Source: Massalongia carnosa
Lineage: Eukaryota
Assembly (NCBI GenBank): GCA_965645245.1
Contig: OZ287075.1
Location: 558,001-622,000 of the forward strand
DNA: 64,000 nt
Direction of reading: 5' to 3'
Part shown: positions 1-64,000 of the stretch, in pieces
Layout of the letters: each line of letters opens with the position of its first letter
Numbering within the stretch: the stretch's first letter is position 1
The notes under the pieces: generated by a model
The model's database searches: none
Told to the model about the DNA's origin: nothing
What the model saw: only the letters and a program-made list of their open reading frames with translations
Translations under genes and position numbers: made by a program

Positions 1-127
1 CTTCCTCTTGCTAGAGGTGGGAAGAAGGGGGGAGGGAAGAGATTTGAACGCGGGAGAGGAAGGAAGGGGGGGGAAAAGAATGGCTGAAAAGTCGGCCTTT
101 TTTTCGGGGGCGCTGGGTTTCTGTAGG

Positions 128-166
128 GTCTTCTTCTGCTTCTTCTTCTTCTTCTTCTTCTTCTTC
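128..166. repeat. (TTC)n microsatellite
   Basis: Run of TTC units with one interruption. Confidence 0.8.
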
Positions 167-499
167 ATCGTCGAGCCCCCCCCCCCCCCCCTCTCTCTCT
201 CTTATCATCGCCCGATCCCCGTTCTGCTACTTTTCCTGCTATGGCTTTTCGATCGCCATCGGTTCATGATTCTCTCTCCGTTTGTTGTTGGGTATTTGTT
301 CAGAGGGGGGAAGGGGGAATCAAAAAACGGATTTTATGTTGCTGGGGTTCTGGACGAGAGGAAAGGGGGATAAGAGATGTTATTTTAATTATTTGTTCTT
401 TCCGAAAGGCTTTCCCAAGATCCGATAGATAGCTCGGTCTCCGAACCGATGCAGGAAGTACGTCAAAGATTAGCCGCACAACAGTGTTTCTCGTCTCAA

Positions 500-3400
500 A
501 ACCCCCCCCCACCCCGCCCCCACCCCCTCCTCTCCGCCACCATCCCACCTCTTCCAACTCCCCCCTTCCCCTAGCCTTCTCACCAACCCCCCATCTCGCC
601 ACCTCTTCCCCCTCCCCCACTGCCACCGCCGCCACCAAGGTGGTAGCTAGCGGCGCGATAAGCGCGCGGGTTCAAGCCGAGGGGATGCGCGAGCGTGGAT
701 TGTAGGTGCGCTTGCAGGGCGGCGAGAGGGGGGTGAGGAGGGCGAGGGAGCCGGAGAGGGAGGTGAGGAGGATGAAGCGGGTGGAGGTGATAGATAGAGT
801 GGAGAGGGGGATGAGGGGAAGGAGGGTGAGCGTGGAGGGATAGTGGCCGGTGTGGAAGGAGGCGAGGGGGAGGAGACATTGGCCGGCGAGAGATTTGGGA
901 TCTGGGGGGTTCGAACGCGCGGGGGGTAAGTTTGGAGGTTATTCATAAGGGAGGGGGGGAGAACACGCACCGTCTGGGTCGAACTGTACAATGTGGATGT
1001 TGCAGTCCGCGTCCGCGACGACGATATAGAGCTGCTTCCCATCGGGCAAGAAATCGGCAGTGACAACGTCGATGGGCCGTGGAGATTTGCCGAAGAGTCG
1101 GAGTTGGTAGGGTTCCTCCTGGATCAGTTCATATCGTTATTAGCTCGTTCGGTCACGGATTTTTCTTCTGTCGGATTTTCACTTTCCGGGAAGACAGCTA
1201 GACGGAAAAGCATAAGACGTACGTAGTACCCCGCCAGCCAAACCCCTTTGATCACGTCCCCCGTCAAACACAGCCCCGTCCCCTTGAGCTCCTTCGCAAC
1301 CGTAACATAACATTGCATGTCCATAAACGCAACCGGCAGCAGCGATCCATCCTCCTTCAGCCCGCGCACCAGGCATTTCTGGCCCTGCGCCACGAGCAAG
1401 AACTCCTGGCTCCCGATCTCGGACAGAGCGGTTACAGCCCCTTTCACCTCCTCCTTGGCGATAAGTTTCAGCTTCCGCCCGGTTTTCGGACGGCCGGGAT
1501 GCGGGACCACGTCTATGATGGCGAAGATGTAGATGCGACCGAGGAAGGGGAGGTCTTCACCGCGGACGAGGGCGGTGCCGACGGCGACGAGTTCTTGGCG
1601 GGCGTGCGAGTGTTCGGATGTTTCGAGCGTCATCGTCTGAATGCACATTATTACCTCTGCTGAATCGAGTTCGTGTCTATGAAAAAGCATTAGGGTGACA
1701 TTGGGATCCGCTGAAGAGGTTGGGGTGGCTTACTTGTCGATTATAGACCAAGTTTTATGGTCTAAGAGCTTAATTGATCCCTGATCGATTTGAGGTGGGA
1801 ATGACGTGTCTGTAACAGATATCATGAGCAGATTTCATCAGTAAAGTCAGAAAGAGAGATGAACCATCGTGATTTGTGTCACCCTGCACATCGTCCTCTG
1901 GCAGTTTGAAATCTGATGATTGGCTTGTTCCAAGGACGTAGGCGTCCTTCCCTTCGTGATAATCGAGTGCTTGGATCTCTTCGCCTACGACAGCCCTACG
2001 AGTGACCCAGCCAGTGGTGTACTGGCAGTCTGAGGGCAACTGTGCCGAAAAAGTTGAGCCCTAGCTTGACCATGAGTATATTCAAAATCTATAGCAATAA
2101 GGACTTACGCTGTTATCGATATAGAGAAAGCCCTTCTTGCATTTAGATGTGCTAAATCTGCTCAGACTTCGAACAGGACCTGTTCTTAAATTGATGATAT
2201 GAGGTGAGCTTGCAGCTGGCTTTATAACGAAACTGGGAGATGGTCCCGGCATAAAAACCGTGCTATAATTATCAAGGTTCGGTATTGCTCGCAGTGGCTG
2301 TACTCGACTTTCTTCCTCATCATAATCTATGTCCGTTACCGAATTTGAGAACTGAGGGTTCGACAATTTCAAAAACCTCAGAGCGGTGTCTCGGCTTCCT
2401 TCTATTAGGGACTGGTAGGGTTGATATATGATGAGCTCGTCATCGACGGAGCGAAGCTGAACGAATTAGTATTTGCAAAAGAAGTCGTGAAAGCAACTTA
2501 CAATTAGATAAGGAGACTTGTGAGTGGCATCTCCAAGCTCTGCTAGGAGAATCTCTTTCAAGGACTCCCTGGCCGACGAACGACGAATCGTGAACTCCGT
2601 GAACAAGAACGGCGGAAGGAAACTGAGATCATCTGCACAATATACTGGCTTTCTTAGATTTGAAAGACGGAATATCTTGTAAACTATTAGTGCAAGTTTA
2701 AATCGTAAAAACAACTCGGTGCAACGACGCATCAGAAACAAGAGTAAGCAAATTGAATCGACCTGTAAGCCATCAACGCTGCTTAATAGCAATAGCAATA
2801 CATTGCCTGCTTCATCTTCGCTATCATCTTCAGACTCCAGGCGCAGTACATCATTCGAATCCTCATATAGAGATCCAGAAAGCCACTTAGTTTCCGCGAT
2901 TGCTTCCCTCCTCTCCACTTCATCCAAGTCGCCGCTTTCGTCCGCACGCAAAATCATCACGCTAAAATCATCTCGTATTAGGAGCACGTAAGGATCAGAG
3001 AAAGTTGCGCTGATGACTTTTGGCTCAGCTCCTGTAGCATCGTCGATCATGGGGAAGATCTGGGCGAGATCGAAGTCTTTTAGGTGTTAGCTTGATATTC
3101 GCCACAGCAACGCATGAGTTCAAGCATGGGATGTGAATGCACATTTAAAGACACTATGATATCATAACTGCACAATGGATCATGGATTTCATTGATGCTA
3201 TAGACATGAAAAGAGAAGAGACAAAGGAATTTTGGTTCTTATCGTCAGTCAGCAATCGGAGTTGAAGATTTGAGTCTATGATATACAAGAGCTTTTCTCC
3301 ATCATCGAATGAAATACCCGCCTTATATAGATAAACTTTCCAGTCACCATACTCGAGGCCACAACTCAGATCGAATAAACCATAAAGCAAAGGAAGGACC

Positions 3401-5432
3401 AAGGTGAACTTACCTCCATCGTAGGTCCTTAATTCGCTCGACAAAACCTGAATAATTCGCGTTTCACCATTTAAAGTCCCTACCTCAATGGTCCCTCCCG
3501 CATCGGGATCGAAATCAGCGTCTCTAATCTCTTCAAGGCCAGCGAATGTGATTTTATATGCTGTCGAGCGCTCTTCCGTTTTCTCCATCTTTCGTGACGC
3601 AATGATGTACTTGTCATTATCAGCGGGACTTGGAGCATCGCCATTGATAGATTTTGCAGAGGCACCGTCAGACGCTTGTTGAGGACAAATTGACCAAATT
3701 GCATATGCGTTAGGCATCTTGAGCTGATTTACCGTTTCTGAGTTCATCTCCCTTTGATATATAGTCAGTCCTCCGGCTCTATCACTGCCACTTGCAACAA
3801 TCAACTCGAGTCTAGGTGGCTTTGCATTTGAGCATTTGCCATCTTCATTCCATCGATTGATGTTCTTTGACAAAGCAATGTCTTTCATAGGACCTGAGTT
3901 TTGCAATGCATCGTGGACCCGAAAGGAGTAATCGTCTCGAATGTCTTCCTCAGAAGGCAGCACCGATTGGTTCAAGGTTTTCTCGTCAGACTTGACATCA
4001 GAGTACAAATCGTCGTCATCCTCAAAGTCGTCATCGTCTAGATCAAGTGCTTCTTTATGTATCGGTGTCAGTGTTGACTCGAAAACGCGGTCGTTTGGAT
4101 TTGTCCGATTTGCGCGACTAGCCTAGAATAATCGAGTCCACTGTCTCACTTCCAACAAACATCCTTCCTCGTCCAATCAAAGACGCACATGAAACCTCGG
4201 CGAGGACAGCGCTTCCTTCATTCAGGCGATCAATGCGGCGCACTAAGAGCCCAGATACCGACCTATCATCAATCTTGAAAGTTAACACGGCAAGTTCGCC
4301 GTTGTTCAGAATGATTAGTAGCTCTCGATTATCTATTCCAAGTTGCTCAACCACACAGTATTTCAATCTCAACCTCAGATCCGCTTGATCAAGCATAGCA
4401 AAAGTTGTAGAGTTTTTCGCAAAGCTATTGACAGCAACACCATTGATTTTCTTCGCTTGATCGACATGAATCATTTCATTACCTCCAAGGAGCAGAGCCC
4501 CATCAAACGGTAGCGGTAGCGGCGCTACTTGGAACAAGTCATTTGAAAGTCCGTTGACCGATAGTAAGGTTGTAGAAGCTTGCTGTTCAAGATCAAGGGT
4601 GAAGACTGTGTAAGATAAAGTATCACGTCGCTCATGTAACAAAGCTGCAGATACTCCAAGCTGTGAAGAAAGAACCCCAAACGTCGGCTCTCGATACTCA
4701 TACAGAAATGCGAAATGGAGCGGATGAAACAAGATAGGGTCCAGGACCAGAAAAGAAAGAACAAATGATACGGCATAGGGGGTCTTATCCCTTGCATTTA
4801 TTTTTTTGAATGCGACCATACTAGAATCGAGCCCTTCGCCATCAACTTCTGTGTCAAATTCGCTCATGACAAGATCATCTCCAGCCTGATAAAACGGTAG
4901 GATCGCTACATGTCTTGACCCAAACTTCAACGCTGCACATCGACTGCCTGGATCTACGCTTAGATGGCTCACAGACTGCCCCGACTCTGGCTCCCATGGG
5001 CTACCTTGTAGGTCTTGTCGTTCATAAAGATGTATTGAAATTGTCGCGATGCTATATCGTTCAGGATCCCATTCGACTAGGCTGAGTTTGGCATCCCGAA
5101 GCGAGACCAGCAGAGCTTCGCCATCAGACTATGATTGCAGAATCTTTACACGAGCAATGGACGTGATGATGCCTGATAGATCATATTGAGCCACCAACAC
5201 CAATTTCGTCGTGTGCAGCCTTTCGTCTCGTTGCACCGACGAATCTGCAGTCGGATTCTGCCCATCAGCTTTTCTTGTACTGCTGCTGGCATTTGTGATA
5301 ATTGACTTGAGTGTGAATATTTGGAGAAGGGATGTTTTGGCAACGATGAGATTGTTTGCAGAAGGAGATAAAAATGGTAAGGAGAGTGAATGGGTGACAG
5401 ATATTGGGGGTTAACTGAGTGTAGCACTGCAT
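500..5432 (-). pseudogene. cft1: CPSF160/Cft1 cleavage and polyadenylation factor pseudogene (multi-exon)
   Basis: Start MQCYTQLTP at 5432. Recognisable segments: [26 protein letters not shown]...[64 protein letters not shown]. Disruptions: 1-nt loss in a C-run after codon 9, in-frame TAG at 5129-5131 and 4118-4120, and a frameshifting deletion near 725. The 3' end is approximate. Confidence 0.9.
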
Positions 5433-5782
5433 TTTCCTACATCAGTTCGTAGGCAAATCCGGTCGTGTTCGGATTTTGCATGGCAAGGAATGAAAGCATA
5501 AGATATTGATACTTCAGGATACTTTGTAAACACACGTGACTGACATACTTCGGAGGGAACGGCCCGTGATTTGACACATTTTCTTACATCACTTGGATAT
5601 GTCGACCTCTCAACCGGGCGTGGCTATAACCAACAGAAATGACGTTTTTAGTCACGTGTTCCAGCAGAAATCAACCCCGCCGAATGTATGAGTTCTAACT
5701 ATAATCCCGACCGTGCCACTTTCTTCTCTGTCATTCTTACACAGATCGCAGACCGAGTTTTCTCTCGGAACCGGCATTGGCA

Positions 5783-7715
5783 ATGACTCTCATCCAGTCT
5801 GCTCTCATCTGGGTTGTCTACGCTGTGGTCATTGCTCTAGTCGTTGCCGTTGCTTCAATCTTTGTTTACGTTTATCAAACCCCTCGAGAACGGTCTATCT
5901 CGATGACGATCGTATCGATTTTCACTCTAACATCGCTGCTTGCCACGGTGCTTCTCTTGCCTGTTGATGTTGCATTGATGTCGTCGACGACTTCATCAAA
6001 ACTGGGGAGGCGAAAGGATTGAGCCACAGGTGATCATGTGGACAGTATCCTACTCACTCTCAAGATTGTCTATTACACTCTGTATTCACTCGATGCGATC
6101 CTATGCCTGATTGTGGTACCATTCACATATTTCTGGTACGAGGAACACGACGAGGTTGCCACAGAAGAGGGGAACCAGACGATTGATACACGGTTTTGAG
6201 ATGCGTTCAAGTATACCATTGAGTTCATTGCTTTGATGATCATCGTATTCCTGGTTGACTTCTTTGCGCCTGTGGCCAAGGATCACAAAGGGCGCCATTA
6301 TGATCTTGAGTTTTTCAAGCATATATTGAATGAAAATCGTAAATCCCGTCTCCCTAGACCTTGACTCCTTGCTAAGAATCCATTAAACAGACGGAGAACG
6401 CGCCTTAACATTCAGGCTTGGGCTGCTCATCACGGTCGGCACGTTAGTCTATGTTCTGTATACTGCGTCTGGATTTGCTTTGCTACCGGTTGCCTTGATC
6501 AAGTCTGCTCCAGCGATCTCTGCACCAGCTCTGAGAGCCAGTACTGCTTCAGCTCTCGACCAAAACCGTGAACGTCAACGCCAGCTAGAAGGACGCAATG
6601 CCGGGCGAGATGATAATATATCACCTAAAGACCGAGAGAGCTTGACGCGCTCGTAAGGGAAGAGCGAACACTTGTGCGCCGTGAGTGCTTGGCCGCAGAA
6701 GCAAGTGGAGAGGGCCAGGGCTGAATCATAAAGACGTGGACGAAAATTGAGGCCGTCTTCCGCCCTCTCAAAGTGATTGGCGGACTTTTCCTCATGCTTG
6801 TTGCCTTGTTCATCTGGGTTTCGATGCTTTTGACTGGCATCGATAAAGCCAAGAACTCGATTTGCAAAAGCCACTGTGATTACATTCTCGATCACGTCAA
6901 CGTCTTTAATCCCATTAACTGGATATTCGTCATTTCCTCTAAGATCTTCCCGATCGATTATGTCGTCTTCCTTCTGCTGATCCTTTTCTTCTTCGCCAGC
7001 TCTGTCGTGGGCATCGCTGCGATCGGTATCCGCTTCCTTTGGATCAAGCTATTCCAGATTAGAAAAGGGCACACGTCGCCGCAAGCCTTACTCATGGCAA
7101 CAGTCCTGTTAACACTTATTGCGTTGGTGATGAATTACTCCTTGACTATGTTTGTTGCACCACAATACACACACTACGATCCGCAGACATACTGTGACCT
7201 ACCGTTCCGATATCCCACAGCCCAGCCGGACTATTCAACCCACAAGAGTAAAATCCGCCCATGTTCTGAACTCTCGACCTCTCAAGCCGCGCTTAATGTC
7301 TGCACACCTAGCGTTGTGAGCACATTTCTCGACAGTATTACTGCGAACTTTCCCTTTTTTTGGGATTGTATGTTTCTGAGCTCAGTTCGCTTTCTTAGGT
7401 ATGCATTATATCCCTGCACTTTGGTACCCAAGTTCTGCCGGCATTTAAAACATAACTATGGATATCTGATTTAACTGCTGACGTCACTTTGAAACAGCCG
7501 TCTATATTGTTGTCTTCCTCACAACCCTCTTCCGCACGCCTAAGCTTGATGAATACACGCTAGACCAGGATGCCGAAGAAGATGAGGAAGAAGGGTTGCT
7601 TGCGAGCACAGGGAGACGATTCGGGGCTACGTGGCAGGATATCACAGGAAGAGCAAAGAAAGGAAACACGGGCGGGAATGGGTTCCGAAACGGGGAAGAA
7701 GCGGAGGAAGAGTAG
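5783..7715 (+). pseudogene. LMBR1-domain probable lysosomal cobalamin transporter pseudogene
   Basis: Multi-TM protein with [39 protein letters not shown] and a C-terminal [25 protein letters not shown] at Trp positions 6020, 6197, 6722 and 7377; 1-nt frameshifts near 6635 and 7360; introns near 6339-6390 and 7399-7496. Confidence 0.85.
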
Positions 7716-7940
7716 GACGATATGAAAGGATGACTAACGCAAGTAATTTACGAGAAAAAGAAGATTCGTGTACAAATTGTGTGGCTTTTGTATTTTATGC
7801 AGTATGTTGAGGGGGGCAGGGAGAGCGAGTGTAAGCATTCTCTTATATTCGCATCGATTCCCCGGACATGTACACAATCATGGAGTTGTAGGAGTTGGTA
7901 TTAGGGGTTTATGAAGGATGAATGGACGAGGTCTTATAGT

Positions 7941-8222
7941 TGTAACTAGATCTATTCTTTCCTCATTGTTTCGTATTATTCAAAAGTAACGAATGATGAG
8001 AGGAGCGGGGAGATACTGAAATGAAGTGATGTGAAGAGAAAGTGCGATGTAGCTAACTTGTAGATCGGGAAACCAAAGGCCAAAGAACAAGAGGAGAAAA
8101 GAAGAGAAAAATACAACAATAAAGAAAACACAAGATGATACGAATAATTATAATACCTCACCACAGTAAGACATTTATGCACAATCATCAGCTTCAGTTT
8201 GGGTGATTCGACCCTGCGTCAA
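7941..8222. mobile_element. Putative solo LTR
   Basis: Begins TGTAAC and ends CGTCAA (degenerate CA end). Flanked by the 5-bp direct repeat ATAGT at 7936-7940 and 8223-8227. Confidence 0.5.
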
Positions 8223-8437
8223 ATAGTCGATAGATAGGGGGCGGAAAGCACCTGTCATGATGGGTTGATTGATTGACTGCCATTTATCGAAAACGGTTTT
8301 CAGCTGAGGCACACGCGGCTACAACTACTCTTCAAACATGTCCCCGAACCAAAAACCTAGATCTGTCTCCATTATTTTGCTATATCATTCCAGACAAAAG
8401 CCACCGCTACACAGTATTGAGGTTGAGATCGACTTTG

Positions 8438-11400
8438 ATGGCTGACCCACTCTCCGTCGCAGGAAGCGTGGTGGGGGTGATCTCGCTGGGAATCCAAGTC
8501 ACGCTGTCGCTAATCAACTTCTATAACTCGTACAAATGCCAAGATTCAGACCTCGTCAGCATAACCAAGAAGCTTGAAGGCCTCCTGGAAATCTTCCAAT
8601 GCCTTGAAAAGACCTTATTAGATCGCAATTTTCAAGCGGACGAACGAAGCTTGATCAAGAGCATCGAGACGTCGATCGAAAATTGTGATGAGTTGATTCA
8701 GGAACTGCAGGATGAGTGTCGGAAGTTTAGCAAAACATCAAAGGGAATCAAAGCTGCAGTTAGAGTTGCGGGACATCGAGCAACATATCCTTTCCGACAG
8801 AGCACCCTGCAGAAACTCGATGAAGATATTGGTGAAATACGTGCCAAGCTCTCCTTTACGCTGGAAATATTGCAGCTTAAGGACACTCAAAGAATTCAAG
8901 ATGATGTTGCTGAAATAAAAGCGCTTTTAGAGTTGGTCAAAACCAGTCAAATTTCATTAGATCTTCGTGACTGGCTAAATGCACCTGATGCCACCGTCGA
9001 CCACAATGCAGCCTGCGCAAAGAAACATCCTGGCACGGGATTGTGGCTCATCAAGAGCCTTGAATTCTCAAGATGGTTGACAGAGGGGAACTCCATTATG
9101 TGGCTGAGTGGATTCGCGGGATCTGGCAAGTCAGTCTTATGCTCAACAGCGATACAATTCACTCTGCGGCACCGAAGATCCGACCCCAGCGTCGGCATTG
9201 CATTCTTTTATTTTACCTTCAATGATGAGTCGAAACAAGATGAGTCGAGTATGTTACGAGCACTGCTGCTACAATTGTCGAATCAGCTCCAAGACGGCTA
9301 TGCAGATCTTACCCGGCTGCATGATTTATACAAATCCGGCATACCTCCATGGCCACTACTAGTTGAGCATCTCCGGCGCTTGATTCAGAGGTTTCACCAT
9401 GTTTATATCTTATTGGACGCGCTTGACGAGAATCCTCGAAATGGATCACGAGAGGACGTGCTTAATGTCTTAGAGACAATGCGAAACTGGGACGTACAAT
9501 GTCTGCATCTCTTCGTCACAAGTCGAGATGAACCGAATATTCGCGAGTCTCTCGATCTTTCTTTCACCCAACGAGTCGTAATGCAAAATGCAGGGATAGA
9601 CAAGGATATTGCCGACTTTATATCTAGTCGGCTTAATGAAGACCGAAGACTCCGAAAATTTTTGCCATACCGTGACAAGATTCACAAAACATTAGTCAAA
9701 GGTGCCAAAGGCGTGTAAGTGAATAACGATTAAGAAAAAGTAGCATCAACAGTTATCGACTGACAGCTCAATAGATTTCGATGGGTCGAATGCCAATTTA
9801 AGTCTTTGCAGTCGTGTCCTCGCAGTGAATATCATCTCAACAATGTGCTCAGTTCATTGCCTCAATCACTAGACGAAACGTACGAACGAATGTTGTGTAA
9901 CATCGACGATTATTTGATTGAAGATGCTAAACGAATCTTGACCTTGCTTTGCTTTGCTTCAAGGCCATTAACAATACAAGAACTTATCGATGGTGTCGCC
10001 GTCGAAATCAACGGCTTCACAGGACTGAACCGTAAACGTCGACTGCAGGATTCCGACGATATTCGCAATATATGTCTAGGTCTCATCGATATCGGTCTTG
10101 ACGCTGATCAAACGACTGAGACGTATCATGAAGAAGAGTTGACACCGACCATTCGAATTGCTCATTTCTCTGTCCAGGAATATCTGGAATCCGAACGTAT
10201 CCGGCATCAGAAGGCTGTAATATTTAGTTTAACAAGCGTTACTGCAAATGTCGAAATTACAAAGATTTGTTTAATATATTTGCTTGAACATGACCTTTCA
10301 AGCTCAAATCTGAATCAGAGTCTTCTTGAGATATTCCCACTGGCTCAATTCGCAGCCATGTATTGGTATCATCATTATCAAAAAACGAAAAATTCCGCTC
10401 CCGAATTGAACGATTTTATCTTGAAGTTATTCCAACATCAGGATTCATTTGCGACTTGGGTTAAGTTGCACGACATGGATCAACCCTGGCAAACTTTTAT
10501 TGACTTCAGTCGAGAATTGAGCAAGATCGCAGCTCCAGTCTATTATGCGTCATTATTAGGACTTGATCAGGCTTTGTCCGAATTAATCAATAGTGAGCAA
10601 ATAGAGAGTAAAACGATACCAGCCCTATCACTTGCATCTACGTTCAGGATACCAAAACAAATCAACGCTCAGGGTGGACATTATGGCAACGCACTGCAGG
10701 CGGCGTCATCGGAAGGTCATGATCAAGTAGTGCAGATGCTGCTCGACAAAGGAGCTGATGTCAACGCTCAGGGTGGACATTATGGCAACGCACTGCAGGC
10801 GGCGTCATCGGGAGGTCATGATCAAGTAGTGCAGATGCTGCTCGACAAAGGAGCTGATGTCAACGCTCAGGGTGGACATTATGGCAACGCACTGCAGGCG
10901 GCGTCATCGGGAGGTCATGATCAAGTAGTGCAGATGCTGCTCGACAAAGGAGCTGATGTCAACGCTCAGGGTGGATATTATGGCAACGCACTGCAGGCGG
11001 CGTCATGGAGAGGTCATGATCAAGTAGTGCAGATGCTGCTCGACAAAGGAGCTGATGTCAACGCTCAGGGTGGATATTATTATGGCAACGCACTGCAGGC
11101 GGCGTCATCGGGAGGTCATGATCAAGTAGTGCAGATGCTGCTCGACAAAGGAGCTGATGTCAACGCTCAGGGTGGACAAGATGACAACGCACTGCAGGCG
11201 GCGTCATCGGGAGGTCATGATCAAGTAGTGCAGATGCTGCTCGACAAAGGAGCTGATGTCAACGCTCAGGATGGACATTATGGCACCGCACTGCAGGCGG
11301 CGTCATTGGAAGGTCATGATCAAGTAGTGCAGATGCTGCTCGACAAAGGAGCTGATGTCAACGCTCAGAATGGACATTATGGCACCGCACTGCAGGCGGC

Positions 11401-12919
11401 GTCATCGGAAGGTCATGATCAAGTAGTGCAGATGCTGCTCGACAAAGGAGCTGATGTCAACGCTCAGAATGGACATTATGGCACCGCACTACAGGCGGCG
11501 TCATTGGGAGGTCATGATCATGTAATGCAGATGCTGCTCGACAAAGGAGCTGATGTCAACGCTCAGGGTGGACAAGATGGCAACGCACTGCAGGCGGCGT
11601 CATCGGGAGGTCATGATCATGTAGTGCAGATGCTGCTCGACAAAGGAGCTGATGTCAACGCTCAGGGTGGACAAGATGGCAACGCACTGCAGGCGGCGTC
11701 ATGGGGAGGTCATGATCAAGTAGTGCAGATGCTGCTCGACAAAGGAGCTGATGTCAACGCTCAGGGTGGACAAGATGACAACGCACTGCAGGCGGCGTCA
11801 TCGGGAGGTCATGATCAAGTAGTGCAGATGCTGCTCGACAAAGGAGCTGATGTTAACGCTCAGGGTGGACAAGATAGCAACGCACTGCAGGCGGCGTCAT
11901 GGAGAGGTCATGATCAAGTAGTGCAGATACTGCTCGACAAAGGAGCTGATGTCAACGCTCAGGGTGGATATTATGGCAACGCACTGCAGGCGGCGTCATC
12001 GGGAGGTCATGATCAAGTAGTGCAAATGCTGCTCGACAAAGGAGCTGATGTCAACGCTCAGGGTGGACAAGATGACAACGCACTGCAGGCGGCGTCATCG
12101 GGAGGTCATGATCAAGTAGTGCAGATGCTGCTCGACAAAGGAGCTGATGTCAACGCTCAGGATGGACATTATGGCACCGCACTGCAGGCGGCGTCATCGG
12201 AAGGTCATGATCAAGTAGTGCAGATGCTGCTCGACAAAGGAGCTGATGTCAACGCTCAGAATGGACATTATGGCACCGCACTGCAGGCGGCGTCATTGGG
12301 AGGTCATGATCAAGTAGTGCAGATGCTGCTCGACAAAGGAGCTGATGTCAACGCTCAGGGTGGATATTATGGCAACGCACTGCAGGCGGCGTCATCGGGA
12401 GGTCATGATCAAGTAGTGCAGATGCTGCTCGACAAAGGAGCTGATGTTAACGCTCAGGGTGGACAAGATAGCAACGCACTGCAGGCGGCGTCATGGAGAG
12501 GTCATGATCAAGTAGTGCAGATACTGCTCGACAAAGGAGCTGATGTCAACGCTCAGGGTGGATATTATGGCAACGCACTGCAGGCGGCGTCATCGGGAGG
12601 TCATGATCAAGTAGTGCAAATGCTGCTCGACAAAGGAGCTGATGTCAACGCTCAGGGTGGACAAGATGACAACGCACTGCAGGCGGCGTCATCGGGAGGT
12701 CATGATCAAGTAGTGCAGATGCTGCTCGACAAAGGAGCTGATGTCAACGCTCAGGATGGACATTATGGCAACGCACTGCAGGCGGCGTCATCGGGAGGTC
12801 ATGATCAAGTAGTGCAGATGCTGCTCGACAAAGGAGCTGGTGTCAACGCTCAGGGTGGACAAGATAGCAACGCACTGCAGGCGGCGTCATCGGAAGGTCA
12901 TGATCAAGTTGTTGAATAG
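8438..12919 (+). CDS. Fungal NLR-like STAND protein: HeLo-like/SesA-type N-terminus + NACHT + about 23 ankyrin repeats, C-terminally truncated by an LTR
   Basis: N-terminus MADPLSVAGSVVGVISLGIQV, HPGTGLW, Walker A GFAGSGKS, Walker B YILLDALDE, FVTSR. Intron 9715-9774 (GTAAGT..CTGAC..TAG) joins KGV/FRWVECQ. Also LPQSLDETYERML and AHFSVQEYL. The stop at 12917-12919 lies inside the LTR. Confidence 0.92.
10661..12909 (+). repeat. Tandem array of 22 full + 1 partial 99-bp ankyrin-coding units
   Basis: The unit NAQ-x6-ALQAAS-xx-GHDQVVQMLLDKGADV repeats with near-identical DNA. Unit 5 has one extra TAT codon. Confidence 0.97.
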
Positions 12920-13145
12920 GTCTATGACTATGGCTATATGACTATGTAAAGATAGGGGCCTGTATGACCATGATGTTAAGGATGCAGAGTTGCTACGGAG
13001 TGCAGAGCAATCTGTTCCTTTTATCTTGGTCACCTCTGCTAAGCGAGATGATAATAGTTTATCCGAGCCTCTATGCGATTAGATTAGATCTTATCTTATC
13101 TAATCTATAGGCTAAGCAATGCTGGTAGAAGTTGAACATTCAACA
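12910..13145 (-). repeat. Copia 3' LTR (236 bp)
   Basis: TGTTGAA...TTCAACA termini; adjacent to the PPT; homologous to 18712-18998. Confidence 0.9.
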
Positions 13146-16100
13146 CCCTCCCTCAAGTTCTGCCAGTACTTGTTCTGATGATCAAAACCGCGCCGCGCGG
13201 TGTGAACTCAACTAGATGAATTCATGTGAAGTTGTCTGATGAAGAGAAGACTTTGACGTGGGTAAGCGGCTTGGTCAGTCCGTCCGCTACCATGTGTTCT
13301 GTTGAAACATAGGTAAGGTCTATTCGACCCTCTGTGACCTCATTCCGTATGAAGTGATGCTGAATGTCGATGTGCTTAGTCCTTGAATGTAAGACGGGAT
13401 TATTGGCTAGTGCTATAGCACTCTGATTATCACCTTTCAATGCTATAGCGCCTTCCCTTTCAAGTACATTCACTGTCGGAGTAGCATCATCCTGCATCAG
13501 GCCGAGTTCTGTCATCAATAAGCGTATCCATATGGTCTCCTTAGCAGCTAAGGTGAGTGCCATATATTCGGCTTCTGTGGATGAGAGGGCAACGGTTTTC
13601 TGTCTTTTTGAGGCCCAACTGATTGGTCCATTGTTCAGCATGAAGACGTATCCGGAGGTGGACTTGCGGTCTTCCTTGTCACCGGCCCAATCAGAATCGG
13701 AATAGCCCTGATAGACAAATCTCCGCCACCAAAGGTAATGCCTCTGTCTCTGGTTGCACTGAGATATCTGAGAATCTGCTTGGCTGCCTCCATGTGTGAT
13801 TTGCCAGGATTTTTGGCATGTCGGCTGACCACTGAGGTCGCGTAGGCAATGTCAGGCCTTGTTTCTATCATAGCAAACATGATGGAGCCGACGATTGCTT
13901 GATACTGTTTAATGTCTGATTCTGAGGCCTGGGATTCATTTCTGAATAGACTGCCTTCTTTCATTGGGGTGGTGGTAGTTTTCGCGTTCTGCATATGAAA
14001 CTTCTCCAGGACCTTTTCGATGTAGGTAGATTGAGATAGTTTGATTGTTCTGTTATCGCGATTTCGTTCTACCTTTAGGCCTAGATAATGACTGATTGAG
14101 CCCATGTCCACCATCTTGAACGCAATGTTCAGTTGTTTCTTGACTTCAGATATCATAGGAGATCCCTTTGGACCTATGATGTTCAGATCATCAACGAAGG
14201 AGGTAACAATTGGACCTCTTATTCCTGCCGAAGAGGAGAAGATACTATGATCTGCGTGAAGTTTGGACAGACCCAGCTTGGTAAGTAGAAATTCGGATAG
14301 CCTTTCATACCATAGGCGTGGAGATTGTTTCAGGCCATAGAGAGCCTTGTTCAGTTTGCAGATCATGCCCGCTTTTTCATATCCTTTGGGCATTTGGACG
14401 TAAATCAATTGATCTATTACCCCATACAAGAATGCTGTGACGACATCAAGCTGTTCGATGTCCAAGTCATGATGAGCTGCTATGGCAAACAATAATCGGA
14501 AGGCCATTGGTTTCACTACGGAGGCATAGGTCTGTTCGAAATCTACTCCGTACTGCTGGAGATAGCCTTTCACCACCCATCTGGATTTGTACCGTGTGAT
14601 ATTTCCATTGACGTCTCGTTTCAGTTTGTATACCCATTTTCCACTGAGAGCAGTATGATTGGGCTCCATATCCTCGGTTCTGACAAGAGTCCATGTTTCG
14701 TTCTCGAGAAGACTGTTGTGTTCATTGTCCATGGAACGACTCCAGCTTTCTGAATGTGGACCTTTCATAGCTTGATGGTATGTCTGAGGTTCAGCTATGT
14801 CGAGTTGAGACAGTGCGTCATAGTCTTCCAATCCTGATGATCCTTCCTTTTCCAAGGTTCTGGCAAGAAGAACGAGTGGATCCTCTGTGTCTATGTCATC
14901 GTATGTAGGAGTATGATTGAGTTCATCTAAAGCTGTGTCTGATAGAAGAGACAATGCGTGTTCTATCTGAGCATGCTTTCTGGGTCTGCCACGTCCACGT
15001 TTTGGAATCGTTGTGGGGGATGAAATGACTGTTGATTTTGATGGAGTGACTGTATCGGGAGTCATGATGACCTCGTATGTAGGAACGTTGGTCTGGTCTT
15101 TGGAGATGGCGTCTTCGTGAATGCGCAGATCTTTGACCCTGATGACCCTGTAGTCCTTTTCCAGAAAGACTCGATAGATCGTGCATCCATCGTACCCACA
15201 CAAGACTCCACGTTGGGCCCGAGGTAGAAATTTGGCCGATTTGCTGTTGGCACCTTTGCGTTCTTCCTCATGAATGAGGACATACACGGTTGATCCCAAC
15301 ACTCGCAGATGATTCAGAGGAGGTGACTTTGACTCGTAAATTTCAAATAGGGTCTTTCCGGATAAAGCATTTGTAGGTCTGACGTTTTTTGTGTGAACCA
15401 TAGCTAAAACCACCTCTGTCCATAGGTAGTCCGGAATGCCTCCTGCAATGATGGTACATCTAGTCATGTCCATGATAGTTCTGCCTGTTCATTCAGACAC
15501 ACCGTTTTGTTCCTGTGAATACGGTGCGGAGGGTTCAAACGTTATCCCTTCTTTCAGGAACCAATCATCCGATTTCAGACTTCGAAGTTCTGTGCCGAAA
15601 TCAGTTCGAAAGATGTTTATTGGCTTGCTCTTTCCTGTCTTGTTCTGAGCTAGACTGTAGTATGTCAACAGATGGTCAAACCATTCGCTCTTCTTGATGC
15701 CTGTATACACATGAGTGTATCTGCTGGCATCGTAGGTGAAGGTAAAGAAGTACTGTTCTTCAAGAAGTCCTGCTGGTTTGATGGGTCCTACTAGATCGGA
15801 ATGAACCTTTTGAAAGATGCCTGTTGCTCTCTCCTGAGGTGTCCGGTTGTATATCTTAGTGGCCTTTCCGAGTTCACAGGATGAACAGTACCAATCTTTG
15901 TTCACGTTGTCTGAGTACGACACATCGAGTCTTTTCAGAAAAGCTCGGCAGGTAATCAGGTTTAAATGACCAAGGCGCGCATGCCATGTTAACAGGTCTG
16001 TTATGGCTGACGTGTGGTAGACTGATGTGTTCGGCCACTGAAAGGTGCTCTCATCTGTCTGCATAAGATGTGTAGCCACGTCTGGGGCGTCCAAGGTCTT

Positions 16101-17839
16101 TAGTACAAAGGTTGTATTGACTCTTGGCACATAGCCTATGATGTTCTGACTGATCCCGTTGAATAGGGTCCAGTTAACATTGTCATAGTAGATGTTGTTT
16201 TGGTTGAGTAGTGCCAGACTGACGAGGTTCACTGGACACTGGAATGAAAAGAGCGTTGATCAGTATTAATACTGACGAGGGTGAGTCGTCCTGTAGTGCC
16301 AACGTTTTCCGGATCATTCCCCTCCCTGGAGACGTGCCATCTGATGTAGATCCTGCCAGACCTGTGGAGCGTGTTATGTAATTGATGAACGACGGCCTGT
16401 GATTGCATACGTGCATGTCCGCTGCGCTGTCTAGTAGCCAGGTGTCTCTGTTGAGATGGTTGATGGTCATGACCTTCTGTAGAGTGGTAGTCATGACTAC
16501 TGTGAGTCAACTGCTCACTGTAGGAGTTGTAGTGACTGTGGTGTCTGGAGTTGACGTGGTGACTTCTGGCTTGGAGTTCTTTTGTCTCTTGACCCTCCCT
16601 AATTCAGCCGTGTCTCCTCTCGCCCGTTTTAGATGGGGGAATTTCTGGAAACACTCATCTGACCAATGTCGTGTTCTGTTCCTATTTACACACTCTGGAA
16701 CGGTGCGGCTTCCGATAGGTGCTCTACCTCTGTTGGAAGCGCCAGTGTGAAAAGCCTTGACAGTTAGGTTTCGTGCATAGGCTATGAGGATTTTTGTTGT
16801 TTCCGAAAGGTTTGTGGTGTCGTGCGTCCAGTCCCTGCGGAGTTGTGCAATGAGCGGGTCATACTTGTCTGTGCAGTTACCAAGCAGCATTCCCTGCAGT
16901 ACAAACTCTATGGAGTCGACGTTCACCTTGACCTCTTCGATCAACATGTCCTTGATCTGATTGAAGGCACCGTCATACTCTGAACAGTATTGACTGACTG
17001 TGTTGAAGTCTCTCATCTTTTTCGTACTAACCCTCAAGATGACATCCGTGATGCTCATTGGTGCCACGTCCTGGAATCTATTCTTCAGAATGGCCCACAT
17101 CTCGGCAGCGGTCTTGTTATTGATGAGGTTGTAGTGACATGGTGCAACCAGTCCATGGATGATTCCAATAGCCTTGGTCATCTCGGTTTTCTGTCTGTTC
17201 TTATCATCCCGAAGTTCTTTGACGAGGATGCTGGTAGTAAGACTGGCCGGAGTAAACCCTGATACGATGAGGCTCTCTCTGATGGAGTCCAATGAGATCT
17301 CTGGTTGGGTTTCCAGAATGGCTGTGTCACAGTTATTCTTCAGCAGAATACCTCTGGTGTAACTAGCCCATGCTGAGTAGTGTTCCGAGTTCTCTAGAAG
17401 GTGAGGCTTCTCTGTGGAACTGTTGATTTCAGGAAGAGACATGATGAAGTCAGATGAAGAAGAGGTCTCTAGTAAACTTCTGTAGACTGAAAGGTATATA
17501 AATTTCTGAGATTGGTGCAGGAGTAGGATGTGCACTGGAATGAATGGAGGAGATGGGAATATGTGATCTAGTTATAGACAAAACATTTCCCTTCCTTTGT
17601 CATCAAACTGTGATGTTCCTTTCTTTGCCACAACGCTTGTACCCTCATGAAAGAACTCTCTTCAGATGGTGGAACTTTCACTTGGTGGTGTGGAGATAGG
17701 GGCTGTCGGAACCACGGGCCTGTTAAATGGAATAAGGTTTTTTCCGGATTCCGAATTTCCGATTGAGGCGTTCTGCTTAATTGAAGTCTGATTACTCCAT
17801 CTGTATACGCGTAGACTAGTCAGAAAGTCTGCTAATGAA

Positions 17840-18278
17840 TGATGCAGCAAGGATCAAACCTTGGAACTGAATTTCCGAAGTCTGTCTCTGGATCAAAGTA
17901 TGTTGAGTGGTGATGCAGCAAAAGTCAGAATGAAGTCTGCCCTTGGGTCAACGTCAGTTAATTGATGATTCAGCAGAAATCAGAGTTTCATGAGTGGTCA
18001 AGGCCGCGCTGCGCGGTTTTTGAACAAAACTCAGTGAAAAGGTCTGTTCCTAGGTCAAAGTCAAATGAATGATGATGCAGCAGAGGTCACTCATTGGAAC
18101 TGGTCCACTGGAGTCTGTCTCTGGGTCAATGTCAAATGAGTGATGATGCAGCAGAGGTCAAACCTTGGAGCTAGTCCACTGGAGTCTGCCTCTGGGTCAA
18201 AAGTCAAATGGATGGTGATGCAGCAGAGGTTAAACAATGGAATTGGTCCACTAGAGTCTGCCTCTGGGTCAACGTCAT
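17840..18278 (-). repeat. About 72-bp degenerate tandem repeats in the Copia 5' leader
   Basis: The motif GAGTCTGYCTCTGGGTCAA...TGATGCAGCAGAGGT recurs at about 72-bp spacing (18110, 18181, 18253), with decayed copies to the left. Confidence 0.75.
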
Positions 18279-18711
18279 CCTCCGGAGTGCCTCTCAGATA
18301 TTCGGGCATGAGAGCATTCTGATGGTCTGATATGAAGAGAATGTCTTCTGATGCTTGTAGTCTGGCAAAGAGCCTCTCTGCTTATGATGTAGATGATTTC
18401 AATGCTCTTTCTGATAACCCTTTGTAGGTAGGGAACGCTGGATCAGGTGACGTTCTTGTTAAACGTCTCTATCTGATTGAGAGGTTGTCATGATGTGCTT
18501 TCACGAAGCTGTTCAACTAGCTAGACTTGCGGGTGCGAATCCCGCCTGATTCAGGTCTGTAAACAAGTAGAGATTTAGTCTTTGCATTGTCCGTCTAGTT
18601 CTTTTCGAGAAAGGATAATGATGCTCAGCTAATGATTTTGCATCGTGATGCTGCGGATAAGAATTGCTTCGATTCCTGTATGATCGATAGCGCCCTTCCG
18701 GGCTCATAACC

Positions 18712-18998
18712 TGTTGAATAAGTCTATGACTATGGCTATATGACTATGTAAAGATAGGACCTGTATGACCATGATGTTAAGGATGCAGAGTTGCTACGAG
18801 CAATCTGTTCCTTTTATCTTGGTCACCTCTGCTAAGCGAGTGATTTCCGAGCCTAGGTTGCTTAATCCGCCACTAAGAGGGATTAAGTAACCGATGCGGC
18901 TAGACTAGATATGATCTTATCTAATCTATAGTCTAACCCTATCTGGTTCACTCACAGTTTCCATTGGTGCTCTGCTGGTAGAAGTTGAACATTCAACA
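18712..18998 (-). repeat. Copia 5' LTR (287 bp)
   Basis: TGTTGAA...TTCAACA termini; adjacent to the PBS. Confidence 0.9.
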
Positions 18999-19023
18999 TA
19001 AATTCACGAGTTTTGATATTTAT

Positions 19024-19194
19024 TGTAACGGTTCGACAATGCGTGGTGCGGACGGCAGGACCTACAGCGAACATAGCAGGAGTCCCAGTTATAGTAGAAT
19101 AGAGCTTGGTCTGCGGACTAAGTATTGTGCCTTTTGGTCGGGAAGGACAGGTGGCGCAATGGTAGAAATCTATTCACTATCTCGCTTCGTCACA
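19024..19194. mobile_element. Solo LTR (171 bp)
   Basis: TGTAACG...CGTCACA termini with a perfect 5-bp TSD TTTAT (19019-19023, 19195-19199). Confidence 0.75.
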
Positions 19195-19226
19195 TTTATT
19201 AATGTCAATTATATAAACAAATCTAT

Positions 19227-19702
19227 TGTAACGTCAGCGCAACGTCTTTAGGGTCAGTAAAGGTGGGCAATCAAGTATGAGCTGGGTTAGGCTTATCTGG
19301 AATATCACTTCTGGGTTACTGATTGTCAGATGATGAGGCCACCATCAATATAGGCATCCATCGTGAGCCCCGGGAGGTGCCTGGCAAATTGCCAGAACAA
19401 GCAGATATGGGAGCCTAGGTCTGACCGTCAGGGTGCCTAAACAAGCAGATATAGTGGGACAAGGTCTGACCGATAAGACTCCTAGATGTGACTGTTTTGT
19501 GACTGCTATATAAAGCAGACAAATAGCCCACATAGATAATTACCTTCAATGACAATCATGCTATAGCACCTACACGTGAATCTACCGTTCATTACTGATG
19601 AGTTAACTGCGAGGAATCTAGCTGAAGGGAAGATAGGCTTCCTTATATACATGATGGGTGATGAGTACTCTAGTACGGGTCGCTCTCCTGCATGGTCCCT
19701 GA
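19227..19702. mobile_element. Partial LTR-like segment cut by the AcademH-like element
   Basis: Starts TGTAACGTCAGC, has an internal direct repeat of about 44 bp (AACAAGCAGATAT...GGTCTGACCG) and a TATATAAAG. A matching inverted end GCTGACGTTTCA lies at 30308-30319. No TSD. Confidence 0.45.
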
Positions 19703-19840
19703 TTGCCTCAGTACCTCAGACGTGCGTGGCTCAATGAGCCGGCTAAGCCCCTCCGGGTTAGCCTATTTTCGCTAAGCCCCTTCGGGTTAGCGTCGCTGCT
19801 GACTAACATCAGTGCGATAGCACGTCTGAGCGCAAAACTC
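19703..19840 (+). repeat. Left terminal inverted repeat
   Basis: TTGCCTCAGTACCTCAGACGTGCGTGGCTC...GGGTTAGCG...GCACGTCTGAGCGCAAAACTC; reverse complement of 29896-30037. Confidence 0.92.
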
Positions 19841-20134
19841 AAAATTACGGCCAGATCCGCGTAATAAAAATTTTAACAGTGCAACCATTCCTTCTATGAC
19901 CCTTATCGGTGCCGTTACCTTCGCTTGCGCTGGGGGGGCTTTTAATTGGATGAATTGATTTGAATGCTTGAATTTGATTGGGCATGGGAACGACACAGGT
20001 CAGCCCGGGCAGGCCTAGGCACGTGACTCGGGGTCGGTGCTGAGGTGAGAACCTCATCTTCTAGGCCCGAGGCGTCTGCTGACGCTCAACGATCCGATAG
20101 ATGATGCCCGACGGCAGTGCCCGACGGCGATGAT

Positions 20135-21298
20135 CTAGATGGAGGTGCCCGGCGGCGCTCCGGATCGATGCCCTGGTTGACCTGTACGCCCAATGGGATG
20201 CCCAATTGAGTAGGGGTAGGAGTTTGTAGGATTCGTCTCGGCGACGACAGCACGTGGGACTGCTAGAGGGATGCCTTTTTGAAAACTGAGGTTCAAATTG
20301 AATAGTGAGGCCTGGGACGTCTGAAAGTATAGCTGAAACGCGTTTGATGACCATCTTCCGAGTCTCTGAATACTCTCATCCAGCATCCCGTGGTCGGCGG
20401 CGTGTTGTGCTGCTCCTTTTCTGAAGCTGTGTCCCGAGTATGCCGAGTCGTTGATGCCGACGGCTATCAGTCTCTTTTTCAGGGATGCTATGACGGAGGC
20501 TCTGGTGAATGCGGTGCCGAGACGAAAAAGCGGGGATGTAGATGGCTGAGGATCATTTCTGAAAAGACGCCGTAGTGCTGTCACGGGGCAAGTGCTCTCA
20601 TTGGTCGCTGCCAGCACTATCTGAACTCCTGAGTGATTTGTGTCTGTTTTGCTTCTTTTGAGACGTAATGTCGCGTATTGATCGTTCTCGGCGAATGAGA
20701 TGTCACCTCGTGTAGGTTTCAATCTCTGAAAAGATGTCTTCTTACGATCAGCGACAGTGTAGGTGATTTCCCCGAGTCTGAGGAACCCTGCCCATGCAAC
20801 TTTGAATGTCGCGTCGATGTTGAGGTCTTCGGCCGAATGAGCGGGAATACTGGTGATTTTTGTCAGTAATTCTTTTGAAATGGGTAGGCGTCTTCTTTTT
20901 GTCTGAGAAAAGATCCTTTTTCCCCCTTTCAGCATCAATTGAAGTCTCGGCCCCTCGAATGGGGTGAGGCCGTATCCTCGGTCTACATGGTATGATCTGA
21001 GGCCGGCGAGGTAGCTCGCTGCCGTCTCTGGTTTTATCTTTCCCTGCTTGGGTGTGCCGCCCCCGTATAGTCGACCGGCTAGCCATTCCTCGAGGGACTC
21101 GGTTGTTGCAGGCCACGACGTGCGTCCCGTCGTCGCGCAGAATGCCTCGTATGAGTCGATCGCCGTCCCGTACCCTTTTCTCGTGTCCGCCGAGTGTCCG
21201 TGCCAGACGAGACGTTTTACCAGGGCTGACCCTGGTGTGGAGGATAGGTAGGTGGAGGGAGGTTCATCGAATTGTATGGGTTCTGCCAATGAGGGCAA
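20135..21298 (-). CDS. Tyrosine recombinase of the YR retrotransposon
   Basis: Catalytic residues R (FLRLGE), K (LKRSKTD), HxxR (GHSFRKGAA), W (LGRW) and Y (AFQLY). N-terminal core-binding-like region (SYLAGLRSYH). No ATG at the 5' end of the ORF. Confidence 0.92.
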   Translation of the reverse strand: MPSLAEPIQFDEPPSTYLSSTPGSALVKRLVWHGHSADTRKGYGTAIDSYEAFCATTGRTSWPATTESLEEWLAGRLYGGGTPKQGKIKPETAASYLAGLRSYHVDRGYGLTPFEGPRLQLMLKGGKRIFSQTKRRRLPISKELLTKITSIPAHSAEDLNIDATFKVAWAGFLRLGEITYTVADRKKTSFQRLKPTRGDISFAENDQYATLRLKRSKTDTNHSGVQIVLAATNESTCPVTALRRLFRNDPQPSTSPLFRLGTAFTRASVIASLKKRLIAVGINDSAYSGHSFRKGAAQHAADHGMLDESIQRLGRWSSNAFQLYFQTSQASLFNLNLSFQKGIPLAVPRAVVAETNPTNSYPYSIGHPIGRTGQPGHRSGAPPGTSI

Positions 21299-22920
21299 AA
21301 GTTAGCCAATCTTTCATCATCAAAACGTGACAGGGCATCTGCTAGTCCATTGGAAGTGCCACTGATCCATTGACAACGTAGTACGATGTCCCACTTTGCA
21401 GCTATGGACAGTATTTCTCGTAGAGGCGCGTTGGCCGGTCCCTTGAGGGTTAGATTCGTGAATCCTGTGTATGCTGTGTTGCTGTCGGTAAAGACAAGGA
21501 TCTGTCGATGTCGCCATGTCGGCGCCCATTTCTGAAGGATTAGAAGGATAGCTTCGACTTCTCGGACGTTTATGCTCGGTGATCCTTCCTGATTGAGGAC
21601 TAGGACTCGGGCCCTACATGCGTTTTTTTGATTCACGAGCTCGTTGTCTTGTTGAAAATAGCCTCCGAGACCCGTGAGGCATGCATCCGTATGCACCTTG
21701 ATCGTGTCTCGTGTTGACGTCTCGAAGAAGACAATACCGTTGAAGTCCACTAGAAGTTTGTTCCACCAGATGAGATCCTGTCTGACCCATGTGGGAATTC
21801 TTCTTTTGACCCGACGATGACTGCCCGAGGGAAATGAGGCTATAAAATTCCAGAATAATCGTAAGAAGACTCGGCCCAATTTGACTGCCTGTGCGCAGAA
21901 GCTTAGGAAGCCCGCTATTGACTGCATGTCGCCGAGGCTGATTGTCGTCTCGTTTAGTGCCTTTGTAGTGATGATTCTCGCTTTTTCCAGCTTGTCCGCT
22001 GGCAGACGAATAAGACTGTTGATGGTGTCGACCTCGAGTCCGAAGACTGTCGCTGTCGTTCCCTCGGCGTCTTTTGAGTCGTTTCTCGGGATGCCAAGAA
22101 TGTCGGTGAGAATGTTGTAGGCTTTTGTTTCTTGGTGCAATCGTTCTGACGATGTCTCGGATGGGAAAATTGCAACGAAGTCGTCTAGATAGTGATGTAA
22201 TCTCCATTGTAGAAAGGATTCCAAAATCCAATGAAAGCCTTCCGCAAAAAGATTGAAGATGAACGGGGCCGTCGACAGTCCGAACGAAAGGCATGTCTCG
22301 GTGTAGAATTCGTCATTCCATCCGAAACCCAGAAGCCATTGATGATGAGGTGCGACGGGAACGTTTCGAAAGGCGTCTTTGACGTCTCTTTTCACTATGA
22401 CAGCACCTTTGCCCGCTGACAGAATCAATTGAATAATGTCGTCGAGTCTGGCGTATTGTAATTTGGATGCCTCTTCTGGAATGTTGTCGTTGACTGATGT
22501 TTGATTGGGATGAGACAGATGATGAATGCGTCGCCATCCTCCGTCATGTTTCGGGACCAAGCCGAGGGGGGAGGCCACAAATGGCTGACTCGGGGCGGCT
22601 ATTCGTCTGACTCGGCCCTTCCTGAGGTCCTCTTGGAGCTTATTCTCGATCGTTTCCGGGTCCTCATTCGCTGATGTCAGATTTTTTTCGATCCGAAGGA
22701 TGTCTGTGGGGCCTTCGTATCCGATTTGTACTCCGAAACGAAGGATCATGGGCAGATGGACTCGGAGGGGGCCCGGATACTCTTGAAGTAGAGTTGCCCA
22801 TGCGGACGGTACGAGGGGAGATGGGCTGTCTTTCAAACGCTGACGAGATGCGTCTACGAGTTGAAACGAAGGGATTGTATTTGGTCTGATTGGTGCAGGT
22901 AAGCAGGGATGGGACGTCAT
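21217..22920 (-). CDS. Reverse transcriptase / RNase H of the YR retrotransposon
   Basis: SPLGLVPK..WRRIHHLS, DVKDAFRNVPV, LSFGLSTAP, HYLDDF. RNase H motifs TDAC, EVEAI, TDS, NGLADALSR. Confidence 0.93.
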   Translation of the reverse strand: MTSHPCLPAPIRPNTIPSFQLVDASRQRLKDSPSPLVPSAWATLLQEYPGPLRVHLPMILRFGVQIGYEGPTDILRIEKNLTSANEDPETIENKLQEDLRKGRVRRIAAPSQPFVASPLGLVPKHDGGWRRIHHLSHPNQTSVNDNIPEEASKLQYARLDDIIQLILSAGKGAVIVKRDVKDAFRNVPVAPHHQWLLGFGWNDEFYTETCLSFGLSTAPFIFNLFAEGFHWILESFLQWRLHHYLDDFVAIFPSETSSERLHQETKAYNILTDILGIPRNDSKDAEGTTATVFGLEVDTINSLIRLPADKLEKARIITTKALNETTISLGDMQSIAGFLSFCAQAVKLGRVFLRLFWNFIASFPSGSHRRVKRRIPTWVRQDLIWWNKLLVDFNGIVFFETSTRDTIKVHTDACLTGLGGYFQQDNELVNQKNACRARVLVLNQEGSPSINVREVEAILLILQKWAPTWRHRQILVFTDSNTAYTGFTNLTLKGPANAPLREILSIAAKWDIVLRCQWISGTSNGLADALSRFDDERLANFCPHWQNPYNSMNLPPPTYPPHQGQPW

Positions 22921-22965
22921 GAATTCAGCTATTGAAGCTATTCTACTGCCTCCTGCACCAACCCC

Positions 22966-23979
22966 CTATTTCTTCGTTGGGCATGTCTTCTGGCCATGCC
23001 CAGCCGCGCCGCACGATTTACATTTGTGCTGTCGGTAGCACGACGGCCAGGTGCAGGTGCCGCTGTTGTACTTGTCGCAGATTTCCCCCGCTGCCTTCTC
23101 GGCCCTATCGGCCCTGTCTCCTCTCGGGGTCGGTCGCCGGGACGGCGGGGATCGTGAGCGGCGACGGCGTAGGACTGTGAGGGGGGTGCAGAATCGAGCT
23201 TGGAATTCGTCGGGCATTTTCCATTGGGATGCGTCGGATGGCTGAGACGCGATGATGTGAGTGTGGGTTTCGATGGCGAGGGGGAGGACTGCTTCCTGCC
23301 ACTCGTACACCTTGGCCAGCGTGAGGATTTTTCCGTGGAATGCCGACATGGTGGCGTGAAGCTGTTGACTCGATTTCCCGAAAAGACTGACCATGATCGA
23401 GGTGTAGTTGATGAAGCTCTCGGTCCAGACGTCATGAACTGTCTTTCCGAAATCTTTGTAGGTCCCGGATGCCTTTCTCAACCTCAAGGCGCCGTCTTCG
23501 ATGCCGATGCGGTCCTGATCCTTGTAGGACTCGTATTGCATGCCGTGCATGTGTCGGAGGCGGGAGAGGTTGATGGCTTTGAATTTATTTGAAAAGATCT
23601 TGATGATCTCGTCCTGTGGTAGGCCCGCGAAACGGGGTGCTATACTTCTTACTTCGAGAGGGATCTCACCTAGGTCCTCGTCGTCATCGCCGACGACACG
23701 ACTCGGCTTGCCAGCAGGAATGACGGCCGCTATTCGGGCGTCAGATTCTCGGCGCATGCAGTCGATTTCTAGCTGCATTTTTTCCACCTCCTTCTCGGCG
23801 ACCAATGCCTTGGACTCGGCAATTCTGGCCTCAGCCTCGGCCGCCTTCGCTTCTGCCTCGGCTTTCTTCTTTTGTAGGGCGAAGATTTGATTGGACTGGG
23901 CCTGCGTCAATCCGACAATCTCCTGGGAGTCGGGGACTATGTCGTCCATCGGGGTGCTTTGGGAACGGGTGTTCGTCAT
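22966..23979 (-). CDS. Gag-like ORF1 with coiled coil and C-terminal Cys/His zinc fingers
   Basis: Coiled coil KKAEAEAKAAEAEARIAE; C-terminal CDKYNSGTCTWPSCYRQHKCKSCGAAGHGQKTC; located upstream of the RT ORF. Confidence 0.8.
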   Translation of the reverse strand: MTNTRSQSTPMDDIVPDSQEIVGLTQAQSNQIFALQKKKAEAEAKAAEAEARIAESKALVAEKEVEKMQLEIDCMRRESDARIAAVIPAGKPSRVVGDDDEDLGEIPLEVRSIAPRFAGLPQDEIIKIFSNKFKAINLSRLRHMHGMQYESYKDQDRIGIEDGALRLRKASGTYKDFGKTVHDVWTESFINYTSIMVSLFGKSSQQLHATMSAFHGKILTLAKVYEWQEAVLPLAIETHTHIIASQPSDASQWKMPDEFQARFCTPLTVLRRRRSRSPPSRRPTPRGDRADRAEKAAGEICDKYNSGTCTWPSCYRQHKCKSCGAAGHGQKTCPTKK

Positions 23980-23986
23980 TGGGAAA

Positions 23987-24125
23987 AAGCACCGACAGCG
24001 AGGTAGGGGCACCGAGGACAACGTGAGGTCGACGACGAGTCAGTGAGATGGGAAAAGCAGCAAGCACTGACAGCGAGGTAGGGGCACCGAGACAACGTGG
24101 GGTCGACGACGAGTCAGTGAGATGG
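23987..24125. repeat. Two-copy tandem repeat of about 75 bp in the 5' leader of the YR element
   Basis: AAGCACYGACAGCGAGGTAGGGGCACCGAG...GTCGACGACGAGTCAGTGAGATGG at 23987-24051 and 24062-24125. Confidence 0.85.
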
Positions 24126-24534
24126 ATGAGGCCGAGTGAGAAGAAGTGGATGAGGAAAGAATTTTCAGAGGGTGATTCTTAATTTACTTTGACTCAGGGG
24201 CCTCACGTGACATAGAACCATCTCATTTATGGATTTAATACAATGATTAGGGTCGTATTAGTTTACCAGAGACTGTATTTTATACCAAAAACGCACCTCT
24301 CAAGATGGATGACTCGATAATCATGTGTTATAACTACTGTCAGGCTAAGAAAAGCGATGTGAAAGTCGATTAAGTGATAAATTGTTCGCTTTCGCTCAAT
24401 TTTGAGGTTGATGAACTGATTATTTTCATGTGGCGCGATTACATTGAGTTACAAAGATCATGATGATATGAATAACGACGGCCAATCAATGGTATTGTAT
24501 GATTTATCTAGATTGAAGCTATCTGACGAAAGCC

Positions 24535-27212
24535 ATGGCTCTTGTCGGGGGCCCCTCCTCGCCACTTACCGACCTACGGACAAGTCCCTTGACTCCCGCC
24601 GGTGCGCTCAAGCGGCCCCACCCATCGCCGTCAGGCAGTAATGATAGCTCACCCTCTTCCTCCTCCCCTCCTGCCTTACCTGAAAAAAATGGAGGCGCGA
24701 AACGCCACCGCCGGCGCATATCAGATTACGACAAGCTGGTTGAGGTGCTTAAATTTCTGAGCTCTCTAAATTGGTCGGTAAAAGATTTTTTATCAACACT
24801 TTGTAAGAATCGAGCCCGTCATAGTATGCGAAAGGCGCAAGGCCAGCTCTTCGATTTTGTCTATGTCGATATTGTGCGGCAAGAAGACTTTTCAAGCCTC
24901 ATTAGGCCTAGTAGAATATCCACTATCCTTCGCGAGAGAGGATAGGTTTAGGCCGCGGATGTGCTTCGTGAAGAAATCAAAGCTTTGGCAGATCACGCAG
25001 CCTTTGGCCCTTTCCAGCCGCCCTCTGCGACAGTCGAGTTTGGGACCTTGGAGGCTATTAAACTTGCTGCATCTGCCGCCAAGCAGTTGGCGCCACGATG
25101 GCTTGAGCTAATTGATAGTGTTTGTCGCGAGGCTCGCCCGCAGGAACCTCTCGATGTGACGTTGGATTCTCCCAGCGGCCGGCACACCGTTATATTGGCA
25201 ATGCTTTGTCACAAATTGCGACCAAATAAGGCGACCAATATTCAGTCCGTCTTAGGCCTTTATATTTATCAAGGTGGGGCGAGGCGGCGAGTTCTAGATA
25301 CACTCTGTCATTTTGACCTGACGATGTCATATACTACCCTGCAGCGGCGCATGTTGTCCTTGATTAAGGAGGCCGAACGAAAGGTTCAGATGCTAGGACA
25401 AGGCTCAAACATGATCTTGACATACGATAACTTTGACTTCGCAGAAGGTAAACGAGGAGAGCGCACGGGGGATAATAGAGACTCAGATCAATCACTACCG
25501 CTCTAATTTTCCAGGGGCAAGGATTCGATGCCGGCGCTTTGAGGCAGGATATGTGGCGCCCCGCCACGCATCTTTTATCAGCTGAAAGAATTGCGCGAAA
25601 GCTGGAGACTGGTGATCTCGAGATGCAGGTGAGTTCAATACAGGACGAGGTGTATATACCGCGCTCAATCGCTAATGCACCGCGTACCTAGATTCGTCTT
25701 CATCATCTAGAGTCAGCGATTCGAGCGCTTTATGGCCCAGAGATCGGCGACGTTCAACTTCCTTGGTCGACTGCAATGCCCGTGCTGAATAAGATGAAAA
25801 AATACAAGACCAATTACATTCCTATCAAACCAGTCATGAAGGATGAGAGCACAACATCTAATAATATTCAAATATTGGAGGATATATTTGTGCGACAGTT
25901 CAAGTTCAAGGAGGATGACTCGACATTTGCGAGCGTCATTCGGCTTATCTATGGTGACCTCAAGACATGGTCGAGAATGCAATCTGTCAAGGAATTACGT
26001 CGTGGGATATCGGAGCAATCTTTCGATCGGTTCGACTGGATTTTACCGGGATTAGGGTTATGGCATCTTCGCTTTAACATGCTGCAGCTTATTCATAAAA
26101 TACATTGGGGAGAGGCCCAGCCGGTTGATCCTTCGACTCTTCAATATGCCGCCGATCGGTGGGGCCGCGCTCGTGTCGTGCAGCCGAACGATTTCCAGGC
26201 CTTAGAGGATCTGATCATTCAGAGCTATCAAGCTAGAATCGTTGGGACGTGGATTAGGTTTTTACGAAAGGATGGATATGCTCCGCAGCGAATCGAAGCA
26301 ACTATTTCGTGGCTCACAGCGCAGACTTGCGGGCAGGATGGCACCTGGATGAATATGTTGGGCAGGATATCTCGCAAACTTCACGCGGAATTACCCTCAA
26401 CGTCAATAGATATGCTTCCTCCAACGCTTGATCAACAATTTCAGAATCATCAGAACTTCTGTGATCACGTTGAATCGTATCTAACACTTCGATACGCAAT
26501 CAAATATGCGGATATTGGACTACTTCGTCACGCATTGCGCCACGCAACGGTGATCTTTCAGGCAAGCGTAGCTGGCACCCCGAAATATGCGCAAGCTCTT
26601 CTATACACCCTTCATGCGATTGATTCTTCCGCAGCGACCATAAGGCTACAGGAAAGTATTTTAATGAATAGTCTTGTCAATTTACGCGGTGACGAAGAGT
26701 CGAGTTTTGAGACTGATCGGCTTTTAGAGATACTAAATAATAACCTCAAGACGTTCCAGCACGAGCGATCTTATTTTTCAAAGTATAGTGACACCTTGCT
26801 CGAGGACTGGGCACTCAACGGTCCATATCTTATGAAGCTCAAAGAAATCGTTGAGTTTTACTTTGGAAGAGTCAACTCTTCAAGGCATCCAGCAAAATCG
26901 GCCGCAGAGGATGTGTGGGGCATGGCTACGGCACTAGCGCATAAATCACTCTGTAAAAGAAGCTATGATCGATTTTCAACTAATCCAACAGCTAATCTTT
27001 ATGTTGAGGGATTGAAGAAACTTGGAGAAAATGTATTAAAATACAATCAGCAGTATCTTTCCGAAGAAATTTCAAAAGAAATTTCAACAGACGACCTTGA
27101 GGGTAAGTATGAAGCCGAGCCCGATTTTGTCAATGAAACAAAGCAGGTCCCCGACAGCCCTGTCATTTCAATGGCCCGTCTCGAGATATCCGGCGGTATG
27201 TTTTTTGATTAA
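24535..27212 (+). pseudogene. Academ-type (DUF6589-like) transposase, disrupted
   Basis: Motifs TYDNFDF, YGDLKT, LPGLGLWHLRFN, AIKYADIG, TPKYA, LVNLRG, ETDRLLEILN. Intron 25629-25691. Two TAG codons at 24943-24951 and a 1-nt frameshift near 25483. Confidence 0.8.
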
Positions 27213-27271
27213 ATCATCGATACCACGAGATAGCCTAGTCATGTAAATCCGCGCCGCGCGGCTTTACAGAG

Positions 27272-29447
27272 TCAGAGGTAGCGGACGGGGCACTTTCTTT
27301 CTTGTCTAGATCGTGTCGGAGGAAGGGCCATGGGTACATTCAGCGACAACGCTTCCATAGGATCTCGAGGCGCTTTTTTGGTCTTTGATGCCTTCATCGA
27401 TGATTTAAGAGCATCAACATTGTCAACAACGAGCGCCGCATCGGAGATATTGTGATTAGGCGCAGGATTCTCGCCCGATGGCTCCGTGCTCTCGCTTTCC
27501 TTCGAGACTTTCTTCTTGACCGCATTTCGCTTTTTAAAAACCTTTCTCGACATATATCCTTGTTTGATCATCCAGTTTTTCCTCCGTTCCTCAAATTCAA
27601 TACTGGCGGAGTTGCATGTTAGGCTGGGTAATCGTTTTCTCTTTATGTCGTTGTGTCGTTTCCATTCCTCGAACATGTCTCCCTCGTCTAATCTCATTGC
27701 TTGACCCCGCTTTAAAATTTCTAAAAGCTCGGCGCCGTAGGGCCTAATACCAGTCCATGTGTTACCAATCCATCGCCGCATGGTGGGCTCGTCCACAATC
27801 TGATCCGCCCAAGTGGTCAAAGAATTCAGTACCTCATCGGGCATTATCAATGATGGGAAGTATCGCATATGTGAATTTGGGAACTTTTCCTGCGCCTTGG
27901 CCTCCCTCCATTCTCGAAGTTTAAGGGTGAACCAAGGCCGCCTAGACGAGTCACGCTCGGCCGTTCTATTTAACATCTCATTGGCGGCTGTTGATGTCTG
28001 AAAACTTGGATCGCAAATTGAACAGCAAGGTTGCGGCTTAACATAGGCCGACGTTGGATACACTTTATCATTGAAGAAATTCAAGCCAATACCTCGAACG
28101 CAACCATCTGAAGGCACATTGATTATCTCCCAAAGACCCGGTGGCATATCTCGTCGCCGATCAGCATCCTTTTGATTGATGCGGCGTTTACTGGCCTTGG
28201 ATTCAATCTCGATTCCCGCGTCATATCCGTCCTGTTCGTCCATTTTTGATCCGCTTCTTGGACCCATGCACCAAGAAGGATGCAAAAGAGTAAAATGCGC
28301 CTGTCCTCGACCGCAACGCAAAGCACGACCTAAACGTTGGTATAGCTTCGCCATTGACGAGGGTAGCAGCCATTGCGTAACTCTCATAACGTCTGGATTA
28401 TCAATACCAAGCCCGTATGCATCCGTTGCGATCAGGATTCGAGGAAATTTACATTGATTCGAGGGCATTTCGAAGCGAGCCGCAATCCTTTCTTTGTCTT
28501 GGGTGGCCATGTCGGAAAAGAAAGGCGCGACCCAACTAGCAGCCTCAATTGGATAGGACAATTGATTCATCCATACTTTCATTAGCGCACACGCCTTTTT
28601 GATAGATGAAATTGAATCCATGAAGATAATCGTTTTCGGAATATCAAAAGGACTCTCAGCCCGTGTTGGTAAAAGATGTTGAAGATCGATCATGCTGTTC
28701 ATAGGCCGCTGTAGACTGCTTGTCTGTATGTATATCTCTGGACGATCAAGCGCTGTTTGAATAACAGTACTTTCGTTATCAAAGCCACAGCGATCTTTAA
28801 CGCTCTCTAGGGTTCTTGGATCCAGCGTTGCAGACGCACCCAGAAAAGGAATACCATCTGGTAATCGTGTACGAAGCACACCGAGATTGAAGTATTCGGG
28901 CCGGAAATCTCGCCATTCGGATACAAGATGCATCTCATCAAGAGCTAAAAGACATAAATTCAAGAAGAAACTTGGATGCCTCAGAACCTCCTGATTAAAC
29001 AGCTTTGACGTCGCTATCTCTGGGCTAGTAAAAACTATTCATATTAACGAGTAAGTTTTTATATTTATCTCAATCATAATTTGAATACACACCATGCGTA
29101 TAATTGTTTTCACGAATTAACTTTAAATTAGAAGAATTATTACTATCACCGTCCAACACGAAAGGCTTGCATCCCTCGATAACGCTCAATTTCTTGCACT
29201 GTTGAGCTTCTAAGGTCTTGAGAGGCATGATAATTAAAGCGATCTTAAGACAAGAGAACATTAATGGCATAGCTTGAAAGATAATACTCTTTCCAAATCC
29301 AGTCTTGGCGATAAATATCAGATCCTTTTGATCTTGTGCTAAAGTCATGATAGCGTCAACTTGCTCATTCTTTGGATAAAAGCCGAATTTACTTAAAATC
29401 ACGGTCGTCACCTGCTCGCGAGTTATCGACGCTATAGGATCGTCCAT
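27272..29447 (-). CDS. RecQ-like SF2 helicase of the AcademH-like element
   Basis: Walker A AKTGFGKS; TSPE after splicing intron 29035-29092; DEMH, SATL, TDAYGLGID, YQRLGRALR; CCSIC zinc motif; HRDC-like C-terminal helices. Confidence 0.9.
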
Positions 29448-29895
29448 TTCGATGTGTTCGCGAGCGATATTCGACGATTCGCGAGTTGGATTCTTAGCCC
29501 GCAAAACGCACATCAAGCAAGTTCATCACATTCAACGATTTTAGGCTTTCGAAAACAACGCTCGGAGGATCAGATTAATGATCAGAAGCGCCGACAATGA
29601 AAAACTGGAGCTAGTGACCCGTTGAGTCTGCTGTGGTGGTGTCGAAATTTCGAGTCAAAGTCGAGTCCTCGTCGCGAGATCGATATTGCGACTCAATTTT
29701 GCATCGATATGTAATTAAAATATTGATTAATCGATAGAATGTATATCAAAGCATCATTTCTATTATTACATAATTTATGAAATGTCGTTGCGCGTTGTTG
29801 ATTCCGCCGTCAACTTGATTCTTGATGATTTTTGAGGTTAAGCCAAAAATTTGTATGAGCGCGCACCAAAATAAGCCGGATCTGACAAAAATACA

Positions 29896-30037
29896 GAGTT
29901 TTGCGCTCAGACGTGCCGCCCGTAGCATGCGTAGTCAGCTAAAGGGCCGCTAACCCGAAGGGGCTTAGCGAAAATAGGCTAACCCGGAGGGGCTTAGCCG
30001 GCTCATAGAGCCACGCACGTCTGAGGTACTGAGGCAA
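29896..30037 (-). repeat. Right terminal inverted repeat
   Basis: GAGTTTTGCGCTCAGACGTGC...CGCTAACCCGAAGGGGCTTAGC...CTGAGGTACTGAGGCAA. Confidence 0.92.
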
Positions 30038-30965
30038 CAACTTTGCTCTTCTTTTTGTGATAACTGATCAACCGTTCTTTAACAAAACACTAGGCTAGGC
30101 CTAACATTATAAGTCGATAGGAAGAAAAGAAGACAATGAAAAAGAAATCAGGAGTCAGCCGAGGAAATCTTAACCCCATGACAAGGGAATAAGTATTGAG
30201 AGCCAAGATTTCACTGATGAATAAGATGACCACGTTGAGAAGATCATGGAAACTTAAGAGCAAGGAGTTAAGCAAGTAGCTGAATTAGTTGGTTAACTTT
30301 CAACGATGCTGACGTTTCAGTAGCAGCGTTTCATGTATCATCGATGAGACATATTATAGATATAACAGGATCGAAGGACAACAAGACAAACTTGATTATT
30401 GGTGATTCTCTTTTTTTTTCCCCTAGGAAAAGAGGGTCGTAGCTCATCAGCGCTATGTTCTCGACCATCATTGGCATCCTTTTTGCCCATCACCGTTGCA
30501 ACTCTATCTGTCACCCATCATTAGTGCTATACTTGGAGCTATTGCTTTCATGTTCTTGATCATGACCTCGCTTTACTGTTTTTCTCAATTATTAAAACCT
30601 GCCTTGGCCTACGATTTAGTTATGCCGCTTCTCTTCCGGTTATTTTGGCTGTTGCTGGCTATTTCTCTACAACCCCCATATTCTTTCGCAGGATTTAGCT
30701 GCACCTGATTGTTAAATAACGCCATTGCCATTGCGTTTCTCAAAATCATGCATCACACCTCTGTCACACAGATATCCCTCTAACCTTATTAGTTGTTAGC
30801 CCGCCATTTTTCTTTTGTCTTCATCGATTATAGTTGTGTTGGTTTCATTTACCTTCTGCTCTTTATCCTGGTTCTGCAATTAAGCGAGAGTTTTCATGGA
30901 GGGTAAGGCAGAGAACAGGGAGAAAGAAATTTAATATATTATTATTATTAAATTCATACTCGTTG

Positions 30966-31197
30966 TGTTGAATATCCAACTCCTATCAGTACAATGAACA
31001 TAGCATCTAGGAAACCGTAGAAGCCGCTTTAGGCCTAAGTTAGTCCCAAGATAAGATAAAGATCACCTCACTTAACAGAAGGTGACCAGTAATAGGATAA
31101 AGACTGCTGAACAGCACTCTTCATCCTTAACATCACGGTTATACATACACTTATTATTACATAGTCATATAGCCATAGTCATATACCTATTTCAACA
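30966..31197 (+). mobile_element. Solo LTR related to the Copia LTRs, in opposite orientation
   Basis: TGTTGAA...TTCAACA termini and perfect TSD CGTTG (30961-30965, 31198-31202). Contains the reverse complement of ATGACTATGGCTATATGACTATGTA and GATGTTAAGGATG from the Copia LTRs. Confidence 0.88.
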
Positions 31198-32912
31198 CGT
31201 TGTGACATCAGCTACAGCCGACCCATGCGAGAAAAGCTATCAAAGTTTCAAAGAAGGAAAACCCTCATCGAGGGGAAAAAAACCTTCATCTATATACCTA
31301 CACGTGATCGCTCGACCTCACTTCGCGAATGCTACGTTTCGCCAGCGCCACGTCTACGACACACATGCAAATTTAATATATTAATGCGACGATAATAGAT
31401 ATAATGCGAGGTTGTGAGTAAAAGGGTCATTTTTTGAAGGATATGAGAGTATTTTGCTGCGTTCTCATTTCTTCTATTTATCAGCGACTTGCTCAGTTGT
31501 CGCCCTGTCGCCCACTTTTTGTTTTTACCAACCACCTGGTTTTGAATTAATTAGACTGCCACCGCCTATTTTTGGCTTTTATTTCTTGGTCATTGATTTC
31601 TCGCGCCGCCTGATTTTGATTCCGACAGTCTGTTTTTTGTTCATTTTTGGCCTTATTGCCGCCTTGTTCTAGTCATCTATGACTACACACCGTCTCTACT
31701 TCCGTTTTGCCTCCCTCCCATCGCCGCCTTGGTTTCCAGTTGCCACCGTCTTGGTTTCGATTTACCGTTACCTAACTCTTGATTGTTTCCAGTTGGTGCC
31801 ACTTGATTCTCGGCATTCGTCTATCTTCTTCCTGCCTCAATCGTCTCTACTTGTTGTTCCATTAAATCGTTGTCTTTATAGCTGGAGCTGCAAGAATGAA
31901 CGATAGTTGAGTAATGAGGATGAGGATAAGGGGTGAATCAGATGAGGGTAAGAGTTTAAACCTAAATAGAGAGGTATAACTGTAGTGCGGAGAATAACAT
32001 GAACTAATAGATAGGAAGATTTTCATCAAGGACGGTTTTTATGATCAGAATGGAATCATAAGTAGTGAAAATGAAGGCACGGAGATGGGACTATAATAAG
32101 TTTTTGATTTAATCGTACTATCTTATATTCAATCTAACCCATTTCATTCCTATAAATGGGTTACCTAGCCTCTAGCGCAAAAATCGCAGTACCGATCCCC
32201 TCCCCCCCCCCCTCAAGGCCAGCCGGCCCTCCTGTTGCTAGGTTTTTATGGACAGAAGAGGCTTTACCAACGCCGAGTTCTAGAGAGGGTGAATGAGAAA
32301 AATCGAGCAAGGGATAGCAGTACGCAAATTCAAAATTACTAGCGGCCCTTAAGCCTCTCTATCTTGAATTGGCTTACAGGTGATTTTTCTCGCAGCTCAT
32401 TAGGGTAGCATTGAATGAAGGGTGAAGCTGACAGGTCCTCCTGCTTTCACCGCTTATCATAACCCCCATTTTGTTCTCATACGTCACAGGCGCTTTGGGT
32501 GCTCCAAGTCTTGTCCTACTTTGTTTCTCCATACATCGCTCTTCATCTTAGGGACAGGAAGACCAGTAACCGGGGGATGGAGGATTGGGAAGATAGTAGG
32601 ATAAGAGGTATGGTGAACTTAGATACAGAGGTGAAACGTAGTGAAGACAGGTTTTTAAATTTGTACACAAAAATGTGTAGTGAAGTTTTGGCAGAATCTA
32701 AGATAGCTGAAATTCATTGTATTTCAATACGACTATATTAAAAAGAAAGGTTTCTAAGAGGGAAACCTAGACAATTTATATATCATCGTCAAGGTCGCGC
32801 CGGGGTTCACAGCTCTGAACAATAATTATAGGACTGTTTGACCGGTGATAAAAAAAAACGAAACGAAAAGAGATTATTGCGATTTAATGGTTGGCCAGGC
32901 ATTTGTGTATAT

Positions 32913-33232
32913 TGTTATGCTAAACCGCGAATTTGTTCATCATAAACTTCATTCTCCAACGTCCTTGGGCATATGCTCTAGCTAGGCCGGACAACGATAG
33001 AATGTACTTGCCTCGAAAGGGTGGCGTCCTACGTACAGGTTAGGAGTATATAACCAGTCAAGGAATGAATATGATAGATCTAAACTAAACACTAGATGAT
33101 TAGCCCATGTTGATTAATCCCGATTTGGGGAAGTCTATACTGTGACTATGCAATTGGAGAGGCAGGCTGATGAAGTATAGAATAGAAGTTGAGGCACCAG
33201 GAGTTCGCCTCATACAAAAATTGAACGTAACA
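32913..33232. mobile_element. Possible solo LTR
   Basis: TGTTATG...CGTAACA termini and an internal TATATAA. Flanks do not form a TSD. Confidence 0.3.
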
Positions 33233-33414
33233 TGAGAGAATCACGAACAAGCTTGAGGATTTTGCCTCAAGTTTCTCTACACCCTAATGCTTAGTCAAGT
33301 CACGAAATGTTGATAAAGAGCTGAAGTGTTGAAAGGGGAAATTCTCAAGCGAAAGCGATTGCGTGTTGCAGACTCCTTTAGACTGGGAACGCCGTCGTGT
33401 GTGCAGTATGCATG

Positions 33415-33887
33415 ATGATGATGATGATTGATTCTTGTACCGATCTGACACCGGCCGAAGGCCGGCCCATGCGGGCTATCTACTTATTCTTACAGGGAAA
33501 ACCTTTTAAAGGGATAAAAACCATGCAGACTGCGCCATTATCCCAAACGTGTTCCGTTTCTGGACTGCATTCTTCGCTCGATGTTCTGTGAAATCCTTGA
33601 CAAAATGAGAGTTATCGCTCGTATAACAGTTGCGATACTAGTGAAAATTGGGTCAGCAAATTTGCTTTTATTATCCATGTGGTTAGTTTTTTCAACATTT
33701 TCGACGAGCTCATGATCGTTCGATAGTCGTTGGTGCCTATTTGTTTTAGCACTTCGTATCTGCCGTCGATTAGCCTGCAATGTAGAATAATGTGTTTGGC
33801 TGTCTGCTTCTGCCATCCGCACGAGCAGGCCGGGGTCATAACGCCCGGTACCCGACGATTGAACAGGAGTTTGCCAAGCCTATTTTT
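33415..33887 (-). mobile_element. 5'-truncated Tad1-like LINE with (ATC)n tail
   Basis: ORF2 C-terminal zinc knuckle LFNRRVPG..CSCG..QTAKHIILHC...QFSL. (ATC)n tail at 33412-33428. Perfect 13-bp TSD TGCAGTATGCATG at 33402-33414 and 33888-33900. Confidence 0.85.
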
Positions 33888-35417
33888 TGCAGTATGCATG
33901 TATGTTCTTGAATAAAAGACAAAGGGGAAAGCAGACAGTTATAGACGTTTAAAGATAGTATCTGCACCATCGATTTTTTAGCTCTTGCTCAGTGGAGATA
34001 ATATTTGGTACAAGAATCATACCTACGTAATCATGCAAGTGATATAACGGACTGGATGTCTAACTGTATAGACACCGAGAACAGAGATCTCTATTGACAA
34101 ATTATCCGGATTGTTGGACTGCACAGATATTAAAATGCAAAAGGAATTGGTTCAATATGGAGACATCGAATTGGAGTGTACGTTAGGGGACAATTCAATG
34201 AAAACAATGATATACTCTGTCTCTTGCAATACCTGCGCTGCTGTAGACTCTGTGGCAGTTTGCTTCGCCAAAGAGTTCACAAAGTTGTGGTATCTTTGAT
34301 GATTCGGGAGAGCCATTGACGTGTATAATGTTCTGAAACCGAATCTCTGCGAATACGATGGCGGACGGGATAGTACGACTCCACCGATACGGATCAACCT
34401 TCTTCCTCCTGGTCGCCATAGCTATCCAAGATTAGCGCGGTATGCTATGTACGCCAATCCGGTTGAGGGTCTTCGTCATTGACGTTCAGGTTGAAGAATA
34501 TGCTATTTGGAGCTTCTATCATTGAAACGTCATCGTTATCATCATCATCCTTGTATTTAGACCCGGAATTCCCTCAAACCCCGGAGTCACCTTGAGTATC
34601 TGAGACTTCATGAAAACGGGAGTAACTGAGCTCAGAGGCCAGGCCACGGACAAAACAGTTTGTGCCTTATGGAAATCCCACCGCAGCTGTAAAATAACTC
34701 ACAGGTGACATGATATGTACAGGAAAAACCTCTCAGCGTTCCTGGAGAGGAAGGTGCTCGAGAGCGGCTCCGGAAAGCAGGTATGTTCCCAACCACATAG
34801 GGGGGACTGAATTAAATATTAAAACTATCACAGGCTGAGATGATGATGTAATAGAGGTGAAGAAAAGTTTGGTTGGTATTTCAAGTATCTTGATTGAGTA
34901 CATTCGTCATTGTATAAGAACGGTTAACGTTTCTTGAGTTGTCATATAGTAAACCAATGGTTCTGTGGGGCCAAGCGAGTTAGGGCAAGACGAGCAATTC
35001 ACAAAGAAACTAGCTTATTTCGGTGAGATCACACAAATACATTATTGAATGTAGTATTTCTTATCTTTTCTTCATCATACAAACATCCTGTGCCCTCATG
35101 CTTACCAATGCACTCATACCAAGTTCTCACGCAAGTGAAGAGGTCTTCTTTCTTGGGTTAGAAGATTACTGTCTTCCTCGTCAGTCTGACTGCGCATCGG
35201 CGTTAGTTAAATTACGTGATTGTTCTCTTTCCCACGTCGGTATCAGCTGCGTGATTCCTCTCTCCCGACGTCTCATCATCAACCCAACCCCCACGCTTTT
35301 GGGATTTCATCTCTTCCGGATGAAATAGACGTTAAAGACACGAGTCAAACCGAATTGCCATCGTCTCCCGTCTCACAACAGGACCCCACATCTTGCATTT
35401 AAGACCAGTGCAGCTCT

Positions 35418-37500
35418 ATGGCAGGCCTTGCTCGATGCACAGCCTAAACCTGAGAAGCTAGAGCTGAGGCACTTACAGCTGAAGTGGCTCACGGCTAATC
35501 ACTTATAGAAGGAAGCAGCCAAAAATGCACGCTTCCGGCAAAAACAGAAGGATACCGTAGCAACTGCAGCAGCCGAAAAGAAGCGAAGGCTTACTCTAAG
35601 CCCTCAAGCAGCAAGCAAGAAAGCTCGCCCCGCATCTCAGTCCATGCTTCAGGACATCCACATCCACAAAGCGAACCGATTTGCTATCAAATTCCAGGAC
35701 GAATCTATCGTAGGCGACCTATTCAAGACCTATAATGGCTATGCGGTACATCTTTTCGTTGACGGAGGCCGTTTTGGTACTCTTTATTGACTATCATCAA
35801 AGGTCAATAAGAACAGCTTGAATGAATCTCTCTCGTTCCGTCGAGAAGAAATTGATATTCGTATCGTTACATAGTATCCGGGCGTCTAGATTCAGGATCA
35901 ATGAATGTTGAATGGTTTCATTACGGGCAAGGTGAAAAATCAACCCTCAAACTCCATCTATAGCCTGACGGCGTTCCAAAGCAGTATGACCAATGAGATC
36001 CTTGAAAAATTTATGTTTTTGCTGTTTGAAAGCCATGCTCATCTGATCAAGTCACCGAGTGAGACACAAAAGGAAGACATGGGCCCGCCGCTCGTCGACC
36101 TGCTGACGAGACTTTTCACTGCTAAAGGCTCTTATACTTTGTTGTCTGGTTTTCCCTTCGCAGCTTGACAGTGCAAAGTTTCGAGAAGGAGAGCCTGTCA
36201 TTCTTCCGAAATGCGTATAACCTGAGAGTGCCGCCGCTCTATCAGTACGGGGACGATATTTTGCGGCCGGACATGAGCCTGGCGCCCATATAAAATTTCC
36301 AGAATTAGAATAGTATGTACCGCAACTATTCAAAGTCATGGAACACAGCTATCCGCAGCTTCACTCAGGAGGAATCCAAGGAGCCAACATATTTCCAGCT
36401 GCCTGCGGAAAACTATGTGGAAGACAATGGACGAGTTCTAGATATACAGTCTACATATTATACACGACGCTCAATTCACTTAAGGGCGGATAGCTTACCT
36501 TCCGCTAAGGTCGCACGGAATATTTATCACACGTCTACCAGGGTTTACCGTCGAAGATAAGAGGTTGAACGGCAACTACAAACACCTTAGTCGGGAGCAA
36601 CTCGAGTTCAACAAGCCATGTTATGCGTACGTCTGGATGACACCTGACAAAAATGACTCAAAAAGAAGCTGTGCCAGAATCTGGCAGTCTCGTCAGGGTG
36701 ATGTGGGACAATTCGGGTGGTGAAATGTGGCACGGCGACGTGGTCAACTGCGAGTAGGTGGGTCTAAGAGCAACAGGCACTGACTTATGCATAACTCTTT
36801 CCAGACTAGCCAATGCCCTAGACAGAAAAACGCACTCTGTGCTGCGCAATCTCCCAGACCCGGAGTTTCATCAGGTTCATATTGAGGTTAACTATAATGC
36901 CGGACCTGCGAAAAGAGAGTTGCAAAGCGTCCATGATCTTTGCAATCTTAAGAGCGGTAATCCCAATCTCGCATACTTTCAGCAAGCCTTTGTATCTGAT
37001 CCGGCAAAACACACAATAATCGATTGTGATCTCACCTTGGACGTGCCTCCAAGCGAAAAGCATCAGGATCACTACAGAGGAGGGTCAACAAACTTGAGTA
37101 TTAAAGGGATGTAGGATTCAACTTGCAGCAGCTTGCAGTCTTGAGGTCTCTAATGAAGATCAAGAACTCGAAATTGCTCATTCAGGGATGCCCAGGCATC
37201 GGCAAGACGAAGACGAGTGCGGTACAAATATGGCTTCTCCTTGAAGTTGACTATAAGATCCTGCTCGTTGCATCGAGCAACGGAGCCGTGGATGCAAGCG
37301 CCAGGGCAGTATTGAAGAACCGGCCTACCGATATGAGCCACAAGAAGCTGCTCCGCTTGGAGATTGCTCCTGTCGAGCCCGAAGCGCTCGTAAGGACCAA
37401 TAGGAGCGATTTTACCAAGGAGCTGGTGAAGCTATACTGAATTCTTACCCTCTACTTGTCACCTGCCACTGCCTGCACCGAACACATATCGACTCTCAAG
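35418..37500 (+). pseudogene. Upf1/DNA2-NAM7-like SF1 helicase relic, N-terminal part
   Basis: LIQGCPGIGKT (motif I) and ILLVASSNGAVD (motif Ia) at 37123-37440, preceded by stop-riddled coding-like sequence. The start is approximate. Confidence 0.6.
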
Positions 37501-38390
37501 CGCCGAAAAAGCGTCCTATCGGGCATATGATGATTGAGCGGTTGCGTAATACATGTTCGTTGGACGATGGCTTGTGGGCTATGGGTGAAACCACGCGCTT
37601 AGGGTGTATTTGGTTCTCGTCTATGGAGAACGATGTATCGCATGCTGCTGGAAATCATGACAGAGCGCATATCCTTTGATTTCTTCTTTCCCTCACCGTC
37701 CTCCCCCTTCAACTATATTCTGTCCTATCCTATACCCTTCTCAACCCCCAACAGTTATATATTCAAGGGTTTTCGGGTGCCCGTGCCTAAAACATTGATT
37801 AAGTTTTATCTTGGTCATCGCTAATGTCTTGTGACTTGTTGATATACCTTCGCCTTGGAGCCCTTTCCCTCCCTGCGTTTTCCTCCGCCCCCCCCTTTCA
37901 CTTTGTATTTCTAAACGATCGGTCGACATTAACAGTCGTATAAGTTTTTAAAGTGGGCGGATTGCTCTCAAAGATTCAGGCAGTGGCCTATTTCGCATAA
38001 ACACAATATAGATTCGCTAGCTCGATGAGAAGTAAATAGTATAAACATCTAGGAGAATCTCTTCCTTGTTAAATAGAATCGGTGACTTGACTTAAATGGT
38101 TAAAGACCATCTCTACCCGTCCTCGTTTAGATATGTCTCATTTTCCTTCCGTGGAACTAAGAACTAATCATTAACGCCGAAGGCTGAGCAAACTTCTTCT
38201 TGTTCGATTCTTTATTTAGGGGGAAGCGACGGACGGGATTTGTGCTAGAGTTGAAATTTAGATGCCGAGGCAAAGAAACATGGCCCGCGAACTTCGCCAT
38301 GGTAAGGCTTCAATGGAGAACGCTAGGTGTTAGCGCATCAAAAGCCCCCTAGGAGAAATATATGAAATTTAGTATATGGCAAATACCCCC

Positions 38391-39568
38391 TCACGCCCGA
38401 GGTTCACTAGCTTCCCCCACCTTGGGTACATCGTCGCTCTTCTCGCCTGCAGCCGCCATCTGCCATGCCGGAATCGCTGCCCTAGCCTGATAGCTTCCAG
38501 AGCCCTCCCGCTTCACGGCAGCCGCCGGCCCATCATCCTGAGCATCGCCATCGTTCCTCCCAGGCGCGGGAAGACTGTTAGAGCTAGACTTGTCTCTGGC
38601 CGAGAATCCCGTATAAGGCCGTCCCACCTGTTGCGGCGCCGCCCCGGCGCCCACCCTATTCCCTATCAACTTCTTCAAGCTCCTCAACTCGGTTCCAAGA
38701 TCCTCCAACTTGCTGTCACCGGCTGCTTTCCAGCCTTCGAGCGCTTTTGGTATTGATTCTTTCAGACCCTGAACCTGATCCGCGAGGATGCTTGACTCGG
38801 CTTCTCGTCTCGAGTTAGCAGCTTTGAGGTCGGCAAGGACGGAGTCAACGTCTTGGAGGGTGGCGTCGAGTTTCTCAGTACGTTCGGCTTCTGAGGATTT
38901 CAGCGCTGCGGTGTCGATCGCTAGTTGATCAATTAGGGCAAAGGCGCGTGAGAACGCTTCGTCAATAGAAGCTTTGTCGGAGGCGAGCTGTGGGGGTGTA
39001 GGAGGGGATATTAAGGGAAGGATATAACGCTGTGCGTGTTAGGTTGTTCAAGAAGAGTGAAGACGGGGAATACCTTTGCGACCACATAGAGACCGTAACT
39101 GACGCCAGTTGAGACCGTGGCAACTATGAACCAATCTCGCCAATCTCGGCGCGGAGGTCTTTTTTTTTTAGCGGTGGATCATTCTTTCTCTTGGGTTACT
39201 CACTCTGGCAGCCCCCAAAGCCCTTGGTATGATCCATATTCATACCCAGCCGGCCGTCTTATCTGTTGATTTGAATATTCGTAGCTTTGTTGCGTTGCTG
39301 GCGGGGGTATTGATGAACCATCTCCAGCTCTTGCCAAAGACACATCAATCTCTTCTTGTGTCAGGTTTTTGGAACGTAGAAAGGATATCCGCTGTTCGAG
39401 CGCGGATGAGACAACGGAGGGATCTTGAAGGACTATATGTGGTCAGACACCGAATCTCGCAGTACCGATTCCATTAACTTACAAGAAACCTATATATTAG
39501 TTAGTAACAAGTACTCTCTAATAAATAGCGAGCCCTACGGCGGAAGTAACCAGATTTTCTCGGACCAT
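38391..39568 (-). CDS. PEX14: Peroxisomal membrane anchor Pex14
   Basis: Spliced MVRENLVTSA-VSF-LQDPSV...RISFLRSKNLTQEEID (Pex14_N), then RDWRDWFIVAT, a coiled coil and C-terminal IPAWQMAA. Includes a 7-nt micro-exon. Confidence 0.9.
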
Positions 39569-39815
39569 GACAGCAGATTTCATGAGTTACTAGGAGAACT
39601 CACCTGTGTAAGAAGAAAAAGGCAGAAATGGCCTCGGTTCGCGCAAAGTCGCCTGACAAGGCTTAGCGACCTCGCAACAAATCAGCGTGTTTGTTTACTT
39701 CATGTCTGTTGTCGCAACTCATCTTTGGGGATTGCTTTGATTCAAGCTGCCAACCAGCCTTTGTGATTCCGTACGCAACAGTGCGCTATAACTCCCTGTA
39801 TTTTGAATATCAAAT

Positions 39816-42314
39816 ATGTCACAAGACACAGGCTTGTTCAGTGTGCGCCGGCCAAGAGAGGTAAGTTCTCAGAATTCTCCCAGCTTCGCTGCTAATTCCT
39901 TTAGACCCTTGGGAACCTCAATTACAACTCGGCGATTCCCCAACCAGCATCCGCTCTCAAACGCTCAAACTCCAGCTCCAATCTTAAAGATCTTCAATCC
40001 ACCGCCCCCCATACCTCCCACCATGCTCGCTCCATTTCTTCCTCACGCATGTCTCTCGCGCCGAATCGCCCGCAACAGCCTTCGTTCCAACGCTCCTTGT
40101 CGGGCAACAATTTTGCTGAGTTCAACAGACCCTCCACCATTCAGCGGACTTCAACCAACGGTTTTGGTAATGCCGCTTCGAGCAGCAGGATGAGCTACGC
40201 ACCCGGAAGCGCAATCACATCGCGCGTGCAGCCCATGAGCGGCTCTGAAAGCTTGCAGAGAAGAAGTAGCGTGTATTCCAGGCCTTCGTCCACCGGACCC
40301 ATGGGCCATCAGTCATTTTTCGCGCAAGGCCCGATCCCAGCAAGCGCCCCTCAAGATCCAAGACCGCTCAGGAATAGTACATATCAGGCGAAGATTGGGC
40401 AGGAATTATTGGATTACCTTACGCAAAATAATTTTGAGCTTGAGATGAAGCACTCTTTACGCCAGAACATGCTGAAATCGCCAACTACAAACGACTTCAA
40501 CATGGTCTTTCAGTGGCTTTATCATCGGCTTGATCCGGCGTACCGATTCCAAAAGACTATAGACGTAGAAGTCCCTCCGATCCTCAAACAGCTAAGATAC
40601 CCTTTCATCAAAAACATTTCCAAAAGCCAACTCGCGGCCCCAGGAGGGCAGAACTGGTCAACTTTCCTCGGGCTGCTTCACTGGATGATGCAGCTGGCGC
40701 AAATGCTGGACCGATACGGGGGTGGAGAGTACGATGAGGCATGCGCGGAAGCTGGTATCGATGTCAGCGGCGATAGGATCATTTTTCGGTTCTTATCTGG
40801 GGCATATCGAGACTGGCTGCAGGTGGACGATGGCGATGACGAGAACGACGACGCAGATAAGCTGCTTGTACCTCATGTAGCTGCAATGGCGGCGGAGTTC
40901 GAACGAGGTAACCAGCGGTATTCAGAGGAAATGAAGATCCTCGAGGCGGAGCATGCAGCACTGAGCCAGCAAGTTGAGGAAGCGGAGAAAGGCGCGCCTG
41001 ACCTCGCTAAGCTGGAGAAACATTTTCAAATCCTCGAAGACGATAAGCGCAAATTTGAAGACTATAACGCCAACGTTGAAGGCAAGGTAGAGAAATATGA
41101 AACGAGGATCAAGTTCCTAAACGAGGAGATTGAAAGAACGGAGGCCGAACTACGGGAAGCAGAGCAAGAAAAGACCAACTTGCAGGAATCCGTCGACCGA
41201 CAAGGCATCACCATCCAAGCCATCGACCACATGAACACGGAGCGTGAGCGCCTGCAAAAAGCTGTTGAAGTCACCTTGGTCCGGCTTGAAGAAGTCAAAA
41301 AGAAATCCGCGGAGCGAGAAGCCGAAGCTAATCGAACGCTCGAAGAACTCGAACGCGGGGTAGAGAGATACAACTCCCTTTGCTACCAAATAGGTCTCAT
41401 CCCCTCGACGGCATCTAATGCCAATGGCGCCGACTATGAGCTCCGCCTCTCCGCCAGCACCGCCCCGGCGTTTTCCAGCTCCCAAATGGGGGCATCGCAG
41501 CATGGCAATAGCGATCGCCTGCTTGCCGATCCAGGAACCGGCTATCACCCCGCCCATCTCCTCAACATCGACCTTAGAGGCACCATCAAGGCGCAACTTG
41601 TAAGCCTGCGCAAGGAGATCAACGAGCGCCGAGGCGCAGCCATCGACGTCGACATGAAGAACCAGGAACTGCTTGATTCTATCAAGGAGGCCATTGACGA
41701 CAAGAAAAGCGAGGTGGAGACGCTGCAACATCATGTACGAGCCGCGGAGGAGGAGTTTGAAAGGACGCGAGAAGTTTGTATTCATGAGGTGTTTTTTCTC
41801 GGGTAGACCTTGCTAACTCATCGATAGGTCACCTCGACGCAAAAGCTCGCCTCGGACGCGCAGATCGAGAAGATGGAAAAGGAGCTGGCCAAGATGCGCG
41901 CGGGGTTGACGGAGAGCGTGCAGCTGATGGAGCAGCGAGAAATGAACACGAATATTGAGTTCGTTGCCCCTCCTTCCCCACCCCCTGGGATTTTCTTGTT
42001 CTCCTTCTCTTTCCTCGCATTTTCCCCCTCTCTCTCTCACTTTATTCACTTACAGCCTGACTAAGCTTAACAGACACGAACAACTCACTCTCCGTGCTGA
42101 CGCCCTGCGCGAAGAACTGCACTCCAAGACCGAGCGCATCCTCAACGACATCATCCGCTTCAAGGTGCACGTACAGAAGAGCCTGGAGGATCTTGAGGGT
42201 CTGGTGGTGGAGGAGGTGGAGAGGGAGTTAGGGGGAGAAGATGGGGGGGAGGGAGGTGGGGATGGGGATGGGGATGGGGATGGAGAAAGGGGTGATGGGA
42301 TTAGAGGAGATTGA
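39816..42314 (+). CDS. NDC80: Kinetochore protein Ndc80/HEC1
   Basis: [15 protein letters not shown] start, [37 protein letters not shown], long coiled coil, final exon [17 protein letters not shown]. Three introns. Confidence 0.93.
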
Positions 42315-44184
42315 GTGGGGTTTGATGGGCCGGAGGGTTTGGGATCGGGGATGAGGTTTATGTACAGGCGTTGGCTTCTTGGGAAGGGATCGAGGCTTCG
42401 AGCGCACGGGGGTTACTGTTATTTCCCTTTTTGCGAGCGTTATTAACTAGCTAGAAGGGATGAGCGATAATGATGATCGCGATTCAGTACATTCTCTCTC
42501 CAAGTTTGTGATAACCAGGGTTTTACTCGCTACGCCGGCGTTCAATACCGACGACGATGTCATTAGTTACCCCACCGTCTGACGCTATCGTCGTACAGTA
42601 ACATGTAATTAATGTTTAGTATCAAATAGCTAGGCTAGCCCTAACTTTCATAGGAATAACCGGCCCTGCCTCCGCATTATGTACCGATCATTCCGACTCT
42701 AGACCTTATGGCTAAAAACATCTCGGGCAGCTTCTTTCACCTTTATCATCGTCTCCTTCCCCCTTTTCATCCCCTCGTTCATCTGCTCACCCGCCTCACC
42801 CTTCTCGTCCTTCTCGTCCTTCTCGTCCTTCTCGTCCTCCCCGTCCTCCCCGTTTTCCTTGTTTCCTCCGCTCAATGCCGTGTCTATCATCTACTGCCTG
42901 TCGACTTCGCGCCTCGTGTTCAAATCTAAAGGGATTTCACCAAGTGGACTTCTCAAATTTAGTCTCTCGTTGACTTCGCTTTTTATTCTTCGCACCAATC
43001 GGACAGCCTCATGTTTTCACAATGACGAGATTTTGAATCTTTAAAAGGAGATCGATTTCGGACGAAGGATCATTTCGATCTTCCTCGCTCGAGGATATAG
43101 CCTCGCGAGTTGAATAAACACGAGACGGAGTAGAAGCATAAGATATAGATTCGCGAGAAGTATCACGATATCTAGCGATTGACTCAACAAGCATATCATC
43201 AGAAAGTTCTAGATAGTCAGGCTAGTTCTTCATTATAAATGGTCGTGTTAGATCGAGAGTTGAAACAAGAAAAAAATTAATCTAGGGGCGGAGCCTTTAG
43301 CTTCATACTGTTAAGAATGAGGCTGAAGAATGAAGGAGAGAGAATCAATATGTGGATGAAAGTTACCGTAAAGTCCCCCCCTCGGGGGAGGGGGTTGTAG
43401 CAGCATAACAAAGGGGCGTAGCGATAGCGAGATCCTTAATACAAGGGCCATGGTGAGTCGAGTAATTTGGTGGTCACAGAGAAAGCAGTTGGATTCGTGT
43501 ACGCTGAGATCTCCTACCACTACCTCAGATTGATAGTGACAACCTCCAACTTATCCTCCACATTCTCGCTCTAATCCGTTTATAGCTTCGGCGACGTTGG
43601 AGGCAATGCCAAATTTTTCATAGTAGATGGTGGTCATGAGATCGTGACCTGTTTCGATTTGGGTCCATGATCGTTTTGCCGCGTTGGTTGGGGTCAGCCT
43701 CCTTCGCATCTTTCTTGGCTCATTGCGTCTGCTTCGCTTTTAGCGACTGTGATCCTCTTGTGCCTTGGGCTGCAGTGTAGGCGTTAGATAGCTCAACAAC
43801 ACGTGATACAATGTTTGTAGATTTCCGATAGACCTGTTGGTGCAGATGGATGATGATGTGTGTGTGTTTTTTGTCCACAAGGCGTGCAGAAAATCCTACC
43901 TAACCTGTGTGCGCTAGTAAACTAGTGCAACACTGCAACAGGGAGGCCAGTTGGGCGAATTACCTCAAAAAGACCGACCCTGGTTCCGTTGGCATGGGGA
44001 TAGGCTTACTATGCCTCTGCTAGACGATTCTGTACATGAATATCAATTAGAGTTCCTCTGCCATTCTGCATCGCGCTTTTGTTCTATCGAGAAAGCCTAG
44101 CCCACTCATGGGCTGCCATAGGATGGGTATCAACCGACGATAAGTAAGTGCAAATTAGATTCTGTTTATGAGCATCAAGGGTAA

Positions 44185-44885
44185 ACGCAGCAATTATTTA
44201 GTTGACCCGGGCGTCGATGGACAGGTTCCTTGGATGAAGCTGCTGATCGTCTCCGATTAGCACGGCCGCTTGCATCTTCTCCGCGTTTCACCATTGGCAT
44301 CTAAACGCGTGACTCCATCTCCATCGCTGCTCCATTCTGAATAACCGACCTTTTCGCCCGCTGTTGGTTGCCGATCAACCTCTGGAGTTGGCCGATGACG
44401 ATGAAAGCGTCGTGGGTCCGGGTAAGGGACATGCTAACCCGATTGCAGTTCGTAGCATGCCCCGAAAGTCTACCATATTTGCCGCTAGATTCGTCATCCG
44501 AACGATCGGTATCATCCTTAGCTTCGCTAGTGGGGGCTACGCGACTGCTTGGCAGATAAAATATCAAAAATCCCGATTCTGGCCTTTTTGCCTCGAAAGC
44601 TATCGACGGCAGATATTTGTAGCTTTCCATTATCGCCCTTGTCAACTGCCCTGGTAATGGCCTTCTTCTGGTCTGCATAAAACGTCGGAACAAAAACATC
44701 TTATTTTCTATAATATAAGCAATACTCCGGGCAACATGGACAAGCATGCAAAGGCCACCTTGCCGTCCTGAACGGTAGCTACCATATTCCCTGCACATCA
44801 TTCGGCGCATGGCTGGACTGTATGTATCAGTCTCTTGGGTTCCAGCTGGGTTGTGGGTGAGTTGGCCTCCGTAAAAGTAGTTCAA
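44185..44885 (-). pseudogene. Upf1-like SF1 helicase relic, C-terminal motifs
   Basis: FYGGQL (motif IV-like), NRVSMSLTRTHDAFIVIG (motif VI-like), and AVLIGDDQQLHP (motif III-like) near 44230-44270. Confidence 0.55.
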
Positions 44886-47800
44886 TGAAAAGAAAGAAGG
44901 AACACCGAAAAGCTCTTGGAAGGTATAATATGAAGCAAAAGTTTATGAGACATGAGGCATGAAACTACTTAAAGGGATGTCCAAAACCAACTGTTCCTAG
45001 TATATAATAATGTGTTTTTGTTGTACTCTTATCTCCTCGAGACTCCATCCGGATGCGACTGAAATGCGGTACGTGCTTGGAACATGAAAAGAATCATTTA
45101 TTCCTTATGCTGAGCAAGTTGAGATAACTCTGCACAATGGCGTTTTAGGGAAGTTTTTATTAAGTTCGCCGGATATGATGGTTAGCCAAGGGACATAGCC
45201 GAAACAGCTACTAATATAGCGGATACTGACAAGGTAAAATTAGAAACGGATCCTCCAAAGGTCGGCTTGACACATCAGAGGGTTATACGATCTTAGAGCA
45301 AAGACGGCTAGTCTTCTCCAAATGCCATAATTCTTCCTTATTTCAATCTGAAATAGCTAGTTGCTAGTTGGCTGTCTTTCTAAACAGAAAAGCGAACATG
45401 TACTTTATCCGTGTGCCATTGCAATAGCCAGCTCGTGCCATGGGGGTGTATATGTTACATGGTGGCGTTCGAGACAACATAGTTTTTGCCTGGCTCCCTC
45501 GGGAGGACTGAATAAGGCTGTTTTGACCTTTTCCGCTATAATATCGATTAGTTTCATTAGAGTTGTACCGCCTATAAATGGGCTTAGAAGTACAAAATGG
45601 GACATTGCTGATCACAGGAAATCGAAATCTTAAAACAAAAGAAAGATACGTAAAAACGGGGTCGTAAGCAATGGAATCGCTAGTATGATTGAGTTTGAGT
45701 CGATCCGTGATATCTGTCGTGAATAAATAAAAACAATGAACAGGAAATAGTGTTAGTTCAATGCCAAATATCGCTAGAGGCTTGAGAAGGTTAATTTGGG
45801 CGAATGATGCAGTTTTACTAGAATGTATTTATTTCCTAATGGAGCTGGTCTAATGGATGAATGGTGATTTTGTACTCTGTTCTTGTCTCCTTATCGTTAG
45901 CAATGAAAGAATGCAGTTTCTGATAGCAGTTAAAGTTGTAGGGATACTGGATGTCTTCTTCGATGAAATATCAGCTTCATAAGTATTTTGCATGGCTTCT
46001 TAGGGCAGGGGTTAACATAACAGTCTCCTTCGTCCTTCAAAGATATTTGAAAATACTAGCCGGATCCTATATACCGAGCAGTTTGATTGTCTTTGATGTG
46101 ACTCTACTTAGCTCTGATATAGAGCGGTTCCAAGACTTCCTAGACCGCACTGTATAGTATCGATGTTGGGATGAATCGTCACATCCAAGTCGTGCCTATT
46201 AAGATTCCGGAAACTCCTTGGAAAAATAGCATTTGGTATATCAGATAGCCAGAACATCTATAGCGCGAGACTCTGCACGAATGTCCCATAGACATCCCAC
46301 ATTTTAAGTGCCAAATGTGATGGCTGTTCGTTCTTTGGATAATCTCAGATGTGTCGATTCGTTTCCCAGTCTTCAAGCTCTTGTGCTTTGCAAACTGAGT
46401 GACTGGTTCTAAAGCTGTCTAGTAGGGTTCTAGTGGTAGCTCCCTCCGCACGACCTTGGAGTGAAGGAATCGCCCCCTCCGAGACGGTAAAGGCCAATAA
46501 CAAATAGAAAAAAATACATCAGATGTAGTCAGAAGTGCAATGCGCGTTAGGCAGTCTTCAGCCATTTCTTTTATATTTAGACGCCGCGTTTGAATTATCC
46601 CTGAATAAGGAATACTTTCAAGAGACATCACCAGTAAAAACCCTCGATAAGGAAGATTTTTCATCCCGGCTTGATTCCAGATGAAGGCAACGGTTCAAAT
46701 GTCAAAAAACTATTCGAGGCGTAAGCTGAAGTCTGTATATAGAATATAAGTTCTCCATTATATTGTAATGTCTGGAGAGGGCCTCTTGAAATTATCGACA
46801 AGAGGGATTACACCAAAAATGAGAATCTGGTATATCCGTGAGATTCGAAGGAGTTTAGCATCAGATAGAAGAGATAAATTATATAACGATCGACGGCCGA
46901 ATGAAAAACTTCTCGGCAGAAGCTAAATTTGACGGATTTTCTATGCGTGTGTTGTGAAAAGCAGATGGAGGGCAGGAGCTGGTAGGGAGTATATGTAGTA
47001 GTGTATGCGGCTGGATGGATTGCGAGTTAAGACACGGAAGCATTCATTTTCCAATGAAAGATCAAGGTTCACCCCAATGATCAACACTTGAGGATGAAGA
47101 CTTTGTCAATGAGATGTGACGAAAGGAGAAGCAAAGACGTTGAGCAAAGTAGGCTTATTGTCAGTTGGGCAGTGAACAGCCTTATGAGCCGATAAAAGTG
47201 GAAGCGATGTAGTGGTCATTATCATATCCACAGTGAGACTATAAATAGAGTTTTAGCTGAACAGAGGCCGTAATGCTGCTGTGTTAGCCCTCTGATAGAA
47301 AAACGGGGACACGTGGTAGCGGAATCTCGTTGTGTCTCTTGGGGTCCCTGCATCGCCTGAGACCTCCAAACAGCTGGCCGGTAGTCTTCAATGGATTATT
47401 TCATAGCAGGGTTTCAACGAGTGAAAGACACCAATTGCGGATGGCCAGTAAAAAGGAATTTAAAGAAGAGCAGTGAATAGGATTAGTGGGGGGGGGGGAA
47501 GGAGCCGCTGAACGAAGCATTGAAATTAGTAGTGGAAGAAGCAGTGATAGAAGCAATGAAGGGAGTCGGAGCGAAGAAGCAGTGAACGGGGCCGAGTGAA
47601 AGAATTCAGGTAAAATAGGGGAGGGGAGGGGTGTGAGCTATAGAGTTCAAGCAGGATATTTTCAAACCGCAGAAGCGGAAGCGGTACTCGAAGAATCCAA
47701 CTATTGGGGGGGCTTGAAGCAACACATTTTTACAAGATGTGGAATGGATTGAATATGCCTGAGTAAAGATTTGTAACTGCTGGTAAGCACCGTTCCTTGC

Positions 47801-48170
47801 CACTAAAGAGATAGGAAAGGTATCAGTACTGGATCCGCAAACGGGGTAGTCAATAAAGGTATGGAGCTTATTCGATGTAGGGAGCCAGCTAATTACCTCT
47901 GACGACTTTGTTGTTCGGTGTTCCTCAAGAAGCCGAAAAGGACCATTACATATTTGAGTTGTAATTGAGAGGATCCAGCTTTTATTCCCTGACACTCAAT
48001 TAAACACACACGACATGGTTCAAGTGAAGTCCAAATAAAGTTTCGCGCAACCTGACGGGAACAGCCAACGCGTCTTCCCCCCGACCCAATCGCAAGCTTT
48101 TATACATGTCAACTTTAAAACCCCCTCCTACTTCCCAATCATCCCTTTTTGCTGACCAAAATATCCTAAA

Positions 48171-50468
48171 ATGGCCTCCGAACCCCGCTGGCCACCCCGC
48201 TCCCCTCACGAGGCCCTTCTCAGCTCCCCAAGCGGCCGTCGTCGCCTTCGCGAACATCAAGACCGTACCTCTCCTTCTCCATCCCCCCTCAAAAAAGCTC
48301 TCCCCACGCCCCGCCTATGCCGGACACAGCCTCAAATTACCGCAGCCGACGACGAAGATGATGACGAGGATGAAGAGACATTGCAGCTACGACTGGAAGC
48401 GCTGGAGGCACGTCTGAAACTGAAGAAGCTGCAGCAGAAAAAACTCCGAGCAGCGACGGTGGGCGTGAATTTGGACTCTGAAAGCCACGTGCGCGAGCCG
48501 GTGTCAAGACCTTACTCCACTGTCAGTGTGAGGAGGTATGAAACGCAGAAGGCCCGATCGCCTTCCCGGCCAAAAGCGTCCGGGGTACAAGTGGCTGTTT
48601 CCCCGCCACGGAAACAAATCAGTGCTCCGGAAGCGAAATCGCCAGGGCGGGTTTTGCTGGGCATTGACAAAGGCTTGACGGGGAAAAACATATCGCTTCG
48701 GAGGATGCCGGGTGCGCAAAGCAAAGACGCTGCGGAGGACCCTTTCACGAGCACATTCCCTCACGGGACATCCCGAAATACGACATTACCCTCCAGCACC
48801 AGCACATCGCAGCAAGATAGCGCGCGGCCGAAAAGCTTCAGCGAGAGAATTGCGGAGACGAGACGGCAGGATCGCGAATGCAAGGAGCGGCAGAATCGGC
48901 TGCGGAAACAGAGAAGCATGGGGTTTGGCGTGCAGCAGCAAGATCTAGACGCTTTCAAGGAGTCGGCGGAGTCTAACGTTGTGGAAGAGAAACCCATTCC
49001 AAGTATGGATGCACGCACAGATGGGTATTCGAGGGAAGAGGTGTTGAAAGCAGTCAATCATCCGACTGCAGGGTTGGTTCATAGGAGCAATACGGTATCT
49101 GGAGTTCGCAACACCCGGCGTGATATTTCGCCCTTTAAACCTGCGAAATCGCACCCCGATTCGTCTCGAACAGACCCCGCTCTCGTCACCCGAAGACGGT
49201 CCCCAACATCCCCTCCAACCGAGTCCTCCCACTTCGAACCCTACTCCTCCATCCACCTGTCCAAACGGCTAATCCCCCACCCCTTCCTTTCCCACACCAT
49301 CGGCCAAAAACACATCTCCCTTATTCCCTCTCTCCTCGCCACCATTAAATCCCCCGCCTTCGCCCTGCCCGAGGCGCTGGAAGACGATTTCGTAGTCTTC
49401 GGCGTCATCGCATCCAAATCCTCGCCTCTGGCGCACAAAGATGGGCATAAATCCACGGCGCAGGCCTCTTCGTCTCTCACCGAAGCCACCGATAGCGAAA
49501 TGAATGCTAGAGGGAAATACATGGTCTTTACGCTTACGAACCTTGAATGGTCTCTGGACCTGTATCTCTTCACCACCGCCTACACCCGGTTCTGGAAACT
49601 CACCCCAGGAACCCTCATCGCCATTCTCAACCCCTCCATCATGCCACCTCCGCCGGGGAAAGCCGACACGGGTCGCTTCTCGCTTGTGCTCAACTCCAGC
49701 GACGACACGATCCTGGAGATCGGCATCAGCCGCGACTTGGGATGGTGCAAAAGCGTCCGGCGCGACGGGAAGAACTGCGGCAGCTGGGTGGATAAGAGAC
49801 ATACCGAGTATTGCGAGTGGCATGTTGATCGGGTGGTAGAAGGCACTAGGAGGGGGAGGATGGAAGTTAATGGGATGAGTGCGCCGTACGCTCCTGGGGG
49901 GAAGAAAGGGGGGAGGACGGGGTTCTGGGGCGGAGGGAGCAAGGGAAAGAAGGACGAGGGGTTGGTGAAAGAAGGAGCGCAGTACGATCGTGGAAGCGGA
50001 TCGAAGTATTTCATCGCACCGACAACGTTGGGGCCTGGGAGGAGTGCGGCTAGTTTGTTGGATGCGGAAGGTGGACCGTTGGAGCGAGGCGGGAGTAAAG
50101 AGGAGCGGGTGCGAAAGCGGCTAGCGGAGCGGGAACGGGAGCGGGAGATTGCGAGGAGGTTAGGCGAAGGGGGGAACGGGCTCGGCGGGGAGTATCTGCG
50201 ACTGAAACATGATGGCGCCGGCTCAGCGATGGGAGACGCCGACTTGTCGAGACAGGGGCCGGAGATGGCGCATGCAGGGTCGTTGGGCTTGCTGGGGAAT
50301 AAGGCGAGGGATGTGCATCTTAGCCCGTTGAAGAAGAGAAAGGGCGAGATGTCGGAGGACGGTGTGAGGAAGAAGACGAGGTTCGTTACGGCAGGAGGGG
50401 TAAAGGAGGCGGGAAGAGAAAGTTTGGGTGGGGTGGTGGATGAGGAAGATGAGTTGGATATCGTTTAG
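48171..50468 (+). CDS. MCM10: DNA replication factor Mcm10/Cdc23
   Basis: OB-fold region (VVFGVIASKS, KYMVFTL, GTLIAILNP) and zf-primase LEIGISRDLGWCKSVRRDGKNCGSWVDKRHTEYCEWH. Confidence 0.9.
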   Translation: MASEPRWPPRSPHEALLSSPSGRRRLREHQDRTSPSPSPLKKALPTPRLCRTQPQITAADDEDDDEDEETLQLRLEALEARLKLKKLQQKKLRAATVGVNLDSESHVREPVSRPYSTVSVRRYETQKARSPSRPKASGVQVAVSPPRKQISAPEAKSPGRVLLGIDKGLTGKNISLRRMPGAQSKDAAEDPFTSTFPHGTSRNTTLPSSTSTSQQDSARPKSFSERIAETRRQDRECKERQNRLRKQRSMGFGVQQQDLDAFKESAESNVVEEKPIPSMDARTDGYSREEVLKAVNHPTAGLVHRSNTVSGVRNTRRDISPFKPAKSHPDSSRTDPALVTRRRSPTSPPTESSHFEPYSSIHLSKRLIPHPFLSHTIGQKHISLIPSLLATIKSPAFALPEALEDDFVVFGVIASKSSPLAHKDGHKSTAQASSSLTEATDSEMNARGKYMVFTLTNLEWSLDLYLFTTAYTRFWKLTPGTLIAILNPSIMPPPPGKADTGRFSLVLNSSDDTILEIGISRDLGWCKSVRRDGKNCGSWVDKRHTEYCEWHVDRVVEGTRRGRMEVNGMSAPYAPGGKKGGRTGFWGGGSKGKKDEGLVKEGAQYDRGSGSKYFIAPTTLGPGRSAASLLDAEGGPLERGGSKEERVRKRLAEREREREIARRLGEGGNGLGGEYLRLKHDGAGSAMGDADLSRQGPEMAHAGSLGLLGNKARDVHLSPLKKRKGEMSEDGVRKKTRFVTAGGVKEAGRESLGGVVDEEDELDIV

Positions 50469-50574
50469 GGGAGGTTGGTGTGGTGGTGTGCGGGAAGGAA
50501 GCTTTTCGGCCATATTCTATGATTACTGACGATAGATGACAAATTCTCTTCAGTCATGTTCAGCTAGTTTATTT

Positions 50575-52134
50575 CTAGGTCAGTGCAGCGTCGATTCTGC
50601 ATCAATTAGCATATTTTCTTCAAATCCCACCACATACTTACATCATACTCCCCTGCCCCGGCTCACTAACTACTACTGCCTCCCTCAACCGTTCCTCGCT
50701 AATCCCCGGCTCCCTAACTCGATAATATCTCTCCTCCCACGCCCTCTTCACAGCCTCCACCTTTTCCTTCGGCACCAAATGCACCGAACAGCCTCCCCAG
50801 CCAGCCCCCGTCAGCCGACTTCCATACGAACCTGCCTCCCGCGCAATCTCGCACAGAAGGTCCAGTTCGCGACAGCTGCATTCGTAAAAGTCACGGCAGG
50901 AGGATTGGGTTTCGGTCATGAGGGAGCCGAGACGGGGAAGGAGGGTGCTGGCGGGGAGGGGTGGTTGCTGAAGGAGAAGGGCTTTGAAGTCGAGGACACG
51001 CAGGGCTTCGGAGAAGACGTGAGTAGCACGTTGGGCGAGGTGGAAGCGGGAGGCGCGAATTGGGAATTTTGTCAGGAACGTGTTGGTTACAGCGGAGGAG
51101 GGAAGGGAGAGCAGGGAGGCAATTTCCTCAATGCTGTAGTCTGTTTTGGGGAGGAGGATGGGGATGAGGGAAAGTAATTTTTCTAACTGGTATTTGGAGG
51201 GGACATCGGAGAAATAGGCACTTTGAAGACCACGAAGACTGTGGCCGAGGGGAGAGGCATCTTCTTTCAGGACAAGGTGTAGAGCACACGCCATGACTTC
51301 GGCGGCAAGGGTGCATTCGACCACGCGGAGGTTGTAGCATTCGGGAGCGGAAACATGTTTGTCAGCAGCAACAAAACTTTGTGCAATCATAAACGTGATA
51401 GGGGGATCGAGTTTAGGAAAGACGATGGCTTCGGCGTGAAGTTTGGGAGAAAATGATACACTGAGGGCATCGCCTTGGATAGAAAAGACGGAGGCTGCTT
51501 GGTCCATGCCGCCTGAATTCACGCCGACGGAGCGTTCGGACACGATGGCTAATTCAACCAGTTCTTTCTTAGAGACATTTTCCACCCCGTTGGAGTAAAG
51601 TACTGCCAGGGCACTGGCGCAGACGAATGCTGCGCTGCTCGAGAGACCGGCACCGGCTGGCACATTCCCATCGACTAGAATATGCATACTGCACGGTGAG
51701 AACTTAGAGTCCTTTTCTCGTAAAAGGCCTATTGCACCTTTAAGACCAGCTTTGAAATAGTTTGTCCATTCGTGGGTTGAGGCATCAATCTCGATATCCC
51801 CAGTCTCGATTGGGAAGCTGGCGGGCTTAAATTTCTGGGAATGGACGTTGGCGATGGAAATTGTTGTGTCGGTTTCTGCGGTCCGAGGTGAGTAAGAAAC
51901 TGCCACAAGGACATCTGCTGCAATGGCCATTGGAAGAACTTCGTAAAGTGAGTAGTCAATGTGCTCTCCAATGATATTGACTCGGCCGGGACTACGTGCA
52001 ACGAACTGGGAGGGTTTCTCATAAGTCTGGTTAAAAAGGGCATCAAGACGATTCCACCGTTGCTTTTGAGTTGCAATTGCTTCTGATGGATAAAGGTCTT
52101 CGATCCTGCTTGCGACTGGTACAGGCTCGTCCAT
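50575..52134 (-). CDS. GAL1: Galactokinase
   Basis: SPGRVNIIGEHIDY, GAGLSSSAA, GGMDQAAS, YNLRVVEC, GSRLTGAGWGGC. A short last exon is inferred after an intron starting GTAAGT near 50641. Confidence 0.95.
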
Positions 52135-52491
52135 GGTGCTGACAACCATCCAGCTGGAAATCCTTACTGCTTCTAGAACCAAACGAGCAAAGAGGGAAAT
52201 TACAAACGTAAACAAGAACACAGATTATAGAGTCGAGAAGAATAGAAAAATAGAAGAATAGAAGAATAGAAAATATGGTGGCTTAGAGCAGAGAGGTAGA
52301 GGCAACGTCCATCCGACATGTGAAGGCATTCCCAACTCTAGCACCCCGCAATCCACTAAACCTAAACCTGACCCTTGTGCACGCTACACTCCGCTATCGG
52401 CTAAATCACGTTTATAACCCTCGTCAGACTTTCCCGCTCCCCCAAAAACTTTGACTCACATTATCTCAAAAATATAATAAATCTCGTCAAA

Positions 52492-54783
52492 ATGTTGAGA
52501 GCACCAGCAAGAAGCGCCTTGTGCGCAATTCGATGTCCTCAATCAGTATTTATACCACCATGTCAGCATTTTTCTTCCAGCACACCTGTAGCAGCCATTT
52601 CCCCGCACCGAAAACCCACCTCCGCTCCTACAAAACTTCCTACTGTGGAAACCGCAAAACGAGGTCAAAGTACAGCTGCTGCGCCGGCTACGTGAGTCTC
52701 GTCAATTCTCAGCCAAATCATACTAATCAATTCAGCCAAACGAGACCTATCCCAAGTCCAGCATTCAACCAAGAACCGAGAAGGAATGAAATCCATCCAT
52801 TGCAAAATGTACTAAGTCCAGCGATGGATGACTCGTGAGTCGTTGAAGCCCCCGATCAATTACCGATAATAACATCCCTAGGTTCGTTGGACTCTCTGGG
52901 GGAGAAATATTTCATGAAATGATGTTACGGCAAGGTGTTAAGCATGTCTGTATGTAAGCCATAGCCAAATGCACCTACATGGCTGACCCTTCAGTTGGAT
53001 ACCCCGGCGGTACGATTTTGCCAGTTTTCGATGCGATTTATAATTCTAAACATTTTGAGTTCATTCTCCCAAAACACGAGCAAGGGGCAGGCCACATGGC
53101 GGAAGGATATGCCAGGGCTTCAGGACGCCCAGGAGTAGTCCTCGTCACCTCAGGGCCAGGAGCCACAAACGTTATCACTCCGATACAAGATGCTCTTTCC
53201 GATGGCACGCCGTTGGTGGTTTTCTGTGGTCAGGTCCCTACGAGTGCCATCGGAACAGATGCGTTTCAAGAAGCAGATGTTATTGGAATATCGAGAGCGT
53301 GTACGAAGTGGAACGTGATGGTCAAGAATGTCGCAGAGTTACCTAAAAGAATCAAAGAAGCCTTTGAAATCGCCACCAGTGGAAGGCCAGGTCCAGTGTT
53401 GGTGGACTTACCCAAAGATGTTCAAGCCGCCATCTTGAGGCATCCAATCCCAACGGCCAGCACGTTACCATCGCATCCCAGTGCGGCCACTATCGCTGCT
53501 CGAGATACAAGCAAGCGAAGCCTGGACGGCGCGGTGAAACGTGTGGCTGACTTGATTAATATCGCCAAGAAGCCTATTCTATATGTTGGTCAAGGTCTTA
53601 TTGCATTACCAGAGGGCCCTAAATTACTCAAGGAACTCGCCGAAAAGGCTTGTATTCCCGTCACTACCACACTTCAAGGCCTGGGCGGTTTCGATGAGCT
53701 GGATGAAAAATCTCTCCATATGCTCGGCATGCATGGATCGGCCTACGCAAACATGGCCATGCAAGAGGCGGATCTGATCATTGCGCTTGGAGCACGCTTT
53801 GATGACCGTGTCACAGGTAACATTGCAAAGTTCGCTCCTCAGGCCAAAGTTGCAGCGTCAGAGAAAAGAGGAGGAATCGTTCATTTCGAAATCATGCCGA
53901 AGAACATCAACAAAGTCGTCCAAGCCACCGAAGCCGTCGAAGGAGACGTCGCCACCAACTTAGCCCTTCTTCTCCCGCACATTCATTCCAGACCCTCGCG
54001 GTCGGAATGGTTCAGCCAGATCGCCGACTGGAAATCGCGCTTCCCATTTAACTACGAACGAGAAACGGCTAACGGGCTTATCAAACCACAAACAGTCATC
54101 GAGAAACTCAGCACCATGACCCAAGACATGAAAGACCGCACCATTATAACCACGGGCGTTGGCCAACATCAAATGTGGGCGGCACAGCATTTCCGCTGGC
54201 GCCACCCTCGCACCATGATTACCTCCGGTGGCCTCGGCACCATGGGCTACGGCCTCCCCGCAGCCATCGGCGCTAAAGTGGCCCGCCCAGACGCGCTGGT
54301 CGTCGACATCGACGGCGACGCCTCCTTCAACATGACCCTTACCGAGCTCTCCACGGCGGCGCAGTTTAACATTGGCGTCAAGATCATCGTGCTCAACAAC
54401 GAGGAGCAGGGCATGGTGACACAGTGGCAGAGCCTATTCTACGAGGACCGCTTCGCCCACACCCACCAGAAGAACCCGGATTTCATCAAGTTAGCCGAGG
54501 CCATGGGAGTACAGGCGCGCCGGTGCGTGGCCCCCGCTGACGTCGATGCGAAACTCACCTGGTTGCTTGAAAGTGATGGGCCGGCGCTGTTGGAGGTGGT
54601 GACGGATAAGAAAGTGCCGGTTTTGCCCATGGTGCCGGCGGGGAAAGCATTGCATGAGTTTTTGGTGTACGATGAGTGTAAGTTTTCTTTCCCTTTTCCA
54701 ATCCTACGCCTTTGCTAACTTTGACCCTTCCAGCCAAGGAAAAGGAACGGAGAGCCCTCATGAAGAAGAGGTCGGGGCATTAG
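52492..54783 (+). CDS. ILV2: Acetolactate synthase catalytic subunit, mitochondrial
   Basis: Presequence-like N-terminus; GYPGG, HEQGAGHMAEGYARASG, TSGPGATN, GVGQHQMWAAQ; TPP motif GDASF...NNEEQGMV. Four introns. Confidence 0.96.
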
Positions 54784-55215
54784 GGGGTGATCGACATTTG
54801 GTGGCTTTTTTCCCCGCTTGAGCGATTCTTGCATCTTGGCAACTCCAGCATTTTCGTGCGGATATGGGCGTATTTGGGGTACCTATGGATGGCTTTCTTT
54901 CCATATCAAGGTTTGGCGGAGGAAAATTGCGTGTTAAGAGACGAATCTTTACGAGACAAAAGTTAGACGTATACATACCATGAACGATGTCGAAGAAGGC
55001 AGAGAACCTAGTTTGAGGAACTTGATGAGTGCGTCGATGTTAGCATGGCTATAACGACGTGATGACCATGTCTCGAAGGAAGTGAGAGCAAGATATGTCT
55101 CAAAAGGTTGAAACCATTTTCTGGATCCGGGCATGTGTGCACGGCTGAGCCTTGTTGGATATTCGGAAGCAAAAGAAAGTAAATCTCAGATTCGAGCGCC
55201 GTATCCCCTCCACCC

Positions 55216-57367
55216 CTACACAGCCAAATCCTGTACCCTCACAAGCCCACTCCCCGTCCCAGCCGCAACCCACCCCCCACATCTCAAGTTCGGATTCCAC
55301 ACCACCTGCGAGATCGCCTCTTCCGTCTCAAAGACTGTCGACAAGAGCATCCCGTCCTGCGCCTCCCTCTCCGTTCTCTGCACCTTGACGCTCCCGACCT
55401 TATACCCGTCGGTCCAGCGGCTCACACCGCCGCCTTGGCGCGTCCACTCATGCCGAAATACCACCTGCTGGTACTGCTGCGCTTTGCGGTACAAAGCCCT
55501 CCGCATCGGGTTCGCGGCCACGAGGCTGCCGTCCGCGCAGCCAACGAGGACGGTGGGGTGGAAGTGGCCGACGGAGAGGGCGAGCGGGAAAGCATTCGGG
55601 CGGGCAAAGCTGATGCTAGTGAAAAACGACCGTAACGAGTAAATGCGCACGTGATTTGTTTCCTCAGTCGAGATGAAGGAGACTAGGGGCTCGGAGAAGG
55701 CGAGGCTGGCGACGTTCATGCGGGAGCGGGTGGAAAGAACGAAGTCGGTTGCCGGGGCGCAGAGGTCGGTGAGGCGGAGGTAACCGTCCATGGAGGAGCT
55801 GGCAAGGAAGTTCGGATGCGTGGGATAGGCGCTGGCGAGGGCGAGGATGTAAGACTGGTGGAGTTGGATGTAGAGCCTTGGGGTTGGGGTTAGTTTGGAG
55901 TTGGGGCCTTGCTCAGGGTTTGTGGTGATGTCCCAGATAGCAAGGAAGCCGTTTGCGCAGCCGACGGCAATGTCAGTTGCAGATAGCCAAGTAATACAGG
56001 TACATAATGTGTTTGGAGGTCGAGCGGTGAAAGCAGCGTTGTTATATTTTACTACATCTTATAAACTTAGCTAACAGCAAAGGAATAACGGACCTACCAT
56101 AACTCATCGATCCATGGTTATCTAATTGAACGTCCAAGACCCGAACATGACCATCGGTCCAAATCCCAGCCATCAATCCAAGAGAAACCTTTCCATGAGA
56201 GTCTCCCTCTCGAAATATTCTAGGCATTGGGCACCACTTGGCCTGCTTCACGTCGCCCCATTCGGTGCATATGACAAGTCGAAGTTTGGGGGGCCGTTGC
56301 GAGTCTAAGAAGTCATGGTATGAATGACCTGCGGCAAATTCCCAAATTTGAATGCTTGACTGAATAGGTGGCGAAGGCGTGTATGCTGGAGATACTTTCG
56401 ACAGCTCTAGCGTTACATGCTTAGGGCGAGAAGTGGCAATCGCTAGATATTGTATGTCATCTTGATTCGTGGTCCAGTCCAGACATCTAACAGCAGTTCC
56501 TACATTCAAAATCCAACCGTCTCTTTTCACCTGGTTCTTTCTCAGTTCGGCTTCACCTGGGCTATCCAACCCTTCATCAAGACACAAATTCTGGCCAGCT
56601 GCTAAATCGAATACTTTCTGTTTTCCATATGGCCCTAGGAGGAACCTATGCTTAAGTTTTGAGGATTTGGGTATATAAGCAATCCCCTCGTCTGATGTTA
56701 GAACTCGAAGATTTTGCATCTCATTAAACAATTCCCTACCTCCCTGGTCGTAATACCAATCCCACCCTACCCCAGCTTCCATTTTCCTCTTTTCCTCAGT
56801 ATGAGAGAATAAGTAACACATACCTCCAACGCCATTCTCGTTGGCGGTTCTCTTTGGTAGAGATGGGTTGTTCAGCCATTGATCCCTTGATCTTAACACA
56901 TGTACCCAGTCTTTTGGATCAGGGCCAAATAGTTGCTTCAGGATGGTTTCTTTACCATGAGTGTGCTTCTCGTGATTCATTAGCCCTCGAAAATGTTCAT
57001 GTCTAGTTCGCTCTTTTCTCAGCCGCCAGCGAATTGCTTTTTGGGTTAAACTCCTTTTCGGCTTGGAATTTAGATCTCCTGCAGTGTCATAAGAAACATC
57101 CGACTCATCCATCGACTCTTCGTCCGGTGTTACTACCTCAGAACCATCCGAAGCATCTTCAACAGGCATATTGTTCAAATCAGGAACATCAGCTACGTGA
57201 GTTATGAGTTGACTATCTTTTCCTTCATCGATCAGCTGCCGCGTGAGCATTCCATCACGATCAGAATCCGAGCTTGCAATGTCTAGTTCTTCGAACGGAT
57301 CGAAAGAGTATCGACGATTGATTTGGCGTTGCCTCCCGGATCTTCTTACTGGAGACGAGTTGGCCAT
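55216..57367 (-). CDS. TFIIIC WD40 subunit (Tfc6/GTF3C2-like)
   Basis: Acidic/basic N-terminus, LDW, WGDVKQAKWCP, IAVGCANGFLAIWD, and C-terminal WNPN...WVAAGTGSGLVRVQDL. One intron near 56045-56096. Confidence 0.75.
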
Positions 57368-57646
57368 TTGGTTTAATGATCCTGTGTCGACCAAAGGATT
57401 GACGATATGAAAAGGTAGTCATGTAGGTAGGGACTTTGAACTTTGTAGAGATAATTCTGTACTGTCATGATGGTTTCCTCACGTGACCGTCCCTCATAGG
57501 GCTGACCACCTCTCTGAGACTAACCCAAACAAAAAGCAACCAAATGTCGTGGCCTCATGACTGACGATACACAAAGACATCTTTTCACCTTCAACTATCA
57601 AACATATCTTCTTTGCTGAAGGTATCTTGGATCCCCCCCCCCAAAT

Positions 57647-59194
57647 ATGGCATCACAGTCATCTCACACTCAGCCAACTCGTCAGCTTCCAACTCAAAGA
57701 CCTTCCTCTCCATCTCCCTCCACCTCCCCCCTCCAGATTCACAGACGAGCAAGCCGCACCCAGTCCGCCACCTCTGAAGACTCGCAAACGGTCCTACTCA
57801 ATAACCCCTCCCTCGAATCCTCTATCGAATCAGCCCGCAAGCCAGAGCAGTCGCAAACCCAAATATCCTCCCGCAGGCGAGCCTCCTCGAGCAGCGAGCC
57901 GCGTAAATGTTGGATTTGCTTCTCGGACGAGACAGAAGATACACCCACTTCTTCAGCCTGGCGATCACCGTGCCCTTGCGCCTTGAAAGCGCATGAATCA
58001 TGTTTGCTGGATTGGGTGGCCGATTTGGAAGCACCGAACCGCAAGAAACGACCTGGCCAAAAGGCTAAGATCGAGTGTCCGCAATGCAAAAGCGAAATTA
58101 TCGTCGCGCGCCCACGAAGCTACATAGTTGACGGCATGAACGCAATAGAAGCAGCAGCAGGGCGTCTTGTCGTTCCCGGGGTAGTGGTAACCTTGGCCGG
58201 CACCGTACTGACCGGATGCTGGCTCCACGGCTTTAGCACCATCTACATGCTGTTCGGCGCCGAGGATACAAACCGTTTATTCGGCTTCGATAGGGGTGCT
58301 AGGATCTCTGGAAATATGGGCCTCGGCCTTCCATTCATTCCCATCATCCTGGTACTTTCCCGAACCTCGCTCGCAGACAGCGTCTTCCCCGTCCTTCCTA
58401 TATTCTTTCTCGGGACCAAGATCCCCCATCGAATGTCTTCAACGCTTTGGCCCCCCAGCGCTGCTATGATTCTAGCAACACTGCCCTACTTTCGAGGCGC
58501 CTATAATGCATTCTACAAACACTACCTTGCGCCGAAAGAGAGAGCATGGCTGAAAGAGATTCAACCCCGCGGCGGCGAGCACGGGGAAGGTCCGGCCGAC
58601 GGAGGCGGTGCAGCAGCCGCGAACGAGAATGAAGCCGAAGGGGGGCTCAATTTCGAACTCGGGCTCGAGGTAGAGATTTTTGAAGAAGAAATCGAGCAAC
58701 CCGTCGCCAATCGACCAGCAGAACCCCAACCAGTAGCCGGAAATGCCCCCCCCGATGCCAATGCTCAAAACCCCCCCAACGCACAAATCCCCGCCGTCCC
58801 GGCCGTCCCCGCTGCCCCAGTTGCAGAACCGCTTCGCCAACAAAACATCATTCTCTCCACCTCCCGCCTGGCCGACACCATTGTCGGCGCCCTCCTCTTT
58901 CCCACCATCTCCGCCGCCATGGGCGCTCTCCTCTCCCTCGCTCTCCCCCGCACCTGGACCTCAAAGCCCAGCGCCATCACCGGATTCTGGGGCCGCGGCA
59001 ACAGTGGCGCGCCGACGGGGCTGCTGCAGAGTCGCTTCGGGAGAAGCGTAGTGGGCGGGTGTCTGTTTGTCGTGTTGAAGGATGCAGTTGTGCTGTTTTC
59101 GAGATGGAGACTGGCCGTTGGGCATCGTGAGAGAAGGGTGTTGGATTGGGATGGGCAAAGGGGAGGGAGGAGGAGGGCAGGGGGTGGAGGTTAG
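57647..59194 (+). CDS. RING-CH (C4HC3) membrane E3 ubiquitin ligase, MARCH5-like
   Basis: CWICF...WRSPCPCALKAHESCLLDW...CPQC followed by TM segments and GGCLFVVLKDA. Confidence 0.85.
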   Translation: MASQSSHTQPTRQLPTQRPSSPSPSTSPLQIHRRASRTQSATSEDSQTVLLNNPSLESSIESARKPEQSQTQISSRRRASSSSEPRKCWICFSDETEDTPTSSAWRSPCPCALKAHESCLLDWVADLEAPNRKKRPGQKAKIECPQCKSEIIVARPRSYIVDGMNAIEAAAGRLVVPGVVVTLAGTVLTGCWLHGFSTIYMLFGAEDTNRLFGFDRGARISGNMGLGLPFIPIILVLSRTSLADSVFPVLPIFFLGTKIPHRMSSTLWPPSAAMILATLPYFRGAYNAFYKHYLAPKERAWLKEIQPRGGEHGEGPADGGGAAAANENEAEGGLNFELGLEVEIFEEEIEQPVANRPAEPQPVAGNAPPDANAQNPPNAQIPAVPAVPAAPVAEPLRQQNIILSTSRLADTIVGALLFPTISAAMGALLSLALPRTWTSKPSAITGFWGRGNSGAPTGLLQSRFGRSVVGGCLFVVLKDAVVLFSRWRLAVGHRERRVLDWDGQRGGRRRAGGGG

Positions 59195-59920
59195 TTAGGG
59201 GCGGCGGGAAGTTCGTGGTCGTTTGGCCGGACGGGGAGACCGAAGCACTTTTTCTTCCCTCTCCTCATCCGCTATTCTTTCCAAAGGCAAAGCATGATGG
59301 CATTTTCTTTCCCCCCCTTTTCAGTTTCCAGATGACCCGCCCTCATAATCAAGCTCTCTCTCTCTCTCTCTCTAGGTACTTATTTTCCACCACCCCCCAT
59401 CCCATCCCAGTTAAACCCTGCTAGGTATCTATCTTTCCCCTTCACTCGCCATCCTCTCAATCCCAAAATATCTATCTACTACGCAACGTGGGGGAAAAGG
59501 AAAGGGAAAGGGAAAGAGAAAGATAAAACCTCTAACGCCCCCCACCCCCCCCCCCCGGAACCAGCAAAAACCCATCCCCACCCCCTAACATCCGGTTTCG
59601 AGCCCGTACGTAGGAATCCCGACCCCCGTTACCACAGGTTAGGTTATGTTTGGAGTGGATTCTTGGGAGGGGGGTTTAAATTTATTTAAAAAAAAATAAA
59701 AAAAAAGAAGAGAAGGAGAGGTGGAGGGGTGGAGGGGTTGAGTTTGATTTTTGATTTTTTGATTTTTTTGATTTTTGGGGGGTTGTAAAAAGGGAGAGGG
59801 TAGGGAATGAATGAATGAATGAATGAATGGCTTCATGGTTGTTGTGGTTGTTCAAGCAACCTGGGTTTTACATAGTTTTTACATAGTTACTACCTAATTC
59901 CTCTTTCTCCCTCCATCTCC

Positions 59921-61566
59921 CTACGTAAAACATTCGTTCCACCTCCCCCCTTCCCTCACGAACGCCAACCCTTTCACAAAAGCATCAAGCCGACACCTCG
60001 CCTTTTCGTCCCCCCCACAGTTCCTTAACGGCAATACCCTCCCATTCACCACCACCCGCACCCACTCCCCCGGTTCCCCCTCGCAAACCAGTTTCTCGAA
60101 ATACGCTCTAGCAGCAAACGGCACCGTCCACGCGGCCGAGTAGCCCCCTGCATCGCGCGCGTTAACCAAGGTGGTGTTTAGCAGCGGAGCGACGTCGTCG
60201 TAGAGATTCAGCGCGGCGAAAATCGAGGTGAGGTCGTTGTCGTGGCTGAAATCGGCAAAAAGCGGATGTTGCGCTCCGACGGGGAACGTGACCGGGTTTG
60301 CATCGAGGGTTTGGTTGACAGAGGTACGATCGCTGGGTTCAGCTCCCGTGAGGCGGGCGATGAGCTCGTTCGCGAAGCCGACGCCTTGGGTGGGACCGAG
60401 GGGGTTGCCGGGCCCGTAGCCATAAAACTTGCCCAGGGATTGATAGTAGCTGTATTGAAGCCACTCTTCCGGAGTGAAAAGGGCGCAAAAGGGGGACAAG
60501 GGTGATCCTGCTGGCAAGGCGATGGTGTTGAAGGGGCAGAGATCCATGAGGGAAATGGTCTCAGTGGCTGAGAAGGTCAAGGGCTGAAGATGGGCGGAGA
60601 CGCGGGCGGTGATGGCGGGAATGAAAGTATCTAGATAGGTCTTTTGGGAGGTGGCTGCTATTGTGGAGAAAGGGGGTAAGGTCTCGAACGCAGTGCAAAG
60701 GCCGTGGCTTAGACTTAGGCTGGGTCAGATGTGAGAAGCTTTAGGGGAAGAAAAAAAAAAAAAGGGGGGGTTACGTGTTGTTTGAATCATCAGCTTCACT
60801 GATAAGAAGGATGTTATATGGGTATTGGACAGGATCTCCACCTGTAAACGATATTCTTGCTTCATGATAGCCTTGGTTGAACTTCTGGGCCGAGGCGACA
60901 ACGCGATCCTCGCTCGAAGCTCGCACAAAGAGCGGAAAGTTCTTGGCTAGGGTTTTATACCGATCAAAGAACTCGATTCCCGAGTTGACCATTTCTTGCT
61001 CCCCAAAGGCGGTGAGTTGATCAGCGCCTAGGGTATAGGTGTAATCCTTCAGGAAAGCGTAATCCCCTTTGAACTCCGTCACCGAAGCTTTGATCTTCTG
61101 AACCAACTGGGCGTAGAAAGCCGTCTTGGACGCGGTGGGATCTCGAGCGCCATGCCGAGAGAGCACCTGAGCAAAGGTGACCTTGCAGCTCTTTGGCACC
61201 TCGGGGGATATATCCGACGGCACCGCGAAGAAGGGCGAATACTGACCCCAATGGTGGGAGATTGGAGGCTGGCATTGATATCCTTCCTTGGGGGTATCGC
61301 ATTTGGGCCTCCCCCGGACGGTGGCGCTGCCTCGCACGCTTCTTGGATGTAAATACCCATACAGGGAAGGTGTTGCGGAGCAGGGAGACGTACGACGAGA
61401 ACAACCAGATAGCAATCACCATCAGGGCAACGACGAACCACATGACGAGCGCTTTTCGAGACAACAACGGCGGAGATTGAAAGCGACGTCTTCGCCCGAC
61501 CGGCTTTCCATGGTAGGGAGGAAGAGCAGCGAACAAGTACTCGTCTCGCTGAGACCGAATCGCCAT
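59921..61566 (-). CDS. Histidine acid phosphatase / 3-phytase with N-terminal membrane anchor
   Basis: HWGQYSPFF, RHGARDP, FSHDND, VPFAAR. Introns near 61343-61394 and 60716-60773. Confidence 0.92.
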
Positions 61567-61679
61567 GATAGGTCAACGGGCGGGAAACGGACATTTCAGA
61601 TATGATCCAATAGCGAGAAGACTCGGGACAGTCCCCCCCCACCGTCCCCCTAGCGAAAATCATTCCAAATTAGGACTAG

Positions 61680-64000
61680 CTACAAGCCACCTCCCCATAC
61701 TAAATAATTAGGTGCATATACCTCGTTCACCGTCTCTATTAATAATATTATAGGTATAGGCAACCCTCTGTATAAATTTATCACTATGATAGGTAGACCG
61801 CACTTCTTCTCTCCCTTATCTTTTTCTTTGCTATGGCCCTCACATCCACGTCCCTGGATGCACGTTTGCAAAGGGCTATAGCGAGTTTACCGTCTTCTCA
61901 TCGTCTTCCTCCGAGTGAGAGTGAAATCTTTATCTCCTGGGAGGAGGGAAAAAACCCGCCTTCAGAATTATGCCTTTACTCAAGGCTTTGCATTGGTCAC
62001 AGAGACTAATGATAAGAAGAATCATCTCGTTATACTAGATTGCACCCGTCATCACAAAAGAGAAAGAAACACTAGAAAGCTAGAGGAGAAGGACCGCGTA
62101 CGAAAAAAACGAAGGTCTCGTTCAACGAGTGCAAATATCGACTAAGACTGAAGCAAAACAAAGACGAATCGTGGAGATTAATCATCACCAATCCTGATCA
62201 CAATCACGAGATGGCTACAGACCCCTTCGGTTTCAAAGAGCATCGTAGCCAAGACCTCGATCGAGCAACTGCCCTAGATCAAGCAAAAAGTCTCCGTGAT
62301 GCATCAACTAGATACGGTCAAACATCTCGCGTTTTGGGAATGACTGGCCTGCGCCTTTCGAAGAAGGACTATTACAACCTGGCTCGATCCCAGGGCAAAC
62401 ATACACCTGAAGAAGAGTTGACTTATGCACTTGGATTTCTAGAAGAAGGGTTTCATGTACGGACTTTGGAGAAATATCTCGTTGAAAACAATACTCCCCG
62501 AAGACGTGTTGTTGAACATTTCTTTTTCTGTAACGCTGAACAGATCCGACTGACTAGACGATTCGTCAGTGGATTTTTGATAGAAACGGATGCTACGTTC
62601 AATACAAATCAGTTGAACTTACCTCTATCGGTGTTAGTTGGCATCACCAACACAAATTAGACTTTCCCCGCGGCCTATTGTTATATAACTTCTGAATCGG
62701 CTGAGTGCTTTACGTTTCTATTTGATTGTATGAAAGATCTCTTTTTTCATGATACATGTCCTGGTCCTAGGGTCATCCTCGGAGACTTCGCCGCTGGATT
62801 GGCTGCAGCGATGCATAAAAAACGGGCTAAGGAAATAAACCCGGATGCAGCAATGACCGTTGCATGGCAAGTCGCCCAATCAATACACGGAACCGACCCT
62901 GATTGTGTGTTGCAATTATGCACGTGGCACGCAGCGGAGGCAATCAAGAAACGCCTGATCAGAGCGGGTTCATATCCTTTAGAAGTACGGAAAGAACTGC
63001 ATGAATTGATATGGGAGTGGATCAAAACTCCTACCGTTAAACAGCTGGATGAGAAGAGAAACGCGTTGATATTGAAGCTTCATGCTTCAGAAAAGGTATG
63101 AAGCCATCAAAAAACGTTAATAAGGGCTAACTCACTCCTATTTCCAGGAGTATTTTACTAGCTATTATCAACGTCAGGAGTGTCAGTTTGTTTCCGCATA
63201 CACCAGAAAGTTCCCTAATTTAGGTGCACATAGCACACAAAGGGTGGAAGGTTTGCATCCGTTGGTAAAGAATGTGACAAATAGGCATACACCTATTAAG
63301 GACTCGGTGCGGAAAATATGCGAAACAGTGCAAAGGGTTCAGGTTGACTACGAAATATCAACCAATCATCAACGAATCAACAACCCCCGGCTAATGGATA
63401 GAAGTGCGTTCAAAGACCTTATAGGTTTAATAACTCATCATGCTATTGACCTCATATCTAGAGAGTTGGATGCAGCTAAACTTTTAGCCGAAGATTTCAA
63501 TCAACAGGTTTCTTTTGGAGTTGAAGGGACTGCATTAATCGAACCAACCGGTGAGGATTGTATGTATGATTGTGATTTGCCTCCACGATACGGTCTTCCG
63601 TGCAGATGCTGGTTGTATCGTTGCGTCATTGATGTTATCCCCATACCTATCTCCCTCATTCATCCCCGCTGGTTTTTCGATAGCCCGCCTTTTGTGGTCT
63701 CGTAGAGCATAGTTTTCGACCCCACCATAAATTTCGCTGAGATGTTTCGGAGAGCAGCTCACAGAAGACCACAGAAGAGCAGGATGAGGAGGCGGATGAG
63801 GGGGGGAATGCTCAACAAAGTCAAGAATCTGAGCCGGAGGAGGAGATCGAGAAGGCAGTTGACAATAATACTCGGGATAGATTTCGTCGCGGGGGTGTTG
63901 ATTTGCTGCATGCGGCCGCACATCAATCTATTGATTTTCATAAATCAATAGAAAATGTGCATAGAAGGGAGGGATACGCTCGTGAATTCGCCAAATTCAC
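61680..64000 (+). mobile_element. Mutator/MULE transposon, degenerate, running off the window
   Basis: FAR1-like region (YAFTQGF...C..HNH), MULE domain (DATFNTN..LPL..LVGITNT; LCTWH) and SWIM-like C..C....YGLPC. Frameshifts and a TAG at 62658. ATG at 61833; left end approximate. Confidence 0.85.

Follow-up and report, generated by a model that had tools for sequence, protein, structure and literature searches.

Repeat-induced point mutation (RIP), known from Neurospora crassa and other Pezizomycotina, leaves its mutations in tracts on one strand, and CpC is its least favoured context in Neurospora. Clustered, strand-coordinated C>T changes at a short motif are also typical of kataegis and of APOBEC3G, which acts on CC and deaminates its 3' C (GG>AG). 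CpA is described as the usual RIP target in the RIPCAL article (PMC2621366). A TpCpG-specific, RIP-like hypermutation across transposable element (TE) families is described from Pucciniomycotina (PMC3318451), and Dim2-dependent C>T mutation at CpA in mitosis from Zymoseptoria tritici (PMC8016269). Among lichen fungi, classical RIP is reported from Cladonia rangiformis (PMC12542154) and Xanthoria (bioRxiv 10.1101/2025.11.25.690456), in both as AT-rich regions found by GC content or RIPper, and the TE-derived sequence of Cladonia lies mostly at 10–20% GC (PMC12542154). RIP detection in fungi relies almost wholly on CpA indices and AT-rich regions, which hypermutation of the first C of CCA (C*CA) would escape. 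In the article passages covered by our literature search, we found no report of a CpC- or CCA-dominant RIP.

Here, we analysed a stretch of 64,000 nucleotides from Massalongia carnosa, a lichen-forming Lecanoromycete (the window), in which two neighbouring genes carry an unusual set of C>T changes.

One of two copies of a cft1/LMBR1 pair is inactivated

By tblastn of orthologues, segment 500–7715 of the window holds a head-to-head pair of cft1 and an LMBR1-like gene, both dead. A metagenome scan gave 15 loci, all from other species and at 47–69% identity, which we used for comparison of composition and synteny only; the same head-to-head order was found in L006–L014, and no window gene besides cft1 and LMBR1 was found in the flanks of the 15 loci. 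Exact look-ups matched 2 of the 7 pseudogene ORFs, each a singleton in its 90% cluster. An ankyrin array, also in the window, has variants at hypervariable codons in mixed contexts. The main parts of the segment and its lesions are as follows; the cft1 substitutions come from comparison with orthologues.

About 542–5434, minus strand: cft1 (CPSF-A/Cft1) pseudogene, from tblastn with Cft1 orthologues and Pfam CPSF_A and Beta-prop_RSE1_1st
1404, minus strand: cft1 G>E, Q[G>E]FL
2629, minus strand: cft1 G>D, [G>D]LSFLPP
3741 and 4546, minus strand: cft1 P>S
4005–4073, minus strand: cft1 frameshift, residues 1–697 lying in two frames in the window copy
4118–4120, minus strand: cft1 TAG for Trp (Trp in 78/90 orthologues), a CpA-type change
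4266, minus strand: cft1 G>D, D[G>D]RSVSG
5129–5131, minus strand: cft1 TAG for Lys/Arg (K in 68, R in 19 of 93 orthologues)
5435–5782, no strand: divergent promoter region common to both genes, with several 60–75 base indels between copies
5783–7715, plus strand: LMBR1-like pseudogene (lysosomal cobalamin transporter family), from tblastn with 117 orthologues and a gene model
6020–6022, plus strand: LMBR1 TGA for conserved Trp (113/116 orthologues)
6197–6199, plus strand: LMBR1 TGA for Trp (96/117), adjoining a G>D change at 6201
6627–6640, plus strand: LMBR1 frameshift between ...SPK and RELDAL (tblastn, gene model)
6722–6724, plus strand: LMBR1 TGA for Trp (86/115)
6879 and 6891, plus strand: LMBR1 GGT>GAT, C[G>D]YIL[G>D] (orthologue alignment)
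7179, plus strand: LMBR1 GGT>GAT, Y[G>D]PQT (orthologue alignment)
7355, plus strand: LMBR1 frameshift, one T too many in a T run, absent from the second copy (X2, X3, X4)
7377–7379, plus strand: LMBR1 TGA for Trp (88/88)

Both genes are real pseudogenes, as the initial annotation had held: in LMBR1 four conserved Trp codons have become TGA stops and the frame is shifted twice, and cft1 carries two TAG stops and a single frameshift. Every lesion listed there for either gene that could be placed was found in the sequence, including the CpA-type nature of the TAG at 4118. The TAG at 5129–5131 is not a C>T change, and the LMBR1 frameshift at 6627–6640 can be read as a probable one-base deletion within a run resembling CGAAGAGAG. 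Residues 1–697 of cft1 form a single unbroken HSP in L001–L004 and L006–L010, and the 3' third of the gene (about 542–1810) is only slightly damaged.

A second form of the segment, read from contigs of four public runs (X2–X5, from three studies), was present in all four and differs from the window by 9–12% (68/748, 111/926 and 200/2172 bases different), which bears out the supposed duplication. Read depth of the window form and the second form was 829 versus 820 in X2 and 27.9 versus 29.9 in X4; in X3 it was 120–406 versus 426–466, an inequality that fits poorly with a fixed 1:1 duplicate. The limits of likeness and of one form of the segment were as follows.

7921, no strand: right limit of likeness between the copies, followed by 255 unlike letters in the other copy (X2, X3, X4)
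5556–8115, no strand: deletion polymorphism removing the LMBR1 pseudogene, in a window-type X4 contig (joint 5555>8116, 3 + 2 other letters)

Positions 500 (or lower) to 7921 thus make up one of two copies of the cft1/LMBR1 pair, whose head-to-head order is conserved. The second copy agrees with the orthologue consensus at all five informative non-synonymous differences among the 40 of 825 listed, and because it carries the consensus residues and keeps its reading frame where visible, it is presumably functional. Most of the divergence of 9–12% is ordinary. In X2, the window has A/T where the other copy has G/C at 281 places, with 249 in reverse, and transversions make up 147 of the 677 differences (about 22%); the near symmetry and the transversions mean that hypermutation accounts for just a minor share of it. 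In the small sample of 29 transitions listed, 12 are CpC-type, 7/17 and 5/12 by direction.

A C>T signature with CCA as its motif

Changes were polarised against 93 cft1 and 117 LMBR1 orthologues, from searches restricted to the ‘longer’ length range. We counted codons with at least 80% orthologue agreement and took as denominator all C/G sites with a non-synonymous transition, so the signature is measured at one locus, with non-synonymous sites alone polarised. Conserved codons hold 41 changes that are unambiguous; 29 of these are C>T or G>A, and the remaining 12 may be ordinary lineage changes.

The dominant lesion proved to be C>T with a 3' C and not the classical CpA change, as proposed earlier: 23 of 168 CpC sites had changed, versus 6 of 421 in other contexts (CpA 4/161, CpG 2/129, CpT 0/131; Fisher odds ratio 11, p=8e-9). 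Varying the conservation threshold between 0.6 and 0.95 leaves the excess in place (p 3e-10 to 3e-5). The earlier sample had been drawn from conspicuous Gly, Trp and Pro codons; normalised by the sites at risk, the CpC enrichment stands beyond them, and V>M, A>T and V>I changes occur alongside those at Gly and Trp.

Resolved further, the preferred site is the first C in 5'-CCA (TGG>TGA when read on the opposite strand), changed at 18 of 74 sites versus 11 of 515 elsewhere. The preceding base also differs, with 16/125 changes at ApC, 5/147 where the mutated C follows another C and 13/38 at ACC; AC*CA is the strongest form (8 of 16 sites). All four LMBR1 stops were made by the C*CA process. The zone of these changes is as follows.

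2270–7379, no strand: zone of C*CA>TCA (TGG>TGA), defined by the positions of 23 CpC-type changes and three GG>AA doubles

Within this zone the CpC rate is 23/168, versus 2/72 in cft1 509–1810. The last CpC-type change (7379) lies short of the limit of likeness at 7921, yet the cft1 3' part, with its 2/72, lies inside that likeness. In composition, the LMBR1 coding strand has 22 TGG and 36 TGA, versus 32–40 and 16–24 in six relatives, and GG observed/expected ratios in bulk sequence are 0.76 and 0.88 versus 0.93–1.18 in relatives. In cft1 both GC and CC/GG are low but inside the relatives' range, and thus not diagnostic; the C-retention indices are not diagnostic either.

The signature is limited to the locus

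Classical RIP indices were negative in all 32 two-kb bins of the window (TpA/ApT 0.36–0.87; (CpA+TpG)/(ApC+GpT) 1.10–1.69), and no 1-kb bin fell below 39% GC. Four multi-copy TE families of the same assembly, analysed in members of at least 90% identity, show no CpC or CCA bias (CpC 13/578 versus CpA 23/604; C*CA 3/202 versus 58/1893 elsewhere). Their clusters have 59, 72 and 43 members, and 10 contigs share one identical TE helicase protein. The copia element in the window has no CpC bias either (1/49); its LTR pair differs by only 2 substitutions, and it is CpG-depleted (observed/expected 0.56–0.73). The idea that TE family alignments would carry the same signature therefore fails for the four families and copia alike. 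A search for a CC/GG-free relic found none in the window, only two mild segments, and one unrelated segment in the 15 relatives' loci. The signature is locus-limited.

Possible causes

The likeliest cause, at roughly even odds, is in our view a RIP-like hypermutation that acted lightly on a duplicated segment, was confined to this locus and had a non-canonical target. Of the two copies of the cft1/LMBR1 pair, the one in the window is the dead duplicate and the other is presumably the working one. Enzymatic cytosine deamination aimed at the duplicated segment, one strand at a time, would then have turned the first C of CCA into T at about one in four of these sites in the 2.3–7.4 kb zone, along a single strand across LMBR1, with the target read on the opposite strand as TGG>TGA and GGT>GAT. 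The duplication is a plausible trigger of the mutations, and a RID/Dim2-type enzyme would be a candidate agent.

The strand distribution bears on this reading and on its strongest rival. The initial annotation had placed the changes on both strands, which is right for cft1, whereas in LMBR1 the CpC-type changes are found at 14/55 sites on one strand and 0/31 on the other (p=0.0015), and 15 of its 18 C/G transitions are G>A on the coding strand. In plus-strand coordinates, with about 5.6 kb as the divide, the right side has 14 CpC-type changes, every one G>A, and the left side has 9, of which 6 are C>T. A one-off, kataegis-like cluster could produce such a polarity (14:0 and 6:3) if single-stranded DNA was damaged or deaminated during break repair in the common promoter region, since resection bares opposite strands on either side of a break, and 5'–3' resection is expected to give G>A to the right and C>T to the left. 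The restriction of the signature to about 5 kb and its absence from the TEs also agree with such an event. However, three of the left-side changes (3741, 4446, 4546) are on the wrong strand, we know of no single-strand deaminase or agent that prefers C*CA, and one-strand tracts are known from RIP too; we regard this explanation as unlikely.

Less probable still is a slow deamination of 5-methylcytosine during vegetative growth in a silenced, methylated duplicate, the motif then being that of the local methyltransferase. The mitotic C>T mutation at CpA that Dim2 promotes in Z. tritici (PMC8016269) is a precedent and means that C>T changes with a specific context are not necessarily premeiotic when they occur in repeats. 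The CpG depletion of the window copia (0.56–0.73) hints at methylation in this genome, but the strict one-strand pattern over 1.6 kb of LMBR1 is unexpected from symmetric slow decay, and the TE families lack the motif bias.

Ordinary pseudogene decay, following the general spectrum of the lineage with no targeting, is improbable. C>T is the most frequent change throughout, TE copies included (61 of 135 unambiguous variants), but at CpC it affects 2.2% of sites in TEs versus 13.7% in the pseudogenes, with a similar level outside CpC (2.6–3.8% in TE copies). CC+GG observed/expected is 0.95–1.11 in 6 of the 7 two-kb bins free of recognised genes (30–38 and 42–48 kb), and the 3' part of cft1 was spared (2/72).

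Assembly or consensus error is very improbable. At 7889 the window has T where every X2, X3 and X4 contig has C; against this, contigs identical to the window, with 0 other letters, run over 748–927 bases in X2 and X3 and 284–294 bases in X5, one of them spanning 3685–4464 with the TAG and five G>A sites, and a near-identical X4 contig has 4 other letters in 749 bases, so that the changes are not consensus errors. That the genes still work, their coding-strand G>A changes (TGA and TAG included) being undone in mRNA by A-to-I editing, could appeal to the 15 of 18 LMBR1 transitions that A>I would reverse, but is hardly credible given the three shifts of frame (one of which comparison with the other copy confirms), the loss of LMBR1 from the window-type X4 contig and an edited A that would follow G, the least favoured 5' neighbour in known A-to-I editing.

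Several agents were rejected on context. Guanine alkylation, whose O6-alkylG signature is G>A wherever a purine precedes the G (GG and AG), disagrees with 23/168 at GG and 0/131 for AG>AA (CpT context). For UV, the strand bias is opposite to that expected from transcription-coupled repair, and CpT is again 0/131. AID-type WRCY activity fails, as C before T is never mutated, and so does a Dcm-like CCWGG activity, since it is the wrong C and no GG follows. For APOBEC3G-like deamination, the mutated C has a 3' C and mostly an A before it, giving GG>GA and not GG>AG.

Returning to RIP-like hypermutation, a more general proposition is tentative and rates somewhat below even: a Lecanoromycete RIP-type defence in which a deaminase would act on the first C of CCA along one strand at a time, invisible to the indices and directed at duplicated housekeeping genes and transposons, with the window locus as a light, readable instance. 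The locus is a duplicated essential gene pair with recent loss of one copy, and thanks to its light mutation load and intact copy an alignment of both copies could yield the full trinucleotide and strand spectrum. If a C*CA-directed hypermutation is real, the scoring of genome defence in lichen fungi would change, and a cytosine-modifying enzyme of novel sequence specificity would be implied, one that turns every Trp codon into TGA.

Comparison with known systems

APOBEC3G changes the 3' C of CC, whereas the window locus is mutated at the 5' C (GG>GA), preferably after an A. The Z. tritici Dim2 system shares context-specific C>T change in duplicated or silenced DNA; it differs in its target, CpA versus C*CA, and one-strand coordination is not known to be reported for it. 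The Pucciniomycotina system shares C>T change at a lineage-specific, non-CpA trinucleotide (PMC3318451), but in another phylum, with another motif and TE-wide, in contrast to one gene pair and none of four TE families in the window assembly. The Cladonia and Xanthoria reports concern the same fungal class and a C>T defence as well, whereas the window never falls below 39% GC and its indices are negative.

RIP of Neurospora crassa and other Pezizomycotina is alike in that G:C>A:T change inactivates a duplicated, gene-sized segment and the 3' neighbour of the mutated C sets the specificity. In classical RIP the target is CpA, in the window locus C*CA/CpC, and the M. carnosa data differ further in their negative indices and in TE families without the signature. 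One-strand tracts are common to both.

Gene neighbourhood and lesions

The intact parts of the window find their best protein matches in Lecanoromycete (lichen-forming) fungi. Cft1 shares 75-76% identity with entries that the databases name Sticta canariensis and Pseudocyphellaria aurata; for the LMBR1-like protein the figure is 78%, with an entry they name Lobaria immixta. The two genes lie head to head, an arrangement that is kept in loci L006-L014 of related species from metagenomes and with which neighbouring locus tags in Psora, Lepraria, and Sarea are consistent. In the related metagenome loci L001-L004, LMBR1 and cft1 share a strand, with LMBR1 ~8 kb upstream.

Features of the window and lesions of the two genes
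About 542-5434, minus strand: cft1
5129-5131, minus strand: cft1 TAG, Lys/Arg in orthologues
4118-4120, minus strand: cft1 TAG, Trp in orthologues
Between 4073 and 4005, minus strand: cft1 frame change
5783-7715, plus strand: LMBR1-like gene
6020-6022, 6197-6199, 6722-6724, 7377-7379, plus strand: LMBR1 TGA stops, all four at Trp codons of orthologues
Near 6627-6640, plus strand: LMBR1 frame change
7355, plus strand: extra T in LMBR1, frameshift
8273-12919, plus strand: NLR gene (PigL_N, NPHP3_N/NACHT, ankyrin)
12910-18844, minus strand: copia element
Within the window, besides copia: a reverse-transcriptase element
Within the window: an element with DUF6589 and helicase
After the elements: Ndc80, Mcm10, galactokinase, a thiamine-pyrophosphate enzyme, and others

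Both cft1 and LMBR1 are broken, as the initial annotation had proposed; when 93 Cft1 and 117 LMBR1 orthologues were placed on the window by tblastn, with the best-supported frame taken per codon, stops and frame changes appeared in each gene. The first 697 Cft1 residues form one unbroken match in L001-L004 and L006-L010. Further stops in the six-frame translation were rejected as lesions, since they fall within introns common to relatives. Positions 1-640, at and past the Gly-rich C-terminal tail of cft1, contain long homopolymers and stretches of purines or pyrimidines (C runs, G-rich runs, CTT repeats).

Spectrum, motif, and strand of the changes

Codons were treated as conserved where at least 80% of aligned orthologues agree. 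LMBR1 has 349 such codons, 32 of them changed and 24 by an unambiguous single step (G>A 15, C>T 3, A>G 3, T>C 2, C>A 1), while cft1 (1860-5410) has 302, with 31 changed and 17 unambiguous (G>A 7, C>T 4, six transversions). Ambiguous (14) and multi-step (8) changes are left out of these counts; among the multi-step ones, three turn a Gly codon into AAN, i.e., GG>AA. Because biased sampling had been feared, the denominator was every C or G in a conserved, unchanged codon where a transition would alter the residue, oriented on the C strand. By 3' base, C>T changes number 23/168 at CpC, 4/161 at CpA, 2/129 at CpG, and 0/131 at CpT. The claimed preference for CpC thus survives normalisation to at-risk sites (odds ratio 11, p=8e-9 at the 80% threshold; p from 3e-10 to 3e-5 at thresholds of 0.6 to 0.95), and sampling bias does not account for the excess.

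The target motif extends beyond a dinucleotide. An A follows CC in 18 of the 23 CpC-type changes, and the rates by the following base are 18/74 for C*CA (the first C mutated to T), 0/22 for C*CC, 3/32 for C*CG, and 2/40 for C*CT, with 11/515 at all non-CCA sites combined. By 5' neighbour, they are 13/38 for ACC, 4/42 for CCC, 3/42 for GCC, and 3/46 for TCC, and AC*CA reaches 8/16. The complementary strand shows the C*CA change as TGG>TGA and (T)GGT>(T)GAT. Judged by their generally known defining motifs, alkylation (AG context 0/131), APOBEC3G (the opposite C of the pair is mutated here), and AID, UV, and Dcm-like methylation (the mutated contexts speak against each) were rejected.

Bulk composition, compared with that of relatives, is in line with the signature. 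The LMBR1 coding strand holds 22 TGG and 36 TGA in the window vs 32-40 and 16-24 in six relatives, and GG observed/expected is 0.76 and 0.88 vs 0.93-1.18; AGG/AGA, taken as a control, and CCA/TCA on this strand are inside the relatives' range. In the cft1 block, TGG/(TGG+TGA) of 0.38 and CCA/(CCA+TCA) of 0.29 are both the lowest among nine sequences. cft1 itself is low in GC and CC/GG, but both values lie within the range of relatives and are mostly natural.

The initial annotation had placed the changes on both strands, which stands for cft1 (6/46 vs 3/36, a split that is not significant) and fails for LMBR1, where all 14 CpC-type changes fall on the coding (+) strand as G>A (14/55 vs 0/31, p=0.0015). 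In plus-strand terms, changes are mostly C>T to the left of the shared promoter and all G>A to its right.

A second copy of the segment

Contigs of four public sequencing runs (X2-X5) from three studies were compared with the window at a likeness of at least 80%, and every run contained the window form. Assembly error, raised earlier as a possible source of the stops, is contradicted by pieces that match the window with 0 other letters over 748-927 bases (X2, X3) and 284-294 bases (X5); the X4 piece has 4 other letters in 749 bases. At 7889, the window has T and all contigs of X2, X3, and X4 have C, either a private difference or an assembly consensus error. In a window-type contig of X4, position 5555 is linked to 8116 through 22 other letters, so the LMBR1 pseudogene is deleted in that sample.

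A second form is likewise present in every run, with 68 differences over 748 bases, 111 over 926, 50 over 448, and 200 over 2172. In X2 and X4, its depth is about that of the window form (820 vs 829 and 29.9 vs 27.9, respectively). Across 900-8000 in X3, window-form depth climbs from ~120 to ~406 and the other form holds at 426-466, a gradient not seen in X2. Likeness stops at 7921, beyond which the other form continues unlike the window. Differences in X2 are nearly symmetric (A>G 168, T>C 113, C>T 131, G>A 118, transversions 147), so the divergence between copies is largely ordinary.

We examined 40 of 825 substitutions individually, and 20 fall in modelled codons (9 synonymous, 8 non-synonymous, 3 unclassified). 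Among these, the other form keeps the orthologue consensus residue (agreement of at least 0.5) at 5/5 non-synonymous sites (989, 1404, 2773, 2909, 4245), three of which are CpC-type changes in the window. The extra T that shifts the frame at 7355 is absent from the other form, and the indels examined within its cft1 coding sequence have lengths divisible by three. From these residues and the frame kept at the examined indels, the other form is probably the working copy. The copies differ by ~10% overall, but at conserved sites the window copy shows only 11 non-CpC-type transitions over 997 sites and 7 transversions, which suggests that selection acted on both for most of the time since they separated and that the loss of function is recent.

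Transposable elements and RIP indices

Four TE families of the same assembly were analysed (of the cluster members listed, copia 8/8, DUF6589 12/15, helicase 14/15, reverse transcriptase 15/15), using members with at least 90% identity and excluding those under 150 residues. Window codons were used to infer the base change behind each of 168 distinct variants from the family consensus; 29 ambiguous and 4 multi-step variants were left out. No CpC bias appeared among these members (CpA 23/604, CpC 13/578, CpG 13/456, CpT 12/457), nor a motif excess (C*CA 3/202 vs 58/1893 elsewhere). The same method applied to the window copia against 150 homologues gave no CpC excess (CpC 1/49, CpA 1/42), and the 3' part of cft1 gave CpC 2/72. 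Together, these controls indicate that the signature does not reflect the general genome spectrum, as far as TE copies record it, and does not mark these families among the members sampled. None of the 32 two-kb bins of the window gives a positive classical RIP index, and the window holds no CC/GG-free stretch.

The two copia LTRs (~140 bases) differ by 2 substitutions and 3 indels. The element has a single in-frame stop where homologues carry Arg, interpreted as a CGA>TGA change. Over 12-20 kb, the observed/expected ratio of CpG falls to 0.56-0.73 (about 0.9-1.1 elsewhere), a hint of CpG-directed decay or methylation. Young multi-copy elements lie at 20135-24039 (minus strand) and 25692-29038. 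Their 90% clusters are large (reverse-transcriptase ORF 59 members, DUF6589 ORF 72, helicase ORF 43) and the exact helicase protein is found on 10 contigs, which points to recent transposition with no effective repeat mutation of these families. The NLR ankyrin array (10662-12912) comprises 22 head-to-tail 99-base units, ~95% alike with a few hypervariable codons; on the NLR coding strand, bins 11001-13000 hold 3-4 CC per kb vs 89-90 GG, and TC is common.

Mechanism and relation to known systems

One of two copies underwent a locus-limited, motif-specific, and partly strand-coordinated C>T episode. We favour, with about an even chance of being right, a RIP-like deamination that would have been directed by the duplication at a non-canonical target, because the segment is duplicated, because specificity is set on the 3' side, and because tracts on one strand also occur in RIP. 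A rival is a break-repair single-strand mutation cluster centred on the promoter, whose expected polarity fits the right side but the left only in part. Another is slow 5mC deamination in a silenced duplicate, for which Dim2 in Zymoseptoria (PMC8016269) offers a parallel. Restorative RNA editing is a further, very unlikely alternative, and a general mutation spectrum is opposed by TE copies that lack the signature.

The episode is a candidate case of RIP. A full-text literature search returned no report of CpC- or CCA-dominant RIP, and papers on lichen fungi (PMC12542154; bioRxiv 10.1101/2025.11.25.690456) describe classical RIP. The episode departs from RIP in sparing the four TE families (members of at least 90% identity) and in its base preference, with CpA changed at 4/161 sites and CpC at 23/168, whereas it resembles RIP in that the 3' side of the C sets the specificity.

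Follow-up and report, generated by a model that had tools for sequence, protein, structure and literature searches.

This locus raises the question of whether a DNA transposon and a retrotransposon found one inside the other are a chance nesting or a single unit in which a class II element transports a class I element. The window is a 64-kb stretch (64,000 nt) of DNA from the lichen-forming ascomycete Massalongia carnosa (Lecanoromycetes). Within it, terminal inverted repeats (TIRs) at 19703-30037 enclose five genes. Three of these lie on the minus strand and make up a retroelement with gag, RT-RNase H and a tyrosine recombinase (YR) akin to Cre; rightward of them are a DUF6589 DDE-type transposase gene, whose copy here is damaged, and, convergent with it, a gene for a RecQ-like helicase (Table 1). 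This gene content had been proposed in a first-pass annotation and was borne out by the ORFs and by Pfam and PDB matches. The DNA transposon measures ~6.0 kb without the insert and 10.3 kb with the 4.3-kb retroelement. We conclude, with a probability of about 0.8, that the locus is a one-off nested insertion involving two young multicopy families.

Table 1. Features of the nested locus (window positions).
Feature	Position	Strand	Basis
Left TIR	19703-19859	+	Repeat search, BLAST, alignment; tip 5'-TTGCCTCAG
Subterminal transposon DNA left of insert	19860-19882	+	First 17 letters of X1 contig 3
Left AACCAT, 6-bp direct repeat or crossover microhomology	19883-19888	.	Sequence
Tyrosine-recombinase retrotransposon, 4333 bp	19889-24221	-	Empty form, contig ends
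YR ORF, 387 aa	20135-21298	-	Profile versus Cre, catalytic residues
RT-RNase H ORF, 567 aa	21217-22920	-	RVT_1 2e-12, RT_RNaseH 1.6e-4 (Pfam)
Gag-like ORF	22966-24021; from ATG at 23979: 22966-23979	-	Zinc knuckle
Tandem repeat, two copies of a 74-75-bp unit, retroelement 5' untranslated region	23987-24125
Right AACCAT	24216-24221	.	Sequence
DUF6589 DDE-type transposase gene, broken in window copy	24535-27212	+	Pfam, ORFs, homologue fold
RecQ-like SF2 helicase gene	27272-29516	-	Pfam, PDB search
Right TIR	29877-30037	-	Repeat search, BLAST, alignment

Public (Logan) contigs of four runs (X1, X3, X5 and X6) were compared with the locus, and copy numbers were read from contig depth. The repeat search divides each TIR into an outer arm of 95 nt (19703-19797 and 29943-30037, 97% complementary) and an inner block of 40 nt (19820-19859 and 29877-29916, 83%). 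Because BLAST unites both blocks in one alignment (19703-19859 against 30037-29877, 164 columns, 85.4%, E 6e-46), the TIRs extend over ~157-161 bp; those of ~140 bp in the first-pass annotation are real, but their length was wrong. Both TIRs are intact, their outermost 30 nt are identical, and a BLAST comparison of the region with all 64 kb of the window found no further TIR copy. The same boundaries are seen in the run contigs, as one X5 contig enters the element exactly at 19703 and the contigs of other copies stop exactly at 19703 and 30037. Two X1 joints at approximately unique depth exit the element at 30037, one to 30966 and the other to 31161 with five other letters between, and we read these as other transposon copies residing inside copies of the neighbouring repeat. 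A larger TIR element bounded by 18704-18844 and 31062-31205 was rejected, as this repeat is the LTR family of a neighbouring Copia element that carries RVT_2 and gag; the outer repeat has a direct partner at 12910-13052 (92%, BLAST against the window).

All three retroelement ORFs run without interruption. The YR and RT ORFs, which are in different frames, share 82 nt, and the YR protein by itself matches Pfam Phage_integrase (PF00589) at an E of only 0.005 and nothing significant in a single-protein PDB search. A profile of 38 YR relatives, 26 of which match PF00589, identifies Cre at 5.2e-13, and each of its 17 PDB matches with E no higher than 0.01 is to Cre or Tre. Residues R174, K217, H290, R293, W316 and Y324 are invariant or nearly so among the relatives, and the protein carries the full Cre-type catalytic set, R-K-H-R-(H/W)-Y. 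Pfam hits in the retroelement comprise RVT_1 and RT_RNaseH alone, with no methyltransferase domain. The gag-like ORF, which has no Pfam match, combines a coiled N-terminal part with a C-terminal zinc knuckle of the form CX2CX4HX4C.

The retroelement ends lie within 19883-19893 and 24215-24225, so that the coordinates 19889 and 24221 may be off by as much as ~6 bp, with ~4-10 bp separating the two models of their position: X6 contig 25 begins at 19893, and contigs of X5 and X6 exit the retroelement at 24225. Its start is thus 24-34 bp inward of the TIR inner edge and 180-190 bp from the TIR tip, which corrects an earlier placement ~100 bp inside the left TIR. Split direct repeats of the A1...B1-A2-B2 type are absent, the tandem repeat being the only repeat that a BLAST of 19700-25800, with a word size of 8 nt, brought up. 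When the 5' and 3' untranslated regions were aligned locally, they scored 17-23, compared with a shuffle mean of 17.1 and maximum of 27. There are no long inverted terminal repeats and no internal complementary region; the ends share only a 7-nt inverted match, which was equalled by 89 of 5000 random 25-mer pairs drawn from the window.

The transposase gene is in a different condition from these clean ORFs, in agreement with the earlier observation that the transposase has stops whereas the YR ORFs are clean. Although the ORF at 25776-27212(+) matches DUF6589 at E 8.5e-62 (Pfam), the gene carries TAG codons at 24943 and 24949 and, compared with the contigs of the runs that cover this site, a 1-bp deletion after 25482; a further TAG codon (25689) could belong to a 42-nt intron. 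An extra G follows 25482 in all contig depth of the three of four runs with cover (X1, X3 and X5), and because the deletion is absent from all three, the broken transposase copy of the window is a rare variant. A single-protein PDB sequence search with the DUF6589 ORF gave nothing significant. The predicted fold of a 753-aa homologue (pLDDT 72) gave a best Foldseek E of only 2.6e-3; among the best 50 structure matches listed, the first 11 are all DDE transposases (Z of 9.7 for P element, 6.9-8.4 for Hermes, 7.1-7.5 for ISCth4 and 5.1 for Transib), and the next is unrelated (Z 4.5). By this predicted fold, the homologue is nearest to the P element and hAT (Hermes) transposases. The helicase gene consists of two parts, 27272-28963(-) and 29070-29516(-), which hold Helicase_C and DEAD, and its best PDB matches are RecQ/WRN (5e-16). 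Its frame is open for 728 codons once a 58-nt GT..AG interval (29092-29035) is removed, which points to a putative 58-nt splice.

The evidence that carries the main conclusion is the form in which the transposon is usually found. In the major form in X1, 19882 is joined straight to 24216, and exactly 4333 bp are skipped. This empty junction is contained in a 1080-nt contig (contig 3, depth 5687) composed of 17 letters followed by 24216-25278; the 17 letters correspond to 19866-19882 with one mismatch and have no other match in the window. The unique right flank has depths of 162.3 and 162.8 in X1 (contigs 7 and 8), the transposon body 5687-5925 (contigs 3-6, ~35x unique) and the retroelement 10721 (contig 2, ~66x unique), values to be read with the qualification that X1 may be the source sample of the window and is then not independent of it. 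Proportions are alike in X3, with 4.1 for unique sequence, 113-120 for the transposon and 211-272 for the retroelement. Over 4695 nt of transposon body, the window differs from four X1 contigs by 10 substitutions and 1 indel. From contig depth we infer that the transposon, a young family, has roughly 35 near-identical copies and the retroelement, a separate family, roughly 66. Retroelement ends continue into other sequence elsewhere, as in X6 contig 28, where 84 unlike letters follow 24225. A joint from 20192 to 24050, present in X1 (depth 3060, ~19x unique) and in X6, marks a ~490-bp internally deleted retroelement derivative that has kept both ends.

Nesting is favoured over a composite unit because the form in which the transposon predominates in this genome does not have the 4333-bp insert. 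The simple nesting preferred in the first-pass annotation is upheld by an empty junction at a depth of 5687 against a unique depth of 162, and by a retroelement that is a separate and commoner family, with ends that continue into other sequence. The composite that it had offered as an alternative, in which transposon and retroelement are transposed as one 10.3-kb piece and exist in several copies, fares poorly. It would have in its favour that the insert sits in non-coding DNA and disrupts neither a TIR nor a gene, and that transposase could be provided in trans by ~35 sister copies, in many of which its ORF seems to be whole; with both TIRs intact and identical at their tips, the 10.3-kb composite could still be moved in this way. 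However, the X1 contig runs unbranched across the empty junction at the full depth of the family (5687, compared with 5851-5925 in the body), the 1-bp deletion of the window copy occurs in none of the three covering runs, and no second filled copy appears among the joints and loose ends listed, which are all but 7 joints and 297 loose ends, with the proviso that Logan contigs drop rare variants, so that filled junctions are not directly countable and a few more composite copies are possible. The window copy also has no target duplication. Taken together, these observations leave a slim chance that the locus is a co-mobile unit.

The target duplication bears on a further reading, which is compatible with nesting. 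No duplication of 9-10 bp is present at the window copy, the only copy at which it could be read, as both flanks are seen for no other; the flanks read TGGTCCCTGA and CAACTTTGCT, and there is no direct repeat common to the 10 bp outside each TIR. This absence would be explained if 19703-30037 were a chimera that joins two transposon copies, with TIRs from different insertions. Its left flank is highly repeated (summed depth of 119,318 in X1 for the bin 19005-19605) and its right flank unique, and ~35 near-identical copies would provide many recombination partners. Set against this, no breakpoint is visible among the few differences from the X1 contigs, and no copy here reveals which target duplication the family makes, so that we hold a chimera to be possible but rather unlikely.

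With nesting as the preferred reading, the exact empty/filled pair fixes the entry point of the retroelement and suggests how it may have integrated. In this copy, the 4333-bp retroelement entered the non-coding stretch that separates the left TIR from the transposase gene, most likely with a circular DNA copy as the intermediate. Joined in such a circle, the insert ends would form a palindrome with 7-nt arms and a 7-nt spacer, a small core site at which the recombinase could swap strands with a look-alike target that shares AACCAT. Palindromic joined ends flanked by AACCAT are the pattern expected of recombinase integration, and a crossover at the shared AACCAT, as proposed here, would account for its presence at both sides of the insert. 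Our preferred reading of AACCAT is microhomology with the target, not a true duplication. The window copy would have been stationary since the retroelement inserted.

Contigs of X5 and X6 from two other contexts bear on whether such targets are chosen at random. In these, similarity to the window passes AACCAT and extends to CTCA at 24225, which suggests a sequence-specific target. In one X5 contig, the right end of the retroelement (24225) is followed by seven letters and then by the left TIR tip (19703), an adjacency which hints that the association of the retroelement with this transposon end may not be purely random. The recombinase might prefer pseudo-attachment sites close to where the transposon begins on its left, leading to repeated nesting without co-mobility. 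In two junction types the retroelement has one and the same orientation and is no more than 190 bp from the tip of the left TIR, inside the element in the window and 7 bp outside the tip in X5. These are two observations only, the X5 depth is 2-3, and most presumed target sites are unoccupied, given that the major X1 form is empty; we therefore regard recurrent targeting as improbable. A still bolder scheme, which we judge to be a long shot, combines Cre-like integration at look-alike sites, one of them favoured beside the left TIR, with composites that recur and, their TIRs being intact, could be carried to new places or even new genomes by transposase acting in trans; the retroelement would then also belong to a YR lineage that has given up terminal repeats altogether.

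The AcademH DNA transposons, reportedly treated by Kojima in 2020 (Mob DNA 11:15), offer the closest working description of the outer element. The names AcademH and Ngaro/DIRS given in the first-pass annotation fit as such descriptions; membership is unproven, with no target duplication at this copy of the transposon and no defining terminal repeats in the retroelement. With its DUF6589 DDE-type transposase and convergent RecQ-like helicase, the window transposon would work like AcademH. Like AcademH, which is found in fungi, Ascomycota included, it is a class II element that has TIRs at its ends and encodes its transposase and its SF2 (DEAD/Helicase_C) helicase in separate genes. It differs in that the window copy has no duplication of the 9 or 10 bp given for AcademH in the available excerpt of one source (PMC10045372), and in that ~35 near-identical copies are more than one would expect from the 'low-copy' wording for AcademH-type elements in fungi in the excerpted text of another (PMC10799480). 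In the literature searched, no link of DUF6589 (PF20231) to Academ was found, and DUF6589 is only a candidate for the Academ transposase family; by predicted fold the homologue is closest to P element and hAT transposases.

The retroelement resembles Ngaro in its order of gag, RT-RNase H and YR, in the overlap of the YR ORF with pol, in having no methyltransferase and in its fungal (Dikarya) host. Ngaro-like elements are described, in the accessible portions of two sources, mainly from Basidiomycota (PMC3783388; PMC13465315). Among the RT relatives is one at 44% identity that is assigned to Aspergillus fischeri, which in the excerpt of the survey by Muszewska et al. (2013; PMC3783388) is the sole ascomycete with an Ngaro remnant. 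In contrast, the window retroelement belongs to an intact family of ~66 copies in an ascomycete host and does not have the split direct repeats. It shares with DIRS1-like elements an encoded YR and a presumed circular intermediate, but not the long inverted terminal repeats, internal complementary region or methyltransferase domain. The short direct repeat of Crypton is likewise microhomology with the target, according to the portion of PMC13465315 that deals with it. To Crypton and Cre/loxP the retroelement may be likened by its 6-bp AACCAT and by the lox-style palindrome that its joined ends would form. It differs from both in encoding RT, RNase H and gag, from which movement through RNA follows. 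The arms of loxP are 13 bp, far longer than the 7-nt arms of the junction in the window.

Because nested transposons are commonplace, the locus serves chiefly as a clear negative result on the idea that a class II element carries a class I element. It also reveals, in a lichen fungus, two young families that are probably active. One is an intact ascomycete YR retrotransposon of ~66 copies without the terminal repeats thought necessary for its class. Such YR retroelements are poorly understood, and joined ends that resemble a miniature lox site could open the chemistry of their integration to testing.

Repeat-induced point mutation was considered and dropped, as dinucleotide indices are normal in every part longer than 700 nt; odd ratios occur solely in the two TIRs (157 and 161 nt), which are too short to judge. 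A scan of metagenome contigs with a TIR-tip 21-mer identified nine loci, equal to four distinct places. With up to 4 mismatches allowed, none of the nine contains the TIR tip a second time in its 10 kb, and none gives a tblastn match to any of the eight element ORFs. The loci have only the terminal 26 nt in common with the TIR, except that L003, L004 and L006 share up to ~100 nt at 74-79%. Self-BLAST of the TIR region revealed no partner arm in four representative loci, L006 giving one 21-nt inverted match (E 9e-4). These loci were rejected as informative copies, being solitary remnants that have no bearing on the nesting question. None of 92 stretches of viral contigs that matched a pattern in the search with the RT profile encodes a relative. 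A total of 358 RT relatives were found, and the exact RT protein of the window is present on eight contigs. In favour of two multicopy families, the protein clusters at >=90% identity hold 72 distinct DUF6589 and 59 distinct RT sequences, and the clustered members listed are on contigs whose longest reach 0.58-3.77 Mb.

The contigs of four public sequencing runs were compared with positions 16000-34000 of the window. In run X1, which may derive from the window's own sample, the first 17 letters of contig 3 (depth 5687) match only 19866-19882, with one mismatch, and the sequence continues at 24216. Because this contig joins 19882 to 24216, it represents a majority form of the DNA transposon that lacks the 4333 bp insert, and as it is unbranched across the empty junction, the form filled by the retroelement must be rare in X1. 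Contig 28 of run X6 departs from the retroelement at 24225 into unlike sequence, and the retroelement ends continue into other sequence beyond this locus. A majority form that is empty and retroelement ends that enter other sequence both support the simple nesting favoured by the first-pass annotation. We therefore consider it probable (about 0.8) that the locus records an ordinary, one-off nesting of an Ngaro-like retroelement in one defective copy of an AcademH-like transposon.

Co-mobility of the two, with a class II element carrying a class I element, is in our judgement very improbable. Such a composite could be moved in trans, since both terminal inverted repeats (TIRs) are intact and no gene is broken by the insert, and, as contigs drop rare variants, a few more composite copies may exist; against this stands the predominance of the empty junction in X1. 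The present unit may also have been reshuffled by recombination between copies, as is suggested by a missing target duplication. By its TIRs and gene content (a transposase and a separate SF2 helicase), the DNA transposon works like AcademH, a likeness of architecture, but its window copy lacks at its flanks the 9-10 bp target duplication expected for AcademH in the portion of PMC10045372 consulted. One contig of run X5 (2193 nt, depth 2.9) covers 22431-24225, reaching the right end of the retroelement at 24225; 7 other letters come next, and from there it enters the tip of the left TIR, from 19703 onward. This second, different adjacency to the left transposon end counts against the simple reading, and could reflect an arrangement in tandem or resembling a circle, insertion next to the TIR, or another subfamily. 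In a further X5 contig the transposon sequence breaks off at 24226 and gives way to 219 unlike letters.

The transposase of the window copy is broken in three or four ways. The stops reported earlier were confirmed as TAG codons at 24943 and 24949, accompanied by the loss of one base after 25482, where an extra G is carried by all of the depth in each of the three runs covering the site. A further TAG, at 25689, possibly lies inside a 42 nt intron. A structure predicted for the homologue P0061 with 48 relatives (pLDDT 72, pTM 0.73) modelled the first 200 residues poorly. Foldseek returned Hermes as the sole transposase in its best 12 rows, weakly (best E 2.6e-3). In a VIA comparison of the same model, rows 1-11 were all DDE transposases, among them the P element (Z 9.7, 281 residues aligned, rmsd 5.4), Hermes (Z 6.9-8.4), ISCth4 (7.1-7.5) and Transib (5.1), and the first unrelated row had Z 4.5. 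These 11 rows make it very probable that the modelled DUF6589 protein is a DDE transposase of the RNase-H fold and has a helical insertion domain. Conservation points to the D of TYDNFD, D61 in YGDLKT and E312 in FETD as candidate catalytic residues.

Features of the transposon, the nested retroelement and the adjoining region
Feature	Position	Strand	Remarks
Ankyrin ORF of NACHT-ankyrin NLR gene	9806-12919		1037 aa
Copia-type LTR retrotransposon	12910-18936	-	RVT_2, gag-pre-integrase, gag
LTRs of Copia-type element	~12910-13115 and 18704-18936		92% over 143 nt
TIR arms	19703-19797 / 29943-30037		95 nt, 97%
Second TIR block	19820-19859 / 29877-29916
Retroelement ORF, gag-like		-	zinc knuckle
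Retroelement ORF, RT-RNase H		-
Retroelement ORF, YR		-	overlapping ORF
DUF6589 transposase gene	~24535-27212	+	three consecutive ORF pieces colinear with longer homologues
Transposase piece 1	24535-24945	+	aligns with homologue P0019, E 1e-11
Transposase piece 2	24961-25506	+	aligns with 753-aa homologue P0061, E 7e-18; contains TYDNFD / WDNFE motif
Transposase piece 3	25776-27212	+	DUF6589, E 8.5e-62

The inverted repeats first noticed in the sequence proved real: the two arms are joined with the second block in an alignment of 157-161 bp at 85% identity (E 6e-46), and they enclose the five genes originally described. No further copy of the TIR was found within the 64 kb window. Within each TIR (19703-19859, 29877-30037) there are two palindromes, about 21 nt long and resembling hairpins (GCTAAGCCCC..GGGTTAGC type), and a terminal TCAGACGTGC motif with an inverted second copy about 120 nt inward; the palindromes and the inverted TCAGACGTGC copy are candidate transposase binding sites. 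The outermost 26 nt are exactly conserved at nine loci (L001-L009, four distinct places) in public metagenome contigs, and three of these (L003, L004 and L006) have about 100 nt in common with the TIR at 74-79%. Neither a second TIR tip, in the 10 kb examined per locus, nor transposase, helicase or retroelement genes were found at the nine loci, which are solitary TIR remnants. The minus-strand helicase gene encodes a RecQ-like enzyme: it carries the motifs TGFGKS (motif I) and DEMH..SEWRDFRPEY, and RecQ and WRN are its best PDB matches (5e-16). Removal of a 58 nt GT..AG interval, a putative intron, would leave this gene an open frame of 728 codons.

The retroelement is Ngaro-like by gene content, because it lacks a methyltransferase, under definitions drawn from portions of PMC3783388 and PMC13465315. 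It is without the terminal repeats that define its class: no split direct repeats were found in it, and no inverted terminal repeats either. Its sole internal repeat is a 2 x 75 bp tandem in the 5′ untranslated region, and the 5′ and 3′ untranslated regions aligned no better than shuffles. With a threshold of E 0.001, relatives of the YR protein numbered more than 10,000 among cluster representatives. Aligning 38 of these showed three invariant residues (K217, W316 and Y324) and three that are nearly invariant (R174, H290 and R293); Phage_integrase is matched by 26 of the 38 members, and the 17 PDB sequences that the profile matched with E no higher than 0.01 are all Cre or Tre (best 5.2e-13). 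For the RT, the same threshold gave 358 relatives. Identity is 42-61% among the 120 listed, except for one at 100% that represents the cluster of the window protein itself, and the names among the matches listed are Talaromyces, Penicillium and Aspergillus fischeri. A non-coding derivative of the retroelement, about 490 bp long, has an internal deletion and keeps both ends (19883-20192 plus 24050-24225); its joint, 20192 to 24050, has depth 3060 in X1, about 19 times unique sequence, and also occurs in X6.

AACCAT is present at 19883-19888 and at 24216-24221. With the boundaries of the element set at 19889 and 24221, the joined ends form 7 nt inverted arms around a 7 nt spacer, and the empty target has AACCAT and part of the right arm in common with this joined-end site. 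A Cre-like exchange between a circular copy of the retroelement and such a look-alike target would produce this arrangement. The short repeats of Cryptons are read in the same way in the part of PMC13465315 consulted, and the repeat at this insert fits that reading. The signal is modest, as a 7 nt inverted match also occurs in 89 of 5000 random 25-mer pairs from the window. The right end lies at 24225 in X5 and X6 contigs and X6 contig 25 begins at 19893, so that the insert ends are uncertain by up to about 10 bp, and AACCAT in the empty site is followed by either CTCA or TCCT.

A search of public runs for 20200-30190 gave 19 rows, from 17 studies, containing all or part of it. In X1, depth is 162 for the unique right flank (contigs 7 and 8), 5687-5925 for the transposon body (contigs 3-6) and 10,721 for a retroelement contig; proportions in run X3 are similar (4.1, 113-120 and 211-272, respectively). 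From these ratios, with contig depth as a proxy for copy number, we infer roughly 35 transposon and 66 retroelement copies. A protein collection agrees in kind: at 90% identity or more it includes 72 different sequences for DUF6589 and 59 for the RT, and eight contigs carry an RT identical to that of the window. Over the 4695 nt of transposon body covered by four X1 contigs, 10 substitutions and one indel separate the window copy from the majority, and in 695 nt of retroelement there is one substitution; both families are young. Dinucleotide indices gave no sign of repeat-induced point mutation in parts longer than 700 nt. The locus yields two side results: a helicase transposon of which a lichen fungus has many young copies, and a tyrosine-recombinase retrotransposon, intact and abundant in an ascomycete, without class-defining terminal repeats. 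Short stretches nearly identical to the element were detected in runs with 16 organism codes from 17 studies, one being a lichen metagenome, and X5 and X6 contain both elements at depth 2-3 with almost no window flanks. These occurrences may stem from traces of the same fungus, from related species or from interspecies transfer.

The window consists of nuclear DNA from a fungus, with host genes for a NACHT-ankyrin NLR, CPSF, Ndc80, MCM10 and galactokinase. Among the best galactokinase matches, those with names all come from lichen-forming Lecanoromycetes (Pseudocyphellaria aurata at 73%, then Heterodermia, Lignoscripta, Letharia and others). The Copia insertion abuts or clips the 3′ end of the NLR gene, as its left LTR begins 9 bp before the end of the ankyrin ORF. 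At 31062-31205 lies another member of the Copia element's LTR family, inverted and diverged (79%), and the apparent outer TIR pair that it forms with 18704-18844 is mimicry only, both members being of this family. In X1, two joints connect 30037, where the right TIR ends, with positions in and beside the 31062-31205 repeat (30966 and 31161), and we read them as other transposon copies within copies of that repeat. Just left of the transposon, 19005-19605 is very highly repeated (summed X1 contig depth 119,318, against 162 for unique sequence), and 21 X1 contigs and 10 X3 contigs diverge after 19194.
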